A stretch of DNA of 64,000 bases from an uncultured bacterium (GTDB lineage: Bacteria; Chlamydiota; Chlamydiia; Chlamydiales; SM23-39). This document shows positions 1 through 64,000 of the stretch, piece by piece; within the stretch, counting starts at the first letter, position 1; each line of letters opens with the position of its first letter. The position numbers and the translations under genes are program-made. The notes beneath the pieces were generated by a model that worked only from the letters and a program-made list of their open reading frames with translations, ran no database searches and was not told where the DNA came from. The stretch is from the NCBI GenBank assembly GCA_964456885.1, contig CAYWDE010000001.1, positions 112-64,111 on the forward strand, in the 5' to 3' direction.

Positions 1-1
1 A

Positions 2-1714
2 TTGGAAGTAATGAGCAAGAACCAAAAAGCACAGCATCCCAACACAGTAACCTTAGAACAGTGGGATGCTGACTACGAGCTTCAAGTTGTTGATAAGCAA
101 TCTAGACAAGTCATTCGGACTATTCAGAAAGTAACAGAAAAATCCTTAGCGGAAGAATTAGCTGAATCCCATGAGATTCAGATCGTTAATAAAAAAACAG
201 GGAAAGTCGTTCAAACCATTCAAAATGAGAAAGATAAATCATTTACACTTTTGGGCGTTCCTCTAACGATCAAGAAAGATGAAGAGAAGGAATGGGAAGA
301 GATTATTAGTCCCCTCAGAAATTTCAGTGACCAACAGCTCTCTAATCTGAAAAATATCGTTAATGATCTTGGTCCTTCTCTTCAAAAAACTGTTCTCTCA
401 GACGCGATTCAGAAAATCCTCGATCAGTCTTCAACCGAGGAAACTTTTGCCCTCCCCTCTCACGGGGTTATGTTTACTCTGCTAGCGATGTTTGCCGGAA
501 AACCGGATAAAATCCCCCGTAAACTACTAACCAAACCTCATACTGAATGGTCTGAAGATGAGAAGCATGAGGCTGAAAAATTTCTTAATTCAATTATAAG
601 GAAAGAAAGCAGCACCTCTTATCGAGGTGGGAAAGAAGAAACTACAGATAAATACATAGCGATCGTTAGCGATAATCCTAAAATTGAAGCTGAAGCCGAT
701 ATCTCAATGTCCCTCTTTAGAGAAGATCTTCGGTTCCGAGAAGAAAGCTTAGCTATTTATATTAAAAGAACCTTTGGCCCGGAAGGGCTGCGTCACCTTC
801 TCGGCCTTCTGATTGGTCTAGAGGAAAATTTTAGAAAAGGGCATTTCGAGTGGAGCGTAAATGATCATCTAGAGAGGTTGGGATATAAAAGAAAGCTTAG
901 TGGTTCTTTTGATTTAGACCTTAAAAAAACAGCCAGCGAAATCATCAAAGTTTTTACAAGCCTTTTCATCACCGCCAAAAAGAAGGACGGCAAAAAAGAG
1001 GTCATTCAAGGAGAACGCTTATTTAGTATTGATGGGTTCAGAAAAGAAACATTTGATAAGGTCATTATCGATGAACGAATCAAGTTAAGAGCTACAGATT
1101 TTTGGTTCAAGAACGCATTCGAACCAAAAGATGGTCATTCCGGAAAATATACAAAGCTTCTCAAAAAAATTGCCCAAGAAAATCACCGAGAGCACCCCCT
1201 TACTATTTACCTCGCCCCCCTCTTGGCTATATTCTGGCGGATGAATCCGGAACAAAAAATGGCTGTTAACGGACTGATGGAATGGTGTGATTTGGACACC
1301 GGAAAATACCGTGTCCGAGATTTAAAAACTCTTGAGTCAGAATTGAACTACATGAAGGATCAAGGGTACTTGGGGCATTGGTCTAGCAATGGAGATAATC
1401 CCATTCTTTCTAATTGCTCAGACCCATTTAATCTTTTATTAATCCTAACTCCTCCAAGATGGTTGGATAACGAGTTAAAGTTGATCCAGGAGAAAAAAGA
1501 AATTCCTAAATTAACAAATGAGCTTTCTCAAATACTCACACTCGAGGAGCTAAAGGATATTTTCAAAAAATCAGGCTTATCTATGCGACAATTTAGCACT
1601 AAAATTGGGTTAACAAATCCAATGGTTTGTTATCTTCTTAATGGAAAACGGCCAATTACAAAAGATATTTCAGAAAAACTACTGAAATATCGAGAAAAGC
1701 TAGCAGAGAGCTAA
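2..1714 (+). CDS. hypothetical protein with C-terminal XRE/Cro-type HTH; may extend beyond window (alternative ATG at 11); candidate iteron-binding protein
   Basis: 570-codon ORF open to window edge. C-terminal LSMRQFSTKIGLTNPMVCYLLNGKRPITKDISEKL fits an XRE-family HTH. Internal N-terminal duplication QVVDKQSRQVIRTIQK / QIVNKKTGKVVQTIQN. Iteron array begins 9 bp after the stop. Confidence 0.55.
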   Translation: MEVMSKNQKAQHPNTVTLEQWDADYELQVVDKQSRQVIRTIQKVTEKSLAEELAESHEIQIVNKKTGKVVQTIQNEKDKSFTLLGVPLTIKKDEEKEWEEIISPLRNFSDQQLSNLKNIVNDLGPSLQKTVLSDAIQKILDQSSTEETFALPSHGVMFTLLAMFAGKPDKIPRKLLTKPHTEWSEDEKHEAEKFLNSIIRKESSTSYRGGKEETTDKYIAIVSDNPKIEAEADISMSLFREDLRFREESLAIYIKRTFGPEGLRHLLGLLIGLEENFRKGHFEWSVNDHLERLGYKRKLSGSFDLDLKKTASEIIKVFTSLFITAKKKDGKKEVIQGERLFSIDGFRKETFDKVIIDERIKLRATDFWFKNAFEPKDGHSGKYTKLLKKIAQENHREHPLTIYLAPLLAIFWRMNPEQKMAVNGLMEWCDLDTGKYRVRDLKTLESELNYMKDQGYLGHWSSNGDNPILSNCSDPFNLLLILTPPRWLDNELKLIQEKKEIPKLTNELSQILTLEELKDIFKKSGLSMRQFSTKIGLTNPMVCYLLNGKRPITKDISEKLLKYREKLAES

Positions 1715-1722
1715 GCATCTAC

Positions 1723-2071
1723 GCTAACAAGTGCTAACAAAATCTACCCCTCTCATTCACCAGAAAAGGGAACTCTCCCCTGGCGACTGTTAACAAGATC
1801 GACCCGTCTCAGCACCGGTTTTCTCTATGCTAACAAGCGCTAACAAAATCTACCTCTCTCAGTCACTGGAAAGGGAAACTATCCTCTGGCAACCGTTAAC
1901 AAGATCGACCCATCTCAGCACTGGTTTTCTCTATGCTAACAAGTGCTAACAAAATCTACCCCTCTTAGTCACCAAAAAAAGAAGCTATTCCCCTTACTCG
2001 TTAACAAAATCTACCCCCCTTACTCACCAAACCTACCCCTCTTAGTCACTAGACCTACCTCCCTGAGTCAC
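1723..2071 (+). repeat. iteron array: 8 direct copies of a 17-28 bp unit (core CTACCnCTnnnnTCAC), including two complete 106-bp tandem units
   Basis: Copies read at 1733-1760, 1789-1815, 1839-1866, 1895-1921, 1945-1972, 2000-2027, 2033-2049 and 2055-2071. Tandem units are 1723-1828 and 1829-1934. Confidence 0.9.
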
Positions 2072-2423
2072 TGAAGTTTTTGCAAAGCGTTGGTTTTTAA
2101 AGGATTAATCTAGCGCTAACAAGCTTAATTAGAATCTAAAGAGATTCTAAATGTTAGCACCCCCTCTCGCTTACGCTTCGGGTGTTGTATAAGAAAACTG
2201 TGTAGGATCCACTAGGTGGCAAAATTGCATTTCTTTGCGCTTGCTCTCATTGTTATAAACATCGGGCGGATATATACCCGTGAAGAGATTCCCAAAAAAT
2301 ACAGTATTCTTCTTCGAATTATTTTTGCCTGCTGGTGTAACTCCTCAGCAAAGTATACAACGCGGAGAGAATGTGTTGAGAATTACTTATCAAGTGCAAT
2401 GGGAAAATTAAATGCCCGGAAGA

Positions 2424-3056
2424 CTAATTAGCACTCCGGCTTTTTTCTTCTTCTAAGATTTTCTGGCCTGTTGCTTTAGGAGACCCATCTCCATTTACAT
2501 ACGAATAAAGGCTTGTTGTCGTGATCCCCAGCCGTTTTGCTACTTCAAATGCCAAGTTTTTTGGATCAGCCATCGCCGCCATCGCCATTTTAATCATGGG
2601 GGCATCCATCTTGCGCCGTCGGCCGCCTTTCCTCCCTCGAGCCCTTGCGGATGCCAAACCTGCTTTTGTTCTTTCAGAAATTAGCTCTCTTTCGAACTCA
2701 GCCAAAGTAGCAAATATTCCGAAGATCATTTTTCCATTAGGCGTGGTCACATCAATCTGAGCTCCCTGGCCAGCCAAAACCTTAAATCCGATTTTTTGCT
2801 TTATGAACCCATCAACGAGATTAATGAGATGCCGCAGGCTTCTGCCGAGGCGGTCTAGCTTCCAAATCACAAGGAGATCACCTTCTCTCAAAGCTTTTAG
2901 GCATTCCTTCAATCCTGGGCGATCATCATGCCTTCCTGATGCTTGGTCTTGATAAATCCTTTCCGGAGCCACCCCGGCCTGAAGAAGTGCGTCTATTTGC
3001 AAATCTAAGAGCTGACTGCCGTCCCCTTTTGACACTCGAACATATCCGATCAACAT
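2424..3056 (-). CDS. serine recombinase (resolvase/invertase family)
   Basis: N-terminus MLIGYVRVSKGDGSQLLDLQIDAL is the canonical resolvase catalytic-Ser motif. C-terminal HTH (AKRLGITTTSLYSYV). 210 aa. Confidence 0.92.
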   Translation of the reverse strand: MLIGYVRVSKGDGSQLLDLQIDALLQAGVAPERIYQDQASGRHDDRPGLKECLKALREGDLLVIWKLDRLGRSLRHLINLVDGFIKQKIGFKVLAGQGAQIDVTTPNGKMIFGIFATLAEFERELISERTKAGLASARARGRKGGRRRKMDAPMIKMAMAAMADPKNLAFEVAKRLGITTTSLYSYVNGDGSPKATGQKILEEEKSRSAN

Positions 3057-3597
3057 TTATGACCTCCAATCACAAGAAAACCTAAAATAGAACCCTATAT
3101 TCTTGCTTTGATTTTTGCAACGGGTTTTTTTGTGAATTTTGAAAAACTTTCAAAACTTTTGAAGACCGCAAAGAAAACGCTCGTTTTTTTGGCACTTTCC
3201 ATAAGCTCCGGAAAGTTATAGAACGCTATTCGATATAAGCGGAAAACTTTTGCGACTTGTTTTTCTTATGGTAGGAAATTCCTTCCAGAATTTTCTCTCT
3301 ACAAAAATCTAGAAGGGCTATAAAATCGTACCGGTTTACAACCACAGAACTTTAGAAGCAGAGCAATGATAGATTTTTAGCGAACGTATGCATTTGATTC
3401 TCTCTCTATCCCTTGTTTTCTTGCTAACCCAGATTTCTCAATACCTTTATCAATCCACTTTTTCATTAACTGATCTCATTAATAAAAAATTGAGTGAAAA
3501 TTTTTTTGACAGAGCGTAAGATTCATTTTTAGCAGAGGACTGAGGATTGTCCTGGTTTTTCGAAACATAAAGCCTCCTTACAAAAAGTGATAAAAAC

Positions 3598-3858
3598 ATG
3601 AAGACGAAAGATCAAAAAACCCTAAAAGAAATCTCTAAGGAAATAAATCTCTCCGAAGATACCCTTAAAAAGGGGCTTCCGTCTGGATGGACAAGAACCA
3701 CTATAGTTATAAGGGAAGAATTTTTAGAGAAACTCAAAGACATTGGATATTGGGAGCGGGCCAATGTTAAGGATCTTCTCGATGAGATTTTGGAGAACTT
3801 TTTTGCTTCTAGACCTACTAAGCCAAGACCAAAAGAAAAGAAGAAGATCTTAGGATAG
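3598..3858 (+). CDS. small basic protein, possible ribbon-helix-helix (ParG/CopG-like) DNA binder
   Basis: 86 aa. Segment RTTIVIREEFLEKLKDIGYWERANVKDLLDEILENF resembles RHH partition/repressor proteins. Lys-rich tail. Function not verified. Confidence 0.4.
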   Translation: MKTKDQKTLKEISKEINLSEDTLKKGLPSGWTRTTIVIREEFLEKLKDIGYWERANVKDLLDEILENFFASRPTKPRPKEKKKILG

Positions 3859-4365
3859 ACTCTGTTTTTTTCTAGCCTCATTTTCTTTGCGGCTGAGCCA
3901 GATTACTCCGATCAAACAAGCAGATATTAATCCGTTGATACCAGAAATGGGAAAGGGTCCAAATTTCCAAGGATCTTCAGAGCAAGACGGCCTGCTTTTT
4001 TGGCTTGCGATCAACAAGTTTTTATACGAAGCAAAATCTTCTACTTCAAAATGAGATTTGCACCGATCCTTCACTATTTTTAATTGAACCAAGGTATGAT
4101 AGGTGGCAACCATGCTGCCTATTATCAATATGGCCTGACAACTTCTTCGAGCTAGATTCCCTAGAGAGGAAAACACTCCAACAAGCGCCGCGGTTAAGAG
4201 TAGGCAGTGCAAACCTCTTTGAACTAAGCAAAGGGAACAAGGAATTCTGCTCCCTATAAATTCCATAAGCATTGAAGCACAGATAGATAAAGCTGCGACT
4301 CCAGCGATCATCAAAAAGGTAGCTTTTTGAGGGAATTTATTTTGTAACTTCTGTAATCTCAACAT
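3850..4365 (-). CDS. dsbB: disulfide bond formation protein B (DsbB/BdbC family)
   Basis: Four predicted TM segments. First-loop motif PCSLCLVQR (CxxC followed by QR) and a second Cys pair in the later loop. Confidence 0.7.
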   Translation of the reverse strand: MLRLQKLQNKFPQKATFLMIAGVAALSICASMLMEFIGSRIPCSLCLVQRGLHCLLLTAALVGVFSSLGNLARRSCQAILIIGSMVATYHTLVQLKIVKDRCKSHFEVEDFASYKNLLIASQKSRPSCSEDPWKFGPFPISGINGLISACLIGVIWLSRKENEARKKQSLS

Positions 4366-4858
4366 TATCTTTCGCTAAAAGTGTTTGTAACTCTTCTTTT
4401 TTTCCAAATCCGTACCATTCTTGACGGAAAGCATTCCACCTAAATTTTCTGGTTTTTAAGGCAGCTATTCCATCAGCGGAAGCTTCTCCAATAAAGCTAA
4501 TAATCAATCGTTGGGGATGATTGGACTGAAGCCATGCTTCATGTTTTTCAGTCCATCTTTTAATGGAGTTTTTATTAGACGCAGATTCTTTGATTTCAAG
4601 AAGAGCTCCAAATAGAACTTTCATGTCTAACTCATCCAATTCGGATTTTACTAATAACTCCCCTAACTCGATCATTTTTTTGAACTTGATCTTCCTTTCC
4701 TGCTCATTAATTAATTTTTGCCTCTTCTCCAGCCTAGCTCTTGTCTGGGCTAACTTTTCTTTTTCGGAAATTATTACTTCTGATTTCATGTTTGGATCTC
4801 GATATTTTATCTGATTAGTAATGTTTTGCATTCTATGCGGTTCCTGCATTTCCATCAA
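4337..4858 (-). CDS. traD_Ti: relaxosome accessory protein, Ti-plasmid TraD-like N-terminal region plus an unknown C-terminal domain
   Basis: ERKIKFKKMIELGELLVKSELDELDMKVLFGALLEI matches the conserved Ti-type TraD core (RK..T..KIELGGL..KAGL....LLGALLE). Divergent from the relaxase gene. Confidence 0.55.
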   Translation of the reverse strand: MMEMQEPHRMQNITNQIKYRDPNMKSEVIISEKEKLAQTRARLEKRQKLINEQERKIKFKKMIELGELLVKSELDELDMKVLFGALLEIKESASNKNSIKRWTEKHEAWLQSNHPQRLIISFIGEASADGIAALKTRKFRWNAFRQEWYGFGKKEELQTLLAKDNVEITEVTK

Positions 4859-5034
4859 CCCTCCCCTAGAGTTCCAAAGGAACTACCATAATATGCCAAA
4901 GGCTAATCAAAATAACGAAGGCTGATAAGACCAAAGAAAAGTAAAAAAGTATTTCTACGCAATATGCAAACGTTGTTTGCGATTGCTTTTCTCTCAAAAA
5001 ATCGTATACTCAAACCTATCAACAGGAAAACTAG
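4859..5034. promoter_or_regulatory. candidate oriT and divergent promoter region between traD_Ti and traA_Ti
   Basis: Position is as in Ti-type Dtr modules. Short inverted repeats AGTTCC-AAA-GGAACT (4870-4884) and GCAAAC-GTT-GTTTGC (4966-4980). The nic site is not identifiable by eye. Confidence 0.4.
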
Positions 5035-8000
5035 ATGGCTATCGGTTATGCAAGGGTTGAATTTGTAAAGCGATCTGCAGGAAAAACCGCCTGTGCTAAG
5101 GCGGCCTATAATTCTAGAAGTAAAATTGACTTTCATGGCAATTGTGCGTTAGGACCAGAAACATTTAATTGGGCTAATAAGGAGTCCTCTACTTATCACG
5201 AGATCCTTATCCCCTATTGGGCTGATGAAAAATTCAAATCTCCCCAAGTTTTATGGAATGCAGTTGAGATTAAGGAGAAGAAATATAACTCGCAGGTAGC
5301 TATTGAGCTTCTACTTGCTCTCCCTGACGATAGAATCATCACCTTAGAAGATCGAATCCATCTCGCTAAAACCTTTGTTCAGCGCCACTTTGTTGATAAA
5401 GGCCTTGCGGCTCAAATCGATATCCATCCTCCTGAAAAAAGAATTAGAATTACGAGAGATAATCGAGAAATTGGTGTCTATAGGGAGATGCTTGGGAATA
5501 TCCTTGAGGAGAAAGAAGATCTTCTTACTGTTCAATTCGATACCAAAAGGACTATATCCTTCAATCCGAAAGAGTTCACTGGGTTTATTGAGACGGAAAA
5601 TAATTGGCACTCGCACGTCCTTATAACAACTCGGCGATTCCAGAAAGACGGTCTTGATCTTGAAGACACAAAAGCCAGAGATTTGATGCCTAGAATCTGC
5701 AATGGGAAAGTCGTTTCAGGAGAAGATTGGGGAAAACACTGGACAGATCATCAAAATAAGTTTTTTGAGGAAAAAGGGCTGAACTTAAGAGTAGATTCTC
5801 CAGGCATTGAGCCGCAAGAGCATCTAGGCCCTGTACGCATGAGAGGCCGGGCATTTGATCTTTTAGAAGAACATTCTCAAATTCTCGATAGGAACTCTAT
5901 AAAAGTCAAAGATCCTTCTGAAGTTTTGAAGAAGGTTACAGAACGGCAAAGCATTTTCACTAAAGAAGACGTTGACCGCTTTATTGAAAAGCACCTCCCA
6001 GCAGAATTGCATACGTCTTTTAAGGATGATTTTTGGAGGCAAAAAGAACTAGTCACCCTTGTAAATAAGCAAACAGGAGAACTAACTGGGAAATTCACCT
6101 CTGAGAAAGTGATTGAAGAGGAGGCCAGCATCTTAAGATTGACTGACAGGATTCATAGCAAGGACTGCTTTCAAGTAAACCTCAAAAAGATAGAGAATTT
6201 CTCCCTCCCGCTCAATTCGGAGCAAAAAACAGCTTTTCAAGCCATTTTAGAGGGGAGAAAAATGGCTTGTCTACAGGGGTATGCTGGAACAGGTAAAAGC
6301 CATCTTCTTGCAGCTCTGAAAAATGCTTACACTGATTCTGGCTATCATGTCCGAGCTTTTGGACCCGACAATGCCACTGCGGATATTCTCAAAGAGAAAG
6401 GATTTAATAATGCTGAAAATATTTATCGTTTCCTCTATGGATTTCATAATTCTAAAAGGAATGCAGCTAAAAACAGAGAGGTTTGGATTCTCGATGAAGC
6501 AGGAAAGCTTGGAAACCGTCCTTTGCTAGAATTTTTAAAAGCCGCCTACAAACAAGAAGCCCAAGTGATTTTCTCTGGTGACCACGCTCAATTATCTTCA
6601 GTTGAGAGAGGGGGTATGTTCCGAGTTTTTTGCGAGCGATATGATTCCTCGACGCTTGAAGATATTCAAAGGCAGAAACAAGAAATCCAACGAGAAATCG
6701 CTAAAAATCTTGCTGTTGGTGAAATTAGCTCTGCAATCGACAAATTATGTTCAGTTTCTACTATCAAGTGGGCGGCGACTAAAAAAGAAGCTATGGAAGC
6801 GCTGATTTTCAAGTGGGCTCTTGATACAAGGGCTTATCCAAAAGCTTCGACTCTTCTCATAGCCCACTCTAATGATGAAGTACGCATTCTAAATGAAATG
6901 GTTAGAATGATCAAAAAAGAGCGAGGCGAGCTGTCTGATAAGGAATTTGTCTGCCAGACTTTTTTAGGCAAAGTTTATCTCAGCGTCGGTGATCAGGTCG
7001 AATTCCGGAAAAATGACAAGGCATTAGGTGTGACAAATGGACTCTCTGGCGTTTTGGTTGAAGCAGCTGAGGATAAATTTGTTATTTCGATCCGAGAAAA
7101 TGGAGAAAAAAATCACATAGTCACTTTTAACCCGCAAAAATATTACTCCTACCAATTAGGCTATGCCACAACCCACTTCCGCTCTCAGGGCAAAACAATC
7201 GATAGGGCCTATGTTTTACATAGCCCAGCTCTCAATAAACGTTTTTTTTATGTTGGACTGACACGCCACTCTCATGAGGCATATTATTTTATTTCTAAGG
7301 ACCAGGCCTATTGTCTTGCAGACTTGAAAAGACAGGCTCTCCGAGAAAGCACTAAAGAAAACACACTCGGTTTCACAACTATGGAAGCACTGGAGTCTCA
7401 AAGAACAAGGGAGGGTGCTCAAGAAAAAATCCAACAGCTTAAAGATTCTGACTCTTTCATTGGAAAAATCAGAGGGTATGGCCTAGCGGCTTTTGATCTC
7501 ATTAAATCAAAAACTTCCGAAGTATTAGAACACCGAAGAGACAAGGCCCCATCGGAAGAATTTTTTATATCGCCTCTTTCTGATCTCTCCGTTAGAGCGG
7601 TTGTCAAGGAAGTTGAGACAGAGAGCAGCCCTATAACAACTTTGAAACCGCTCCTCTCTCAAGAGAAATCTCTCCGAAACGAGCTCTCGAATGTGTCCAA
7701 CGTTGGACACATTCCAAAGAGTAAAAATCCTGAGTACCTCTTAGCAAAAGCTCAGAAAACAAAACAGAATCAATGGCTTGCTTTTGAGGGTAAGGAACAA
7801 GAAGCTTTGCGAAGCTATTTTTCTCTGTCAGCCGAAGCTTCCGTGCTCCAAAGTGTTGTGGATTTAGAAACCGACGGATCTTCCCCTGGTATTGCGACTG
7901 CCCCCCACTTTAAGGAATGGCAGGCTGCATGCGGAAAAAGGAATTCTTCTGCGCAATTTTTAACCCAACAATTCCCTTCAGAAAAGCTGCGTGTATTCCT

Positions 8001-9603
8001 AGGGGACAAAACAGTAAAGACAATTCATGACCAGGCATTGCGGCATCAAAATTCCGTTGAAAGATCTCTCAAATCAGAGGGCCCTTCTGTAGAAGAAGAA
8101 CTTCGATCCAATGTGGAGCCCCTTCTTTATAAAATATTTCCGCAAGGCCCGTTGAGAAAGGACCGGAAAGAGTTTCGTTTTGGAGAAAAGGGATCCCTTT
8201 CTGTCGTTCATGCTGGAGAAAAAACGGGCCAGTTTTACGATTTTGAACGGCAAGAAGGCGGAGGGCTCTTAAAGCTAGTTCAAAGAGAATTTGGGCTTGG
8301 TCCTTTAGAAGTCCAAGAATGGGCTAAAAACTTCTTGGGCATGGTACAAGACATTAAAGTGCCAAAGTCTTTTTTAAGGCCGTCTAAAGAGGCTCTCATT
8401 GATCGAGATTGGGTTTCCGTAAAACCAGACCCCTCTATCCCTGCCCCCTCATTAGAAAATCTGCCCGGCAAAAAGCTGCATCACTATTTTGATGAAGCCG
8501 CCCGCCATCCATATCGGGATGAGAATGGTGATCTACTCTACTATCGCTTACGACTTAAAGACAAAAAGGATCCAGCAAATAAACTGACCCCTCCTCTCAG
8601 CTATGGATATTGGAAATCGAGTCCGGACAAGCTGACTTGGGAGCTAAAGGGATTCGAGGCAGGAAAAAAACTCTTATATAATCTTCCCCTGCTTAAGCAA
8701 GATCTGTCCTCTACCGTTCTTGTCGTAGAGGGTGAAAAAACGGCGGATTTAGCTAGCGGCAAATTTCCTGGAGAGAGTTTCATTTGCATCACTTGGCCAG
8801 GCGGAGCGGGGGCAGCGCTTCGCGCTGATTGGACTCCGCTAATTGGAAGAAACGTCATTGTCTGGCCGGATAATGATAGACCAGGATGCCAAGCAGGAGA
8901 AGACGTTTGCCATGAACTTAGGAAAGTTGGCGTACAATCTCTTCAAATGGTGGATCCTTCTTCATTGCTTAAACATTTCCCAGCAAAATGGGACCTTGCC
9001 GATCCCCTTCCAGCAGCTTCTAGTGAGGATTTGCCTAAAAAGCTACTGCAATCCGCTGTCTCAAAAGGGATCAATCCTCAGCAGGTATTATTTCGGGTTT
9101 CCTCTATTTATAAAGACGACCCTATAGATCGAGCTCGAGCAAATGAAATTCTCTGGAGAGTCGATGAGAGGCTGAGAGCTGACCTAGAACAAAGAAAGCA
9201 CCCAAAGCTTAATGAAGTCATTCTCAATGAAACTGCTAGAATTTTATTAAGGCAAGACCAAAAAAACCGGGATCCCAACAAAGAGCTACTCAATTGGCAG
9301 ATTTTGGTTTACGAAGCTCAATATGGCAAAGATCCTGCATCTCTCGAGATTGAGAGAATGGCAGAAGTCATCCGGCAATTTAAGCTGCCATCAGATCCTA
9401 CGGATCGATCTGAGAAGCTGGCATTAGACAGATCTATTACTACCGCTTTTGAAAAAGCGTTTTCTGCCCATGAAGTTTCCAGAAAAGAACAGAATCTAGA
9501 GATAACTACAAATTCTCAAAAGCTTGATAAACAAGCTGAACAGTTGCAATCAATTGAGAAAATATCTCATGATCATTCTCAATCGTTGGAACAAGATAAA
9601 TAA
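5035..9603 (+). CDS. traA_Ti: conjugative relaxase (MobA/MobL, MOBQ-like) fused to a RecD-like helicase and a C-terminal Toprim primase
   Basis: N-terminus MAIGYARVEFVKRSAGKTACAKAAYNSR (MobA/MobL). Walker A LQGYAGTGKSHL and Walker B VWILDEAG. Toprim motifs VVEGEKTADLA and WPDNDRPG. 1522 aa. Confidence 0.93.
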   Translation: MAIGYARVEFVKRSAGKTACAKAAYNSRSKIDFHGNCALGPETFNWANKESSTYHEILIPYWADEKFKSPQVLWNAVEIKEKKYNSQVAIELLLALPDDRIITLEDRIHLAKTFVQRHFVDKGLAAQIDIHPPEKRIRITRDNREIGVYREMLGNILEEKEDLLTVQFDTKRTISFNPKEFTGFIETENNWHSHVLITTRRFQKDGLDLEDTKARDLMPRICNGKVVSGEDWGKHWTDHQNKFFEEKGLNLRVDSPGIEPQEHLGPVRMRGRAFDLLEEHSQILDRNSIKVKDPSEVLKKVTERQSIFTKEDVDRFIEKHLPAELHTSFKDDFWRQKELVTLVNKQTGELTGKFTSEKVIEEEASILRLTDRIHSKDCFQVNLKKIENFSLPLNSEQKTAFQAILEGRKMACLQGYAGTGKSHLLAALKNAYTDSGYHVRAFGPDNATADILKEKGFNNAENIYRFLYGFHNSKRNAAKNREVWILDEAGKLGNRPLLEFLKAAYKQEAQVIFSGDHAQLSSVERGGMFRVFCERYDSSTLEDIQRQKQEIQREIAKNLAVGEISSAIDKLCSVSTIKWAATKKEAMEALIFKWALDTRAYPKASTLLIAHSNDEVRILNEMVRMIKKERGELSDKEFVCQTFLGKVYLSVGDQVEFRKNDKALGVTNGLSGVLVEAAEDKFVISIRENGEKNHIVTFNPQKYYSYQLGYATTHFRSQGKTIDRAYVLHSPALNKRFFYVGLTRHSHEAYYFISKDQAYCLADLKRQALRESTKENTLGFTTMEALESQRTREGAQEKIQQLKDSDSFIGKIRGYGLAAFDLIKSKTSEVLEHRRDKAPSEEFFISPLSDLSVRAVVKEVETESSPITTLKPLLSQEKSLRNELSNVSNVGHIPKSKNPEYLLAKAQKTKQNQWLAFEGKEQEALRSYFSLSAEASVLQSVVDLETDGSSPGIATAPHFKEWQAACGKRNSSAQFLTQQFPSEKLRVFLGDKTVKTIHDQALRHQNSVERSLKSEGPSVEEELRSNVEPLLYKIFPQGPLRKDRKEFRFGEKGSLSVVHAGEKTGQFYDFERQEGGGLLKLVQREFGLGPLEVQEWAKNFLGMVQDIKVPKSFLRPSKEALIDRDWVSVKPDPSIPAPSLENLPGKKLHHYFDEAARHPYRDENGDLLYYRLRLKDKKDPANKLTPPLSYGYWKSSPDKLTWELKGFEAGKKLLYNLPLLKQDLSSTVLVVEGEKTADLASGKFPGESFICITWPGGAGAALRADWTPLIGRNVIVWPDNDRPGCQAGEDVCHELRKVGVQSLQMVDPSSLLKHFPAKWDLADPLPAASSEDLPKKLLQSAVSKGINPQQVLFRVSSIYKDDPIDRARANEILWRVDERLRADLEQRKHPKLNEVILNETARILLRQDQKNRDPNKELLNWQILVYEAQYGKDPASLEIERMAEVIRQFKLPSDPTDRSEKLALDRSITTAFEKAFSAHEVSRKEQNLEITTNSQKLDKQAEQLQSIEKISHDHSQSLEQDK
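7689..7714. repeat. P-box copy 1 (26-bp perfect palindrome GAATGTGTCCAACGTTGGACACATTC) inside the traA_Ti CDS
   Basis: Read directly. Encodes SNVSNVGHIP in the linker between the helicase and primase domains. Confidence 0.95.
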
Positions 9604-9622
9604 TCTAGTTGGAGGAGGAAGT

Positions 9623-26414: not shown

Positions 26415-26619
26415 TCGATTCAATATTTGATTTGCTGTCTTTACTTTACAAAAGACAACTTCTGAAAGCAAGTGTTAGTCCTTTAGCAAAGGCGTCAACC
26501 TAGGATGCGTTTTATCTATCTGGAACATATGTCTCTCTAGATACCGAAAATTTTAAATAAGATATTGACGCATCATCCTCTCGCAAGTTAAATTACGTGG
26601 ATGCTTCATTAGGAGGAAA

Positions 26620-27882
26620 ATGAACCGTTTAGAATGTTTGCAAACTTACCCTATCCAATATCGTAAGATCTTTTATTTTGCTGCTCCAACGGTATTTATT
26701 TTCTTTGCTTTATCACTCCTAATAGGCTGTTTTGGATTCTCTTTTCAAGAGGCTCAAACTTATTGGTACATTCCTGCCTTTATAGGTGGAGCTTTTACTT
26801 TGTATGCCTCTCAAAACATTCTTTTTACCGAAGAGGAACAGAAAATGTCTCGGACTAAGAGAGATATTGAAGCAGACCCATTACTCCTGAAAGAAGAGTT
26901 AGAGAGATCAAATCGATTGATAATGCCCGTTATTAAAGGATTGGTGAGCGTCCTAGCACTACTCCTTCTTCTGCAATCCCCTTTTTCCAGGGAGCTAGCA
27001 CAAGTAGCAGACTTAGTCGCTCTATGTTGTTTTCTTGGTGCAGGGGCCTATTTTAGGCAAGTCCTTCACATTTATGTAAGAACCCCCGGAATCTCAAATG
27101 AAGAGACTAATGAGAGGCTTGCTCAGAGAGGCCTATTTCAAATCTATGGGTGGGCGACGATAGGGTTTTTCTTTTTAAAAACCCTAGGTCTAAAAGGAAA
27201 AATAGGAAATTTTTGGAGCGGATTTCCAAATTTACAGCTACCAATTTTTTTACTAATAATAGCTCTAACGGTATACCTGGTAGGGGTTATAGGTATATTG
27301 TTAGAAATCTCTGCCAAAAAAAGAACCGAAAGAGCTTTAAACGGCTTTTTTAATGCTTGCATTGCTTTTGGAAGCACATTCCCTATTGTATGGCTTTATT
27401 TTTATATGCATCCCTTTCTTTTTGTAGATATCCCTGCTTGGTTAATCCAGCTACCAGGCTTGCTACTTGTGGTTGTAAATAGCCTCGGCATTTATTTTTC
27501 ATTTCAGCCCAGTTTACAAGAGAAGATATGGGGGAATAGCTGCTTATGGTTTGTAAAATATGGGGAGCAGGTTTTGATCTATATTTTTTTCTGGGCTGCT
27601 GCCGTTCTTTATGCTGATATGGATCCAAAGATAGCTGCTATAAATTATGGAGCTGTTTTTGCATTTATGTCTTTATCTGGGGTGAAGAGGCCGACTTTAG
27701 CTATTATAGCCATTGCTGTTATGGCTGCTCCCTTCCTTTTCAAAAGCGAGGAGCTTCCAGCTAAGATAATGGCTCGCAAGATATGTGCTGGAAAAGTCTA
27801 TCAAATAAAAGAAAACAGCTCTTCTTTAGAAGTAGCTGATTCTAAAGTAGCACTGGAGACTGAAGGTATCATCAGGCTTTAA
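26620..27882 (+). CDS. polytopic membrane protein (about 10 TM), hypothetical
   Basis: 420-aa ORF, GGAGGAAAA SD, many hydrophobic segments. Confidence 0.6.
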   Translation: MNRLECLQTYPIQYRKIFYFAAPTVFIFFALSLLIGCFGFSFQEAQTYWYIPAFIGGAFTLYASQNILFTEEEQKMSRTKRDIEADPLLLKEELERSNRLIMPVIKGLVSVLALLLLLQSPFSRELAQVADLVALCCFLGAGAYFRQVLHIYVRTPGISNEETNERLAQRGLFQIYGWATIGFFFLKTLGLKGKIGNFWSGFPNLQLPIFLLIIALTVYLVGVIGILLEISAKKRTERALNGFFNACIAFGSTFPIVWLYFYMHPFLFVDIPAWLIQLPGLLLVVVNSLGIYFSFQPSLQEKIWGNSCLWFVKYGEQVLIYIFFWAAAVLYADMDPKIAAINYGAVFAFMSLSGVKRPTLAIIAIAVMAAPFLFKSEELPAKIMARKICAGKVYQIKENSSSLEVADSKVALETEGIIRL

Positions 27883-27940
27883 ATTGTTCAGGGGATTCTC
27901 AGAAGAGTTTTGCTGTTTTAAGAACCAGGGGGCCCGTAGA

Positions 27941-27958
27941 TTGTCCAACGTTGGGCAA
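27941..27958. repeat. P-box copy 4 (TTGTCCAACGTTGGGCAA, one arm mismatch)
   Basis: Read directly, between convergent genes. Confidence 0.85.
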
Positions 27959-27994
27959 AATTAGCAGATAAAATAGACCAGGAGATGGGGGTCA

Positions 27995-28022
27995 TTAACG
28001 GGGGTTTTTGTTCCATTTCTCC
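27995..28022 (-). repeat. R repeat copy f (degenerate; TTAACGGGGGTTTTTGTTCCATTTCTCC)
   Basis: Aligned by eye to the reverse complement of the R consensus. Confidence 0.55.
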
Positions 28023-28045
28023 TTAAACCCCTATTGTAGTGGGTG

Positions 28046-28081
28046 CTGAATAATGTGTCCAACGTTGGACACATTATTCAG
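28046..28081. repeat. P-box copy 5 (36-bp perfect palindrome CTGAATAATGTGTCCAACGTTGGACACATTATTCAG) overlapping the traD_F stop codon
   Basis: Read directly. A half site AACGTTGGA follows at 28092-28100. Confidence 0.95.
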
Positions 28082-29837
28082 ACCCAAAAATAACGTTGGA
28101 TGCATCATTTAATGATTGAATCGATATTTGATCCTTTCTCAAGAATGGTTCGCAAATTCTAGGGATGTCTTGGTATGCCAGCGTGATCTTTGTTATAGGA
28201 AGATTTCCAGGAACTTTTACAAAGGCTTGATGAATGTCGAGGGACTGAATTTCGGTGGCTGAGACTACCGGGGAAACCTTGTTATGGGAGGATAAGTTAA
28301 CACCATCTCTCATCTCGTGGGCCCCGTAAGAAATAGACTCTTGGAATTCCCTCATCTCCCTTTCTCCAAAGGTTTTTGAAATACGCGCAGCGATTTCCGG
28401 ATCTTGTTCTGCAAAAGCTATTCTAGTCGAGCAATTTCCAATAATGATCCGAGTTAAATCCCGCCCATAAATCATTTCCAATTGAGAGGGACTTTGGAGG
28501 GCTAACATTGCGCATCCTCCAAATTTGCGGATTTCAGCGAGACAAGTCTCTAGATCTTTTAGTTTATTCAAGCTAGGAAGTTCATCCGCAACAAACCATA
28601 AGCGTCTATCAAAATTTGGTTCCATTTGGAGAAGGCTTCGCATAGCCGTTGAAAACCAGGCTGAAATGAGAGGCGTTACGGAAGCTCTTTGGCCTGTTGT
28701 TGAGCAGAGAAAAAGCCAGCTGTCCCCTGTCCCTTTTTGGACCCAGTCTCGGATAGAAAACGGGGTTTGAGTATCCTCAAAAAGCTCTAAGCATTCTAAG
28801 AAGGAGGCAGCTATAGCTCGGATCGACCCTGCGGTTCTTTCTGAATTAGTGTCGAGAAAAGAGGCTGCCTTTGTATTTTGCAAGTTCTTATAAAGCTGCT
28901 GAAGAGGAAGATAGAGCAAAAGCTTCACTACTTCGGAGATTTTTCTTTCGACGGCTTTCATTTCCAATGTAGAGCTGAATACTTCTTGAGCGGCTTTTCT
29001 CCAGAAATTCTCGTCTTCGCTATGGCTAGATGGAATAAAGCTTTGAGCCAATGTTTTATAATCATATGGTTCTCGGCATTCACACCAGGGATGCCACGGC
29101 ATTCCCCTTCTATCGAAAGGATTCAGTAAGATATCCTTTCCTTCTCTGAAATACTTGGAAACGAATTCGCCAGAAGTATCCACGATGACAGCTCTTTGCC
29201 CATTCTTCCGGATTTGGGGTAAAATGGTATGGAAGCAATTTGTCTTCCCACTCCCCGTTCCCCCAGATATGAGGATATGCCGTGTTTCAGAATCCTTGAG
29301 AAGAGGCATAGAGCCTAGCTTGAAAGGAGAGGCTTTTCTACCTAAGGTGATCCGCAGTACCATTTGCCAAGGAGCAACTTTTTTCTGGCCTGTGATATGT
29401 TGCTTTCTTCTAGCAACAAGGCCTTTTACAAGAAAAAACAGCATTAAAGCTGAAAAGATTTTCAAAAGCAGCATGGAAGTAGCTTTTAGATTTTCTTTCG
29501 TTTTTTGCCAAAGGACAGTTAGCTTTTTTGCCGAGACCTGTTTTAGCCTGTCAACTCTTATATCAACCGTTTTCCCGGAGTAATGACGATTCTCAATTTT
29601 CCCCCAGAACTCGGTATTAACGGGAACTTTAGCTTCAGAACCCCCCAAAAACTGGGCTTTTCCATAATACCAGGCTGATTCGTAGTATATTTTAGGGATT
29701 TGAACCATGCGGTATCCAAAAAAACTAATCCCGATGGCCAAAGAAGAGAGCATTGCGATCCGGACGACCTGGCGCACCATTCGTACTCGATGAGCCCAAA
29801 TTTGGCCCCCTTCTGCAATTGTTTTAAATATGCCCAT
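28074..29837 (-). CDS. traD_F: type IV coupling protein (TraD/TraG/VirD4 family, F-type TraD-like)
   Basis: Two N-terminal TM segments. Walker A ILISGGTGSGKTN, Walker B RLWFVADELPSL. ILLNPFDRRGMPWHPW. Confidence 0.9.
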   Translation of the reverse strand: MGIFKTIAEGGQIWAHRVRMVRQVVRIAMLSSLAIGISFFGYRMVQIPKIYYESAWYYGKAQFLGGSEAKVPVNTEFWGKIENRHYSGKTVDIRVDRLKQVSAKKLTVLWQKTKENLKATSMLLLKIFSALMLFFLVKGLVARRKQHITGQKKVAPWQMVLRITLGRKASPFKLGSMPLLKDSETRHILISGGTGSGKTNCFHTILPQIRKNGQRAVIVDTSGEFVSKYFREGKDILLNPFDRRGMPWHPWCECREPYDYKTLAQSFIPSSHSEDENFWRKAAQEVFSSTLEMKAVERKISEVVKLLLYLPLQQLYKNLQNTKAASFLDTNSERTAGSIRAIAASFLECLELFEDTQTPFSIRDWVQKGTGDSWLFLCSTTGQRASVTPLISAWFSTAMRSLLQMEPNFDRRLWFVADELPSLNKLKDLETCLAEIRKFGGCAMLALQSPSQLEMIYGRDLTRIIIGNCSTRIAFAEQDPEIAARISKTFGEREMREFQESISYGAHEMRDGVNLSSHNKVSPVVSATEIQSLDIHQAFVKVPGNLPITKITLAYQDIPRICEPFLRKDQISIQSLNDASNVIFGSE

Positions 29838-29903
29838 TTATTACCTTGTATTCTTTCAAGCCTTCTTGAGATATAAACATCATTTACTCAGAAAGACAAG
29901 TGA

Positions 29904-29928
29904 ATTCACCACGCAATGCGTGGTGAAT
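29904..29928. promoter_or_regulatory. 12-bp-stem palindrome ATTCACCACGCA-A-TGCGTGGTGAAT between the ATPase-1 stop and the traD_F start
   Basis: Read directly. Role (terminator or operator) unknown. Confidence 0.4.
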
Positions 29929-29963
29929 GTGCGATTGATTAGTATTAATGCTTGTAGCCAGGT

Positions 29964-31412
29964 TCATTTTTTACCCTTCTCTTGAAGAAGATCTCCAAAA
30001 TTGATAATTTTGTCGAAGTAACCGGTATCCAGAACGTTTTCTTCTACCCCATTAACCTGAATAAGAATAGGCCGGATTGAAAAGTGTCTAGGAACCTTTA
30101 GGCGCTTTCTTTTCTCTTCCATTTCATCAATAACTTTGCTGCCTATAGGGTTTTTAGAAAACTTGATTTCACATAAATACAAATTGTGAAAACGAGTTTG
30201 AATCATGTAGTCGATTTGACATCCAGGTTGTCTGCTTGTAGGACTTTGAAAAAAGGGGCCTTCCATCACTATTTCTTCCGCAGAAACACCCACCATTTCC
30301 CATAGAGTTTTACGATTATGCACAACAAGGTTCTCAAACTGTAAGCCCATGATGCCTTCCCATCCAGGAAGTCTATTGAGTATTGAGGTAGAAAGATTCT
30401 CTTTTTCAATTTTAGAACGATTCGGCGCAATATACTTCAGATAAAATCGCAAGTAATTATCGCTTAAACGATAGCGGCTCAGTTTTCCTTCTTTTGCACT
30501 TTTTAGATCCCATGTAAAATCTCTTTTCACGAAGCCAGCTTTGACTAATTCGTCGAGATAATTGCTATATATTCCTCCTTGGTTTTTCCCTAATTCTTTA
30601 CAAATTTGTGCTAGCTCTTTGGGTCCATTCGCGAGACAAGTGACAATCGCTTTATGGCTAGTTTTGCTACGTGAGAAAAGATCAGAAAATATTTCGTCAA
30701 ACTCTCGCACCAGCAATCCTCCCTTGGTAAAACAAAGGTCTCGAATATTTTGTTCTGCAGGAAGATTGGGCTTAATTTGTTCAAGATAGAGTGGAACTCC
30801 CCCGGTTATAGATAAAAGTTTGAATTTTTCATAAGATGCAATACGTTTTTCCTTCGGGTGCCAGAAAGCATCGCAGACGTACAAAGGAAGTTCTTCAAGA
30901 ACAAGATCAATGGTAATTCGTCCCAGAAAGCCGGTACTGCTGAGAATGTTTTTTTCAATCCATGAAGATATTGATCCGCAGAGAGCGATAATTAGATAAG
31001 GATTTTTGCTAAAATACATATCCCAAGCGGTTTTCAATTGGCCTAGGAAATGAGGGTCCTTCCCTCCCATCCATGAGATCTCATCAAATACGATTAGGAT
31101 GCGCCCTTTTTTAGTTTCTTTAGAGAGATGCCAAAAGAGATTACCCCAATCATCTGGCTTAATGCCAGGAATGCCTGCTCTCTCGAGCTGACGTGCAAAG
31201 TCGTTACGTTGAGACTGAGCTGTTGTCTCTCGAACTGGTGGAGTTCCAGAGAAGAAAAAGCTTTTCATTTCTTTTCCAAACTCTGCAAGAAGCCTGCTTT
31301 TCCCGATGCGTCTTCTGCCGCGTACTACGATAAGACTGGCACTATTTTTGTCTAAAAGGCCTTTAAGCCTACTCATCTCGGCTTCCCGCCCGATAAACTG
31401 GGATGGCTTCAT
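29964..31412 (-). CDS. ATP-binding protein, archaeal-ATPase (PF01637-like) N-domain with DUF234-like C-terminal region, paralog 1
   Basis: FIGREAEMSRLKGLL...LIVVRGRRRIGKSRLL (Walker A). VFDEISWM (Walker B). C-terminal QIDYMIQTRFHNLYLCEIKFS nuclease-like/DUF234-like block. Confidence 0.65.
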   Translation of the reverse strand: MKPSQFIGREAEMSRLKGLLDKNSASLIVVRGRRRIGKSRLLAEFGKEMKSFFFSGTPPVRETTAQSQRNDFARQLERAGIPGIKPDDWGNLFWHLSKETKKGRILIVFDEISWMGGKDPHFLGQLKTAWDMYFSKNPYLIIALCGSISSWIEKNILSSTGFLGRITIDLVLEELPLYVCDAFWHPKEKRIASYEKFKLLSITGGVPLYLEQIKPNLPAEQNIRDLCFTKGGLLVREFDEIFSDLFSRSKTSHKAIVTCLANGPKELAQICKELGKNQGGIYSNYLDELVKAGFVKRDFTWDLKSAKEGKLSRYRLSDNYLRFYLKYIAPNRSKIEKENLSTSILNRLPGWEGIMGLQFENLVVHNRKTLWEMVGVSAEEIVMEGPFFQSPTSRQPGCQIDYMIQTRFHNLYLCEIKFSKNPIGSKVIDEMEEKRKRLKVPRHFSIRPILIQVNGVEENVLDTGYFDKIINFGDLLQEKGKK

Positions 31413-31698
31413 GTTCCTCTCCTAATATATTTAGGACACAGCATACCTTGGCTGGAGTATAAAATCAATCTGCAAACATGCATTTTGCTGATTTGCAGAT
31501 AGTTTTTGCGACTATATAAAATATCTGTAAATCGACAAATTGTACTTTTGCTGATCGTTTTTGAACCCTAGAAAAGCATCCACAAAACAGTAAAGCATTG
31601 ATTTTAAGATGCTTCAATAGACGCGAACTTACTTTAAAATCATGTAAATCAGTTGCTTAAAAACCTGTCTTTTGCTCGGGCACTTGCTTTTTTCTTAA

Positions 31699-31720
31699 TT
31701 GTCGCACAGCTGTGCGACAA
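31699..31720. repeat. Q-box copy 1 (TTGTCGCACAGCTGTGCGACAA, compensated arm variant)
   Basis: 22-bp perfect palindrome, 287 bp upstream of the ATPase-1 start. Confidence 0.9.
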
Positions 31721-31891
31721 ATGTAAACGGCTGAAAAATAATTTTTTAAATTGTGGTAGTCACAGAAAAAGGGAAAAATTGTACGCTAAGGCTTGTCTAA
31801 ACATCAGTTCTCTTGCGAGACATTTCGGCATAAAACCCCTTTTGCATAGGTTTTGGCAGATAAATGATCTCTAAAAAATGACTCCAACCTA

Positions 31892-31916
31892 ATTGTCCCG
31901 ACATTGTCGGGACAAT
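31892..31916. repeat. Q-box-related palindrome ATTGTCCCGACA-T-TGTCGGGACAAT
   Basis: 12-bp arms sharing the outer ATTGTC/GACAAT with the Q-box. Confidence 0.8.
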
Positions 31917-31935
31917 CTGTATATGGGTTTTATGA

Positions 31936-31959
31936 AGCAATGGAACAGAAAACTCCGTT
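31936..31959 (+). repeat. R repeat copy b (AGCAATGGAACAGAAAACTCCGTT)
   Basis: Read directly. Confidence 0.8.
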
Positions 31960-32092
31960 CTAGATACTTTTATCCTATCGAGAAAATTGGATTCCGCTAT
32001 TTGGGGATAGACCCAACAATCGTGTCACCACAGGCGCCACTCGATGAGTCCGAACGTGACCATCCTTCTGCAATTGTTTTAAAAAGCCCTAT

Positions 32093-32959
32093 TCAGCTTT
32101 TCTGTTTTCCAGAAGAAATCAAATCTTTAAAAAACTCTCTTAAATCGCCAATTACTTTCTCTAGTTGCACTGGTTCATGAGAAATGCTCTTGAGGAACGC
32201 ATCCCATTTTTCTTTTTTAGTTGGATTTGCGTAAAAGGATTCAGAAAATGCTTGGGGCATGCCTTCAATAACCGTCCAGCGATTTTTAAGAACTTGTCGG
32301 ATAATGCTTTGCAGTTCTTCTCGATCCATATCGAACTGCTGAATCAGAAGCCAAATATCGTAAAAATCCTTCATTCGTGTGTTAGCCAATCCCCAACGAA
32401 CAATGGACTCAAATTTCTCTGCAATCAAAGTTTGTAGAGTATAACCTTTGAGTTCAGGAGCTGGAAGATCAAGAAGAGGTGGATACTTTATTTTAACAGG
32501 TTTAGGTAGAATAGTGTCACTAAACCCAAAATCTATTTGCATTGGAAGTTTTGCTGTAAAAATCTGCGCGGAAAATGAGGCACTCACCCCCTGGTATTCA
32601 GCTTCCATTTGAGTCTCAACTAACTTTAATGAATCGGCTGCATAAATAACACCATCAGGTCCGCCATCAATGGAGCAAATATCTTGTATGATCTTATGTA
32701 AATTAGGGAGAGCATTGGAGGTTTTAGCAAGCAGGTCGATATCAATTGTTGCTCTATGACTCATTGGATCCCATACCATGAGCATGAGCCCACCCTTTAG
32801 ATAAAATAAGTCACGATAGGGAGAAATGCTCAATCGGTATAAGAAACGCTCCATTACATAATATTTCAAGATTTCTTGTACGGGTCTTTTCCGTTGTTGA
32901 GCTAAATGTTTCAAACGACTATAAATCGACTCAGCAATATTCTTTTTTGATTTTTCCAT
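32093..32959 (-). CDS. abiEii: AbiEii/AbiGii-family nucleotidyltransferase toxin (type IV TA), pair 1
   Basis: ERFLYRLSISPYRDLFYLKGGLML...RATIDIDLL is the characteristic DUF1814/AbiEii N-terminal motif. Confidence 0.88.
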   Translation of the reverse strand: MEKSKKNIAESIYSRLKHLAQQRKRPVQEILKYYVMERFLYRLSISPYRDLFYLKGGLMLMVWDPMSHRATIDIDLLAKTSNALPNLHKIIQDICSIDGGPDGVIYAADSLKLVETQMEAEYQGVSASFSAQIFTAKLPMQIDFGFSDTILPKPVKIKYPPLLDLPAPELKGYTLQTLIAEKFESIVRWGLANTRMKDFYDIWLLIQQFDMDREELQSIIRQVLKNRWTVIEGMPQAFSESFYANPTKKEKWDAFLKSISHEPVQLEKVIGDLREFFKDLISSGKQKS

Positions 32960-32961
32960 CT

Positions 32962-33567
32962 CTATTGGCTCATGATTGTTTCCATGATTGGCTGAAGAAT
33001 TTTTTCAACTCGATTTAACCGTGCATATTCAAACAATCTATCGATGTTAATGCTTTTCCTCCGTGAATACATTTTCAATGCTTCAAGCACTATATCCATT
33101 CCAATTTTTTTACGAAATTTGACACAATCCGCTAATGTCTTTTCCAGATTATATATCTTAACTGGGTATCCCCCAATTATCTCGGTTGAAATCCCCGAAT
33201 TATATCCCTTTGCAGAATACCTAAAATATCGTAGTGGAGGATAATCTAGACGGGATTTTCTGGCTTTTATTGGGATTGCAACATATACAAAATGGGGGTT
33301 TTGTGTAGTCATTTCATAGTAAGAAAGAGCTGAGATTAAACAGATAACTCCATGGGGAATTTTTTTGGAAACAAGAACTAAATCTGGTTCAGAAAAATCT
33401 GGAAATTCAGCTAGCCTATAAACCCCTTTCGCGAGTGGCTCCAGGATCTTTTGATCGCGCATTTGATATAGAGTTCGGGGATGAATGCCGAGCCGGATAG
33501 CTTCAGATGTCCGAAGCAACCCATGGTTGTCTTTAAAAATCTTTACAGCTTTCTCTATTGGGCTCAT
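32962..33567 (-). CDS. abiEi: AbiEi-family antitoxin/transcriptional regulator, pair 1
   Basis: N-terminal wHTH GLLRTSEAIRLGIHPRTLYQMRDQKILEPLAKGVYRL. Lies 2 bp upstream of abiEii. Confidence 0.85.
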   Translation of the reverse strand: MSPIEKAVKIFKDNHGLLRTSEAIRLGIHPRTLYQMRDQKILEPLAKGVYRLAEFPDFSEPDLVLVSKKIPHGVICLISALSYYEMTTQNPHFVYVAIPIKARKSRLDYPPLRYFRYSAKGYNSGISTEIIGGYPVKIYNLEKTLADCVKFRKKIGMDIVLEALKMYSRRKSINIDRLFEYARLNRVEKILQPIMETIMSQ

Positions 33568-33685
33568 TGGATAGAAATGTCTATAAATATTGTCTTTTAT
33601 CTACATTCTTATCCAAAAAAACGAGATTTGTCAAGGCCATTTGTGAAAATAGACTGTTTTATGATCTGCTTTTTCTATTTTTTCT

Positions 33686-33711
33686 AATTGTTCCACAGCT
33701 GTGGAACAATT
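33686..33711. repeat. Q-box copy 3 (26-bp perfect palindrome AATTGTTCCACAGCTGTGGAACAATT)
   Basis: 119 bp upstream of the abiEi-1 start. Confidence 0.95.
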
Positions 33712-33759
33712 GTAAATACTTGGAAAATAGCTAGTTAATGTTTTATACAAGGCTTAGAG

Positions 33760-33884
33760 TTTAGGAGCCACCGGAATAAAAACTCCGTTATCTGAGCCGG
33801 GCTCCCCCAGGGGGAATTATGCGGTGACCATCTGGGCTCGTTCTCCTTAACGGAGTTTTCTGTTCCATTGCTCCCTACCCCCCA
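33760..33884. repeat. MITE-like unit: two inverted R repeats flanking a 53-bp spacer
   Basis: TTTAGGAGCCACCGGAATAAAAACTCCGTTA (33760-33790) and TCCTTAACGGAGTTTTCTGTTCCATTGCTCCC (33844-33875). The spacer holds TCCCCC-A-GGGGGA. Confidence 0.7.
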
Positions 33885-33955
33885 TAGTGCCGCAAGCTGT
33901 GGCACCGTTTTAAGTCTCCTGTATCAGGGCTCAAGCCTTTTGTTAACAACATCTT

Positions 33956-33984
33956 AATTAGTGCCATCACTGCTGGCACTAATT
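33956..33984. repeat. hairpin AATTAGTGCCA-TCACTGC-TGGCACTAATT (second copy, loop inverted)
   Basis: Same stem as 20573-20603. Confidence 0.85.
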
Positions 33985-34508
33985 GAGGGTGGGCCGTGAT
34001 TCTGAAGGAATGCGCCAGAACTGGTCTTAAATACTTCACTACAAAATGGTTTTGTCTCTTGGGTAGTATTTATAGATGAAATCTCCTTGTTGGCAAGAGA
34101 TGCGATTCCCAACCCTCCTTCTTCCTCTGATTACGACAAAGCTTGCTGATTTCTTTCTTAGTAAGAGGCTTAAATTGCCCAGCTCTCTTTTTCTTCCTAT
34201 AGACTTCATTCACACCGCTATTTTATGTCATTTCCATGAGGTAAAAAAAGGGTCTTAGATTACCTCATAGGAATAACAAATGCCAATTTTGTGAGAAATG
34301 CATGGCGTAAATCGAATGGTAAAATAAACTTTTAATTTTATTCTCGATTGGAATCGCATCAATCTGACCGGTGACTACATGTTGCATAGCAGTATCAAGA
34401 CCAAGTCCTGGTAAGATCACTACGAGTATTGCCAGGGGCCTTAGCGTACGATTTTTTACAAATTCTGAGGCTACCCCCTCTTCTCTTTTCTAAGACGCCT
34501 CTATTTGA

Positions 34509-34540
34509 TCCTTAACGGAGTTTTCTGTTCCACTGCCCCC
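34509..34540 (-). repeat. R repeat copy d (TCCTTAACGGAGTTTTCTGTTCCACTGCCCCC)
   Basis: Read directly. About 90 bp downstream of the ATPase-2 stop. Confidence 0.85.
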
Positions 34541-34627
34541 TAACCCCCATAATTAGCATGTTAAATGGGTTCAAGAAGACGAGAAAGCCGCTCTATCTTC
34601 GGAAGTTCGTACTTAATTTTTTCGTTA

Positions 34628-36130
34628 TCAGATCTCTTTGAATAGATCTTCAAGCATAACTTGATTTGCTACTATTTCTTCTGAGTACATTGTTGGTTGA
34701 AGACCAAAAGTAGTCACCATAGCTAGAAAAAGCTGTTTTTGCGTTCTTGTCTGTTTTCGAAAGATGTCCATTTTTTTCAGTAAAGCTTGCGCATAAGCTT
34801 TATCGATTACAAAAGGTTTGTCAGAACATTTGATTTCGCAAATTGTAATTGTTCCATCGGGACGATCGAAAAGTAGATCGATCTGCGCTCCTCCCTCATC
34901 TGTCTTAGATCTAGGTCTATAACGCCAGGTGCCAGCAATCGAACCTGGATCTAACTTTAGCGCCACGCGAATTTGATCGATGTGCTTGTAGCATATGGAT
35001 TCAAACGCTATGCCTGCCCAACTTTTCCAGGCGGGGCGTTGAGATAGCGAAAGCCAAAATCCTTTATGTGCCGCCTTTTTTGCGATCGTTTTCAAGTTGG
35101 GTTCAATCCAGTGTAAATAGAAAAGGCAATATTCATCATCGATTACGTAATAAACCCCTTTATCTTTATGCCCATATGGGACAAGACTAGTTATAAATCC
35201 AGCTTCTTCTAGTTGTTGGAAGCGATGAACTGTAGTTCCTCCAGGAGGAAGTTTAGATTTGGCAATTAAATCGGCTTGGCCAATCCCATATCGATGCGAT
35301 GCAATAATTCTAACGAGATCTATGTAAGGTTTGGGGTCTTCAAAAAGAGAAGCAAAAAGTCTTCCAAATTCTTTAACTAGAGCGCCGCCATTTTGAAAAC
35401 ACAGTTTATCTATACATTGGTGCGCAGAGAGCCCTTTGCGAATAAAAGACCAGTAAAGCGGTACTCCCCCGAAAACGGTATAGAGATCGAGAATTTGACG
35501 ATGTTCGAGATGGATGTGGTGCTCAGTCAAAAATTTTTTTGTTTCAATGAGAGAAAAAGGTTTTAGATGGATCGTGCAAGTAGTCCTGTTATGAAGCCCA
35601 CCTTTATTGTTAATGATTTTCTCAATGATCCAGGAAGTCGCTGAGCCGCAAACAATGAGCTTAAGTCTAGGATCGAAAACCCAATAGCGATTCCAATATA
35701 GTTCTAGAGCCGTAAGGAGTCTTGAACGAGGGGTCATCATCCAAGGCAGTTCGTCAAAAAAGAGTACGACTTTTTTATTCTTCGGTTGTTTTGCAACAGC
35801 TTGTGTGAGGTCTTCAAAAGCATCACGCCAGCGCTTTCTAGGCGAGATAGGCGCACCTTGATAAAAAGTTGTCCCTATTTGAATCGCAAATTCTTCGAGT
35901 TGTTCATGCAAAGAACCTTTTTGAAGACCTGTCACATGAAAAACCGCGCAAGGGACTGTGTCCATAAAATTTTTAATCAAATAGGTCTTTCCAACTCTTC
36001 GGCGTCCGTAAACAACGACAAATTCAGCCTTTTTAGAGCTAATAACGTCTTTTAAGGCCTCTCGCTCTGTTTCCCGTCCTATGATAGGGCCGACGAGAAT
36101 TGGTTCCTCATTATCTTTCTTTTTAGTCAA
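34628..36130 (-). CDS. ATP-binding protein, archaeal-ATPase/DUF234-like, paralog 2
   Basis: IIGRETEREALKDV...FVVVYGRRRVGKTYLIKNF. LFFDELPWM. C-terminal QIDLLFDRPDGTITICEIKCS. Confidence 0.65.
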   Translation of the reverse strand: MTKKKDNEEPILVGPIIGRETEREALKDVISSKKAEFVVVYGRRRVGKTYLIKNFMDTVPCAVFHVTGLQKGSLHEQLEEFAIQIGTTFYQGAPISPRKRWRDAFEDLTQAVAKQPKNKKVVLFFDELPWMMTPRSRLLTALELYWNRYWVFDPRLKLIVCGSATSWIIEKIINNKGGLHNRTTCTIHLKPFSLIETKKFLTEHHIHLEHRQILDLYTVFGGVPLYWSFIRKGLSAHQCIDKLCFQNGGALVKEFGRLFASLFEDPKPYIDLVRIIASHRYGIGQADLIAKSKLPPGGTTVHRFQQLEEAGFITSLVPYGHKDKGVYYVIDDEYCLFYLHWIEPNLKTIAKKAAHKGFWLSLSQRPAWKSWAGIAFESICYKHIDQIRVALKLDPGSIAGTWRYRPRSKTDEGGAQIDLLFDRPDGTITICEIKCSDKPFVIDKAYAQALLKKMDIFRKQTRTQKQLFLAMVTTFGLQPTMYSEEIVANQVMLEDLFKEI

Positions 36131-36340
36131 TTTAAGTCGCTTATAATAAGTTTGTTAAACATATATTGGTGCAGGCGCTGCGTTTGAGCATTTTATATTT
36201 GGCAGATCAACACATGTTTTTTGTTTCACCTGCTGTTTATAACAGTAACAAACGCGGCAGATGAACACAAACGATTTTAATATAGGCTTTTCCACGATAT
36301 GGCTGCCTTCACAAGGGCATTTATGCAGCAGTTGCTGCGC

Positions 36341-36366
36341 AATTGTTCCACAGCTGTGGAACTATT
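36341..36366. repeat. Q-box copy 4 (AATTGTTCCACAGCTGTGGAACTATT; 18-bp perfect core 36345-36362)
   Basis: About 215 bp upstream of the ATPase-2 start. Confidence 0.9.
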
Positions 36367-36982
36367 TAAAGTGTTGTGCATCGATCAAGCCTCTCATGAG
36401 AAATCCCATAAAATGTAGAAAACAAAGGCCTCCCAGTAGTTTGAAGGGGTCGATAAAACTCATGGCTAAAGAGATGGCGGGGCTTCTTCTCACTATTTTT
36501 GCGAGCAAAGAGGCTCCTAACCACCACAGATATTGAATGAAAATAAGTAGGGGAAAAAAGGGAGTCTGCTACGCTACAAAAGCCAAAACGAACTGATTTT
36601 TCTCTTTCTACAGCGAAGCCATCTCTAAACCACGAAACAGTAATTAAGGCCAAAATTCCAAATATCAGGAAAGGAGCATATTGAGAAAACTTTTTGAGAT
36701 TTTCTATTGTGAACCAGAAATTCTCATCTTCGCTATGGCTAGATGGAATAAAGCTTTGAGCCAATGTTTTATAATCATAGGGTTCTTGGCATTCACACCA
36801 GGGATGCCACTGAGCCCCTCTTTTATCAAAAGGGTTCAATAAGAAATCCTTTAGAAGGGGCATAGAGCCTAGTTTGAACCGATCCCAATGGCCAAAGAAG
36901 AGAGAACTGCGATCCGGACGACCCTGGCGCACCCGATAAGCCCAAATTTGCCCCCTTATGCGATCGTTTTAAATAAGCCCAT
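36366..36982 (-). pseudogene. mosaic remnant: three 5' fragments of a traD_F copy fused to the 3' part of a second traS-like gene
   Basis: DNA 36716-36852 aligns with 28999-29135, 36853-36880 with ~29290-29325, and 36880-36982 with 29721-29837. Downstream FTIENLKKFSQYAPFLIFGILALI aligns with FTMENLRKFSLYAPYLTLGLIAII of ORF 39252-39728. Confidence 0.8.
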
Positions 36983-37148
36983 GCATTACCCCAATCCCCA
37001 AAAATAGCCCGTTGAAGTCTTTCATGTCTATCGACCCATAATCGCTTCCAAATTTGGGCTTTATCAAGATATTTTTCCACGATTTCAAAATACTTACCCA
37101 TTCATTTCCCCAGGAGAGGCAAGGCTCTATTCTTAACATATTCTTAAA

Positions 37149-37170
37149 TTGTTCCACAGTTGTGGAACAA
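37149..37170. repeat. Q-box copy 5 (TTGTTCCACAGTTGTGGAACAA, central mismatch)
   Basis: 176 bp upstream of the abiEi-2 start and ~48 bp from the minus-strand ORF start at 37101. Confidence 0.9.
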
Positions 37171-37345
37171 ATGTGCGACCGTCTGAAAACAATCGATTAA
37201 ATTACGTAGCAGCTGTGTACCTATATGGGGCAGCTCATGAAAAGGATTGTAACACGAAAATCCCTTATAATAAAATATTTATGGATGGTTCTATTTAATC
37301 TTTAAAACATACCCAATTGACTTAATTGGGTATGTTTTGTAGAAT

Positions 37346-37945
37346 ATGGCTATGAGAAAGCTAAAGTACATGAAGCTGTTAGAGCCGTTCCATAATGTCC
37401 CCTTCTTTACCAGCGAAGAAGCAGAAAAACGGGGCATTCCTAGACACGCGCTTGCTTATTTGGAAAAAAGGGGAGATCTGGAAAGGGTTTTTCCTGGAGC
37501 ATATCGTTTTTCTGAATACACACCAGAGGTCGAATTTCAATGGGAGAATTTAGGTCTCATTGCAGCTAGCGTCCCTGAAGGCGTTATCTGTTTAATTTCT
37601 GCCCTCGTCTTTTATGATTTGACTGATCAAGTAATGAGAGAAATTTGGCTTGCAGTTCCGCACAAATCTCATCCACCTAAACGGCCTAACACTAGAATTG
37701 TCAGGATGCGAAACATTGATCTTGGGAAAACCCGCATTACTCTTGGTGAATACCAAGTACAAATTTTCGATAGAGAGCGCTGCATTATAGATGCTTTTCG
37801 TTATCTAAGTAAGGAAATCGCAATCAAGGCGCTGCAAAGGTATTTTCAAAGCAGAGCAACTAAACCTGACCCAAAAAAACTGGGCGCATATGCAAAAAAA
37901 TTACGCGTAAATATAACCCCTTATATTTTATCCTTTACAACATGA
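37346..37945 (+). CDS. abiEi: AbiEi-family antitoxin/transcriptional regulator, pair 2
   Basis: FFTSEEAEKRGIPRHALAYLEKRGDLERVFPGAYRF. EGVICLISAL is shared with pair 1, otherwise divergent. Confidence 0.85.
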   Translation: MAMRKLKYMKLLEPFHNVPFFTSEEAEKRGIPRHALAYLEKRGDLERVFPGAYRFSEYTPEVEFQWENLGLIAASVPEGVICLISALVFYDLTDQVMREIWLAVPHKSHPPKRPNTRIVRMRNIDLGKTRITLGEYQVQIFDRERCIIDAFRYLSKEIAIKALQRYFQSRATKPDPKKLGAYAKKLRVNITPYILSFTT

Positions 37946-38802
37946 CATCAGACGCAGAAAAATCCTTTAAAGCCAAACTCCGCGCAATCGCCAAAGAAAA
38001 AAATCGCGATCCTGCAGACTTTTGGCAAGGTCTTACATTAGAGCGCTTTCTGGTCCGATTAGCTAAATCAGAATACTCGAAGAGCTTTATCCTTAAGGGA
38101 GGCATCCTCCTATCAAAATACATTGAAATTGGCAGAGAGACAACCGACCTGGATTTTTTAGCTCAAAAAATCAGCAATCAAATCAACAAACTGAAGGTTG
38201 TTTTTGAAACAATTGCCAGCATTGATCTCCACGATGGGTTCTCTTTTCGGGAGATTAAAGTGAATGAACTTGCTCATCCGCATATGGGTTATCCGGGAGT
38301 GGAGATATCCATGATGGCCTATTTCGGTAAAACAAGGTTTAAAGTGGCCATCGATATTGGATTTGGAGATATCGTCAATCCAATCAAATATGCGATTCCT
38401 CTCACAACCTCTTCCAAGGGAGATCTTTTCGAACGAAGCGTCAGTCTATCTTGTTATCCTAAAGAATTTATTTTTGCCGAAAAGTTAGAGACTGTTATCT
38501 ATAGAGGCTCATTTAATAGCCGCATGAAAGATTTCCATGATCTTTATTCTATAACAGCCTCACCAACTTTCTCTTCTTTTCACGATCTCGAGGCGATCAT
38601 CCGCCTGGTATTTGAGCATCGAAGAACCAAACTCGCATTACCCATTCTTTTTACAGAGGATGAAATGCTTCGAATGCAAAATTTTTGGAACGAGTATCTC
38701 AGAAGCCTACGTCCAGAGCATGTATCCTCCCTTCCTGGGGATATTGCCGATCTCATTTCTAAAATCAACGGATGGCTTCGATCCAACACTAGGTTAATTT
38801 GA
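37942..38802 (+). CDS. abiEii: AbiEii/AbiGii-family nucleotidyltransferase toxin, pair 2
   Basis: ERFLVRLAKSEYSKSFILKGGILL...RETTDLDFL. 4-bp overlap with abiEi-2. Confidence 0.88.
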   Translation: MTSDAEKSFKAKLRAIAKEKNRDPADFWQGLTLERFLVRLAKSEYSKSFILKGGILLSKYIEIGRETTDLDFLAQKISNQINKLKVVFETIASIDLHDGFSFREIKVNELAHPHMGYPGVEISMMAYFGKTRFKVAIDIGFGDIVNPIKYAIPLTTSSKGDLFERSVSLSCYPKEFIFAEKLETVIYRGSFNSRMKDFHDLYSITASPTFSSFHDLEAIIRLVFEHRRTKLALPILFTEDEMLRMQNFWNEYLRSLRPEHVSSLPGDIADLISKINGWLRSNTRLI

Positions 38803-38854
38803 TAAGGTGGATAGTCGTATGTCTTGGAAGATTCGTAGTGCAAAAGATGGGGAC

Positions 38855-39148
38855 AATTTGCGCACCCTGATAAAAAGTTTTACCGAGTTGGTTTGCAAAT
38901 TCCTCTAGTTGCTCTGATAAAGATCCCTTTTGGAGGCCAGTTACATGGAAGTAGACGCAAGAGATGGAATCCGCAAAATTCTTGATGAGATAGGTTTTTC
39001 CCACCCTATGATGTCCGTAGATAGCAATAAACTTTGCTTTATTTGAGACTACCAGGTTTTTCAAAATTTTTAGTTCTCGCAAACGACCAAGGATTTTATC
39101 TGGGCCTCTGGGCTGCTTCCCGCGAGATTTATTTATTTTTATTCCCAT
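38855..39148 (-). pseudogene. 3'-truncated third copy of the ATPase/DUF234-like gene (first ~98 codons only)
   Basis: KAKFIAIYGHHRVGKTYLIKNFADSISCVYFHVTGLQKGSLSEQLEEFANQLGKTFYQGA is close to residues of ATPase-2. Homology stops ~50 bp from the abiEii-2 stop. Confidence 0.8.
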
Positions 39149-39251
39149 AAACTTTCTGTTTTAATACCTAATATTTAGGTGTTTAAGTATTCTATTTCTG
39201 TCACGCCAATTATGTTAAGTTTATAAGTGGCGCGATATCACAAAGCTTTAT

Positions 39252-39728
39252 TTATTTCGCTCCAAGGCTAGCCAGCCCTCCAATAATGAAGCCCAGAATA
39301 TGCACCAGGCAAAACCCTCCGAAAGCTCTAAGCGGATTAAAAAAGCTCATGACGAGAGGGATCGCAGGGCTTCTTTTTACTATTTTTGCAAATAGAGAAG
39401 CTCCTAGCCAATACAAATATTCAAGCACTACGACTATAAACATCATGCCATCAGCAAAAAAGTAGAAGCCATAACGAATTGATTGGCTTTTTTCTCCGAC
39501 AATAATATCTCTTATAAATGAAGCGAAGATTATGGCAATGAGCCCTAATGTGAGGTATGGAGCATACAAAGAAAATTTTCTGAGATTTTCCATCGTGAAG
39601 ATGTCAGGGGCTCCTTTTTCTTTTGGGAAAAAGTAATTGAATGTTTGAATCAGTTTCGGATAAGGGAAAATCTCGGAATAATGAGGAACTGTATTTTCAA
39701 TTTTTTTGGGTTGTTCATTCATTTTCAT
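39252..39728 (-). CDS. small polytopic inner-membrane protein directly after traG; positional analogue of the F TraS entry-exclusion protein
   Basis: Start ATGAAAATG overlaps the traG stop (track start 39797 lies inside traG). 3-4 TM segments. No sequence motif, so this is a positional inference only. Confidence 0.45.
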   Translation of the reverse strand: MKMNEQPKKIENTVPHYSEIFPYPKLIQTFNYFFPKEKGAPDIFTMENLRKFSLYAPYLTLGLIAIIFASFIRDIIVGEKSQSIRYGFYFFADGMMFIVVVLEYLYWLGASLFAKIVKRSPAIPLVMSFFNPLRAFGGFCLVHILGFIIGGLASLGAK

Positions 39729-42534
39729 TACCCATGGTTTTTTGATCTTTTGATGAAAACAGCGCATTCCATAGAGAAGCAATGGAAGATATTGCATACT
39801 GAGGAACAGCGAGTTGAAATGGCGATAAAGTTTTATCGATTTCAGCTTTCACGTCTGTTCTTTTGGATTCAAATCGATCGGAGACATCTCCTTCTAATCC
39901 CTGATTAACATCTTGCCGTGTCTCATCTTTTCCTGAAGAAATACGAGCTGCTGTGTGACTGACTTCTGCCCCAAGTTCTCCAAAATCATGTCCTATTTTT
40001 GAACTCATTTGTTCCATGAAAGCCATTTTATCCCTTTCAAATGTTTTTTTGGAAATACCTTCGGGATAATTCATATTTACTTCAGAAGGAGGGCTCACGT
40101 TTTCAATAGGCTTCTTATTTGGTAGATAGTCGCTGACAAATTCATCGATTAAGATTCTCTTGTTTGGATCCGTATTATTGAGTTCTGTTGCATCGACAAT
40201 CTGACCAACATCTCCTCCATATTTGTCCGTTAAAAATTCAACAAATCGTTGGTTGAGATTTTGGTGTAAGGAGAGGTTTTCGCTTTCTGCATAGCTTTGG
40301 AGATTCGAAAGTGACTCCTGCCTTGAGTAAGCGGCTCTCCATTGGTCTATCGAGGCTTCCGTCTCGTTTAAGGATTGCACAAAGTCCTGATGCAGCTTTG
40401 CGTCTTCGGAGCCGAGAACACTTGCAACTTCCCCGCTTGATAGGTTTCTGATCGTTTGGAGATGGTGTTGAAACCCACTTGACTCGCTGGCTCTTTCGCT
40501 TTCTGTATCAGATGAATGCCTTGAGACACCGTCTTGAGCACTCATTTGAGCCTCCCCTTTTACTCCTATCATCTTCCAAGCCCCGCTAGTGCCAAGGCTG
40601 CCTGATAGCAATTCCCGGAATGCCATATCTTTTCCCACGCCTCTTGATTCGGCATATTCATCAGCGACATTCTTGATGTATTGGAAAGATTCCTGTGTGC
40701 TGCTCATTTCCTGACTGCTGAAGTTTTCTCCTTTTTGCAAGTGTCTGGAGATTGCGTCTACGAATCCTACGCCTTTATTAGCTGAGTTTGTAAGACTTGC
40801 TGAAACAGCATTGGAAGACTCATGAACAGCTGTTTGGGAAGAGGAAAGCGAGTCTTGAAGGGAGCTGCTGAAAGCTTCGGTTCTAGATATTCCTTCTCGA
40901 AGGTAGGAATCGCTCTGCTTTAAGTAAAGTTCATTTTGCAATGGGGCGTAGGTTAGGGTTTGCGAGCCAGAATCAATTCCTACGCTGCCTTGGGAAAGCA
41001 TGCCGCTGTAGGTCTGGCGGAACATTTGGGCGTTGTAGCCGCTGGTGCTGTCCAGGCTGATGTTGCCGAAGCTATAGTTGCCAGAAGTTCTTTCAGCGGC
41101 GGCCGTGGAAGCGGCTGATTGGGCTGGGGACATGATCGAAGAGGCTAAATGGACCATTTGGCTGACGCCACCTTTTAGGAGGATCCAAGAGAGGTAGGGA
41201 ATGAAAGCAAGGGCTATGGCGGCAATCGACTCCATCGAACTGTAAAGATCGGAAAGCCCTTCCGAACTGAAGATTGTCAGGGACTGACTTTCTCCTAGAA
41301 TTGTCTGTTTGCGGGCATCCCAAATGGAATTAAGTAGGAAATTCACAACAATGTAAAAGAGGGGCCAGGTGTTTACCCAAAGAACAAACTGGATCCATTG
41401 GATGATCGCCTGCATGCCGAAAGAGAGAAGAGCGACAATCAGGACAACAGGGAAGACCATATAAATAGCAGCTTCAAAGAAATTGCGCATGGCAACAAGG
41501 GAAGAGGCTCCTAAGGCACCGAGAATTTTTTGATTCTCTTTTTGGAGTATTTCAGCTCGTTTGGCCGCAAAAGAGTTAAGGCTGCCTGGGATCTCTTCTT
41601 TAAGGATATCAATGGCAATTTGCTGTTTCATGAGATTTTGCAATTCGCGCTCCCCTAACTGCTTTTGGCCTAAGAGGAAATGAACTTGGTTGCCAATTTC
41701 TCCAAAAAGTATTTCTTTCGCATTTCCCTCTTTCCCATTAAGAAGTTGATTCATTTTCTTCATCGCTTCATGGCAGGTAAGGCACTCAGATTCAGGGGAT
41801 CCTTGCAGGAGAGGATCTTTATAGAACATCGTCCTCATATTTGAGGTGTTTTCCTCGAGGAATTTAAGGATGTTCGGGGTTTTAACGAGTTGATCTTTTG
41901 TATAGAGGCCAATGCCGATGTCGCGGAACACACATTCGCGGCAAAATTCCCGAAAGTCGTCTTCGAGAGCCGGATTTGAGATACGGCATTTCCTTGCTTT
42001 AAAGATATTCTCCCCTGCATAAATATTGCCAGTCCAATCATACATCTTGTCATTGGCCCCATGGACCCGATCTGTAAAAAGCCTCTCCAGCCGGTAGCTA
42101 ACTTCGCTGACTAGAGTAGCGAATTTGCCGAGAAAGAAGGGGACATTATCGATTTTTTTTGTCCCCCAAACGACCGCAGAGGGGGCCTTTTGACCAATAT
42201 GGTCGATAATCAACACAGACGTCCTAGGAACAAGCAAGCAACAGACAATCCCAACTGAAGGGAGGAAGAAAGTTTTGAATAGGGGGTCGAATTTTTCTCT
42301 AAAAAAAGCGAGACAGGCGCAGCAAAAGCCACCAACCATCATAGAAAGCCTCAAAATCCCATTAAAAGCCTTCCCAATCCCCGACTGGGCATCTCCATAG
42401 ATCATGAGAGCGATCGCATTAAAGACTTTTTCGAGGAGAGGCCCTCCCCCATAGGTATGGATAGCTGTATCGGTATCCCCAGCAAAGCAGGAAGAAGCTG
42501 CAAAAACAGCAACGAGCAGAAAGAAAGTCCTCAT
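39715..42534 (-). CDS. traG: F-type TraG (mating-pair stabilisation / pilus assembly)
   Basis: 939 aa. Signal peptide then IHTYGGGPLLEKVFNAIALMIYG (TraG_N-like), a polytopic N-half, and a Ser/Gln-rich C-half. Confidence 0.85.
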   Translation of the reverse strand: MRTFFLLVAVFAASSCFAGDTDTAIHTYGGGPLLEKVFNAIALMIYGDAQSGIGKAFNGILRLSMMVGGFCCACLAFFREKFDPLFKTFFLPSVGIVCCLLVPRTSVLIIDHIGQKAPSAVVWGTKKIDNVPFFLGKFATLVSEVSYRLERLFTDRVHGANDKMYDWTGNIYAGENIFKARKCRISNPALEDDFREFCRECVFRDIGIGLYTKDQLVKTPNILKFLEENTSNMRTMFYKDPLLQGSPESECLTCHEAMKKMNQLLNGKEGNAKEILFGEIGNQVHFLLGQKQLGERELQNLMKQQIAIDILKEEIPGSLNSFAAKRAEILQKENQKILGALGASSLVAMRNFFEAAIYMVFPVVLIVALLSFGMQAIIQWIQFVLWVNTWPLFYIVVNFLLNSIWDARKQTILGESQSLTIFSSEGLSDLYSSMESIAAIALAFIPYLSWILLKGGVSQMVHLASSIMSPAQSAASTAAAERTSGNYSFGNISLDSTSGYNAQMFRQTYSGMLSQGSVGIDSGSQTLTYAPLQNELYLKQSDSYLREGISRTEAFSSSLQDSLSSSQTAVHESSNAVSASLTNSANKGVGFVDAISRHLQKGENFSSQEMSSTQESFQYIKNVADEYAESRGVGKDMAFRELLSGSLGTSGAWKMIGVKGEAQMSAQDGVSRHSSDTESERASESSGFQHHLQTIRNLSSGEVASVLGSEDAKLHQDFVQSLNETEASIDQWRAAYSRQESLSNLQSYAESENLSLHQNLNQRFVEFLTDKYGGDVGQIVDATELNNTDPNKRILIDEFVSDYLPNKKPIENVSPPSEVNMNYPEGISKKTFERDKMAFMEQMSSKIGHDFGELGAEVSHTAARISSGKDETRQDVNQGLEGDVSDRFESKRTDVKAEIDKTLSPFQLAVPQYAISSIASLWNALFSSKDQKTMGNENE

Positions 42535-43898
42535 CAGACGCCTCTTTCCTTTTCCCGGAGAGTCCTATCGATGTTAATCAGATAATCGATTGTTTGCTGT
42601 TCAGCTGAAATCTTTTGATAATTCTCCATATTGAGTGTCTGTAGATCCTTTAAAACATCGTGGACTTGCTTGATATACTCATTGAGTTCGTAGCCACTTA
42701 CTTGAGCCGCTCGAAGCGCTTCTGCTTTATTGAGGGTATCGCGCGCGACTTCTTCTGCGAATTTTAGTACCCTTTCAAAAGCGATCAGATCGCTATAGCG
42801 GTCGATCGAAATAATCGCCCCCTTCCCATTGTATTGAGTCATAAGAGACAAAAGACTTCCCATAGGGAAGTGGGTTGTACTGATCAGATTTCTTTCTTCA
42901 TCGGTTAGGACTTGGTTCCTCTCTTTATTTTCATTGAGGATCTTTTCCTGAATCTGGCGCAATAGCTTAAAAATCCGGGTTTTCCAAGCGCTTTCTACCG
43001 GAACATGGAGAGATTCTGATATTTTGACCTCTGCCCCATCCTTATCAATCTTGTAGGCTTTTGCCATACTCCCTCCAAAACGGAGTAATTCTATGGCTTT
43101 TTTGTACATGGGGGGATAGACCCGAACGCTTTTTTCAATCTGGCCATTCTGAGACATCTCCTTGACGACGATTGTCCCTGTGATATTCATAAACAGATTT
43201 TTGGTCTCTTCATCTAGGGACATTTGTGAGAGGGCTTTCCAAGCAACGTTATAGTCCCCGACCAGGATATTTTGATTGCCCCCTTTAACTTGCTCAAAAG
43301 TTGCATCCCGTTTTGTAGATTCTCGGCAACCATGCCGGGCTTCGATAAGATCTCGGAAGATAGGGGTTCCGCTCCCTGCGTGTTCGCAGATATAAGAAGA
43401 AGCTCTTTGGGTTTTGGGCCAAGCTCCCTGCACGAGGGATGTAGCGATCTCACAAGAATTGATATTGATTGCATTGAGTTGGTTCGCCCAAGTCTGAATC
43501 TGCTTCATTGTAGAAGAAACGACAGGAGAAACGGTCTCTACTCCTAAAAGAAAGGCATAAGCAATCCCATTGGTAGCGATGCTTTTAAGAGCTTTTTTCA
43601 TTTCCTCTTTGCTGGCAATATTGATCCCCCCTAAAGTGAAATCAATCCCCCCGCAGCCAGCTGTAAAATTAGGTAGCTGGACGTGTATGGGGTTTACATC
43701 ATAGACAGTTGTCCTCACTGCACCGCTGGTTCCCAGGAAATTGACTCCGAGGTTCGAATTCATGGACTCCGAAGAAGTGACATTGGATGCTACATTGAAA
43801 TTTTGGAAAAATTGGTCAATCTTCTTATTTAAGTTATTTTCCCCACATAGAATGGACATTTTTAACAAAATTAGGCCTGTCGTCAGGAATTTATTCAT
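42534..43898 (-). CDS. traH: F-type TraH
   Basis: 454 aa. Signal peptide, FTAGCGGIDFTLGG motif. 1-nt overlap with the traG start. Confidence 0.85.
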   Translation of the reverse strand: MNKFLTTGLILLKMSILCGENNLNKKIDQFFQNFNVASNVTSSESMNSNLGVNFLGTSGAVRTTVYDVNPIHVQLPNFTAGCGGIDFTLGGINIASKEEMKKALKSIATNGIAYAFLLGVETVSPVVSSTMKQIQTWANQLNAININSCEIATSLVQGAWPKTQRASSYICEHAGSGTPIFRDLIEARHGCRESTKRDATFEQVKGGNQNILVGDYNVAWKALSQMSLDEETKNLFMNITGTIVVKEMSQNGQIEKSVRVYPPMYKKAIELLRFGGSMAKAYKIDKDGAEVKISESLHVPVESAWKTRIFKLLRQIQEKILNENKERNQVLTDEERNLISTTHFPMGSLLSLMTQYNGKGAIISIDRYSDLIAFERVLKFAEEVARDTLNKAEALRAAQVSGYELNEYIKQVHDVLKDLQTLNMENYQKISAEQQTIDYLINIDRTLREKERGV

Positions 43899-44628
43899 GA
43901 TGGCCCTCTTCCTCTAGTTGCATTTCAATATTTCTTTCAAGATCGCTTACAGAGATAAGTCCAGCGCCTACTGGGAATGCCTTGTTTTCAAAGGGATTAA
44001 CGACAAAGAAAGAGGGGGTTGCTTCGACTCCTATATTCTGACTCATCCCCTTATCAATCTCGAAATCTTTGAGATTTTTCAATCCATACCCATCAAGAGA
44101 AATTGCCTTAACGGTCCAATTGTTTATCGAGGCAAAAAGATGGCCAATTTCAGCGGCTTTTTCAGAGAAGGGGTCCTTCCCTCGGAAGAAAAATAAAAGG
44201 AACCACGAATTTGATAAGTCTTGCAAGAGAGCTTTTCGTTGATTGAGATCAATATCCCGTTTTGCAAGAAGCCCGTAGCTAGTCGTTGGATTCAAAAGAA
44301 AATCTCCGAGAGCGGGTTTTTGCAAAAGGATCTTGCCCCATGCATCAGCGAATTGAGCGCTTTGATTGACCCATCTCCCCTGCTCGCGAAGGTAATTCTC
44401 CACATTCTCAGAGGTAGGGACCAGTAGTGCTAATGAAAGAAGCTTTTTAAGTTGCCTTTTTTCAAGCTCCAGAACTTCTTCAGCTTCATCAAGGGAAGGG
44501 GCTTTTCCTATGGCCTCCTCCATTTCCTGCTCCTGGAAGTAATACCAGCCTTCTAGCTTTTGCTCATACCAGGTGGCCGCTTGTAGGATCCCGATACAAA
44601 GAGTGGCGAAAATAAGTTTAAGAGCCAT
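43891..44628 (-). CDS. traF: F-type TraF (thioredoxin-fold pilus assembly protein without CxxC)
   Basis: EGWYYFQEQ. FLLFFFRGKDPFSEKAAEI. GVEATPSFFVVNP. Confidence 0.85.
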   Translation of the reverse strand: MALKLIFATLCIGILQAATWYEQKLEGWYYFQEQEMEEAIGKAPSLDEAEEVLELEKRQLKKLLSLALLVPTSENVENYLREQGRWVNQSAQFADAWGKILLQKPALGDFLLNPTTSYGLLAKRDIDLNQRKALLQDLSNSWFLLFFFRGKDPFSEKAAEIGHLFASINNWTVKAISLDGYGLKNLKDFEIDKGMSQNIGVEATPSFFVVNPFENKAFPVGAGLISVSDLERNIEMQLEEEGHHE

Positions 44629-46318
44629 TTTTGATCATCTCTTGTTGTTGGACAGCTTTATCGGTGTTTATTTTCCCTTCCGACTGTCCGGTTGATTGCA
44701 AATGATCTATAGTGGATCGAACCTTGTTCAAAAGTTCTTCTTTGTCGATTGTAAGATCTTCAATGACATCAGAAAGATCAATCTTGGTGAAATCGACTTG
44801 TTGCAGTTCAGACAAAGAGAATCCACGGCATTCAGGAGCCTCAGCTTTGCCCCATTTGATTCCTAGCTGCTCTCTCCCCTGTTCATGGAGGATTCGGGCC
44901 AATTTCGTCGGGAAACAACAAAAAATCTGAGCTGTTTGAGTATTTAAGTTCTCTTTTTGGCTTCCTACGTGATGGCACTGCCCTGCATGCCGTCGTTCAG
45001 CGAGGGATTGCTCTTCTGAAGTACAGCGGGCTAAATAGGTAGAGACAGCCAACCCATCCATTTTCTTACAGCAGTCATAAAGCGCTCCCTGGATAAAGCT
45101 GCATTGGCACTGCATTCTTTCTCCTCGAAAGATCTCCACATCCGCTCCAAACTCACGACCAGACTTTTCTAACTCGTTTTTGATATCAGAAAAAATAGAG
45201 AGGGTCGATACTGCTGTTCCGATTTCGTTGTTTTTCTCATAGGAAGAATCAAAGACCCCGCTCAATCCCCAGATCTTTTCTCCCTCGAAAATATGGGAGT
45301 CTTCGCGATGTGCTGCTTTCTTTGCCAGGTCATAGGTCTTTTCCCAAAGGTCGCATTCGCCAAAAAGGTTACTCTTCAGACACCGTTTTTTTGTAAGAAT
45401 GCCCCCTTGCGCCCGCAGTTTTGCACAGGGCGAGTCGGCATTTGGCTCGCAGGAAAAGAGTAATTGGCGGAACCAAGTATCCCGGAAGACCGCTTGCCCT
45501 TCGATCATTCGCACCCCGGGCCCTTCCACCACTTGCGAATAGAGAAGTTTGCAGCTGGGATTCCCCTCCACTACAGATAGGCTCTCAGGATAGTCTGTCT
45601 CCCAAAGATCTGTTTCGCTAGCAGATTGAATTAGATTCTCTTCTATAAGATAGCTCCGGCAATTGGTCGAATTGTCTTTATGCTTCCATTGGGAAACCAC
45701 AGCATATTTCTTGAATCCAACAACCTCTGAAATATTCGCATTGAAGGATTTTAAGGTGAGATCTTTAGAGAGTTCTTTTTTAATCCTCTTTAATTCGCCT
45801 TCAGCGCTGGATTCCCAAAAGAAATGTTCCGATAATTGAAAATGCCCTTTACAACTTTTGATCTGTTCCTTTACAGCAGGAAGTGCCTGTGCAATCCTCT
45901 TTTGCAGAAAAGTAATCTGATAGTTGCCCTCTTCCTGGCATACGCCTAATTTTTCCTCTTGGGGGATAGTTTGAGTCTGAGCGGATATCACTCCGATGTT
46001 TGCATTCGGATTGTCTAAAACAGCCTGGCTCAGCTGAAAGAGGGTTTCTGTCCCTTCAAACTGCTTTCTTTTAGCGGAGACAGCAGTAAATTGCTCGATC
46101 TCTTTGGATTTTATATTGCTAAGATCGAATTCTTTCCCCTTGTCTTTCTCTGGAAGCGCATCATCTTTTCCAAATTCCGAAGTCCAGCCGCCTTCAAGCC
46201 AATGCTTCACCTGCTCCTTTCCCCAAGCTTGATCCTCTTTAACTTGGCGCTTATCAGCGCTAATCAGGCTCATTGGGAAATAGATTAAAAGAGAGAATGC
46301 TAAAAACTTCTTCATCAT
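44618..46318 (-). CDS. traN: F-type TraN (Cys-rich outer-membrane mating-pair stabilisation protein)
   Basis: C-terminal GQCHHVGS...IFCCFPTKLARILHEQGREQLGIKWGKAEAPECRGFSLSELQQVDFTKIDLSD matches the conserved TraN tail. Confidence 0.9.
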   Translation of the reverse strand: MMKKFLAFSLLIYFPMSLISADKRQVKEDQAWGKEQVKHWLEGGWTSEFGKDDALPEKDKGKEFDLSNIKSKEIEQFTAVSAKRKQFEGTETLFQLSQAVLDNPNANIGVISAQTQTIPQEEKLGVCQEEGNYQITFLQKRIAQALPAVKEQIKSCKGHFQLSEHFFWESSAEGELKRIKKELSKDLTLKSFNANISEVVGFKKYAVVSQWKHKDNSTNCRSYLIEENLIQSASETDLWETDYPESLSVVEGNPSCKLLYSQVVEGPGVRMIEGQAVFRDTWFRQLLFSCEPNADSPCAKLRAQGGILTKKRCLKSNLFGECDLWEKTYDLAKKAAHREDSHIFEGEKIWGLSGVFDSSYEKNNEIGTAVSTLSIFSDIKNELEKSGREFGADVEIFRGERMQCQCSFIQGALYDCCKKMDGLAVSTYLARCTSEEQSLAERRHAGQCHHVGSQKENLNTQTAQIFCCFPTKLARILHEQGREQLGIKWGKAEAPECRGFSLSELQQVDFTKIDLSDVIEDLTIDKEELLNKVRSTIDHLQSTGQSEGKINTDKAVQQQEMIKNGS

Positions 46319-47208
46319 TAATATGCCGTTTGCCCATCAGGGACCGGAGTTAAAAAATACACCTCTTTTGCGAGTTGGGTTTCTGTAACTGTCGGGGAGT
46401 GGTTGATCGTAAAAATCACTAAAGGCGCAGGTAAATGGTCAGACTCCCTAATCCAGGGAAATTCAATCACTAACTTATCTTTCCCTCTGCGCACTTTATA
46501 AGATACGTTCCCGTTTGGAATTTCGGAATCTTTCCAAAGAACAAGAGAAGATACCTTCCCGGATTTCGAAGCAATAAATGTTCTGTTCATAGAACCCGGA
46601 TCTCCCTCACCTAATTCCCCCTTAGCTTTTACATAGATTTTTTCTCCGGGCATTAGATTTTCTATATCGAATAGATAACCTAGCGGATTCACATAATGCA
46701 TGGTGACTTTCATCTCATCCATAAACGCTGGCTCAACTGGGTAGGGAAGATAAAAAGCAGCATTGGTAGTCTCTTCCTTAAGATCTAGAAAAAGAAACTG
46801 GGAAGGCTCCCCCCTTTCAAAACCACCAATTATAAGAGGCTCGCAAGTCCCTATAGGGGCATCTCCCTTGCCGTTACGAAGGATTTTTCCGTCCCCTAGA
46901 TGTGCGCCTTCGAAAACGTCAATGGTCCTCCCTACCGCATTCCGGTGAGTAATTTTAAATTTTCTGCCATTTGGAATCCCATCAGCACGTAGGAAATATG
47001 TGGGAATCATCCCATTTTTGGAAGGGAGATCTACCCCTTTCGTAATCGTTAAAGAATACTTTTCTGAAGGTTTTTCATTTTCCCCATATAAAAGCTGAAG
47101 GAATTGAGCACAATTCTCAGGTGTAAGCATAGGACAGTTTGAAAGGTCGGCCGCGCAAGAGTAACTCGTAGAAGCTAATGTCATGATCAATATCGTAAAA
47201 AATCTCAT
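46318..47208 (-). CDS. exported protein of unknown function embedded in the tra operon
   Basis: Signal peptide MTLASTSYSCA. TAATG overlap with the traN start, and 8 bp after the traU stop. No motif recognised. Confidence 0.65.
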   Translation of the reverse strand: MRFFTILIMTLASTSYSCAADLSNCPMLTPENCAQFLQLLYGENEKPSEKYSLTITKGVDLPSKNGMIPTYFLRADGIPNGRKFKITHRNAVGRTIDVFEGAHLGDGKILRNGKGDAPIGTCEPLIIGGFERGEPSQFLFLDLKEETTNAAFYLPYPVEPAFMDEMKVTMHYVNPLGYLFDIENLMPGEKIYVKAKGELGEGDPGSMNRTFIASKSGKVSSLVLWKDSEIPNGNVSYKVRRGKDKLVIEFPWIRESDHLPAPLVIFTINHSPTVTETQLAKEVYFLTPVPDGQTAY

Positions 47209-47216
47209 AAATTCCT

Positions 47217-48281
47217 TTAGGGAAGGATCCCTTCTAAAGTTGTTGCTTTTACAGCTGGTTTAACCATATCCAGACAGCAGTGTTTCTTTGTCCAGATTAG
47301 ATAAACAAAATCCTCCCCGCCGTAGGGGAAGCTCTTTCCTGAGCCCCAAAACAGATCGCTTTTCCCAAGGGGTTGACAAGGGGCCTTTGTGTTAGCGATC
47401 GGCTGGACAAGTTGGGTTTTATAAATCGTTTTCTTGATTCTTGGCATGAGGGCCTTATCGCAGAAATTATCCTCAGCAAAGCCGAGAGCCATCCCCAATG
47501 AGTGAAGCTTGCCCAAAAGTCTATGAACTAGCAGATAGCTCGCTTGAACTGTCCCCAAATGGTGAGGAACATGGCCAACGAATGGATAAAGCGATCCCAT
47601 GCACCCAGCGCACCAGAATAGTTCGTCCATAGGAGCCCCAGCGGAAGAAGCCGCACAATCCGGAATACAAGCAACCTGGGCTAATGGATTCGAAAACAAG
47701 AAGATTTCAGGATTCAACACAGAAGCCCACTGATCGTCATCCCAAAATGGGTCAAATTCAGACAAATAGGAGACGGCCATTTCCGAGGACTCAAGACAAG
47801 AGAAGTCGGTCAGTATTCCTAGCCAGTGCAGAATAGGGAAATTGTAATAGTGGACATTATAAAAGCTAGACCTCCCAGAATCCCCTACATTTGCGATGGC
47901 TCCCCGTTTTTTAATGCCAGCTTTCGAAATTGTAGTTCCTCCCCAAGCAGTTAATTTATAGGGAGTCATCGTTACATCAATTAAAGCCGTTGGCTCCCAG
48001 AAAGCTAACGGGATCCCTAATTTCGGAGGAGTCCCTGCGCAGCTGCAAAAAGGGGTGAATTTATAATGCACAAGATCTTTATGCTCTGGAGTTACATTAG
48101 CTCCTGAGATATGAATCGGGAAAATACAGCCCCAACAGACATCCGTTATGGGGTTAACGAACTTTCCTTGTTCAGCAGAGCTAGAGGAATTCCAAAGAAG
48201 ACAACAGCCTAAAAACACATAGTGGATGGTCTTCGAATTTGTCCAACGTTGGACAAATTTCGTATACTCAATGGTCAACAT
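47217..48281 (-). CDS. traU: F-type TraU
   Basis: GKFVNPITDVCWGCIFPIHISG and FCSC motifs. ATG at 48281 (track start 48290 is GTG). Confidence 0.9.
   Translation of the reverse strand: MLTIEYTKFVQRWTNSKTIHYVFLGCCLLWNSSSSAEQGKFVNPITDVCWGCIFPIHISGANVTPEHKDLVHYKFTPFCSCAGTPPKLGIPLAFWEPTALIDVTMTPYKLTAWGGTTISKAGIKKRGAIANVGDSGRSSFYNVHYYNFPILHWLGILTDFSCLESSEMAVSYLSEFDPFWDDDQWASVLNPEIFLFSNPLAQVACIPDCAASSAGAPMDELFWCAGCMGSLYPFVGHVPHHLGTVQASYLLVHRLLGKLHSLGMALGFAEDNFCDKALMPRIKKTIYKTQLVQPIANTKAPCQPLGKSDLFWGSGKSFPYGGEDFVYLIWTKKHCCLDMVKPAVKATTLEGILP
48236..48259. repeat. P-box copy 6 (24-bp perfect palindrome AATTTGTCCAACGTTGGACAAATT) in the first codons or leader of traU
   Basis: Read directly. Translates as FVQRWTN. 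Confidence 0.95.
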
Positions 48282-48317
48282 CTTATGCACACGTGATGCT
48301 TATTTAATCTGATTAAT

Positions 48318-48346
48318 CTAATATGCTATTGATGTCTTTTTGTCAA
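48318..48346 (-). promoter_or_regulatory. sigma70-like promoter, copy B (TTGACA-17 nt-TATTAG on the minus strand) upstream of traU
   Basis: -35 at 48346-48341, -10 at 48323-48318. Part of a ~73-bp block (48287-48360) duplicated at 63229-63301. Confidence 0.6.
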
Positions 48347-48495
48347 ATCATCTATAAAGAGCCCGAGAATCTCTCTATTTTTAACCTAAATGGCATAAGC
48401 TTGTGTTTTTCTGGACAATAAAAGACTCTTTCTTTAGGGGTTAATTAAAAGCAAATTCTAGATTTCCTGTCCGCAGCTACGGAGAATGATTTTAA

Positions 48496-48702
48496 ATGAT
48501 GGAAATCAGGAGAAAAGAGGGTCTTGTGGCAAAGAAGGTTTTATCAGTTATTTTGATTATTGTAGGTCTGTTTTTTACGTTAATCCCCCATTCTGTGCAC
48601 CTTTTGTTCGGGCTGAATGTGCCACACATGTACCACGTTATTTTTGGATTGATTGCAGGTGGGATTGGCGCCTACCTTATGTTCGGTAAAAAGAGCAAAT
48701 GA
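48496..48702 (+). CDS. small 2-TM His-containing membrane protein, hypothetical
   Basis: 68 aa. HSVHLLFG and PHMYH. First gene of the metal island. Confidence 0.45.
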   Translation: MMEIRRKEGLVAKKVLSVILIIVGLFFTLIPHSVHLLFGLNVPHMYHVIFGLIAGGIGAYLMFGKKSK

Positions 48703-48737
48703 TCCATGCATTTAAAAAACAAGACAAGGAGCTTTAA

Positions 48738-49046
48738 ATGAATTCATACAAAATAATTATGAATATGGGAATATTCATATGTTTAACTTTTTTCCCATCT
48801 GTACATGCTATGGCGGGGACTCAACTAGCTCAAATGGACATGAAAGGAGTATGCGAGAATTTATCTCCAGAAATGCAACAATTTGCTAATAAATTAAATA
48901 TGAAGAACAAAATGCTGTTTTGTAGCGAATTTACTGATTCTCAAAGAACCCAAGCAATGCAAATGGCTGCTGGTACTGGTAGTTATAAAAACTCAAAAAT
49001 GTCACCTAATAAAAGTGTAGAAACAATTGCAGCTAAGATTAAATGA
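48738..49046 (+). CDS. small exported protein, paralog of 52741-53073
   Basis: Signal peptide FFPSVHA. MLFCSEFTDSQRTQAMQMA aligns with KIFCEDFNDAQRQQAMQIA. Confidence 0.6.
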   Translation: MNSYKIIMNMGIFICLTFFPSVHAMAGTQLAQMDMKGVCENLSPEMQQFANKLNMKNKMLFCSEFTDSQRTQAMQMAAGTGSYKNSKMSPNKSVETIAAKIK

Positions 49047-49106
49047 GATTTTTAAGGACTTTCATAATCAACAAACTTCCGCAGAGTAGAACTATCTGTA
49101 TTATAC

Positions 49107-49135
49107 CTCGGCCCTAAAAAGGCCGAGATTTTCTT
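49107..49135 (+). terminator. Rho-independent terminator (CTCGGCC-CTAAAAA-GGCCGAG followed by ATTTTCTT)
   Basis: 7-bp GC-rich stem plus a T-rich tail, between convergent genes. Confidence 0.65.
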
Positions 49136-49150
49136 CGCTAATCAGTAAAA

Positions 49151-49393
49151 TTAAGAAGTTTGACCACTACATTTACTTCCACAATAGCAGGTATCGCCAC
49201 ATTGGCAATTTTGTCCACACTGGCAAGTTTGAGAAGCACATTTGCGGCCTGTCTTAGAAAAGCATCCACAATTTTTTTCTTTTGTGCATGTACAGGATTG
49301 ACAAGGACAATTAGGTCTAGCTACCGCTGGTGCGGCTGAAAGCGAACTAATTACCATAAGAGAAGCACCTAAAAAGGTGACCAATGTTTTCAT
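49151..49393 (-). CDS. exported Cys-rich (metallothionein-like) small protein
   Basis: Signal peptide MVISSLSA-AP. The ~56-residue mature part has 14 Cys in CxC/CxxC arrays (CPCQSCTCT...CQCGQNCQCGDTCYCGSKC). Confidence 0.7.
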   Translation of the reverse strand: MKTLVTFLGASLMVISSLSAAPAVARPNCPCQSCTCTKEKNCGCFSKTGRKCASQTCQCGQNCQCGDTCYCGSKCSGQTS

Positions 49394-49497
49394 TTATATC
49401 CTCTTTTTTCTTTTTACTATACTCCTGTATGGTATATTTAAATAAAAATTATGTCAATTTCTGGGGAATTTATTTCGGAGTTAAACTAAGAGAACTC

Positions 49498-51243
49498 CTA
49501 TTGAGAGTGATGATCGCTTTTACTAGGCTCTTTACTCAAATATTGGATCCAAAGCCCCTTACCTCGAGTTACCAGCCCGCCGTATTCGGCTGTAACGCTG
49601 ATCAAAATTAAGTTGATCAAGCTGAGGGATACGAAAACATAGGCCGAAAATACCCTCCTCTTTCTGATCACATAGCCTCTAAAAAACGCATGCCCTAGGC
49701 TATAGGCCAATGTGCTAAGAGCCCAGTTCCTATGAAGGAGAATATAAGGGTTGTCGTGGTGACCTAGCTTCGATGCATATAAACCTGTAATCACAGTTAA
49801 GACAGATAAACCTGCAGCAATCACAACTACCCAATTAGAAAGGGCATAAAAAGGCTCTTTCCCTATACCTACTAAAAACAGAAAATCAAGAACAAAGGCT
49901 ACAAAAAAAAGAACAATAGGAAAATGGAGAAGAACAGGATGGAGATCTCCTATATTCAATCCTTTTGATTCATGTGTATGGCTTTTTTGTGTATTCTCTG
50001 GTTGCATCGTCTCTTTTTTCATATCCATTTGCTTTTGATCATGATGCATCATCCCAGAAGGAACTTCTGGTTTTATTGGAGCTGGAGACGCTTTATCTAG
50101 TTGGCCATACCAGCCTGGATCCAGATAATTAGTAATCCCTTCGCGCACCTTGACAACCGTAAACATTCCACTCATCTCAATCATTCCAAAGGGTCCAGGA
50201 GAGCCAAAAGGGAGAAAATTATTAGGTCTTTGCATATGATGACTCATCTCAAACATCTCCCCCATGCCATTCTCTCCCATTGGCATATAGTCAGGGAAAA
50301 TCGTTTGAATTTTTTCAGCCAATTCTCCTTGATCGACCCCGAGCATATTGGGAATATCATGTTCCATACCACTCATCATATGATGGGTTTTATGGCAATG
50401 AAGAGCCCAATCCCCAGGCTCATCAGCAATAAATTCAACATCATGAGTATTTCCTACGACGACATCGATGGTATTCCCAAAATATTGGGCACTCTTGGGA
50501 ATTCTTGAACCTCCAAACCCAGTGACAGTAAAAGTAAACCCATGCAAATGAATAGGATGATTATCCATACTCAAATTGGCAAATCGGAGGCGAACTCTCT
50601 CTCCTTTTTTTACTACTAATGGGTCAGATCCTGGATAAATCTTTCCATTGAAAGTAAAATAATTAAAGTCGAGCATAACCATAGGATCAGGGGTAGAAGC
50701 TCCAGGAGGAATAGCCCACTCATGGACAAAAATAGCAAAATCCCGATCGATAGAAGGCGACTCTGGTTTTTTAGGATGGATGATAAAAAAACCCATCATA
50801 CCCATTCCAATCTGCGTTATTTCATCAAAGTGTGGGTGGTACATGTAAGTACCATGCTGTTTTAAGGTGAATTCATAGGTGAATGTCTTTCCTGGAGGAA
50901 TAGGAGCCTGGTTAAGCCCTGTCACCCCATCCATTGCATTGGGAAGAAGAATCCCATGCCAGTGAACGGTTGTCGGTTCTGAAAGATTATTGGTCACTAA
51001 AATCCTGACCCTCTCTCCTTCTACCGCCTCAATCGTTGGACCTGGAGCACTCCCATTATAACCCCAACAATTGATTACCAGTCCAGGAGCAAATTCTTGC
51101 TGTACTTCCTCTGCTACAAGGTGAAAGACTTTGACCCCGTCTTCCATAATCCAGGGAAGCTTGGCAACATTAGGAGTAATAACGGAATGACTCTCTTGCT
51201 TACTGCAACCGAAAAGTACCAAAAGGAGAAATAACCATCTCAT
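49498..51243 (-). CDS. multicopper oxidase (CopA/CueO-type) lipoprotein fused to a C-terminal DUF2231-like membrane domain
   Basis: Lipobox LFGC. Copper sites HWHGI, HPHFD, HLHG, HCHKTHHMMSGM. Met/His-rich linker. C-terminal HPVLLHFPIVLFF plus 4 TM. Confidence 0.88.
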   Translation of the reverse strand: MRWLFLLLVLFGCSKQESHSVITPNVAKLPWIMEDGVKVFHLVAEEVQQEFAPGLVINCWGYNGSAPGPTIEAVEGERVRILVTNNLSEPTTVHWHGILLPNAMDGVTGLNQAPIPPGKTFTYEFTLKQHGTYMYHPHFDEITQIGMGMMGFFIIHPKKPESPSIDRDFAIFVHEWAIPPGASTPDPMVMLDFNYFTFNGKIYPGSDPLVVKKGERVRLRFANLSMDNHPIHLHGFTFTVTGFGGSRIPKSAQYFGNTIDVVVGNTHDVEFIADEPGDWALHCHKTHHMMSGMEHDIPNMLGVDQGELAEKIQTIFPDYMPMGENGMGEMFEMSHHMQRPNNFLPFGSPGPFGMIEMSGMFTVVKVREGITNYLDPGWYGQLDKASPAPIKPEVPSGMMHHDQKQMDMKKETMQPENTQKSHTHESKGLNIGDLHPVLLHFPIVLFFVAFVLDFLFLVGIGKEPFYALSNWVVVIAAGLSVLTVITGLYASKLGHHDNPYILLHRNWALSTLAYSLGHAFFRGYVIRKRRVFSAYVFVSLSLINLILISVTAEYGGLVTRGKGLWIQYLSKEPSKSDHHSQ

Positions 51244-52592
51244 TCTTGCTTCCTTAAAAGATCAACAGATCCTCCGACGGCATAGAGCAGGTCAATTCTT
51301 GCTTTTTTGTACAGTTGTAACGCATGAATATGCTCAATTGTAGCTCGGACTTCGTTGGCTTTCAGTTCTAAAAGATCATAGATTCCAAGAGTCATTACAT
51401 TGTAATGGAGTTGTCCTAAGATCAGCTGTTCCTGAAGATTAGGGAAAATGGTCCCTTCAAAATCTTTAAGCTGAGACTGATATTTACTGGCTGTTTTGAA
51501 AAACTCTCTCACTTCTGAGCAGGCATGAACCGCTTTAGAGAGAAGTTTTTTTTGATTTTGCTCCAGTTCAGCATGATACCTCTTCTTTGCGCCTTGGCCG
51601 TGGTTGAAAATAGGCACTTCCAAGGAAATAGAAGGCCCTATTGTTGTGAACCCTTCTGGCTGTTTTTCTGAGGAGACGCCAAGTAGTAGATTGGAATAAG
51701 TCCACCATTCTTTTAATTTGGCTTTCTGGGCAATGGCATCTGTTTCTCGACGAATGGTTTCGATGTCCAGTCGGTTTTCTATAGCTGCTTTCTCCAGTGT
51801 GTTTAAATCAGGCAAATCAATATCATTTTTCCAATCAATTTCTCCGGCAATCTTCCAATGAGCTTCGTTACCAAAGACGCCTAAGAGGCGGTTCATTTTT
51901 TCTCTGGCCATTTCTAACTCGGCTTCAAACCCCTTGAATTTTTCTACGGCCTCCTCATGTTGGATTTCGTGGCCTTTTGCCTGCAATGCACTAATATTTC
52001 CCGCTTGATTTTGAAGCTTGGCTAAACTTGCAGCCAAATGGCTTAACTCTACGAGTTTTTTTTCTTCTGCTAGCTGCAGGTCTAAAGATTTAACTTCCAA
52101 CCAATTGACTTGCACTTCTTGGACTAAATCAAGGACCTTTTGTCCAATTTGAGATTCAATCACTTTGATTGCAGCTTCGGCCGCTTTTTTGCGAAAGGGG
52201 ATCAGAAAAAGGTCTAAAAAACTAATGGCTGCATCAAAAACATTACTCAAAACATATCCAGACTTATTGGGAAAGCCAACGCTAGCACTGAAAAATGGGT
52301 TCTGCATCAGCCCTGCTTCAAGCAAATCTGCATAGCCAATCTCCAGATCTTCGTAGTAAGCAAATAGTTCAGGGTTATTAACGAGGGCTAACTGCACTCC
52401 ATTTTCTTGTGTAAGGCCCTTTTTCTCAATTTCCTGCAGAAACTGTTGTTTGATTTCTTCAACCCCTTCACGCCAAACCATTTGTTTAGAAATGCGCTCT
52501 TCAATGACCTGTCTAACTGACTCAAAAGAAGTATCGCTAGATCGAGTTGAACAACTCGCGAGGAAAAGAGAACATAGAATCCATTTCTTCAT
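51240..52592 (-). CDS. outer-membrane efflux factor (TolC/NodT family) lipoprotein
   Basis: Lipobox FLASC. Two long coiled repeats typical of the OEP family. ATGA overlap with the oxidase gene. Confidence 0.7.
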   Translation of the reverse strand: MKKWILCSLFLASCSTRSSDTSFESVRQVIEERISKQMVWREGVEEIKQQFLQEIEKKGLTQENGVQLALVNNPELFAYYEDLEIGYADLLEAGLMQNPFFSASVGFPNKSGYVLSNVFDAAISFLDLFLIPFRKKAAEAAIKVIESQIGQKVLDLVQEVQVNWLEVKSLDLQLAEEKKLVELSHLAASLAKLQNQAGNISALQAKGHEIQHEEAVEKFKGFEAELEMAREKMNRLLGVFGNEAHWKIAGEIDWKNDIDLPDLNTLEKAAIENRLDIETIRRETDAIAQKAKLKEWWTYSNLLLGVSSEKQPEGFTTIGPSISLEVPIFNHGQGAKKRYHAELEQNQKKLLSKAVHACSEVREFFKTASKYQSQLKDFEGTIFPNLQEQLILGQLHYNVMTLGIYDLLELKANEVRATIEHIHALQLYKKARIDLLYAVGGSVDLLRKQE

Positions 52593-52740
52593 ACTTTTTC
52601 TGAATAAAGAAAATAAGACAAGAAAAGCAAGTGAATTTATTAGGATATTTGATTTTGGCAGTCCTTAACTTGTATAAAAAGTAAAAAGCTCCTATGTTGA
52701 AGAAAAACTTTCCTTCATAACCAAATTAAGGGAGTGTCAT

Positions 52741-53073
52741 ATGAAAGTACAAAAACTCATGAGTTCTTTTGTCCTCGTCGCTTTTATAAGTTGTTTTGGC
52801 ACTATGCATGCTGAACAATCTCAAAATTTAGAAGGAATGGTTGCAGCGGGTAAAGATCCTCCTTACGAAAGACATCACTATAAGAGAGAGTGTAGGAATT
52901 TTTCAGAAGAGACAAAAAGATTTTCCGACAAGTTGAATGATTCAAACTTAAAGATATTTTGTGAAGACTTTAATGATGCGCAGCGACAGCAAGCGATGCA
53001 AATAGCAAGTCAAAAGGGTATGAATATGACTCCTGATCAAGCTGTTGAAATGGTCACAGCAAAAAAGAAATAA
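52741..53073 (+). CDS. small exported protein, paralog of 48738-49046
   Basis: Signal peptide ISCFGTMHA, with a shared FC-E-F-D-QR-QAMQ-A block. Confidence 0.6.
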   Translation: MKVQKLMSSFVLVAFISCFGTMHAEQSQNLEGMVAAGKDPPYERHHYKRECRNFSEETKRFSDKLNDSNLKIFCEDFNDAQRQQAMQIASQKGMNMTPDQAVEMVTAKKK

Positions 53074-53115
53074 GCCATCTTGAGATGAAAAGATGATTTT
53101 AATTAGGGCCAAAAC

Positions 53116-55296
53116 ATGAAACATGAATCGGATTGTTGCTCCTCCTCTCATCTCTCTAAAAAAACGAATAACCCTCTCTCTCCCCATTCTCCTGTCGAAT
53201 ATACATGCCCCATGCATCCTCAAATTGTACAACCTAAACCAGGAAGCTGCCCTATTTGTGGAATGGCTTTAGAGTCCAAGGTTTTTACAGCTGAAAAAGA
53301 GGAAAACGTCGAGTTGAAAGAAATGACTCTGCGTTTTTGGGTTGGATTTGTCTTAACGCTACCCATCTTATGGCTGACTATGATAGGACCTCTCTTTTCA
53401 TTCAGCCCATCTCCTCAAGTCAGCTCATGGATTCAAGCAATTCTTGCCACACCGATAGTTCTATGGGGCGGATGGCCTTTTTTTACGCGTGGTTGGAGTT
53501 CTATTATTCATCGCAATTTAAACATGTTTACTTTGATCAGTATTGGCGTAGGGGCTGCTTATTTCTATAGCATGGTTGCTACACTCTGGCCTTCGATCTT
53601 TCCTCCCTCCTTTCAAAGTAAAAATCATGAAATCCCTGTTTACTTTGAAGCGGCTAGCGTGATTACTGTCTTGGTACTTCTAGGACAGGTCTTAGAGCTG
53701 CGAGCGAGAGATAGAACGGGCAATGCAATTCGAACCCTCCTCAACTTAGCTCCCAAGACAGCTCGTGTCCTTTTAGAAGACAAAAGCGAAAAAGATATCC
53801 CGCTTGAGGAAGTTAAAAAGGGAGATATCCTACGTGTAAGACCAGGGGAGAAAGCTCCCACGGATGGAATTATCCTTGAAGGAAGTAGCTCCATCGACGA
53901 ATCGATGATTACGGGAGAACCTTTTCCCGTTACTAAGAGTCCTGGAGACAAAGTGACAGGAGCCACTTTGAATGGGAGTGGTAGTTTTATCATGCGAGTT
54001 GAAAAAGTGGGCAGTGAAACACTGCTTGCCCGGATTGTCCAAATGGTCAGCGAAGCACAGCGTAGTCATGCTCCCATTCAAAAGCTTGCCGATCTTGTCT
54101 CTTCTTATTTTGTTCCTATTGTTGTGATGATCGCTGTGATTACGTTTATCGTTTGGAGTCTCATTGGTCCTTCTCCTGCTTTTGCTCATGCCCTCATCAA
54201 CGCTGTGGCTGTTCTCATCATAGCTTGCCCCTGTGCTTTAGGCTTGGCAACCCCAATGTCCATCATGGTCGGTGTCGGCCATGGTGCGATGGCTGGCATC
54301 TTAATCAAAAATGCAGAAGCTCTTGAGACGATGTCTAAAGTCGATACAGTGGTTGTCGATAAAACGGGAACCTTGACAGAAGGGAAGCCTAAGCTGACAG
54401 CGATTTTAAGCTTGGGAGAAAATAATGAGAATGAGCTCCTCCAATGGGCTGCAAGCTTGGAGATTGCCAGTGAACATCCCTTAGGAGCGCCCATTGTATC
54501 GAGGGGAAAAGAGAAGGGACTACCACTACTGCCTATAGAAGATTTTCAGAGCATCGCAGGGAAGGGGGTTATTGGGAAGATCGCAGGAAAAACAGTCTCA
54601 ATTGGGAATCAAAAACTTCTCTCCGATTTACATGTTGATCTAATGATCGCCTTAGAAAAGGCTGAATCTCTACGTCAGCAAGGACAAACGGTCTTATACC
54701 TGGCAATCGATGGAAAAATAGCAGGGATTTTTGCCGTTTCCGATGTCATCAAAATCTCTACAAAGGAAGCGATTGACCTGTTGCATAAAGATGGCATTCG
54801 GATTGTCATGTTAACAGGAGACAATCAAACAACGGCGAGGGCTGTTGGCAAAGCGCTCCGTATTGACGAGATTGAAGCCGAAGTATTACCCGAGGATAAG
54901 AACAAAATTATCAAGCGTTTTCAAACAGAGGGGAGAATTGTCGCTATGGCGGGCGATGGAATTAATGATGCTCCAGCACTTGCTCAGGCGAATGTGGGCA
55001 TCGCCATGGGCACGGGTACAGACATTGCCATCGAAAGCGCAGGAATTACTCTTGTTAAGGGAGATCTGAGAGGGATTGCAAGAGCAAGAAAATTAAGTTT
55101 GGCTACAATGCGCAATATTAGACAAAACCTGTGGTTTGCTTTTATTTACAACGCTCTAGGAGTTCCTATTGCTGCTGGTGTACTTTATCCGGTATTTGGG
55201 CTTTTACTCAGCCCCATTATTGCAAGTGCAGCAATGACTCTCAGCTCTGTGTCTGTCATTATGAATTCACTGAGATTAAATAGACAAAAATTATGA
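53116..55296 (+). CDS. copA: copper-translocating P1B-type ATPase
   Basis: N-terminal [24 protein letters not shown] metal-binding domain. TGEP, CPC ([12 protein letters not shown]), [15 protein letters not shown]. Confidence 0.93.
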
Positions 55297-55341
55297 GAGT
55301 CGGCACCGATAGAATTAATGGCACTCTAAAATAAGGGCATG

Positions 55342-55479
55342 ATGGATTGGACAGTTATTGTTGTGGTTTTTGTTTTAACACTTTGCATGGTTGGATGTTG
55401 TGGTGGCTCATTGATGAAAGGCTTACGCAGAAATAAAGGCAATGGGAAGGACAACGATAAACATACAGGTTGCCATTAG
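55342..55479 (+). CDS. 45-aa single-TM peptide downstream of copA (not in the ORF track)
   Basis: MDWTVIVVVFVLTLCMVGCCGGSLMKGLRRNKGNGKDNDKHTGCH. Cys/His-containing. Weak call. Confidence 0.3.
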   Translation: MDWTVIVVVFVLTLCMVGCCGGSLMKGLRRNKGNGKDNDKHTGCH

Positions 55480-55502
55480 AAATAGTAGGTTCCTCGTAAG
55501 AA

Positions 55503-56039
55503 TCATTCGGTTTCAGTGGGTCCTTTTTCCTTGAATATTTTTAACACCGTTTCTAAGTAAATGTTTCCCGCTATTTTATTGTATTTCTCCCCATTCAAAA
55601 GTACTGTAGTTGGGACTTCTTGGACCCCATATCTCCCATAGGCTTCGGGATCAATACAAATAGGCGCGGTTACTCCAGCATCTCTAAGTTCTTTGATCTT
55701 TTGGGAAAATGCTAGAAACGAATTCCCAGGAAGTCCTCGCAGCACTAATATTCCTCCTGCTTTCTCCAATGATTGAGACCATTCCTTCCAACTTTCTAAT
55801 GGGACCGAAAAAGACATAAATACCAAAAGATTATACCTCGATGGTTGAAAATTTTCGGACACGGATGGACAATTTTTACATTTGGGGGAGTTCTTTGCGG
55901 GCTCCTGCTCATACAAACTCTTAAGAAACAGAAAAGCCTCTTCGTCTGCCTGCTTCCCCGCCTGTTCAGCAAATTGCTTTGCCTCCTCAGAAATAGAGAG
56001 AGTCAAAATCAATAAAAGAGACGGGACGAGCCAACTCAT
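55503..56039 (-). CDS. trbC: F-type TrbC (pilin assembly)
   Basis: LLVFMSFSVPLESWKEWSQSLEKAGGILVLRGLPGNSF and ICIDPEAYGRYGVQEVPTTVL match the TrbC pattern. Confidence 0.85.
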   Translation of the reverse strand: MSWLVPSLLLILTLSISEEAKQFAEQAGKQADEEAFLFLKSLYEQEPAKNSPKCKNCPSVSENFQPSRYNLLVFMSFSVPLESWKEWSQSLEKAGGILVLRGLPGNSFLAFSQKIKELRDAGVTAPICIDPEAYGRYGVQEVPTTVLLNGEKYNKIAGNIYLETVLKIFKEKGPTETE

Positions 56040-56665
56040 GATGCTTTTTCTCTTTCTGGCAGAGCGAACTCTTCGACAAGAAGATATCCTTCTTTTTGAA
56101 CGACCTTGGCAGGAATATGGGTAATCTTAAAGCGGGAAGTATAGACCCCATTTTGATCGAAATAAATCGGGCATTTTTCTCTTTCCTCAATTTCGATCGG
56201 CTTACCACGGGTCAGGATCCACTTAAAATGCCCAGTTTGTTTGCGAGCCCATGCAAGATGTGATTCTTTGCTCCCATCAAGAAAAAGGAGGGCACTGGAC
56301 AGTTTTATTTGCTTTAGAGGGTTAATGATAGTCCCCGCTTTGGCTATGACTGTCCCTGCTGTATCCTGTATGTCTTTTTCGACCTTGAATGAAAGATCCA
56401 CAAGGAAGGTGCGAGATTTCTTAGCCACTTGTACTTTTTCGACTGGCGTAGGAGTTTTTGCTTGTTCCATTAGGCTTTCTTTAGCTTGGGAAATCTTCTG
56501 ATTTAAATCCTTGCCAGCAAGACTTCGCTGAAGGAACAGTAAAAAGCTCTCTTCTTCTATCGGGAAAACTTGTCCCATCTTCCCTAGATCTTTGCCAAAA
56601 ATCGGAGTACAGTACCCAACAACCATCAAAAAGATAATCAGCTTGCGCGGCATCCATTTGCTCAT
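56036..56665 (-). CDS. traW: F-type TraW
   Basis: KDLGKMGQVFPIEEESFL and IYFDQNGVYTSRFKITHIPAKV parallel F TraW. Confidence 0.88.
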   Translation of the reverse strand: MSKWMPRKLIIFLMVVGYCTPIFGKDLGKMGQVFPIEEESFLLFLQRSLAGKDLNQKISQAKESLMEQAKTPTPVEKVQVAKKSRTFLVDLSFKVEKDIQDTAGTVIAKAGTIINPLKQIKLSSALLFLDGSKESHLAWARKQTGHFKWILTRGKPIEIEEREKCPIYFDQNGVYTSRFKITHIPAKVVQKEGYLLVEEFALPEREKAS

Positions 56666-56673
56666 GCGGCTCT

Positions 56674-59292
56674 CTATACTCCTTTAGCTGTTTTCCTATT
56701 TAGATTATCTGTCTTTAAGAGCGCGTTGATAGTGTCTCTAATTTTTTGCCCGTTGCTTAAGCGATGCTTAAATTCTTCCTTATGCGTTAGGAGCCAATCC
56801 AGGGCGGTTTCAATGGAAAGGCCGTGTCTTTTCAGCTCTTGAACAGCTTGGAATTCAGCGGGTTTAGTGGAATAGAGAGCCGCAGAGAACGGATCTAACT
56901 TGAGCTGATTGACAGAGAAGAAGCCAGAGCCTTTGTGATAAATGAACACTTCGGAATACTTTCCCTCCTCCATTCGAAGGGAGGAAAGAGCCATTTCCTT
57001 TAACTCGTTCATGGGGATGAGATTTTCTTTCTTTAGGGTATTCATCGAATCGCTGTCTTTGCCGAGCATCAAAAGCCAGCTGGAATTTTGAAAAGCAGCC
57101 CGAGCTCCGTGCGACCTCTCAAAATCTTTTAAGCTTTGCGTTCCAACGACTAGGGCCCCATTGTATTTTCTTAGTCTTCGAGCCAAACTTTCAATAAACC
57201 CTTCCATTTGAGGGCTTTTGAGCAGGTCCCAAGCTTCATCAATGCAGATCATGCACCTCTTATTTCTATCGCTCATGAAAATTTGATTTGAAATTGTAAG
57301 GGTGAAAATCTGCAAGATGACTGATTGCAGATCGCCCATGTTCTTCAGCTCCTCTGTCTCAATGACAACAAGGTCATTTTGAAAATCAACAGGGTTTGAT
57401 CCATAAAAATAGTTAGCGTAAGTTCCTTGCCGCGTGAATTTTTTTAGCCCTTCTTGAAGGCTTTCCGCAGCCCCAATCATCAATTCTGAGCGGAAGGTCG
57501 TGCTCCTGATCAAATCAATGACATCATCGATTGTTGCCTTCTCCCCTTTTCTCTCCCATGTAGTTTTTACAAGGGCACTGAGGATATCCGCCCGCTCTTT
57601 GTCAATCTTCTGGGCAGGCATAGCCATTGTCGCAACAATGGATGAAACCATCTCAAGCGCGGCATTTTGCGCTTCGATGTCTCCTTTGGTTTTGATAAAA
57701 CTGAATGGGTTGAGGTTGAATTGGCTTTTTTCGGAGAAAGCTAGATACTGGCCTCCTAGAAGATGGCAGAGTTTCTCAAAGCTTCGGCCCAAATCCAAGA
57801 CAAAGACCCTTCCCCCCTGTCCAAGCTGGCTCATGATCATTTCTTGCATAAAAACCGACTTTCCGGAACCGGATGGGCCTACGACGACGGTGTTGAGGTT
57901 GCCTTCAACCGCAAACGGATCCCATGTCGACAGTTGGCCTCTTCTGCCGGTTAGGATCATTCCTTGATTGGAATTGCCCCACCACTCGCCTACACAAGGG
58001 ATAAAACTGCCTGTCTCCTTCGTAAGGGTGGTTCTCATGCACCGGATCCGTTTCAACCCTTTGACATAAGCAGACTCTTCCCCCCACGCCATCGGCAGAG
58101 ACGACAGAAAATCGGGAAGATGGAGATAATGATTCTCTTTCAGCCGAAATCCGTATTTTTGAAAAAGCGCCATCAGGGTAGATTCCGACTTCACAAAACG
58201 GCTCTTTTCAGCCCATAATCCGCAGCTCAATCGAGTCTCTACAAACATTTCTCCTTCGAGAAGTTGCTTCTGAACAAAAAAGTTTTCCTCTCGCTCTCTT
58301 GGCATATTGGGAAACATCCGGACCAAAGCAGGGAATTTAGCTTGGTGCTCTAAAATCTTAGCCTTGCCCTGAAACTTTGTTTCAGTCTTTTGCTGCGAGG
58401 GGAAGTGAATGCCGTAGTGGAGATAAAACGGCGATGAAATCCTATACGATTGATTTAAAAAATCGCCGATCATCTCTCCCATGTACCCAAGGCTCCAGCG
58501 ATCTGGAAAATCCACAGCTTCATAGGTCCGCATCATTGCATCAGAGTGCGATCCATGAAAAATAAGACTTTCTTTTCTCACTTCAAGAGCAGAACCTGGC
58601 GCGCCGATCTGTCTTGAGATCCAAGTATTTTTGTTCCAGGAGCGCCTTGTTTGAATAGAAGGATCCTGATCGAAATTAACAATCCCCGACAACCATTCAA
58701 TCAGTTGGGAAGGCTCTATTTCAAACGATTGGCTAAAGCGGGAGAACGTTTCTAGAACTTTCTTCTTTTTCTCCACTAAGCTATCTAGAAAAAAAGGGAT
58801 GTTTTTCTCAGCTGGCTTCGGCTGACTGTACGAGAAAACAAAACGGAAGATTCGAGGAGGCACATCTCCATGAAGGGATTCTTCTTTAAAGAACGCTTGC
58901 TTCTTGTCTGCGATTTTCTTGAAAATCCCTCCTTGCTGCTGTCTTGGCTGAGCCCAAAGATCCAAAAAGCGACTCGTCCGGTAATCGGCGAACATACAGG
59001 TTTGAATATCAGCGCCCTCTTCCCCTATCTCCCGAATTAAAGAGCTTAATTCCTTCTGCGCCTCTTCAGAGCCTCCAAGGATCGGGATCGCCTCAATGAC
59101 GAATCCAAAACTCGTCTTGTTCTCGTAAATCTTTCTCTCCGAATCATAAAGCCTATAAGGGAGGATATCAGCGAAATAATCGGGATCCAGAAAGTCTGAA
59201 ACGATCTCTTTTTCTCCAGCAAGCTGGTCAATATCTGTGCTTTCTCCAAAGAAGTCAGCGATCTTTTGTCCGATTTGGCTGAAAAAAGTCAT
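56674..59292 (-). CDS. traC: F-type TraC (VirB4-family ATPase)
   Basis: 872 aa. Walker A VVGPSGSGKSVF, Walker B MICIDEAWDL. Confidence 0.93.
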   Translation of the reverse strand: MTFFSQIGQKIADFFGESTDIDQLAGEKEIVSDFLDPDYFADILPYRLYDSERKIYENKTSFGFVIEAIPILGGSEEAQKELSSLIREIGEEGADIQTCMFADYRTSRFLDLWAQPRQQQGGIFKKIADKKQAFFKEESLHGDVPPRIFRFVFSYSQPKPAEKNIPFFLDSLVEKKKKVLETFSRFSQSFEIEPSQLIEWLSGIVNFDQDPSIQTRRSWNKNTWISRQIGAPGSALEVRKESLIFHGSHSDAMMRTYEAVDFPDRWSLGYMGEMIGDFLNQSYRISSPFYLHYGIHFPSQQKTETKFQGKAKILEHQAKFPALVRMFPNMPREREENFFVQKQLLEGEMFVETRLSCGLWAEKSRFVKSESTLMALFQKYGFRLKENHYLHLPDFLSSLPMAWGEESAYVKGLKRIRCMRTTLTKETGSFIPCVGEWWGNSNQGMILTGRRGQLSTWDPFAVEGNLNTVVVGPSGSGKSVFMQEMIMSQLGQGGRVFVLDLGRSFEKLCHLLGGQYLAFSEKSQFNLNPFSFIKTKGDIEAQNAALEMVSSIVATMAMPAQKIDKERADILSALVKTTWERKGEKATIDDVIDLIRSTTFRSELMIGAAESLQEGLKKFTRQGTYANYFYGSNPVDFQNDLVVIETEELKNMGDLQSVILQIFTLTISNQIFMSDRNKRCMICIDEAWDLLKSPQMEGFIESLARRLRKYNGALVVGTQSLKDFERSHGARAAFQNSSWLLMLGKDSDSMNTLKKENLIPMNELKEMALSSLRMEEGKYSEVFIYHKGSGFFSVNQLKLDPFSAALYSTKPAEFQAVQELKRHGLSIETALDWLLTHKEEFKHRLSNGQKIRDTINALLKTDNLNRKTAKGV

Positions 59293-59567
59293 TGATCCTC
59301 CATGAAGATAAGAGTTCCAGAATCCTCTTTGACAAGACGCAACTTTTTCCTATGTTGGGAAGTAAATTCTTGTTCCTGTTCTCTTAAAAGGAGCGCAGTT
59401 CCAAGATCTGCAATGAAAAAATCCTCTCCATCCTCTCTTTCAACGATCATGTCGAGAACTTCATTGACTGGCGCACAGCCAATCCCCTTTCCTGGAGGAC
59501 AGTCGAAATGGGTATTATAGACGCCGCATGAAGTCAGGCTTAAGCAAACAGCAAATAGATATTTCAT
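59289..59567 (-). CDS. traV: F-type TraV lipoprotein
   Basis: Lipobox SLTSC. FDCPPGKGIGCAPVNEV motif. Confidence 0.85.
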   Translation of the reverse strand: MKYLFAVCLSLTSCGVYNTHFDCPPGKGIGCAPVNEVLDMIVEREDGEDFFIADLGTALLLREQEQEFTSQHRKKLRLVKEDSGTLIFMEDQ

Positions 59568-60154
59568 GAGGCCTTCCTCCTTAGGAATAAGATTTCCCGC
59601 TCTAAAAATACCCGGGACGGATACTCGTCTTGGATTTCTCCATTTATTTCGACAATTGGGATTGTTTTAACTACATCCTCTTGCTTAAGAAATAAAAATG
59701 CGTCCTTAAAAGCTGCCGTTTTCTCTAAGAAATCCATCTCAGCTAGCTTAGGCAGAGGATACCCAAGTACTTCCATAGCAGCCTGCATGATGATGCAGCC
59801 ATGTTTGTGCTTTTTCTCGCGAATATGCTTGAGCACCGTCTCAAAAAAGAGAGGTTTTTGACGGTCCTCAAGATGGCCCAGACAAACCATTGCTTGAAGC
59901 GTCAGAAGATCAGCAGGATCAGGGTGGAAAACCCAAAAAACCTCACCTGTATCGATGTATTTATCCTTAATAGGTCTAAAATCTTCCTCAAAGAAGTCAA
60001 AGCACTTGGTGCAGCTCATGGAAAAATACTCCACAATTTTGATATGGGCATTGGGATTGCCATAAGTAATTTGGTATTTGGAATCTAATTTTTCGAAGGC
60101 CCAGGCGGTGCATACGCCAAAAGAACATAAACAGGCCAATAAAACCTTATCCAT
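59564..60154 (-). CDS. thioredoxin-fold thiol:disulfide oxidoreductase (DsbA family; positional analogue of F TrbB)
   Basis: Signal peptide. IVEYFSMSCTKCFDFF active-site CxxC. Confidence 0.8.
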   Translation of the reverse strand: MDKVLLACLCSFGVCTAWAFEKLDSKYQITYGNPNAHIKIVEYFSMSCTKCFDFFEEDFRPIKDKYIDTGEVFWVFHPDPADLLTLQAMVCLGHLEDRQKPLFFETVLKHIREKKHKHGCIIMQAAMEVLGYPLPKLAEMDFLEKTAAFKDAFLFLKQEDVVKTIPIVEINGEIQDEYPSRVFLEREILFLRRKAS

Positions 60155-61382
60155 TTTTCAGGCTCCTTTCCCGATCAAATTTCTTTTTCAGATCTTTTTC
60201 CCCGATCTTTACAGTCTTGGTAAAAACAATATCTACAACCCTCCCGGCAGCGATTTGAATGGCTGGCTGAAGCTGTTCCGATTTTTTAATGTAGTATTCC
60301 GCGAGCTTATTCAGCGCAGCGCTACCTCCTACAAAGCCGCTATTGCGCAGCATATCGATATTTAAAATGGTCTTATCTGAGTTCGTTTGGGCTAACTTCT
60401 CAATTGTCTGATTATTGAGGGTGCCTTGAAGCGTCTGTCCAATGCCCTGTAAAATAGCAGCAAAGGCTACCCGAGAGATGATTTGTCCAGATCGATCGAC
60501 TACAACTCCCCGCAATCCTTCCCGGCCATCCTCTCCAGAGACATAAGCGCTCACCTCTGTCTCTATGAAAGAACCGTTCCGCTCTACTAATGTCATCCGC
60601 TCAGCCCGAACATAGACCCGCTCACTGGAGATATCCCCAATCGCATTCCCAATGATAATGCTCCCCTTCAAAGGAACTCTCACCTTTCTTGGGAGCTTTC
60701 CGTTATCGAGCGGCCGCAGCAGAATCATATTTGGCCCTGTAGGCTTTTGAACAGCAACGCTGCAATCCGCTCCAGAAACAAGTATCGCCTTCACGACAGT
60801 TCCTGCTGGGATCTCGAATAAAACGTTCTTATCCTCTTTTTTATCGGCAATCTCCCAAATCTTTAGAGGAGGCTCATGGCCTTCAATCCCGTCAATAGGA
60901 ATGCCTTGGTCAATCTGCGGCGGCTGGAAGCTTTTGGTGTTAAGATCCTCTTCAAGAATCTTGATTTTTTCTCTCAACTCTCCGGTTTCTTGAGCCAGAG
61001 TGTCCTTTTCCCCCTCAATCAGCGACTTTTCTTCCCTAAGGTTCAAAACAGATTTTTCGAGAGACTGCATCCGGTCACTTAAGACATCGCTAAAATTTTC
61101 TAAAGTCGATAGGCGGATATCCTCTGGCTTGATTTCCTTGGAGATTGTGTCAAAGGAGTTGGATTTTAAGATATTTTTAGGGGCAGCTTGCTTATCTGCT
61201 TTGTTCAAAAATAGGATCACAACTACTCCAACTAAAATAAGTCCAAAAACAATAAGCCCATAGAGTCTTTTCTGCTTGGCGGCAATCTTGTCTGACGTCT
61301 TTTGTGGTTCCACATTAATTCCTATCTTTCGGGTATGCAATAATGCAGAGAGCTTCTTGCTTGGGGCCCAGTTCTTGGACAT
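60147..61382 (-). CDS. traB: F-type TraB (VirB10-like)
   Basis: N-terminal TM, coiled coil, and C-terminal VKAILVSGADCSV...IIIGNAIGDISSERVYVRAERM. An alternative GTG start lies at 61313. Confidence 0.88.
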   Translation of the reverse strand: MSKNWAPSKKLSALLHTRKIGINVEPQKTSDKIAAKQKRLYGLIVFGLILVGVVVILFLNKADKQAAPKNILKSNSFDTISKEIKPEDIRLSTLENFSDVLSDRMQSLEKSVLNLREEKSLIEGEKDTLAQETGELREKIKILEEDLNTKSFQPPQIDQGIPIDGIEGHEPPLKIWEIADKKEDKNVLFEIPAGTVVKAILVSGADCSVAVQKPTGPNMILLRPLDNGKLPRKVRVPLKGSIIIGNAIGDISSERVYVRAERMTLVERNGSFIETEVSAYVSGEDGREGLRGVVVDRSGQIISRVAFAAILQGIGQTLQGTLNNQTIEKLAQTNSDKTILNIDMLRNSGFVGGSAALNKLAEYYIKKSEQLQPAIQIAAGRVVDIVFTKTVKIGEKDLKKKFDRERSLKNG

Positions 61383-62010
61383 TTAAAAAGACCCAAGAAT
61401 GGTTTTCTTTTTTCAATGAGTCGGCAGTAATTACAACTGCCTGTTTGCTGTCATTTTTGATCTTGTAAACGAGCAACGTATCAAGAGGCCCTTCGAAAGC
61501 TTTCATCGTCTCCGCCTTCAGCGGCATGGGCAAATCCAAAGCTTTTTCATCCGCAACAGGCTTTTGTCCATAGCCAAAAGGTATTTTCCCCTCTAAAATC
61601 TTGTTCAGCATCTCGACAGTTGCCGCTCCTTGAAACATCTCCACATCGATTACATTCCCGTCCCATTCATCCATCTCTTTCAAAATCACTTGTTCCGATG
61701 GACAGTCCAATGAAGAAACCGATAAGTCCTGGACAAATCCCGAACTCGTCACAACAGTTAGGGTAATCGGTTTGGGAACGTCTTGTAGCATGTTGATGAA
61801 TGCGTTTCCTGTCCCCGCATCCAAAGTTACAGAAAAAATTGATCCATCCCCTATGATTTTCTCTACAGCTCCGCCTTCGATACAGATACGGTTATGCGAG
61901 GTCCTCGAAAACGTAACTGGAATAGGAATCTTCTCATCGATCCTTCTTTCAATGACGGCCTCCATAGAGCCAAACGCTAAAACGGGCAAGAGAAGAAATG
62001 CTTTATTCAT
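61315..62010 (-). CDS. traK: F-type TraK (secretin-like)
   Basis: Start MNKAFLLLPVLAFG at 62010 (TAATG overlap with traE). RICIEGGAVEKIIGDG...FINMLQD...ITLTVVTSSG. Confidence 0.85.
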   Translation of the reverse strand: MNKAFLLLPVLAFGSMEAVIERRIDEKIPIPVTFSRTSHNRICIEGGAVEKIIGDGSIFSVTLDAGTGNAFINMLQDVPKPITLTVVTSSGFVQDLSVSSLDCPSEQVILKEMDEWDGNVIDVEMFQGAATVEMLNKILEGKIPFGYGQKPVADEKALDLPMPLKAETMKAFEGPLDTLLVYKIKNDSKQAVVITADSLKKENHSWVFLNVQELGPKQEALCIIAYPKDRN

Positions 62011-62573
62011 TAAATTGGCTCCTTCTTGAGCGATGTGAGTTGCAACTTTCCATTTTGGCAATGGAATTGGAGGCTGAATTTCTTGCGTTCTTTTTGTGCA
62101 CAGAAAGGGGCCTCGCCCCCTTTGCCTACTAAAACAAGAAATTCTCCCTCTACTACGAACGTTTCCTTGTCCATATCGACATAGCTTCGCTCTGTGCGGA
62201 AAAAGAAAGATTGCTGCCCTTTCAATAGGCTCTCCTTCTCCTGGGTTAGAATTTTTCGAATTTCCTGGTAAAAAGCTGGGTGGACATATTCCAAAATAAT
62301 CTGATTTTTTCTCTCTACATCGGACGGAGTCCGATTGAGCAAAAGATCAGATAAGAAAAGGCCCATTTTTTCTAAATACCCGCTGGAAACTCGTTTATCT
62401 TCCATCCAGAAAGAGGTTCCTGCTGTAGGAACAATCACTATCCTTTCGTTTTTGAAAAACAACAGAACAGAAAGAAGCACAATCGCAAATGACAAAATTG
62501 CCGAGAAAAATAAAAAGCAGTTCCGTTGAGCAACCAGTTTTGCTGTGCTCTTTTTTAATATTGAATTATCCAT
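62010..62573 (-). CDS. traE: F-type TraE
   Basis: 187 aa, single N-terminal TM, ERIVIVP motif; size and order as in F. Confidence 0.85.
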   Translation of the reverse strand: MDNSILKKSTAKLVAQRNCFLFFSAILSFAIVLLSVLLFFKNERIVIVPTAGTSFWMEDKRVSSGYLEKMGLFLSDLLLNRTPSDVERKNQIILEYVHPAFYQEIRKILTQEKESLLKGQQSFFFRTERSYVDMDKETFVVEGEFLVLVGKGGEAPFCAQKERKKFSLQFHCQNGKLQLTSLKKEPI

Positions 62574-62576
62574 GCT

Positions 62577-62867
62577 CTACTTCACCCAGAGCTGTTTATT
62601 GGAAGGAGGCAGATTCACCCTAAGCAAACGGTTGAATCGCCTTGTTGGAATAGACCAATACAAAAAGCGAATCCCATGAAATTTTGGGAACCGCTTAAGC
62701 ATTCTTTTCACCAAAAATACGGAAGCGATCCCGATTACAGGGACGACAAACAAGCTATCAAACAATGAACCGATAAAAAAAGGAGTCAAATACCCAATCA
62801 AATCAGCCACTGAAAAAGATAAGATTCTCACTGGTTCGTCTAAGTGCTTTAGGATCGCATTGCTCAT
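62577..62867 (-). CDS. traL: F-type TraL
   Basis: 96 aa. C-terminus ...NKQLWVK parallels F TraL ...FRQWIK. One TM. Confidence 0.85.
   Translation of the reverse strand: MSNAILKHLDEPVRILSFSVADLIGYLTPFFIGSLFDSLFVVPVIGIASVFLVKRMLKRFPKFHGIRFLYWSIPTRRFNRLLRVNLPPSNKQLWVK

Positions 62868-64000: not shown

What the first reader, a model, noticed from the sequence alone, without database searches (positions are those of the whole stretch)
31699..37170. Q-box: a conserved palindrome (AATTGTTCCACAGCTGTGGAACAATT) with a conserved flank precedes unrelated cargo units; arms show compensatory change
Copies are as follows:
- 31699-31720: TTGTCGCACAGCTGTGCGACAA;
- 33686-33711: perfect 26-mer;
- 36341-36366: one mismatch pair;
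- 37149-37170: central C-to-T;
- 31892-31916: the related ATTGTCCCGACA-T-TGTCGGGACAAT.

In copy 1 both arms changed together (TC/GA to CG/CG), so dyad symmetry is preserved. Copies 1, 3 and 5 also share about 25 bp of one-sided flank, TTCTTAA(A)TT...ACAA[AT]TGTAAA...CTGAAAA[TC]A.

They lie 119-287 bp upstream of abiEi-1, abiEi-2, ATPase-1 and ATPase-2. AbiEi proteins are known to autorepress through inverted repeats. However, the two AbiEi proteins here are highly divergent and the ATPase genes have no AbiEi. A shared, nearly identical site therefore argues for a common trans-acting regulator, or for a cassette-boundary or recombination site (integron-attC-like logic) used to load cargo.
Basis: partly seen in the sequence, partly recalled or inferred. 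Interest (0 to 1): 0.7.

Follow-up and report, generated by a model that had tools for sequence, protein, structure and literature searches.

The report
Shared palindrome heading plasmid defence-gene slot
A 26-base palindrome repeated four times in a chlamydial conjugative plasmid marks the start of each defence-gene module in a swap-prone slot, and the same palindrome accompanies defence genes in unrelated amoeba-dwelling bacteria; it probably binds a protein, but which one is unknown.

Summary
Four copies of TTGTNNCACAGCTGTGNNACAA lie at 31699, 33688, 36343 and 37149, where 0 are expected by chance.

The window is an F-type conjugative element of Chlamydiae. The Q-boxes lie in a 9.4-kb stack of defence genes (two AbiE pairs and PDC-S27 ATPases) between a small post-traG gene (ORF181) and traD. 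Relatives carry other content in that slot: nothing, yhcG/DUF1016, or a type II restriction-modification pair. The closest relative has a Q-box at the head of the slot, in front of yhcG.

AbiEi is excluded as the binder. AbiE-1 orthologues on chlamydial chromosomes keep their own promoter and inverted-repeat operator but lack Q.

The 26-mer also occurs in Babeliales, in one chlamydial chromosome and in a Bacteroidota genome, usually in or beside yhcG.

Best reading (about 0.4): a dyad-symmetric protein-binding site overlapping an extended -10 promoter that faces the cargo and traD.

Main rival (about 0.28): a recombination site. Scars of traD and ORF181 show that the cargo was stacked through homology in the flanking genes. 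A sister palindrome, S, shows better crossover signatures than Q.

The parts
31699..31720 (.). Q1: TTGTCGCACAGCTGTGCGACAA (CG/CG variant), 286 nt upstream of ATPase-1
   Evidence: It is the same variant as the Q-box of relative L048, apart from one arm mismatch there.
33686..33711 (.). Q2: perfect 26-mer AATTGTTCCACAGCTGTGGAACAATT. It lies about 52 nt upstream of the -35 of the abiE-1 promoter.
36341..36366 (.). Q3: one arm mismatch. It abuts the stop codon of the ORF181 paralogue and lies 210 nt upstream of ATPase-2.
37149..37170 (.). Q4: central C>T. It lies between the divergent starts of a small ORF plus traD pseudogene (- strand) and abiEi-2 (+ strand).
31721..31760 (-). Flank shared by Q1, Q2 and Q4 (also 33712-33750 and 37171-37205). 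It contains the -35-like TTTACA at 31722-31727 and 33711-33716. The -10-like TGn[GA]ACAAT lies in the Q arm.
31892..31916 (.). P5: ATTGTCCCGACATTGTCGGGACAAT. Same outer arms as Q, with a 7-nt asymmetric centre.
33956..33984 (-). S palindrome AATTAGTGCCA-TCACTGC-TGGCACTAATT (11-7-11). A second copy lies at 20573-20603 (+).
33886..33906 (.). Hybrid palindrome AGTGCCGCAAGCTGTGGCACC, with S-type arms and a Q-type centre
29964..31412 (-). ATPase-1: ATPase_2 plus ArsR-type HTH, matching PADLOC candidate defence gene PDC-S27
32093..33567 (-). AbiE-1 module (abiEi 32962-33567, abiEii 32093-32959). Its own promoter is TTGACA at 33634. Its own inverted repeat lies at 33569-33614.
34628..36130 (-). ATPase-2 (PDC-S27), 27% identical to ATPase-1
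37346..38802 (+). AbiE-2 module in inverted orientation. Its own promoter and 35-nt palindrome lie at 37304-37338.
38789..39148 (-). N-terminal fragment of a third PDC-S27-type ATPase, truncated by AbiE-2
36366..36990 (-). Scar made of traD 5' fragments (36714-36990, 82-90% identical to traD) fused to an ORF181 paralogue (36455-36713, 66%)
32039..32093 (-). Scar: 45-55-nt remnant of the traD 5' end, directly after the abiEii-1 stop codon
39252..39722 (-). ORF181, a small membrane protein after traG. It forms the left border of the cargo slot.
28074..29837 (-). traD (type IV coupling protein), the right border of the slot. It is preceded by the conserved hairpin at 29904-29928 and followed by a P2 palindrome at 28046-28081.

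Best explanation
The Q-box is a dyad-symmetric protein-binding site (operator type). It overlaps an outward-facing extended -10 promoter at the head of a defence-gene slot in the tra operon of a chlamydial conjugative element.

The slot lies between ORF181 and traD. Whatever lies downstream of Q (defence cargo and, finally, traD) would be under the control of a dimeric factor supplied in trans. That factor is not AbiEi.

The four copies are homologous slot-head sequences. They were stacked when slot segments from several related plasmids recombined through traD and ORF181 homology.

The element probably entered this plasmid lineage together with a yhcG/DUF1016 defence gene, with which it travels in other phyla.

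What is shown: the anatomy, the comparative positions, the exclusion of AbiEi and the scars. What is inferred: promoter activity, protein binding and the identity of the binder.
For: 1. The palindrome is fully symmetric through its centre, and symmetry is kept in every variant. In 19 of 22 genome hits the two free dinucleotides were complementary, although the pattern left them free. The flanking AA and TT, which the search did not require, are present in 11 of the 12 non-coding copies outside the window that I tabulated. The functional unit is therefore the 26-mer.

2. In the five plasmid copies (Q1-Q4 and the L048 copy) the arm facing the cargo, TGTG[GC][AG]ACAATT (= TGn + [AG]ACAAT), is intact in all five. 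All three mismatches fall in the other arm or the centre.

3. A -35-like hexamer lies 17-18 nt upstream: TTTACA in Q1 and Q2 (found by the scan), and TTTAAA in Q3 and TTGTAA in L048 (read by eye).

4. Position. Q lies 0 nt (Q3) or 57 nt (L048) after the ORF181 stop codon. It is upstream of ATPase-1, AbiE-1, ATPase-2, the traD pseudogene and yhcG.

5. Q is better conserved (at least 21/22 among Q2-Q4) than the neighbouring coding DNA (66-90%) and the cargo proteins (27-30%).

6. The stacking scars (two traD 5' remnants and one ORF181 paralogue) show that each Q came in with a slot segment from a related element.

7. A sister palindrome P2 (TTGTCCAACGTTGGACAA) shares the outer half-site. It occupies tra-operon boundaries at the same places in relatives, in the manner of a plasmid-wide operator set.
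Against: - No regulator was identified.
- The promoter scan finds no more sites in the region than in shuffled sequence (16 found, 15.0 expected).
- Each cargo gene has its own better promoter closer to its start codon.
- The -35 element is poor in Q4 and in the copies outside this plasmid lineage.
- In Babeliales the palindrome lies inside the yhcG reading frame or between convergent genes, where a promoter makes little sense.
- Symmetry at the two variable positions could come from template-switch correction of quasi-palindromes rather than from selection by a dimeric protein.
- Two relatives with a filled slot have no Q.
Confidence: 0.4

Rival explanations
1. Q belongs to a family of core-type recombination sites, together with S and P5. 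The common format is AATT(A)-GTNNCN-[6 or 7 nt]-NGNNAC-(T)AATT. The sites would be used, probably by a tyrosine recombinase supplied in trans (Xer-like), to move defence-gene modules. This resembles the pdif modules of Acinetobacter plasmids or integron cassettes.
For: - The 10-6-10 layout matches core-type sites, and the sister sites S and P5 have 7-nt asymmetric centres.
- In L048, yhcG is flanked by two direct S copies.
- The left flank of L048-S2 matches only window S at 20578. Its right flank (90% over 55+ nt) matches only window S at 33960. Homology breaks at the edges of S.
- In Babeliales locus L004, yhcG is flanked by two direct Q copies, 26 nt before the start codon and 6 nt after the stop codon.
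- Around Q1, similarity to L048 is an isolated 28-nt island.
- ATPase-2 sits between Q3 and the S region, exactly where yhcG sits in L048.
- The modules are toxin-antitoxin and defence genes, which are typical dif-module cargo (established knowledge).
Against: - The CAGCTG centre is symmetric and gives no directionality.
- Pfam found no tyrosine recombinase among the window ORFs. The only recombinase is a serine resolvase 29 kb away, and there is no Q-like site beside it.
- No comparison shows a breakpoint inside Q. The homology between L048 and the window ends at the ORF181 stop codon, and the offset of Q from that stop differs (0 versus 57 nt).
- Q1, Q2 and Q4 share flanks on both sides.
- The scars point to recombination in the flanking genes.
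- Q does not resemble the dif consensus, and GC skew does not switch at Q in Babeliales loci.
Confidence: 0.28
2. Q has no function of its own here. It is a piece of yhcG-derived DNA. The conserved YhcG peptide region (VPQLVGQ/NCPTAVGQ) is near-palindromic as DNA. Template-switch correction keeps it a perfect palindrome, and it survives as a relic wherever yhcG genes were replaced.
For: - yhcG occupies the slot in the closest relatives.
- Q lies inside yhcG in at least seven Babeliales loci.
- Relic flanks of yhcG surround isolated Q copies in L017, L006 and L008.
- Euzebyella yhcG has GTCCCACAGCTGGTGGGAC at the same codons in another reading frame, and a paralogue in L029 has a different palindrome there.
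- Quasi-palindrome correction is an established mutational process and would produce compensatory-looking changes.
Against: - The palindromes are intact while their flanks have decayed. In L008, 26/26 bases are intact against about 18/28 in the relic flank. This is subject to ascertainment, because the loci were found by exact match.
- Q3 and the L048 copy have no yhcG-like flank.
- Five copies in two related plasmids keep the cargo-facing arm intact.
- No significant coding-relic similarity was found around the window copies once the palindrome itself is set aside.
Confidence: 0.17
3. Q is a centromere-like or ParB-type site. Its half-site TGTTCCAC equals a Bacillus subtilis parS half-site, and it would be bound by a partition or KorB-like protein of the plasmid.
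For: - Half-site identity read from the sequence, with the parS consensus taken from established knowledge.
- The sister palindrome P2 has the 8+8 spacing of parS and a plasmid-wide distribution.
Against: - Q has four extra central bases relative to parS.
- The variable dinucleotide falls on parS position 4, which is conserved.
- Pfam found no ParB in the window.
- The copies are confined to 5.5 kb.
Confidence: 0.05
4. Q is the operator through which each AbiEi antitoxin represses its own operon.
For: - Q lies 118 and 175 nt upstream of the two abiEi genes, and 225 nt upstream of a third, unrelated abiEi in chlamydial MAG L016.
- AbiEi proteins are known to bind inverted repeats (established knowledge).
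Against: - Orthologues of AbiE-1 (70-86% identical) in L043, L044 and L047 share the module from its -35 to the abiEii stop codon, including the inverted repeat GGATAAGAATGT..ACATTCTTATCC, but they have no Q.
- AbiE-2 has its own 35-nt palindrome across its -35.
- Q4 is oriented away from abiEi-2.
- The ATPase and yhcG copies have no AbiEi next to them.
Confidence: 0.03

Closest known systems
Operator sets of conjugative-plasmid global regulators (RK2 KorA/KorB OA and OB sites)
   Same: Short perfect palindromes are repeated at promoters and operon boundaries of a conjugative plasmid. They are better conserved than the surrounding genes, and some overlap -10 or -35 elements.
   Different: No KorA-, KorB- or ParB-like gene was found. 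The Q copies are confined to the cargo slot rather than spread over the backbone; the sister palindrome P2 has the backbone distribution.
pdif modules of Acinetobacter plasmids (XerC/XerD sites bounding resistance and toxin-antitoxin modules)
   Same: Discrete modules carrying toxin-antitoxin and accessory genes are separated by 26-29-bp sites with inverted arms around a 6-7-bp centre. The modules differ between related plasmids.
   Different: The Q arms are unrelated to dif. The centre is symmetric. Three copies share flanks beyond the core. No recombination junction was observed at Q.
Integron attI/attC cassettes with the Pc promoter
   Same: A fixed upstream element is followed by exchangeable genes that may depend on it for expression.
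   Different: There is no intI. The RYYYAAC/GTTRRRY cores are absent. Q is a perfect palindrome without extrahelical bases. Each cargo module keeps its own promoter.
Defence-gene hotspots in conjugative elements and defence islands (for example the variable hotspots of SXT/R391 ICEs)
   Same: A fixed position between conserved transfer genes holds different anti-phage systems in related elements. Exchange occurs through flanking homology.
   Different: Here the hotspot lies between the post-traG gene and traD of a chlamydial F-type system. In one sublineage it carries a conserved palindrome at its head.
AbiEi operators (paired inverted repeats in abiE promoters)
   Same: An inverted repeat lies upstream of abiEi.
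   Different: Q lies upstream of, not within, the abiE promoters. Orthologous modules lack it. The real promoter-overlapping repeats are separate sequences.

Membership tests
AbiEi operator | Inverted repeats overlap the abiE promoter next to abiEi | tested here: not met
   Q2 ends about 52 nt upstream of the -35 element, and Q4 lies 125 nt upstream of the abiE-2 promoter. Separate repeats at 33569-33614 and 37304-37338 overlap the promoters.
AbiEi operator | The site is conserved together with the cognate AbiEi in orthologous modules | tested here: not met
   L043, L044 and L047 (AbiEi 73-80% identical) have no Q within 420 nt upstream.
Integron attC/attI | Core sites RYYYAAC and GTTRRRY, an imperfect palindrome with extrahelical bases, and an adjacent intI gene | tested here: not met
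   The Q arms (GTTCCAC / GTGGAAC) do not fit the core motifs, and the palindrome is perfect. No Phage_integrase hit was found in the window ORFs.
Xer/dif-type site (pdif module) | Two roughly 11-bp arms around a 6-bp centre | tested here: met
   AATTGTTCCA-CAGCTG-TGGAACAATT (10-6-10), read from the sequence.
Xer/dif-type site (pdif module) | Arms related to the dif consensus (..ATAA / TTATG..), and the chromosomal copy at the replication terminus | tested here: not met
   No resemblance to dif (consensus from established knowledge). There is no consistent GC-skew switch at Q in 13 Babeliales loci, although the loci are only 8 kb long, so this is weak evidence.
Xer/dif-type site (pdif module) | Homology between related elements breaks at the site | tested here: inconclusive
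   This is seen for the sister site S. For Q only an isolated 28-nt island is seen, and Q1, Q2 and Q4 share flanks on both sides.
Serine invertase/resolvase crossover site (hix, gix, res site I) | A site of about 26-30 bp (12-2-12) with the recombinase gene and accessory sites adjacent | tested here: inconclusive
   The 12-2-12 format fits. The only serine recombinase (2424-3056) is 29 kb away, and there is no Q-like site beside it.
parS/ParB centromere | A 16-bp palindrome TGTTNCACGTGAAACA and a parB gene | tested here: not met
   The half-site matches, but four extra central bases are present. No ParB domain was found.
Intrinsic terminator | A G+C-rich hairpin followed by a T run | tested here: not met
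   The terminator scan reports none at any Q copy, and the flanks are purine-rich.
REP/MITE-type dispersed palindromic repeat | Tens to hundreds of copies per genome | tested here: not met
   Each of the three Babeliales chromosome-scale records of 1.3-1.4 Mb (L017, L018, L021) has exactly one exact copy. Decayed copies were not counted.
Sigma-70-type promoter with extended -10 | TGn plus a -10 hexamer with A at position 2 and T at position 6, and a -35 hexamer 16-18 nt upstream | tested here: inconclusive
   The scan calls Q1 and Q2 (TTTACA-18-TGn[GA]ACAAT). However, the region as a whole has no excess of such sites over shuffled sequence. No transcript data are available.

The most novel reading that the evidence does not exclude
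Q, S and P5 are the recombination sites of an undescribed cassette system that loads single-gene anti-phage defences (yhcG/PDC-S02, PDC-S27 ATPases, AbiE) into plasmids and chromosomes of amoeba-associated bacteria across phyla (Chlamydiae, Babeliales/Dependentiae, Bacteroidota). It would use a recombinase supplied in trans, or possibly the PD-(D/E)XK nuclease YhcG itself. In effect it would be an integron-like or dif-module-like exchange system for defence genes.
Probability: 0.2. Interest if true: 0.8.

Novelty: new variant of a known kind. Interest (0 to 1): 0.5.

Why it matters
Defence genes are known to gather in hotspots of mobile elements, but how they are expressed and exchanged there is mostly unknown. 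This is especially so in obligate intracellular bacteria such as environmental Chlamydiae and Babeliales.

Here a defined 26-bp element sits at the head of such a hotspot. It recurs with the same defence-gene family in at least three phyla, two of which share amoeba hosts.

If it is an operator, it points to a shared control input for plasmid-borne defence genes and for the coupling protein TraD. If it is a recombination site, it would be a new cassette system.

Either reading can be tested with short DNA probes and reporter constructs.

Tried and rejected
- **Search of PLSDB with the 22-kb region:** megablast found no match.
- **tRNA and Rfam scans:** nothing relevant. The only weak hit was a chance miRNA-hairpin match on Q2.
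- **PLSDB homologue of ATPase-2:** the closest one (Paracaedimonas plasmid, 45% identical) has no Q-like site upstream.
- **Short-query blastn of two Q variants against PLSDB:** only chance partial hits.
- **IMG/VR scan:** one asymmetric hit, presumably chance.
- **Literature search for the sequences:** no paper found.
- **dif hypothesis for the single-copy Babeliales sites:** no GC-skew switch at Q.
- **DnaA-box and parS readings:** rejected because the variable dinucleotide falls on positions those proteins require.
- **Resolvase res-site idea:** no related repeats beside the resolvase gene.
- **Hidden tyrosine recombinase or regulator among ORFs without Pfam hits:** nothing found at E up to 10, except a weak CI-type HTH hint in ORF 19843-20334. 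That ORF has no paralogue in the window.
- **Coding-relic test of the window Q flanks against YhcG:** not significant once the palindrome-encoded residues are discounted. One apparent downstream match turned out to be the AbiE-1 operator.
- **Homology between the nuclease ends of the ATPases and YhcG:** not detectable by BLASTP.
- **Alternative arrangements of the same element in other samples:** only short contigs with the same gene order were found.

Full report
**1. Observation**

The pattern TTGTNNCACAGYTGTGNNACAA, allowing up to 2 mismatches, hits only four places: 31699, 33688, 36343 and 37149. Dinucleotide-preserving shuffles give 0 hits.

- Q2 (33686-33711) is a perfect 26-mer.
- Q3 has one arm mismatch.
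- Q4 has a central C>T.
- Q1 differs by TC/GA>CG/CG and keeps its symmetry.

All four copies have the same orientation relative to that flank. This is the orientation of the tra operon (- strand).

**2. Genomic context**

Pfam annotation shows an F-type conjugative element.

- Transfer genes on the - strand: traE/K/B/C, trbC, traU/N/F/H/G, then a small membrane ORF (ORF181, 39252-39722), and finally traD (28074-29837).
- Other genes: a MobA/TraA relaxase, a serine resolvase and an inserted copper-resistance block.

TraD homologues are from Chlamydiae: Protochlamydia, Rhabdochlamydiaceae and Chlamydiales MAGs.

The 9.4 kb between ORF181 and traD holds the following, read along the - strand:

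1. An ATPase fragment, interrupted by AbiE-2, which is inverted
2. Q4
3. traD 5' fragments fused to an ORF181 paralogue
4. Q3
5. ATPase-2
6. TIR-like repeats and the S palindromes
7. Q2
8. AbiE-1
9. A 45-55-nt traD 5' remnant
10. A TIR-like repeat and P5
11. Q1
12. ATPase-1
13. A hairpin
14. traD

PADLOC classifies the ATPases as PDC-S27 and confirms both AbiE pairs. The two ATPases are 27% identical, and the two AbiEi proteins are 30% identical.

**3. Relatives**

The same slot differs between related elements.

| Locus | Relationship to the window | Slot content | Q present? |
|---|---|---|---|
| L038, L039 | TraD 70-72% identical | A different 281-aa ORF, then traD after 24-40 nt; no cargo | No |
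| L049-L053 | ORF181 62% identical | yhcG/DUF1016 | No |
| L054 | ORF181 69% identical | C5-methyltransferase plus HNH endonuclease (type II restriction-modification) | No |
| L048 | ORF181 86% nt, traD 77% nt | ORF181, 57 nt, Q (AATTGTCGCGCAGCTGTGCGACAATT), S, yhcG, S, hairpin, traD | Yes |

The slot is therefore a defence-gene hotspot. In the sublineage that contains the window and L048, a Q-box sits at its head in front of different cargo.

Window 33985-33909 is 90% identical to the post-yhcG S region of L048. ATPase-2 therefore occupies the place that yhcG occupies in L048.

The traD and ORF181 remnants next to the modules show that slot segments from several diverged relatives were stacked by recombination within the flanking genes.

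**4. AbiEi is not the binder**

AbiEi-1 has many orthologues (70-86% identical) on chlamydial chromosomes.

In L043, L044 and L047, similarity to the window runs from the module's own -35 to the abiEii stop codon. It includes the inverted repeat GGATAAGAATGT..ACATTCTTATCC. No Q-like site lies upstream.

AbiE-2 has its own 35-nt palindrome across its -35.

**5. The palindrome elsewhere**

An exact scan of 596 Gb of genomes with the two dinucleotides left free gave 22 loci. I estimate about 9 chance hits for 18 fixed bases. In 19 of the 22 loci the free dinucleotides are complementary.

About 12 loci are Babeliales/TM6 and one is a chlamydial MAG. All of these carry AATTGTCCCACAGCTGTGGGACAATT or the CT/AG variant. 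The metagenome scan returned mostly the same loci.

The contexts are as follows.

- **Inside yhcG:** the palindrome encodes NCPTAVGQ in seven Babeliales orthologues.
- **On both sides of yhcG:** locus L004.
- **With short yhcG-like relic flanks:** L017, L006 and L008.
- **Next to a truncated yhcG:** L028.
- **Upstream of yhcG in Euzebyella:** 85 nt upstream, CG/CG variant. That yhcG also has an internal near-copy in a different reading frame.
- **Upstream of an unrelated AbiE pair:** 225 nt upstream, in a chlamydial chromosome, L016.

A second yhcG paralogue in L029 has a different palindrome (AATTGTGCAAGCACTGCTTGCACAATT) at the same codons.

DUF1016 is a defence-island and mobile-element cargo gene (PMC9881135, PMC4316617; PADLOC PDC-S02).

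Caveat: these loci were found by exact match, so perfect conservation of the 22-mer is partly a consequence of how they were found. Three observations are free of this bias: the symmetry of the free dinucleotides, the flanking AA/TT, and the enrichment in Babeliales.

**6. A wider family**

Q, P5 (31892-31916), S (20573-20603 and 33956-33984) and a hybrid site (33886-33906) share the format AATT(A)-GTNNCN-[6 or 7]-NGNNAC-(T)AATT. Among the chlamydial loci, this format occurs only in the window, L048 and L016.

S has an asymmetric 7-nt centre and flanks yhcG as direct repeats in L048. Its two flanks in L048 are found separately at the two window copies, and homology breaks at the edges of S. 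S is therefore a better candidate crossover site than Q.

**7. Mechanism**

*For an operator/promoter reading.*
- Q is completely symmetric, including its centre.
- The cargo-facing arm is intact in 5 of 5 plasmid copies. It reads as an extended -10 element (TGn[AG]ACAAT).
- A -35-like hexamer lies 17-18 nt upstream in four of the five copies.
- Q holds a conserved position at the head of the slot.
- Its conservation exceeds that of all neighbouring DNA.
- The parallel P2 palindromes sit at tra-operon boundaries in all close relatives.

*Against the operator/promoter reading.*
- No binder is known.
- The promoter scan finds no excess of sites over shuffled sequence.
- The cargo genes have their own promoters.
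- The intragenic copies in Babeliales do not fit a promoter.

*For a recombination reading.*
- The core-site layout fits.
- The behaviour of S supports it.
- Site-yhcG-site cassettes occur in both L048 and L004.

*Against the recombination reading.*
- The centre is symmetric.
- No recombinase was found.
- No breakpoint falls within Q.
- Three copies share flanks.
- The stacking scars lie in the flanking genes.

A third reading is that Q is a yhcG-derived relic that keeps itself palindromic by template-switch correction. This cannot be excluded.

I put the operator/promoter reading at about 0.4, the recombination-site reading at about 0.28 and the relic reading at about 0.17.

**8. Verdict**

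This is a real, non-random element that is conserved across phyla and linked to defence genes. The operator logic is plausible, but AbiEi is not the binder.

The element does not meet the defining features of attC, dif, parS, a terminator or REP repeats.

It is best filed as a new variant of plasmid operator-type palindromes at a defence hotspot. A meaningful chance remains that it belongs to a new recombination-site family.

Noticed in passing
window 7689-7714, 19738-19769, 24849-24878, 27942-27957, 28046-28081, 48236-48259, 63154-63169, 63314-63329; L048 460, 12822, 13898, 15872; L049 2382, 13453; L038 1357, 9969: A second palindrome family, P2 (TGTCCAACGTTGGACA, extended to as much as 36 bp), has 8 copies across the window. 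It recurs at the same places in relatives: directly after the traD stop codon and at the start of traU. L038 carries a dyad-preserving variant (TTTCCAACGTTGGAAA). One copy lies inside the relaxase gene. The distribution looks like a plasmid-wide operator or centromere-type site set.
   Followed up: partly
window 20573-20603 and 33956-33984; L048 9635-9655 and 10871-10895: The S palindrome AATTAGTGCCA-GCAGTGA-TGGCACTAATT (11-7-11, asymmetric centre) flanks yhcG as direct repeats in L048. Homology to the window breaks exactly at its edges, with the left and right flanks found at different window copies. This is the signature of site-specific recombination.
   Followed up: partly
window 29904-29928; L048 about 10970-10995; L049 about 11633-11655; L054 3239-3262 and 3628-3644: A hairpin (ATTCACCACGCAATGCGTGGTGAAT) upstream of traD is conserved in all relatives whose slot is filled. 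The stem shows co-varying changes. L054 has two copies bracketing a small ORF.
   Followed up: partly
window 20399-20440, 20670-20704, 27992-28034, 31922-31959, 33844-33886, 34509-34551; also 31755-31792 versus 34438-34475: A 40-nt repeat (GGGAGCAATGGAACAGAAAACTCCGTTAAGGA) occurs in both orientations. With neighbouring sequence it forms inverted ends of roughly 200 nt around the AbiE-1 segment. This could be MITE or IS ends, or a composite transposon. No transposase was seen.
   Followed up: no
window 48738-55296: A copper-resistance block is inserted in the tra operon between trbC and traU. It comprises a multicopper oxidase (49498-51243), an outer-membrane efflux protein (51240-52592) and a P-type ATPase (53116-55296). 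It is bracketed by two paralogous small ORFs (48738-49046 and 52741-53073, 45% identical). Homologous oxidase and OEP genes lie next to traD in relative L039.
   Followed up: no
L009, L010, L011, L018, L021, L024, L025 (yhcG codons about 105-113); L029 2720-2746; L007 3871-3889: Babeliales yhcG genes carry the 22-26-nt palindrome inside the reading frame. A paralogue has a different palindrome at the same codons. The Euzebyella gene has nearly the same DNA in another reading frame. Third-codon identity in the 60 nt upstream is only 0.53.
   Followed up: partly
L019 3030-3121; L014 5480-5600: Bacteroidales genomes have tandem arrays of four to five adjacent 22-23-bp palindromic units of the same general form (..GTCNCAC-N4-GTGNGAC.. 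or TGTG[AC]CA..TG[GT]CACA). They lie next to housekeeping genes. Their meaning is unknown.
   Followed up: no
L043 4780-4860, L047 4780-4860: The chromosomal orthologues of AbiE-1 lie beside the 3' part of a tRNA gene and degraded integrase genes. An S-like half-site (GTGCCATCACTG) sits between the tRNA gene and the abiE promoter.
   Followed up: no
window 1718-2049 and 9677-9828 / 11052-11203: Three tandem 106-nt repeats with internal 27-nt subrepeats lie downstream of the first ORF. A separate 152-nt direct repeat (92% identical) lies 1.4 kb apart, downstream of the relaxase gene.
   Followed up: no
window 19843-20334: A 163-aa ORF has a weak CI-repressor-type HTH hint (E = 0.12). It lies 74 nt downstream of a P2 palindrome and next to an S site. 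It is a candidate regulator, and no paralogue of it exists in the window.
   Followed up: partly

What the first reader, a model, noticed from the sequence alone, without database searches (positions are those of the whole stretch)
48236..48360. The tra promoter is duplicated: the same ~73-bp block with TTGACA-17-TATTAG plus a downstream P-box precedes both traA and traU
48287-48360 and 63229-63301 align over about 73 bp with roughly nine mismatches by hand count. The shared sequence is GCACAC..GATGCTT.TTTAAT...ATTAATCTAATATGCT.TTGATGT.TTTTTGTCAAATC.TCTATAA.A.

On the minus strand each block supplies a consensus -35 (TTGACA), a 17-nt spacer and TATTAG. Each is followed by a P-box in the early transcribed region, at 48236-48259 and 63154-63169. 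The traA copy has a further P-box upstream (63314-63329).

The metal island separates trbC from traU. The second copy looks like a repair that restores regulated transcription of the distal half of the operon (traU-N-F-H-G). It also explains why the ORF track gives homologous GTG starts for both genes.
Basis: partly seen in the sequence, partly recalled or inferred. Interest (0 to 1): 0.65.

Follow-up and report, generated by a model that had tools for sequence, protein, structure and literature searches.

The report
Duplicated tra promoter flanking a cargo slot
An environmental chlamydial conjugative plasmid carries a second copy of its pilus-operon promoter and operator in front of traU, so the distal transfer genes probably keep regulated expression although cargo DNA (here a copper-resistance island) splits the operon; the copy is older than this island and serves a slot that holds different cargo in related plasmids.

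Summary
Positions 48280-48357 and 63222-63299 are direct repeats of 78 nt, 68/78 identical. On the minus strand each has TTGACA-17 nt-TATTAG, followed by the palindrome TGTCCAACGTTGGACA (the P-box).

The window is an F-type tra region of an environmental chlamydial plasmid. A copper island (48.36-55.50 kb) separates trbC from traU.

The "repair after the metal island" reading is only partly right.
- The internal promoter copy, joined to traU in the same way, is also present in relatives that hold other cargo in the same slot: L091 (a possible OTU-family gene), L172 (a Fic gene) and L178 (an FKBP gene). L001 also has the copy, but its contig is cut 430 nt upstream of traU.
- The copy is absent from about 30 relatives in which trbC and traU are contiguous. 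One of these, L177, nests inside the cargo-bearing clade.
- A palindrome at the trbC/traU junction exists even in contiguous operons (L005, L010, L011, L177), so it predates the split.

P-boxes fit a 26-bp consensus with an invariant 16-bp core (19 distinct sites in 4 elements). They also lie upstream of parA and of a dnaB operon, inside traI and at the 3' end of traD. That pattern suggests a plasmid-wide operator whose binding protein is unknown.

No transcription data exist, and the -10 hexamer lacks the canonical final T. I rate this a new variant of a known kind, of moderate interest.

The parts
63314..63329 (.). Upstream P-box of PtraA. Its centre is about -69 from the inferred start site, in the divergent region between a P-type ATPase gene (starts at 63562, + strand) and traA.
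   Evidence: The same position is kept in L171 PtraA and in the internal copy of L091.
63222..63299 (-). PtraA block. -35 TTGACA at 63288->63283, 17-nt spacer, TATTAG at 63265->63260, then the leader running to the traA Shine-Dalgarno sequence.
63154..63169 (.). Downstream P-box inside the traA leader-peptide codons (CPTLDK). Its centre is about +92.
   Evidence: The PTL[D/E] codons CCAACGTTGGA are kept in many TraA relatives.
62870..63205 (-). traA (propilin-like, 111 aa), first gene of the proximal operon traA-L-E-K-B-dsbC-V-C-W-trbC.
   Evidence: P0121; gene order in relatives. There is no Pfam hit, so the name rests on position and on the homologues.
55503..56039 (-). trbC, last gene of the proximal half of the operon.
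   Evidence: Pfam PF09673.
48358..55502 (.). Cargo in the trbC|traU slot: a copper island. Contents: CopA-type P1B ATPase 53116-55296 (+); OEP/TolC-like 51240-52592 (-); multicopper oxidase 49498-51243 (-); Cys-rich 80-aa protein 49151-49393 (-); two paralogous small secreted proteins 48738-49046 and 52741-53073 (+); a 68-aa membrane protein 48496-48702 (+).
   Evidence: The identical island is present in L176 and L008.
48280..48357 (-). Internal PtraU block. -35 TTGACA at 48346->48341, 17-nt spacer, TATTAG at 48323->48318. The traU ATG (48281) lies at the 3' edge of the block.
48236..48259 (.). P-box (24-nt perfect palindrome) in codons 8-15 of TraU. Its centre is about +64.
   Evidence: It is orthologous to the junction palindromes of contiguous relatives.
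47217..48281 (-). traU, with an N-terminal extension that contains the P-box. It is the first gene of the distal operon.
   Evidence: Pfam PF06834, E 4e-99; P0001; N-termini compared.
39715..47208 (-). Rest of the distal operon: a clade-specific 296-aa gene (46318-47208), traN, traF, traH and traG.
28046..28081 (.). P-box (36-nt perfect palindrome) that overlaps the traD stop codon. A second, imperfect site lies at 27941-27958, between convergent genes.
24849..24878 (.). P-box (30-nt palindrome) upstream of the 111-aa zinc-ribbon gene (24421-24756, -).
19738..19769 (.). P-box (32-nt palindrome) between the divergent genes 18849-19649 (-) and 19843-20334 (+).
7689..7714 (.). P-box (26-nt palindrome) in frame inside the relaxase gene traI (5035-9603).

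Best explanation
**What the block is.** The 78-nt block is the sigma-66/sigma-70-type promoter and leader of the pilus operon (PtraA). In an ancestor of this plasmid clade a copy of the module was placed in front of traU, immediately upstream of a palindromic operator that already sat at the trbC/traU junction. The copied unit was upstream P-box, -35/-10 and leader. This step is inferred.

**What the copy does.** It turned one F-type tra operon into two co-regulated transcription units, traA...trbC and traU...traG. It also opened an intergenic slot where cargo can sit without polar effects on the distal mating-pair genes. In this window the slot holds a 7.1-kb copper island. In sister plasmids it holds unrelated genes.

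**How regulation is shared (inferred).** Both promoters are flanked by, or followed by, the same 26-bp palindrome RAATKTGTCCAACGTTGGACAMATTY. The palindrome also occurs upstream of the parA/pgp6-like operon and a dnaB operon, and at other backbone sites. The most likely mechanism is that one plasmid-encoded dimeric DNA-binding protein, not yet identified, binds these sites and sets transfer, partition and replication expression together. At the two tra promoters a bound site at about +64 or +92 would act as a roadblock or a nucleation point.

**Shown versus inferred.**
- Shown: the sequence homology, the motif conservation, the association with the cargo slot, and the phylogenetic distribution.
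- Inferred: promoter activity, protein binding, and the direction of the duplication.
For: 1. **The repeat is real.** 78 nt, 87% identical, E about 3e-21.
2. **The motif behaves like a promoter.** Ten block copies from six elements keep TTGACA, exactly 17 nt, then TAT[T/C/G]AG. The spacer sequence varies and its length does not. Across all loci with TraU at least 50% identical, the pattern TTGACA-N17-TATNAG hits only the traA- and traU-proximal positions.
3. **The copy tracks the cargo slot.**
   - The internal copy is present wherever cargo separates trbC and traU in the close clade: window/L176/L008 (metal island), L091/L171 (four genes, one with a faint OTU hit), L178 (FKBP gene), L172/L173 (Fic gene) and L001 (cut contig).
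   - It is absent from about 30 contiguous relatives, including L177.
4. **All traU copies share one join.** The traU copies that extend past the block (window, L001, L091) show the same join: block, ATG, about 25 nt, P-box. That indicates a single origin. The L091 copy also keeps the upstream P-box at the same distance as in PtraA.
5. **The junction palindrome is older than the copy.** It is present in contiguous operons with lineage-specific sequence. All sites within one element share that element's variant:
   - L005: TTCCAACGTTGGAA, 3 sites
   - L177: GGTGTAACGGTTACACC, 2 sites
   - L010: GTGTGCAACNGTTGCACAC, 2 sites
   - L011: TGCAACGTTGCA, 3 sites
. This is the pattern expected when sites co-evolve with a trans-acting protein.
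6. **P-boxes form a consistent set.** 19 distinct sites share an invariant 16-bp core and a palindromic flank consensus. Sites lie just upstream of parA in L089, L171, L172 and L005, and upstream of an HTH_17-dnaB operon in L172.
7. **Read-through is unlikely.** The cargo layout argues against transcription from PtraA reaching traU.
Against: - There is no transcript or start-site evidence of any kind. The organism is known only from metagenomes.
- The -10 hexamer ends in G in every copy, so it lacks the highly conserved final T. The consensus scanner rejects both sites.
- traU has no recognisable Shine-Dalgarno sequence before ATG 48281.
- The P-box binding protein is unidentified. P-boxes also lie in places that make little sense for a simple repressor (inside traI, and between convergent 3' ends), and they can form stable hairpins.
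- L177 nests inside the cargo-bearing clade in NJ trees without support values. Either it lost cargo and promoter, or recombination is frequent, or the copy arose more than once.
Confidence: 0.62

Rival explanations
1. The internal copy arose as a repair when this metal island was inserted between trbC and traU, and it is specific to that event.
For: - The block is found only where cargo interrupts trbC-traU.
- In the window lineage the two copies are unusually alike: 85-87% identical, against 65% in L171/L091 and about 56% in L172.
Against: - The same join to traU is present in L001, L091 and L178. Cargo that lacks the metal genes fills the slot in L091, L178 and L172.
- The sister contig L176/L180 has the same island. 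Its A and U copies were already 82% identical to each other, and the orthologous copies are 94-95% identical. The A-U similarity therefore predates the split of the window and L176, and the copies are not a fresh duplication.
Confidence: 0.07
2. The P-box works as an RNA or DNA hairpin (attenuator, terminator, processing or stabilising element, or cruciform), not as a protein operator. The duplicated block is then mainly a shared leader.
For: - The palindromes fold into very stable hairpins, down to -33 kcal/mol at the 3' end of traD, with z-scores of -4 to -9.5.
- Several sites lie in transcribed regions or between convergent genes.
- The scanner flags the two traA-proximal P-boxes as terminator-like, each followed by a T-rich tail.
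Against: - The 16-bp core is invariant in 19 sites, with no compensatory pair changes, and the flanks follow a sequence consensus.
- Some sites lie upstream of promoters (63314-63329, and upstream of parA).
- Each relative uses one variant at all of its sites, which fits a trans-acting specificity determinant.
- Within the leaders the predicted folds are not significantly more stable than shuffled sequence (z -1.5 and -1.7).
Confidence: 0.15
3. The block is a recombination scar or the end of a mobile element, not a promoter. Homologous or site-specific recombination at P-boxes or blocks would be what moves cargo in and out.
For: - Cargo sits immediately upstream of both copies. Upstream of PtraA this is a P-type ATPase in the window, a racemase and an SSF transporter in L171, and nothing in L172.
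- In L091 the cargo is bracketed by P-boxes at 7196 and 9896.
- The plasmid encodes a serine resolvase, and the 26-bp palindromic site length recalls invertase sites (my own knowledge).
- Logan contigs break at the block (L173).
Against: - The block always has one orientation, facing a tra gene, and is never found at the other cargo boundary.
- Its conservation pattern is that of two hexamers at fixed spacing.
- The P-box centre CG is symmetric, so it would give no directionality. Eight such recombination sites in 64 kb would destabilise the plasmid.
Confidence: 0.1
4. The two copies look alike only because of recent gene conversion between unrelated regulatory regions, or the internal copy is a decaying, non-functional duplicate.
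For: - The window's PtraA leader (CATCTTGTGTGC) resembles the U-type leaders of other elements more than it resembles the PtraA of L171 or L172. That suggests some conversion.
- The upstream P-box has decayed in the window and L001 internal copies.
Against: - The -35, the spacer length and the -10 are retained in every internal copy, across lineages whose TraU proteins are about 83% identical.
- The sequence just upstream of the block is not alignable between lineages.
Confidence: 0.06

Closest known systems
SXT/R391 ICEs and IncA/C plasmids (MPF-F type). Their transfer genes are split into several operons, each with its own SetCD/AcaCD-dependent promoter, and variable DNA sits in intergenic hotspots. 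This is from my own knowledge of the literature and was not checked here.
   Same: - The gene set is F-type (traLEKBV, dsbC, traC, traW, traU, traN, traF, traH, traG).
- A repeated promoter/regulator-site module stands in front of the sub-operons.
- Strain-specific cargo sits in the gap between them without disrupting the transfer genes.
   Different: - Only one extra split is seen here (trbC|traU).
- The repeated element is a whole duplicated promoter plus a palindrome, not an activator box.
- No SetCD/AcaCD homologue or box was seen.
- The regulator is unknown and more likely a repressor.
- The host is a chlamydial plasmid.
IncP-1 (RK2/RP4) global regulation by KorB and its palindromic OB operators (my own knowledge).
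   Same: - One palindrome is repeated many times on the plasmid.
- It lies next to replication, partition and transfer promoters, at variable distances upstream or downstream, and some copies are far from any promoter or inside genes.
- The par operon lies next to a site.
   Different: - The site is 16-26 bp, not 13 bp.
- The partner of ParA here is a UPF0137/Pgp6-like protein with no ParB domain found.
- Binding has not been tested.
The F plasmid tra operon: one long PY-driven operon with minor internal promoters, and TraY, an RHH regulator (my own knowledge).
   Same: - Gene order and content match.
- Most chlamydial relatives have the contiguous F-like layout.
- A small protein that looks RHH-like by eye (no Pfam or NCBIfam hit) is encoded next to traA in several relatives.
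   Different: - Here the second promoter is a homologous copy of the first.
- It is tied to a cargo slot.
- No FinOP, TraJ or TraM equivalents were identified.
Promoter reuse, or 'putative mobile promoters': homologous promoter regions found upstream of unrelated genes within one genome (my own knowledge).
   Same: A promoter-sized segment of about 80-110 nt is duplicated in front of a non-homologous gene.
   Different: - Here the copy includes operator sites.
- It stays within one operon.
- It is conserved over several plasmid lineages.
Chlamydial plasmid maintenance genes Pgp5 (ParA) and Pgp6 (UPF0137). Pgp6 is 'expected to act as ParB' (PMC11895440), and both belong to the ancestral chlamydial plasmid core (PMC7846284).
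   Same: A parA gene followed by a UPF0137 gene lies divergent from traA in this plasmid lineage (L089, L171, L172, L180). A P-box lies just upstream of parA in L089, L171 and L172; L180 was not scanned for it.
   Different: No P-box-like site has been described for Chlamydia Pgp6 in the papers read. The link between Pgp6 and the P-box is my inference.

Membership tests
sigma-70/sigma-66-type promoter | -35 hexamer close to TTGACA | tested here: met
   TTGACA is exact in all 10 copies.
sigma-70/sigma-66-type promoter | Spacer of 16-18 nt, fixed in length while its sequence drifts | tested here: met
   The spacer is 17 nt in all copies and its sequence varies.
sigma-70/sigma-66-type promoter | -10 hexamer TATAAT with A at position 2 and T at position 6 | tested here: not met
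   The hexamer is TATTAG, TATCAG or TATGAG. A2 is present but position 6 is always G, and the scanner rejects the sites.
sigma-70/sigma-66-type promoter | A mapped transcription start, or promoter activity | not testable with these tools
   No transcript data are available for these metagenomic contigs.
Protein-bound palindromic operator / plasmid-wide regulon (KorB-OB-like) | The same palindrome is repeated far above chance on one replicon | tested here: met
   8 sites in the window against 0.1 expected; 19 distinct sites in 4 elements with an invariant 16-bp core.
Protein-bound palindromic operator / plasmid-wide regulon (KorB-OB-like) | Sites lie next to promoters of several backbone functions | tested here: met
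   Sites lie upstream and downstream of PtraA and PtraU, upstream of parA, and upstream of an HTH_17-dnaB operon. The promoters themselves are inferred.
Protein-bound palindromic operator / plasmid-wide regulon (KorB-OB-like) | A cognate ParB/KorB-family protein is encoded on the plasmid | tested here: not met
   The gene after parA is UPF0137 (PF03677). It has no ParB domain and no relative in the PDB. Only part of the plasmid was available.
Protein-bound palindromic operator / plasmid-wide regulon (KorB-OB-like) | Binding and repression have been demonstrated | not testable with these tools
   This needs EMSA, DAP-seq or reporter assays.
F-type (MPF-F) conjugative transfer operon | Signature genes traL, E, K, B, V, C, W, U, trbC, N, F, H and G, in F-like order | tested here: met
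   Window proteins hit Pfam TraU, TraN and TrbC. TraW hits TIGR02743 with E 1.5e-49, just below the curated cut-off. TraL, E, K, B, C, F, H and G are named from the Pfam tables of homologous loci with the same gene order. traV is assigned by position only.
F-type (MPF-F) conjugative transfer operon | A single uninterrupted operon from the pilin gene to traG | tested here: not met
   7.1 kb of cargo and a second promoter copy lie between trbC and traU. The operon is contiguous in about 30 relatives.
SXT/R391-IncA/C style modular tra regions with cargo hotspots | Variable, strain-specific DNA lies in a fixed intergenic position between tra sub-operons | tested here: met
   Four unrelated cargo sets occupy trbC|traU. 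A second slot lies upstream of PtraA.
SXT/R391-IncA/C style modular tra regions with cargo hotspots | A SetCD/AcaCD activator and its box at each promoter | not tested
   No such genes appeared in the Pfam scans that were run. No dedicated search was made.
Intrinsic terminator | A G+C-rich stem-loop followed by a U tract | tested here: inconclusive
   Two of the eight P-boxes are flagged, each with a 6-bp stem and a T-rich tail. The others lack a T tract, and the core is conserved as sequence rather than as pairing.

The most novel reading that the evidence does not exclude
The AAC-GTT-centred palindromes may be the long-sought DNA target of the chlamydial plasmid protein Pgp6/UPF0137. That protein is essential and unexplained in Chlamydia plasmids, and it is encoded here directly after parA, with a P-box in front of the operon. 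On this reading Pgp6 is a centromere-binding protein that also acts as a plasmid-wide regulator. It would couple partition, replication and conjugative transfer, with specificity variants that define incompatible plasmid lineages. The duplicated promoter-operator modules would mark exchangeable cargo slots in chlamydial megaplasmids.
Probability: 0.2. Interest if true: 0.65.

Novelty: new variant of a known kind. Interest (0 to 1): 0.4.

Why it matters
**Operon evolution.** It shows how a long F-type transfer operon can tolerate cargo in its middle. A copy of the operon's own promoter and operator is placed after the gap, so the distal genes should stay under the same control. The slot created this way turns over cargo between related plasmids: a copper island, a possible OTU-family gene, a Fic gene and an FKBP gene.

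**Chlamydial biology.** It gives the first concrete candidate cis-regulatory elements for conjugative plasmids of environmental chlamydiae. These are a promoter motif and a 26-bp operator family whose specificity varies by lineage.

**A testable lead.** It offers a lead on which plasmid protein controls transfer, with the Pgp6-like protein as one candidate. None of this changes general principles already known from IncP, F and SXT/IncC systems.

Tried and rejected
**Searches that found little or nothing.**
- A plasmid database search (PLSDB, distant mode) with 46000-50000 gave only a 247-bp, 69% match to a Criblamydia plasmid, so no annotated close relative exists there.
- An exact-pattern scan of metagenome contigs with the block consensus found nothing. 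That collection does not even hold the L001 contig.
- Rfam found no family anywhere in the window, so the block is not a known leader or sRNA.
- The consensus promoter scan does not call either block, because of the G at -10 position 6. Alternative -10 registers were considered and rejected:
  - CATATT with a 15-nt spacer has a sixth base that varies between copies.
  - TAGATT with a 20-nt spacer is too long.

- UPF0137 has no informative match in the PDB sequences or in NCBIfam. Structure prediction was not possible because the protein is encoded outside the window.

**Ideas tested and set aside.**
- I first read the extended palindromy of the P-box flanks as covariation, which would favour a hairpin. 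Pooling 19 sites showed that the flanks follow a sequence consensus, RAAT[K]...[M]ATTY.
- Folding of the two leaders gave no significant structure beyond the P-box hairpin.
- I considered that the P-box is constrained at the protein level (PTLD in the TraA leader). This is unlikely, because the same DNA is read in three different frames in TraA, TraU and TraI/TrbC.
- I could not tell which copy, traA or traU, is the original. PtraA in L005 is not alignable to the block.
Full report
**1. What the window is**

The window has about 40% G+C. On the minus strand it carries an F-type transfer region. The gene order is:
- traA (62870-63205), traL, traE, traK and traB
- a thioredoxin/DsbC-like gene, traV and traC (56674-59292)
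- traW (56036-56665; TIGR02743, E 1.5e-49) and trbC (55503-56039)
- then, after a gap, traU (47217-48281), a clade-specific 296-aa gene, traN, traF, traH and traG (39715-42534)

These assignments rest and on the Pfam tables of homologous loci. The closest database relatives are uncultured Chlamydiae, Parachlamydiales and Simkaniaceae.

The window also holds a MobA/MobL-type relaxase (5035-9603), a coupling protein (28074-29837), a serine resolvase and two AbiEi/AbiEii pairs. Contigs that extend beyond the window end show a P-type ATPase gene, parA, a UPF0137/Pgp6-like gene and dnaB, all divergent from traA. This is the backbone of a chlamydial plasmid (PMC7846284; PMC11895440).

**2.

- The repeat finder reports 48280-48357 and 63222-63299 as a 78-nt direct repeat, 87% identical (alignment). 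blastn gives E about 3e-21.
- On the minus strand each copy reads TTGACA, 17 nt, TATTAG.
- The palindrome TGTCCAACGTTGGACA follows each copy, at 48236-48259 and 63154-63169. A third copy lies upstream of the traA block, at 63314-63329. The window has eight such sites against 0.1 expected.
- Pfam confirms the island between trbC and traU: a CopA-type ATPase with a heavy-metal-binding domain, an outer-membrane efflux protein and a multicopper oxidase.

Two corrections are needed.
- The -10 hexamer is not consensus. It lacks the final T, and the scanner therefore does not call either site.
- The 'homologous GTG starts' are just the shared GTGTGC of the block. The likely starts are ATG 63205, which has GGAGAG 8 nt upstream, and ATG 48281. 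These are the starts of the database proteins P0121 and P0001.

Both downstream P-boxes therefore lie in N-terminal codons, and they are read in different frames.

**3. Relatives**

*Contiguous relatives.* In about 30 loci with TraU 50-87% identical, traW, trbC and traU are contiguous or overlapping.

*Cargo-bearing relatives.* In the closest clade the junction is open, and each lineage holds different cargo.

| Lineage | Cargo between trbC and traU |
|---|---|
| window, L008, L176 | the copper island |
| L091/L171 (one JGI contig; TraU 83%) | a 210-aa secreted protein, a 340-aa protein with a faint OTU hit, and two further genes |
| L178 (NCBI GCA_975195835.1) | a 202-aa gene, small ORFs and a 616-aa FKBP-domain gene |
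| L172/L173 | a Fic-domain gene and a 303-aa gene |
| L001 (TraU 84%) | unknown: the contig is cut 430 nt upstream of traU, and that stretch is unrelated to the window's |

*The internal block is present in all of these.*
- Every one has TTGACA-17-TAT[T/C]AG. Where the sequence continues past the block (window, L001, L091), the traU ATG lies at its 3' edge and a P-box about 25 nt further on.
- The L091 copy also keeps the upstream P-box, at the same distance as in PtraA. The duplicated unit was therefore originally at least 110 nt: P-box, promoter and leader.
- The pattern TTGACA-N17-TATNAG occurs nowhere else in these loci.

*L177 is the exception.* Its TraU is 87% and its TraC 91% identical to the window's. 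It is contiguous and has one block only, in front of traA. In NJ trees without support values it nests inside the cargo-bearing clade.

**4. Age of the parts**

*The junction palindrome is older than the block.*
- L005 is contiguous and has TraU 68% identical by tblastn and 73% by BLASTP for P0012. It carries GAGTTTTTCCAACGTTGGAAAAACTC in the 3' end of trbC, ending 26 nt before the traU ATG. The frame relation to TraU is the same as in the window.
- L005 has the same variant in the traA leader and upstream of parA.
- L011 has three tandem TGCAACGTTGCA just upstream of traU.
- L010 has AAAGTGTGCAACNGTTGCACACTTT on both sides of trbC.
- L177 has AAAGGTGTAACGGTTACACCTTT at the junction and about 75 nt upstream of its PtraA.
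- The traU 5' end is therefore a regulatory node even in uninterrupted operons. Each plasmid uses a single variant at all of its sites.

*The block copy is younger than the palindrome but older than the metal island.*
- The traU copies are orthologous, because they share the same join.
- The sister contig L176/L180 carries the same island, and its orthologous copies are 94-95% identical to the window's. Its A and U copies are 82% identical to each other.

*The two copies are unusually alike in this lineage.*
- The A and U copies are 85-87% identical in the window lineage, against 65% in L171/L091 and about 56% in L172.
- The window's PtraA leader looks U-type.
- I read this as some gene conversion between the copies before the window and L176 split. 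The inference is weak.

**5. What the P-box is**

Pooling 19 distinct sites from four elements gives the consensus RAATKTGTCCAACGTTGGACAMATTY, with an invariant 16-bp core.

Site positions:
- about -69 and +92 at PtraA, and +64 at PtraU
- directly upstream of parA in L089, L171, L172 and L005
- upstream of an HTH_17-dnaB operon in L172
- between divergent genes (19738-19769)
- inside traI (7689-7714)
- across the traD stop codon (28046-28081)

The distance between the two PtraA-type sites varies from 134 to 242 bp, which argues against a phased loop.

Three features fit a double-stranded DNA site for a dimeric plasmid protein better than a hairpin:
- the core is conserved as sequence, not as pairing
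- some sites lie upstream of promoters
- specificity switches for a whole element at once

The palindromes do fold stably, and two of them look terminator-like, so the hairpin reading stays a live rival.

Candidate binding proteins, none tested:
- The UPF0137/Pgp6-like protein encoded after parA. Pgp6 is 'expected to act as ParB' (PMC11895440).
- The 86-aa protein at 3598-3858, which looks RHH-like by eye. It has no Pfam or NCBIfam hit. Its homologues sit next to traA in L005, L009, L010, L011 and L093.

**6. Mechanism proposed**

PtraA and its copy PtraU drive two units under one operator system. The copy makes the trbC|traU junction a safe harbour for cargo.

The layout of the copper island supports the need for a second promoter:
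- copA is convergent with trbC
- two genes oppose traU
- a G+C-rich hairpin at 49107-49127 lies after the oxidase cluster

A second slot lies upstream of PtraA. It holds an ATPase gene in the window, a racemase and a transporter in L171, and nothing in L172. L097, a distant relative with TraU 55% identical, has independent cargo at the same junction and no such block.

**7. Comparison with known systems, and verdict**

- Functionally this resembles the modular, hotspot-bearing tra regions of SXT/R391 and IncA/C elements, and the KorB/OB regulon of IncP plasmids.
- It differs from F, which has a single PY-driven operon.
- It is not a member of those regulatory families. No ParB/KorB domain was found, no SetCD/AcaCD box was seen, and the -10 element is atypical.
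- I rate it a new variant of a known kind, of moderate interest. The value lies mainly in the operator family and its possible link to Pgp6.

Noticed in passing
window 31688-31724, 33677-33713, 36332-36368, 37138-37174: There is a second, unrelated palindrome family, AATTGTTCCACAGCTGTGGAACAATT, in four copies (family D6). Two copies lie just upstream of the two AbiEi antitoxin genes (32962-33567, minus strand; 37346-37945, plus strand; Pfam). They are probably AbiEi autoregulatory operators.
   Followed up: partly
window 63562-64000 (+) and L089:1631-3493: A second heavy-metal-type P-type ATPase (620 aa, 38% identical to the CopA in the island) lies between parA and PtraA. The window lineage therefore has metal cargo immediately upstream of both promoter copies. 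L171 has a racemase and an SSF transporter there, and L172 has nothing.
   Followed up: partly
window 36366-36932 vs 28074-29837: This is a truncated second copy of the coupling-protein gene. Its 188-aa ORF hits TrwB_AAD_bind, and repeats D4, D10 and D11 match traD at 89-91% identity. It is probably a pseudogene left by a duplication.
   Followed up: partly
window 1718-2035: Three tandem copies of a 106-nt unit (100%, 87% and 64% identical to the reference copy) lie just after the 570-aa HTH-containing ORF at the window start (family D1). They could be iterons or an origin region.
   Followed up: no
window 9677-9828 vs 11052-11203, and 9854-9884 vs 11230-11260: A 152-nt direct repeat (92% identical) and an adjacent 31-nt repeat lie 1375 nt apart, downstream of traI (families D3 and D15).
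   Followed up: no
window 48738-49046 and 52741-53073: Two paralogous small secreted proteins lie inside the copper island. They are 45% identical over 67 aa and share the motif FC.(E/D)F.D.QR.QAMQ.A. Neither has a Pfam hit.
   Followed up: partly
L011:9911-9962: Three tandem TGCAACGTTGCA palindromes, spaced 20 nt apart, lie immediately upstream of traU in a relative with a contiguous operon.
   Followed up: partly
L097:1390-7044: A distant chlamydial relative (TraU 55% identical) has an independent 5.6-kb cargo insertion at the same trbC|traU junction. It includes an AAA ATPase gene and repeat-rich proteins, and it has no TTGACA-17-TATNAG block.
   Followed up: partly
L089:4650-5045 and L180:6801-7196 vs window 62010-62573: In some sample variants of the same plasmid, traE is called as 131 aa instead of 187 aa, with a gap after traL. 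This is either a frameshift or start-site variant, or an assembly error.
   Followed up: no
window 3598-3858 (+): This 86-aa ORF looks like a ribbon-helix-helix protein by eye (no Pfam or NCBIfam hit) and lies next to a TraD(Ti)-like gene and the relaxase gene. In L005 the homologue is a tandem two-repeat protein of 141 aa. In L005, L009, L010, L011 and L093 the homologue lies just upstream of traA, which recalls TraY of the F plasmid.
   Followed up: partly
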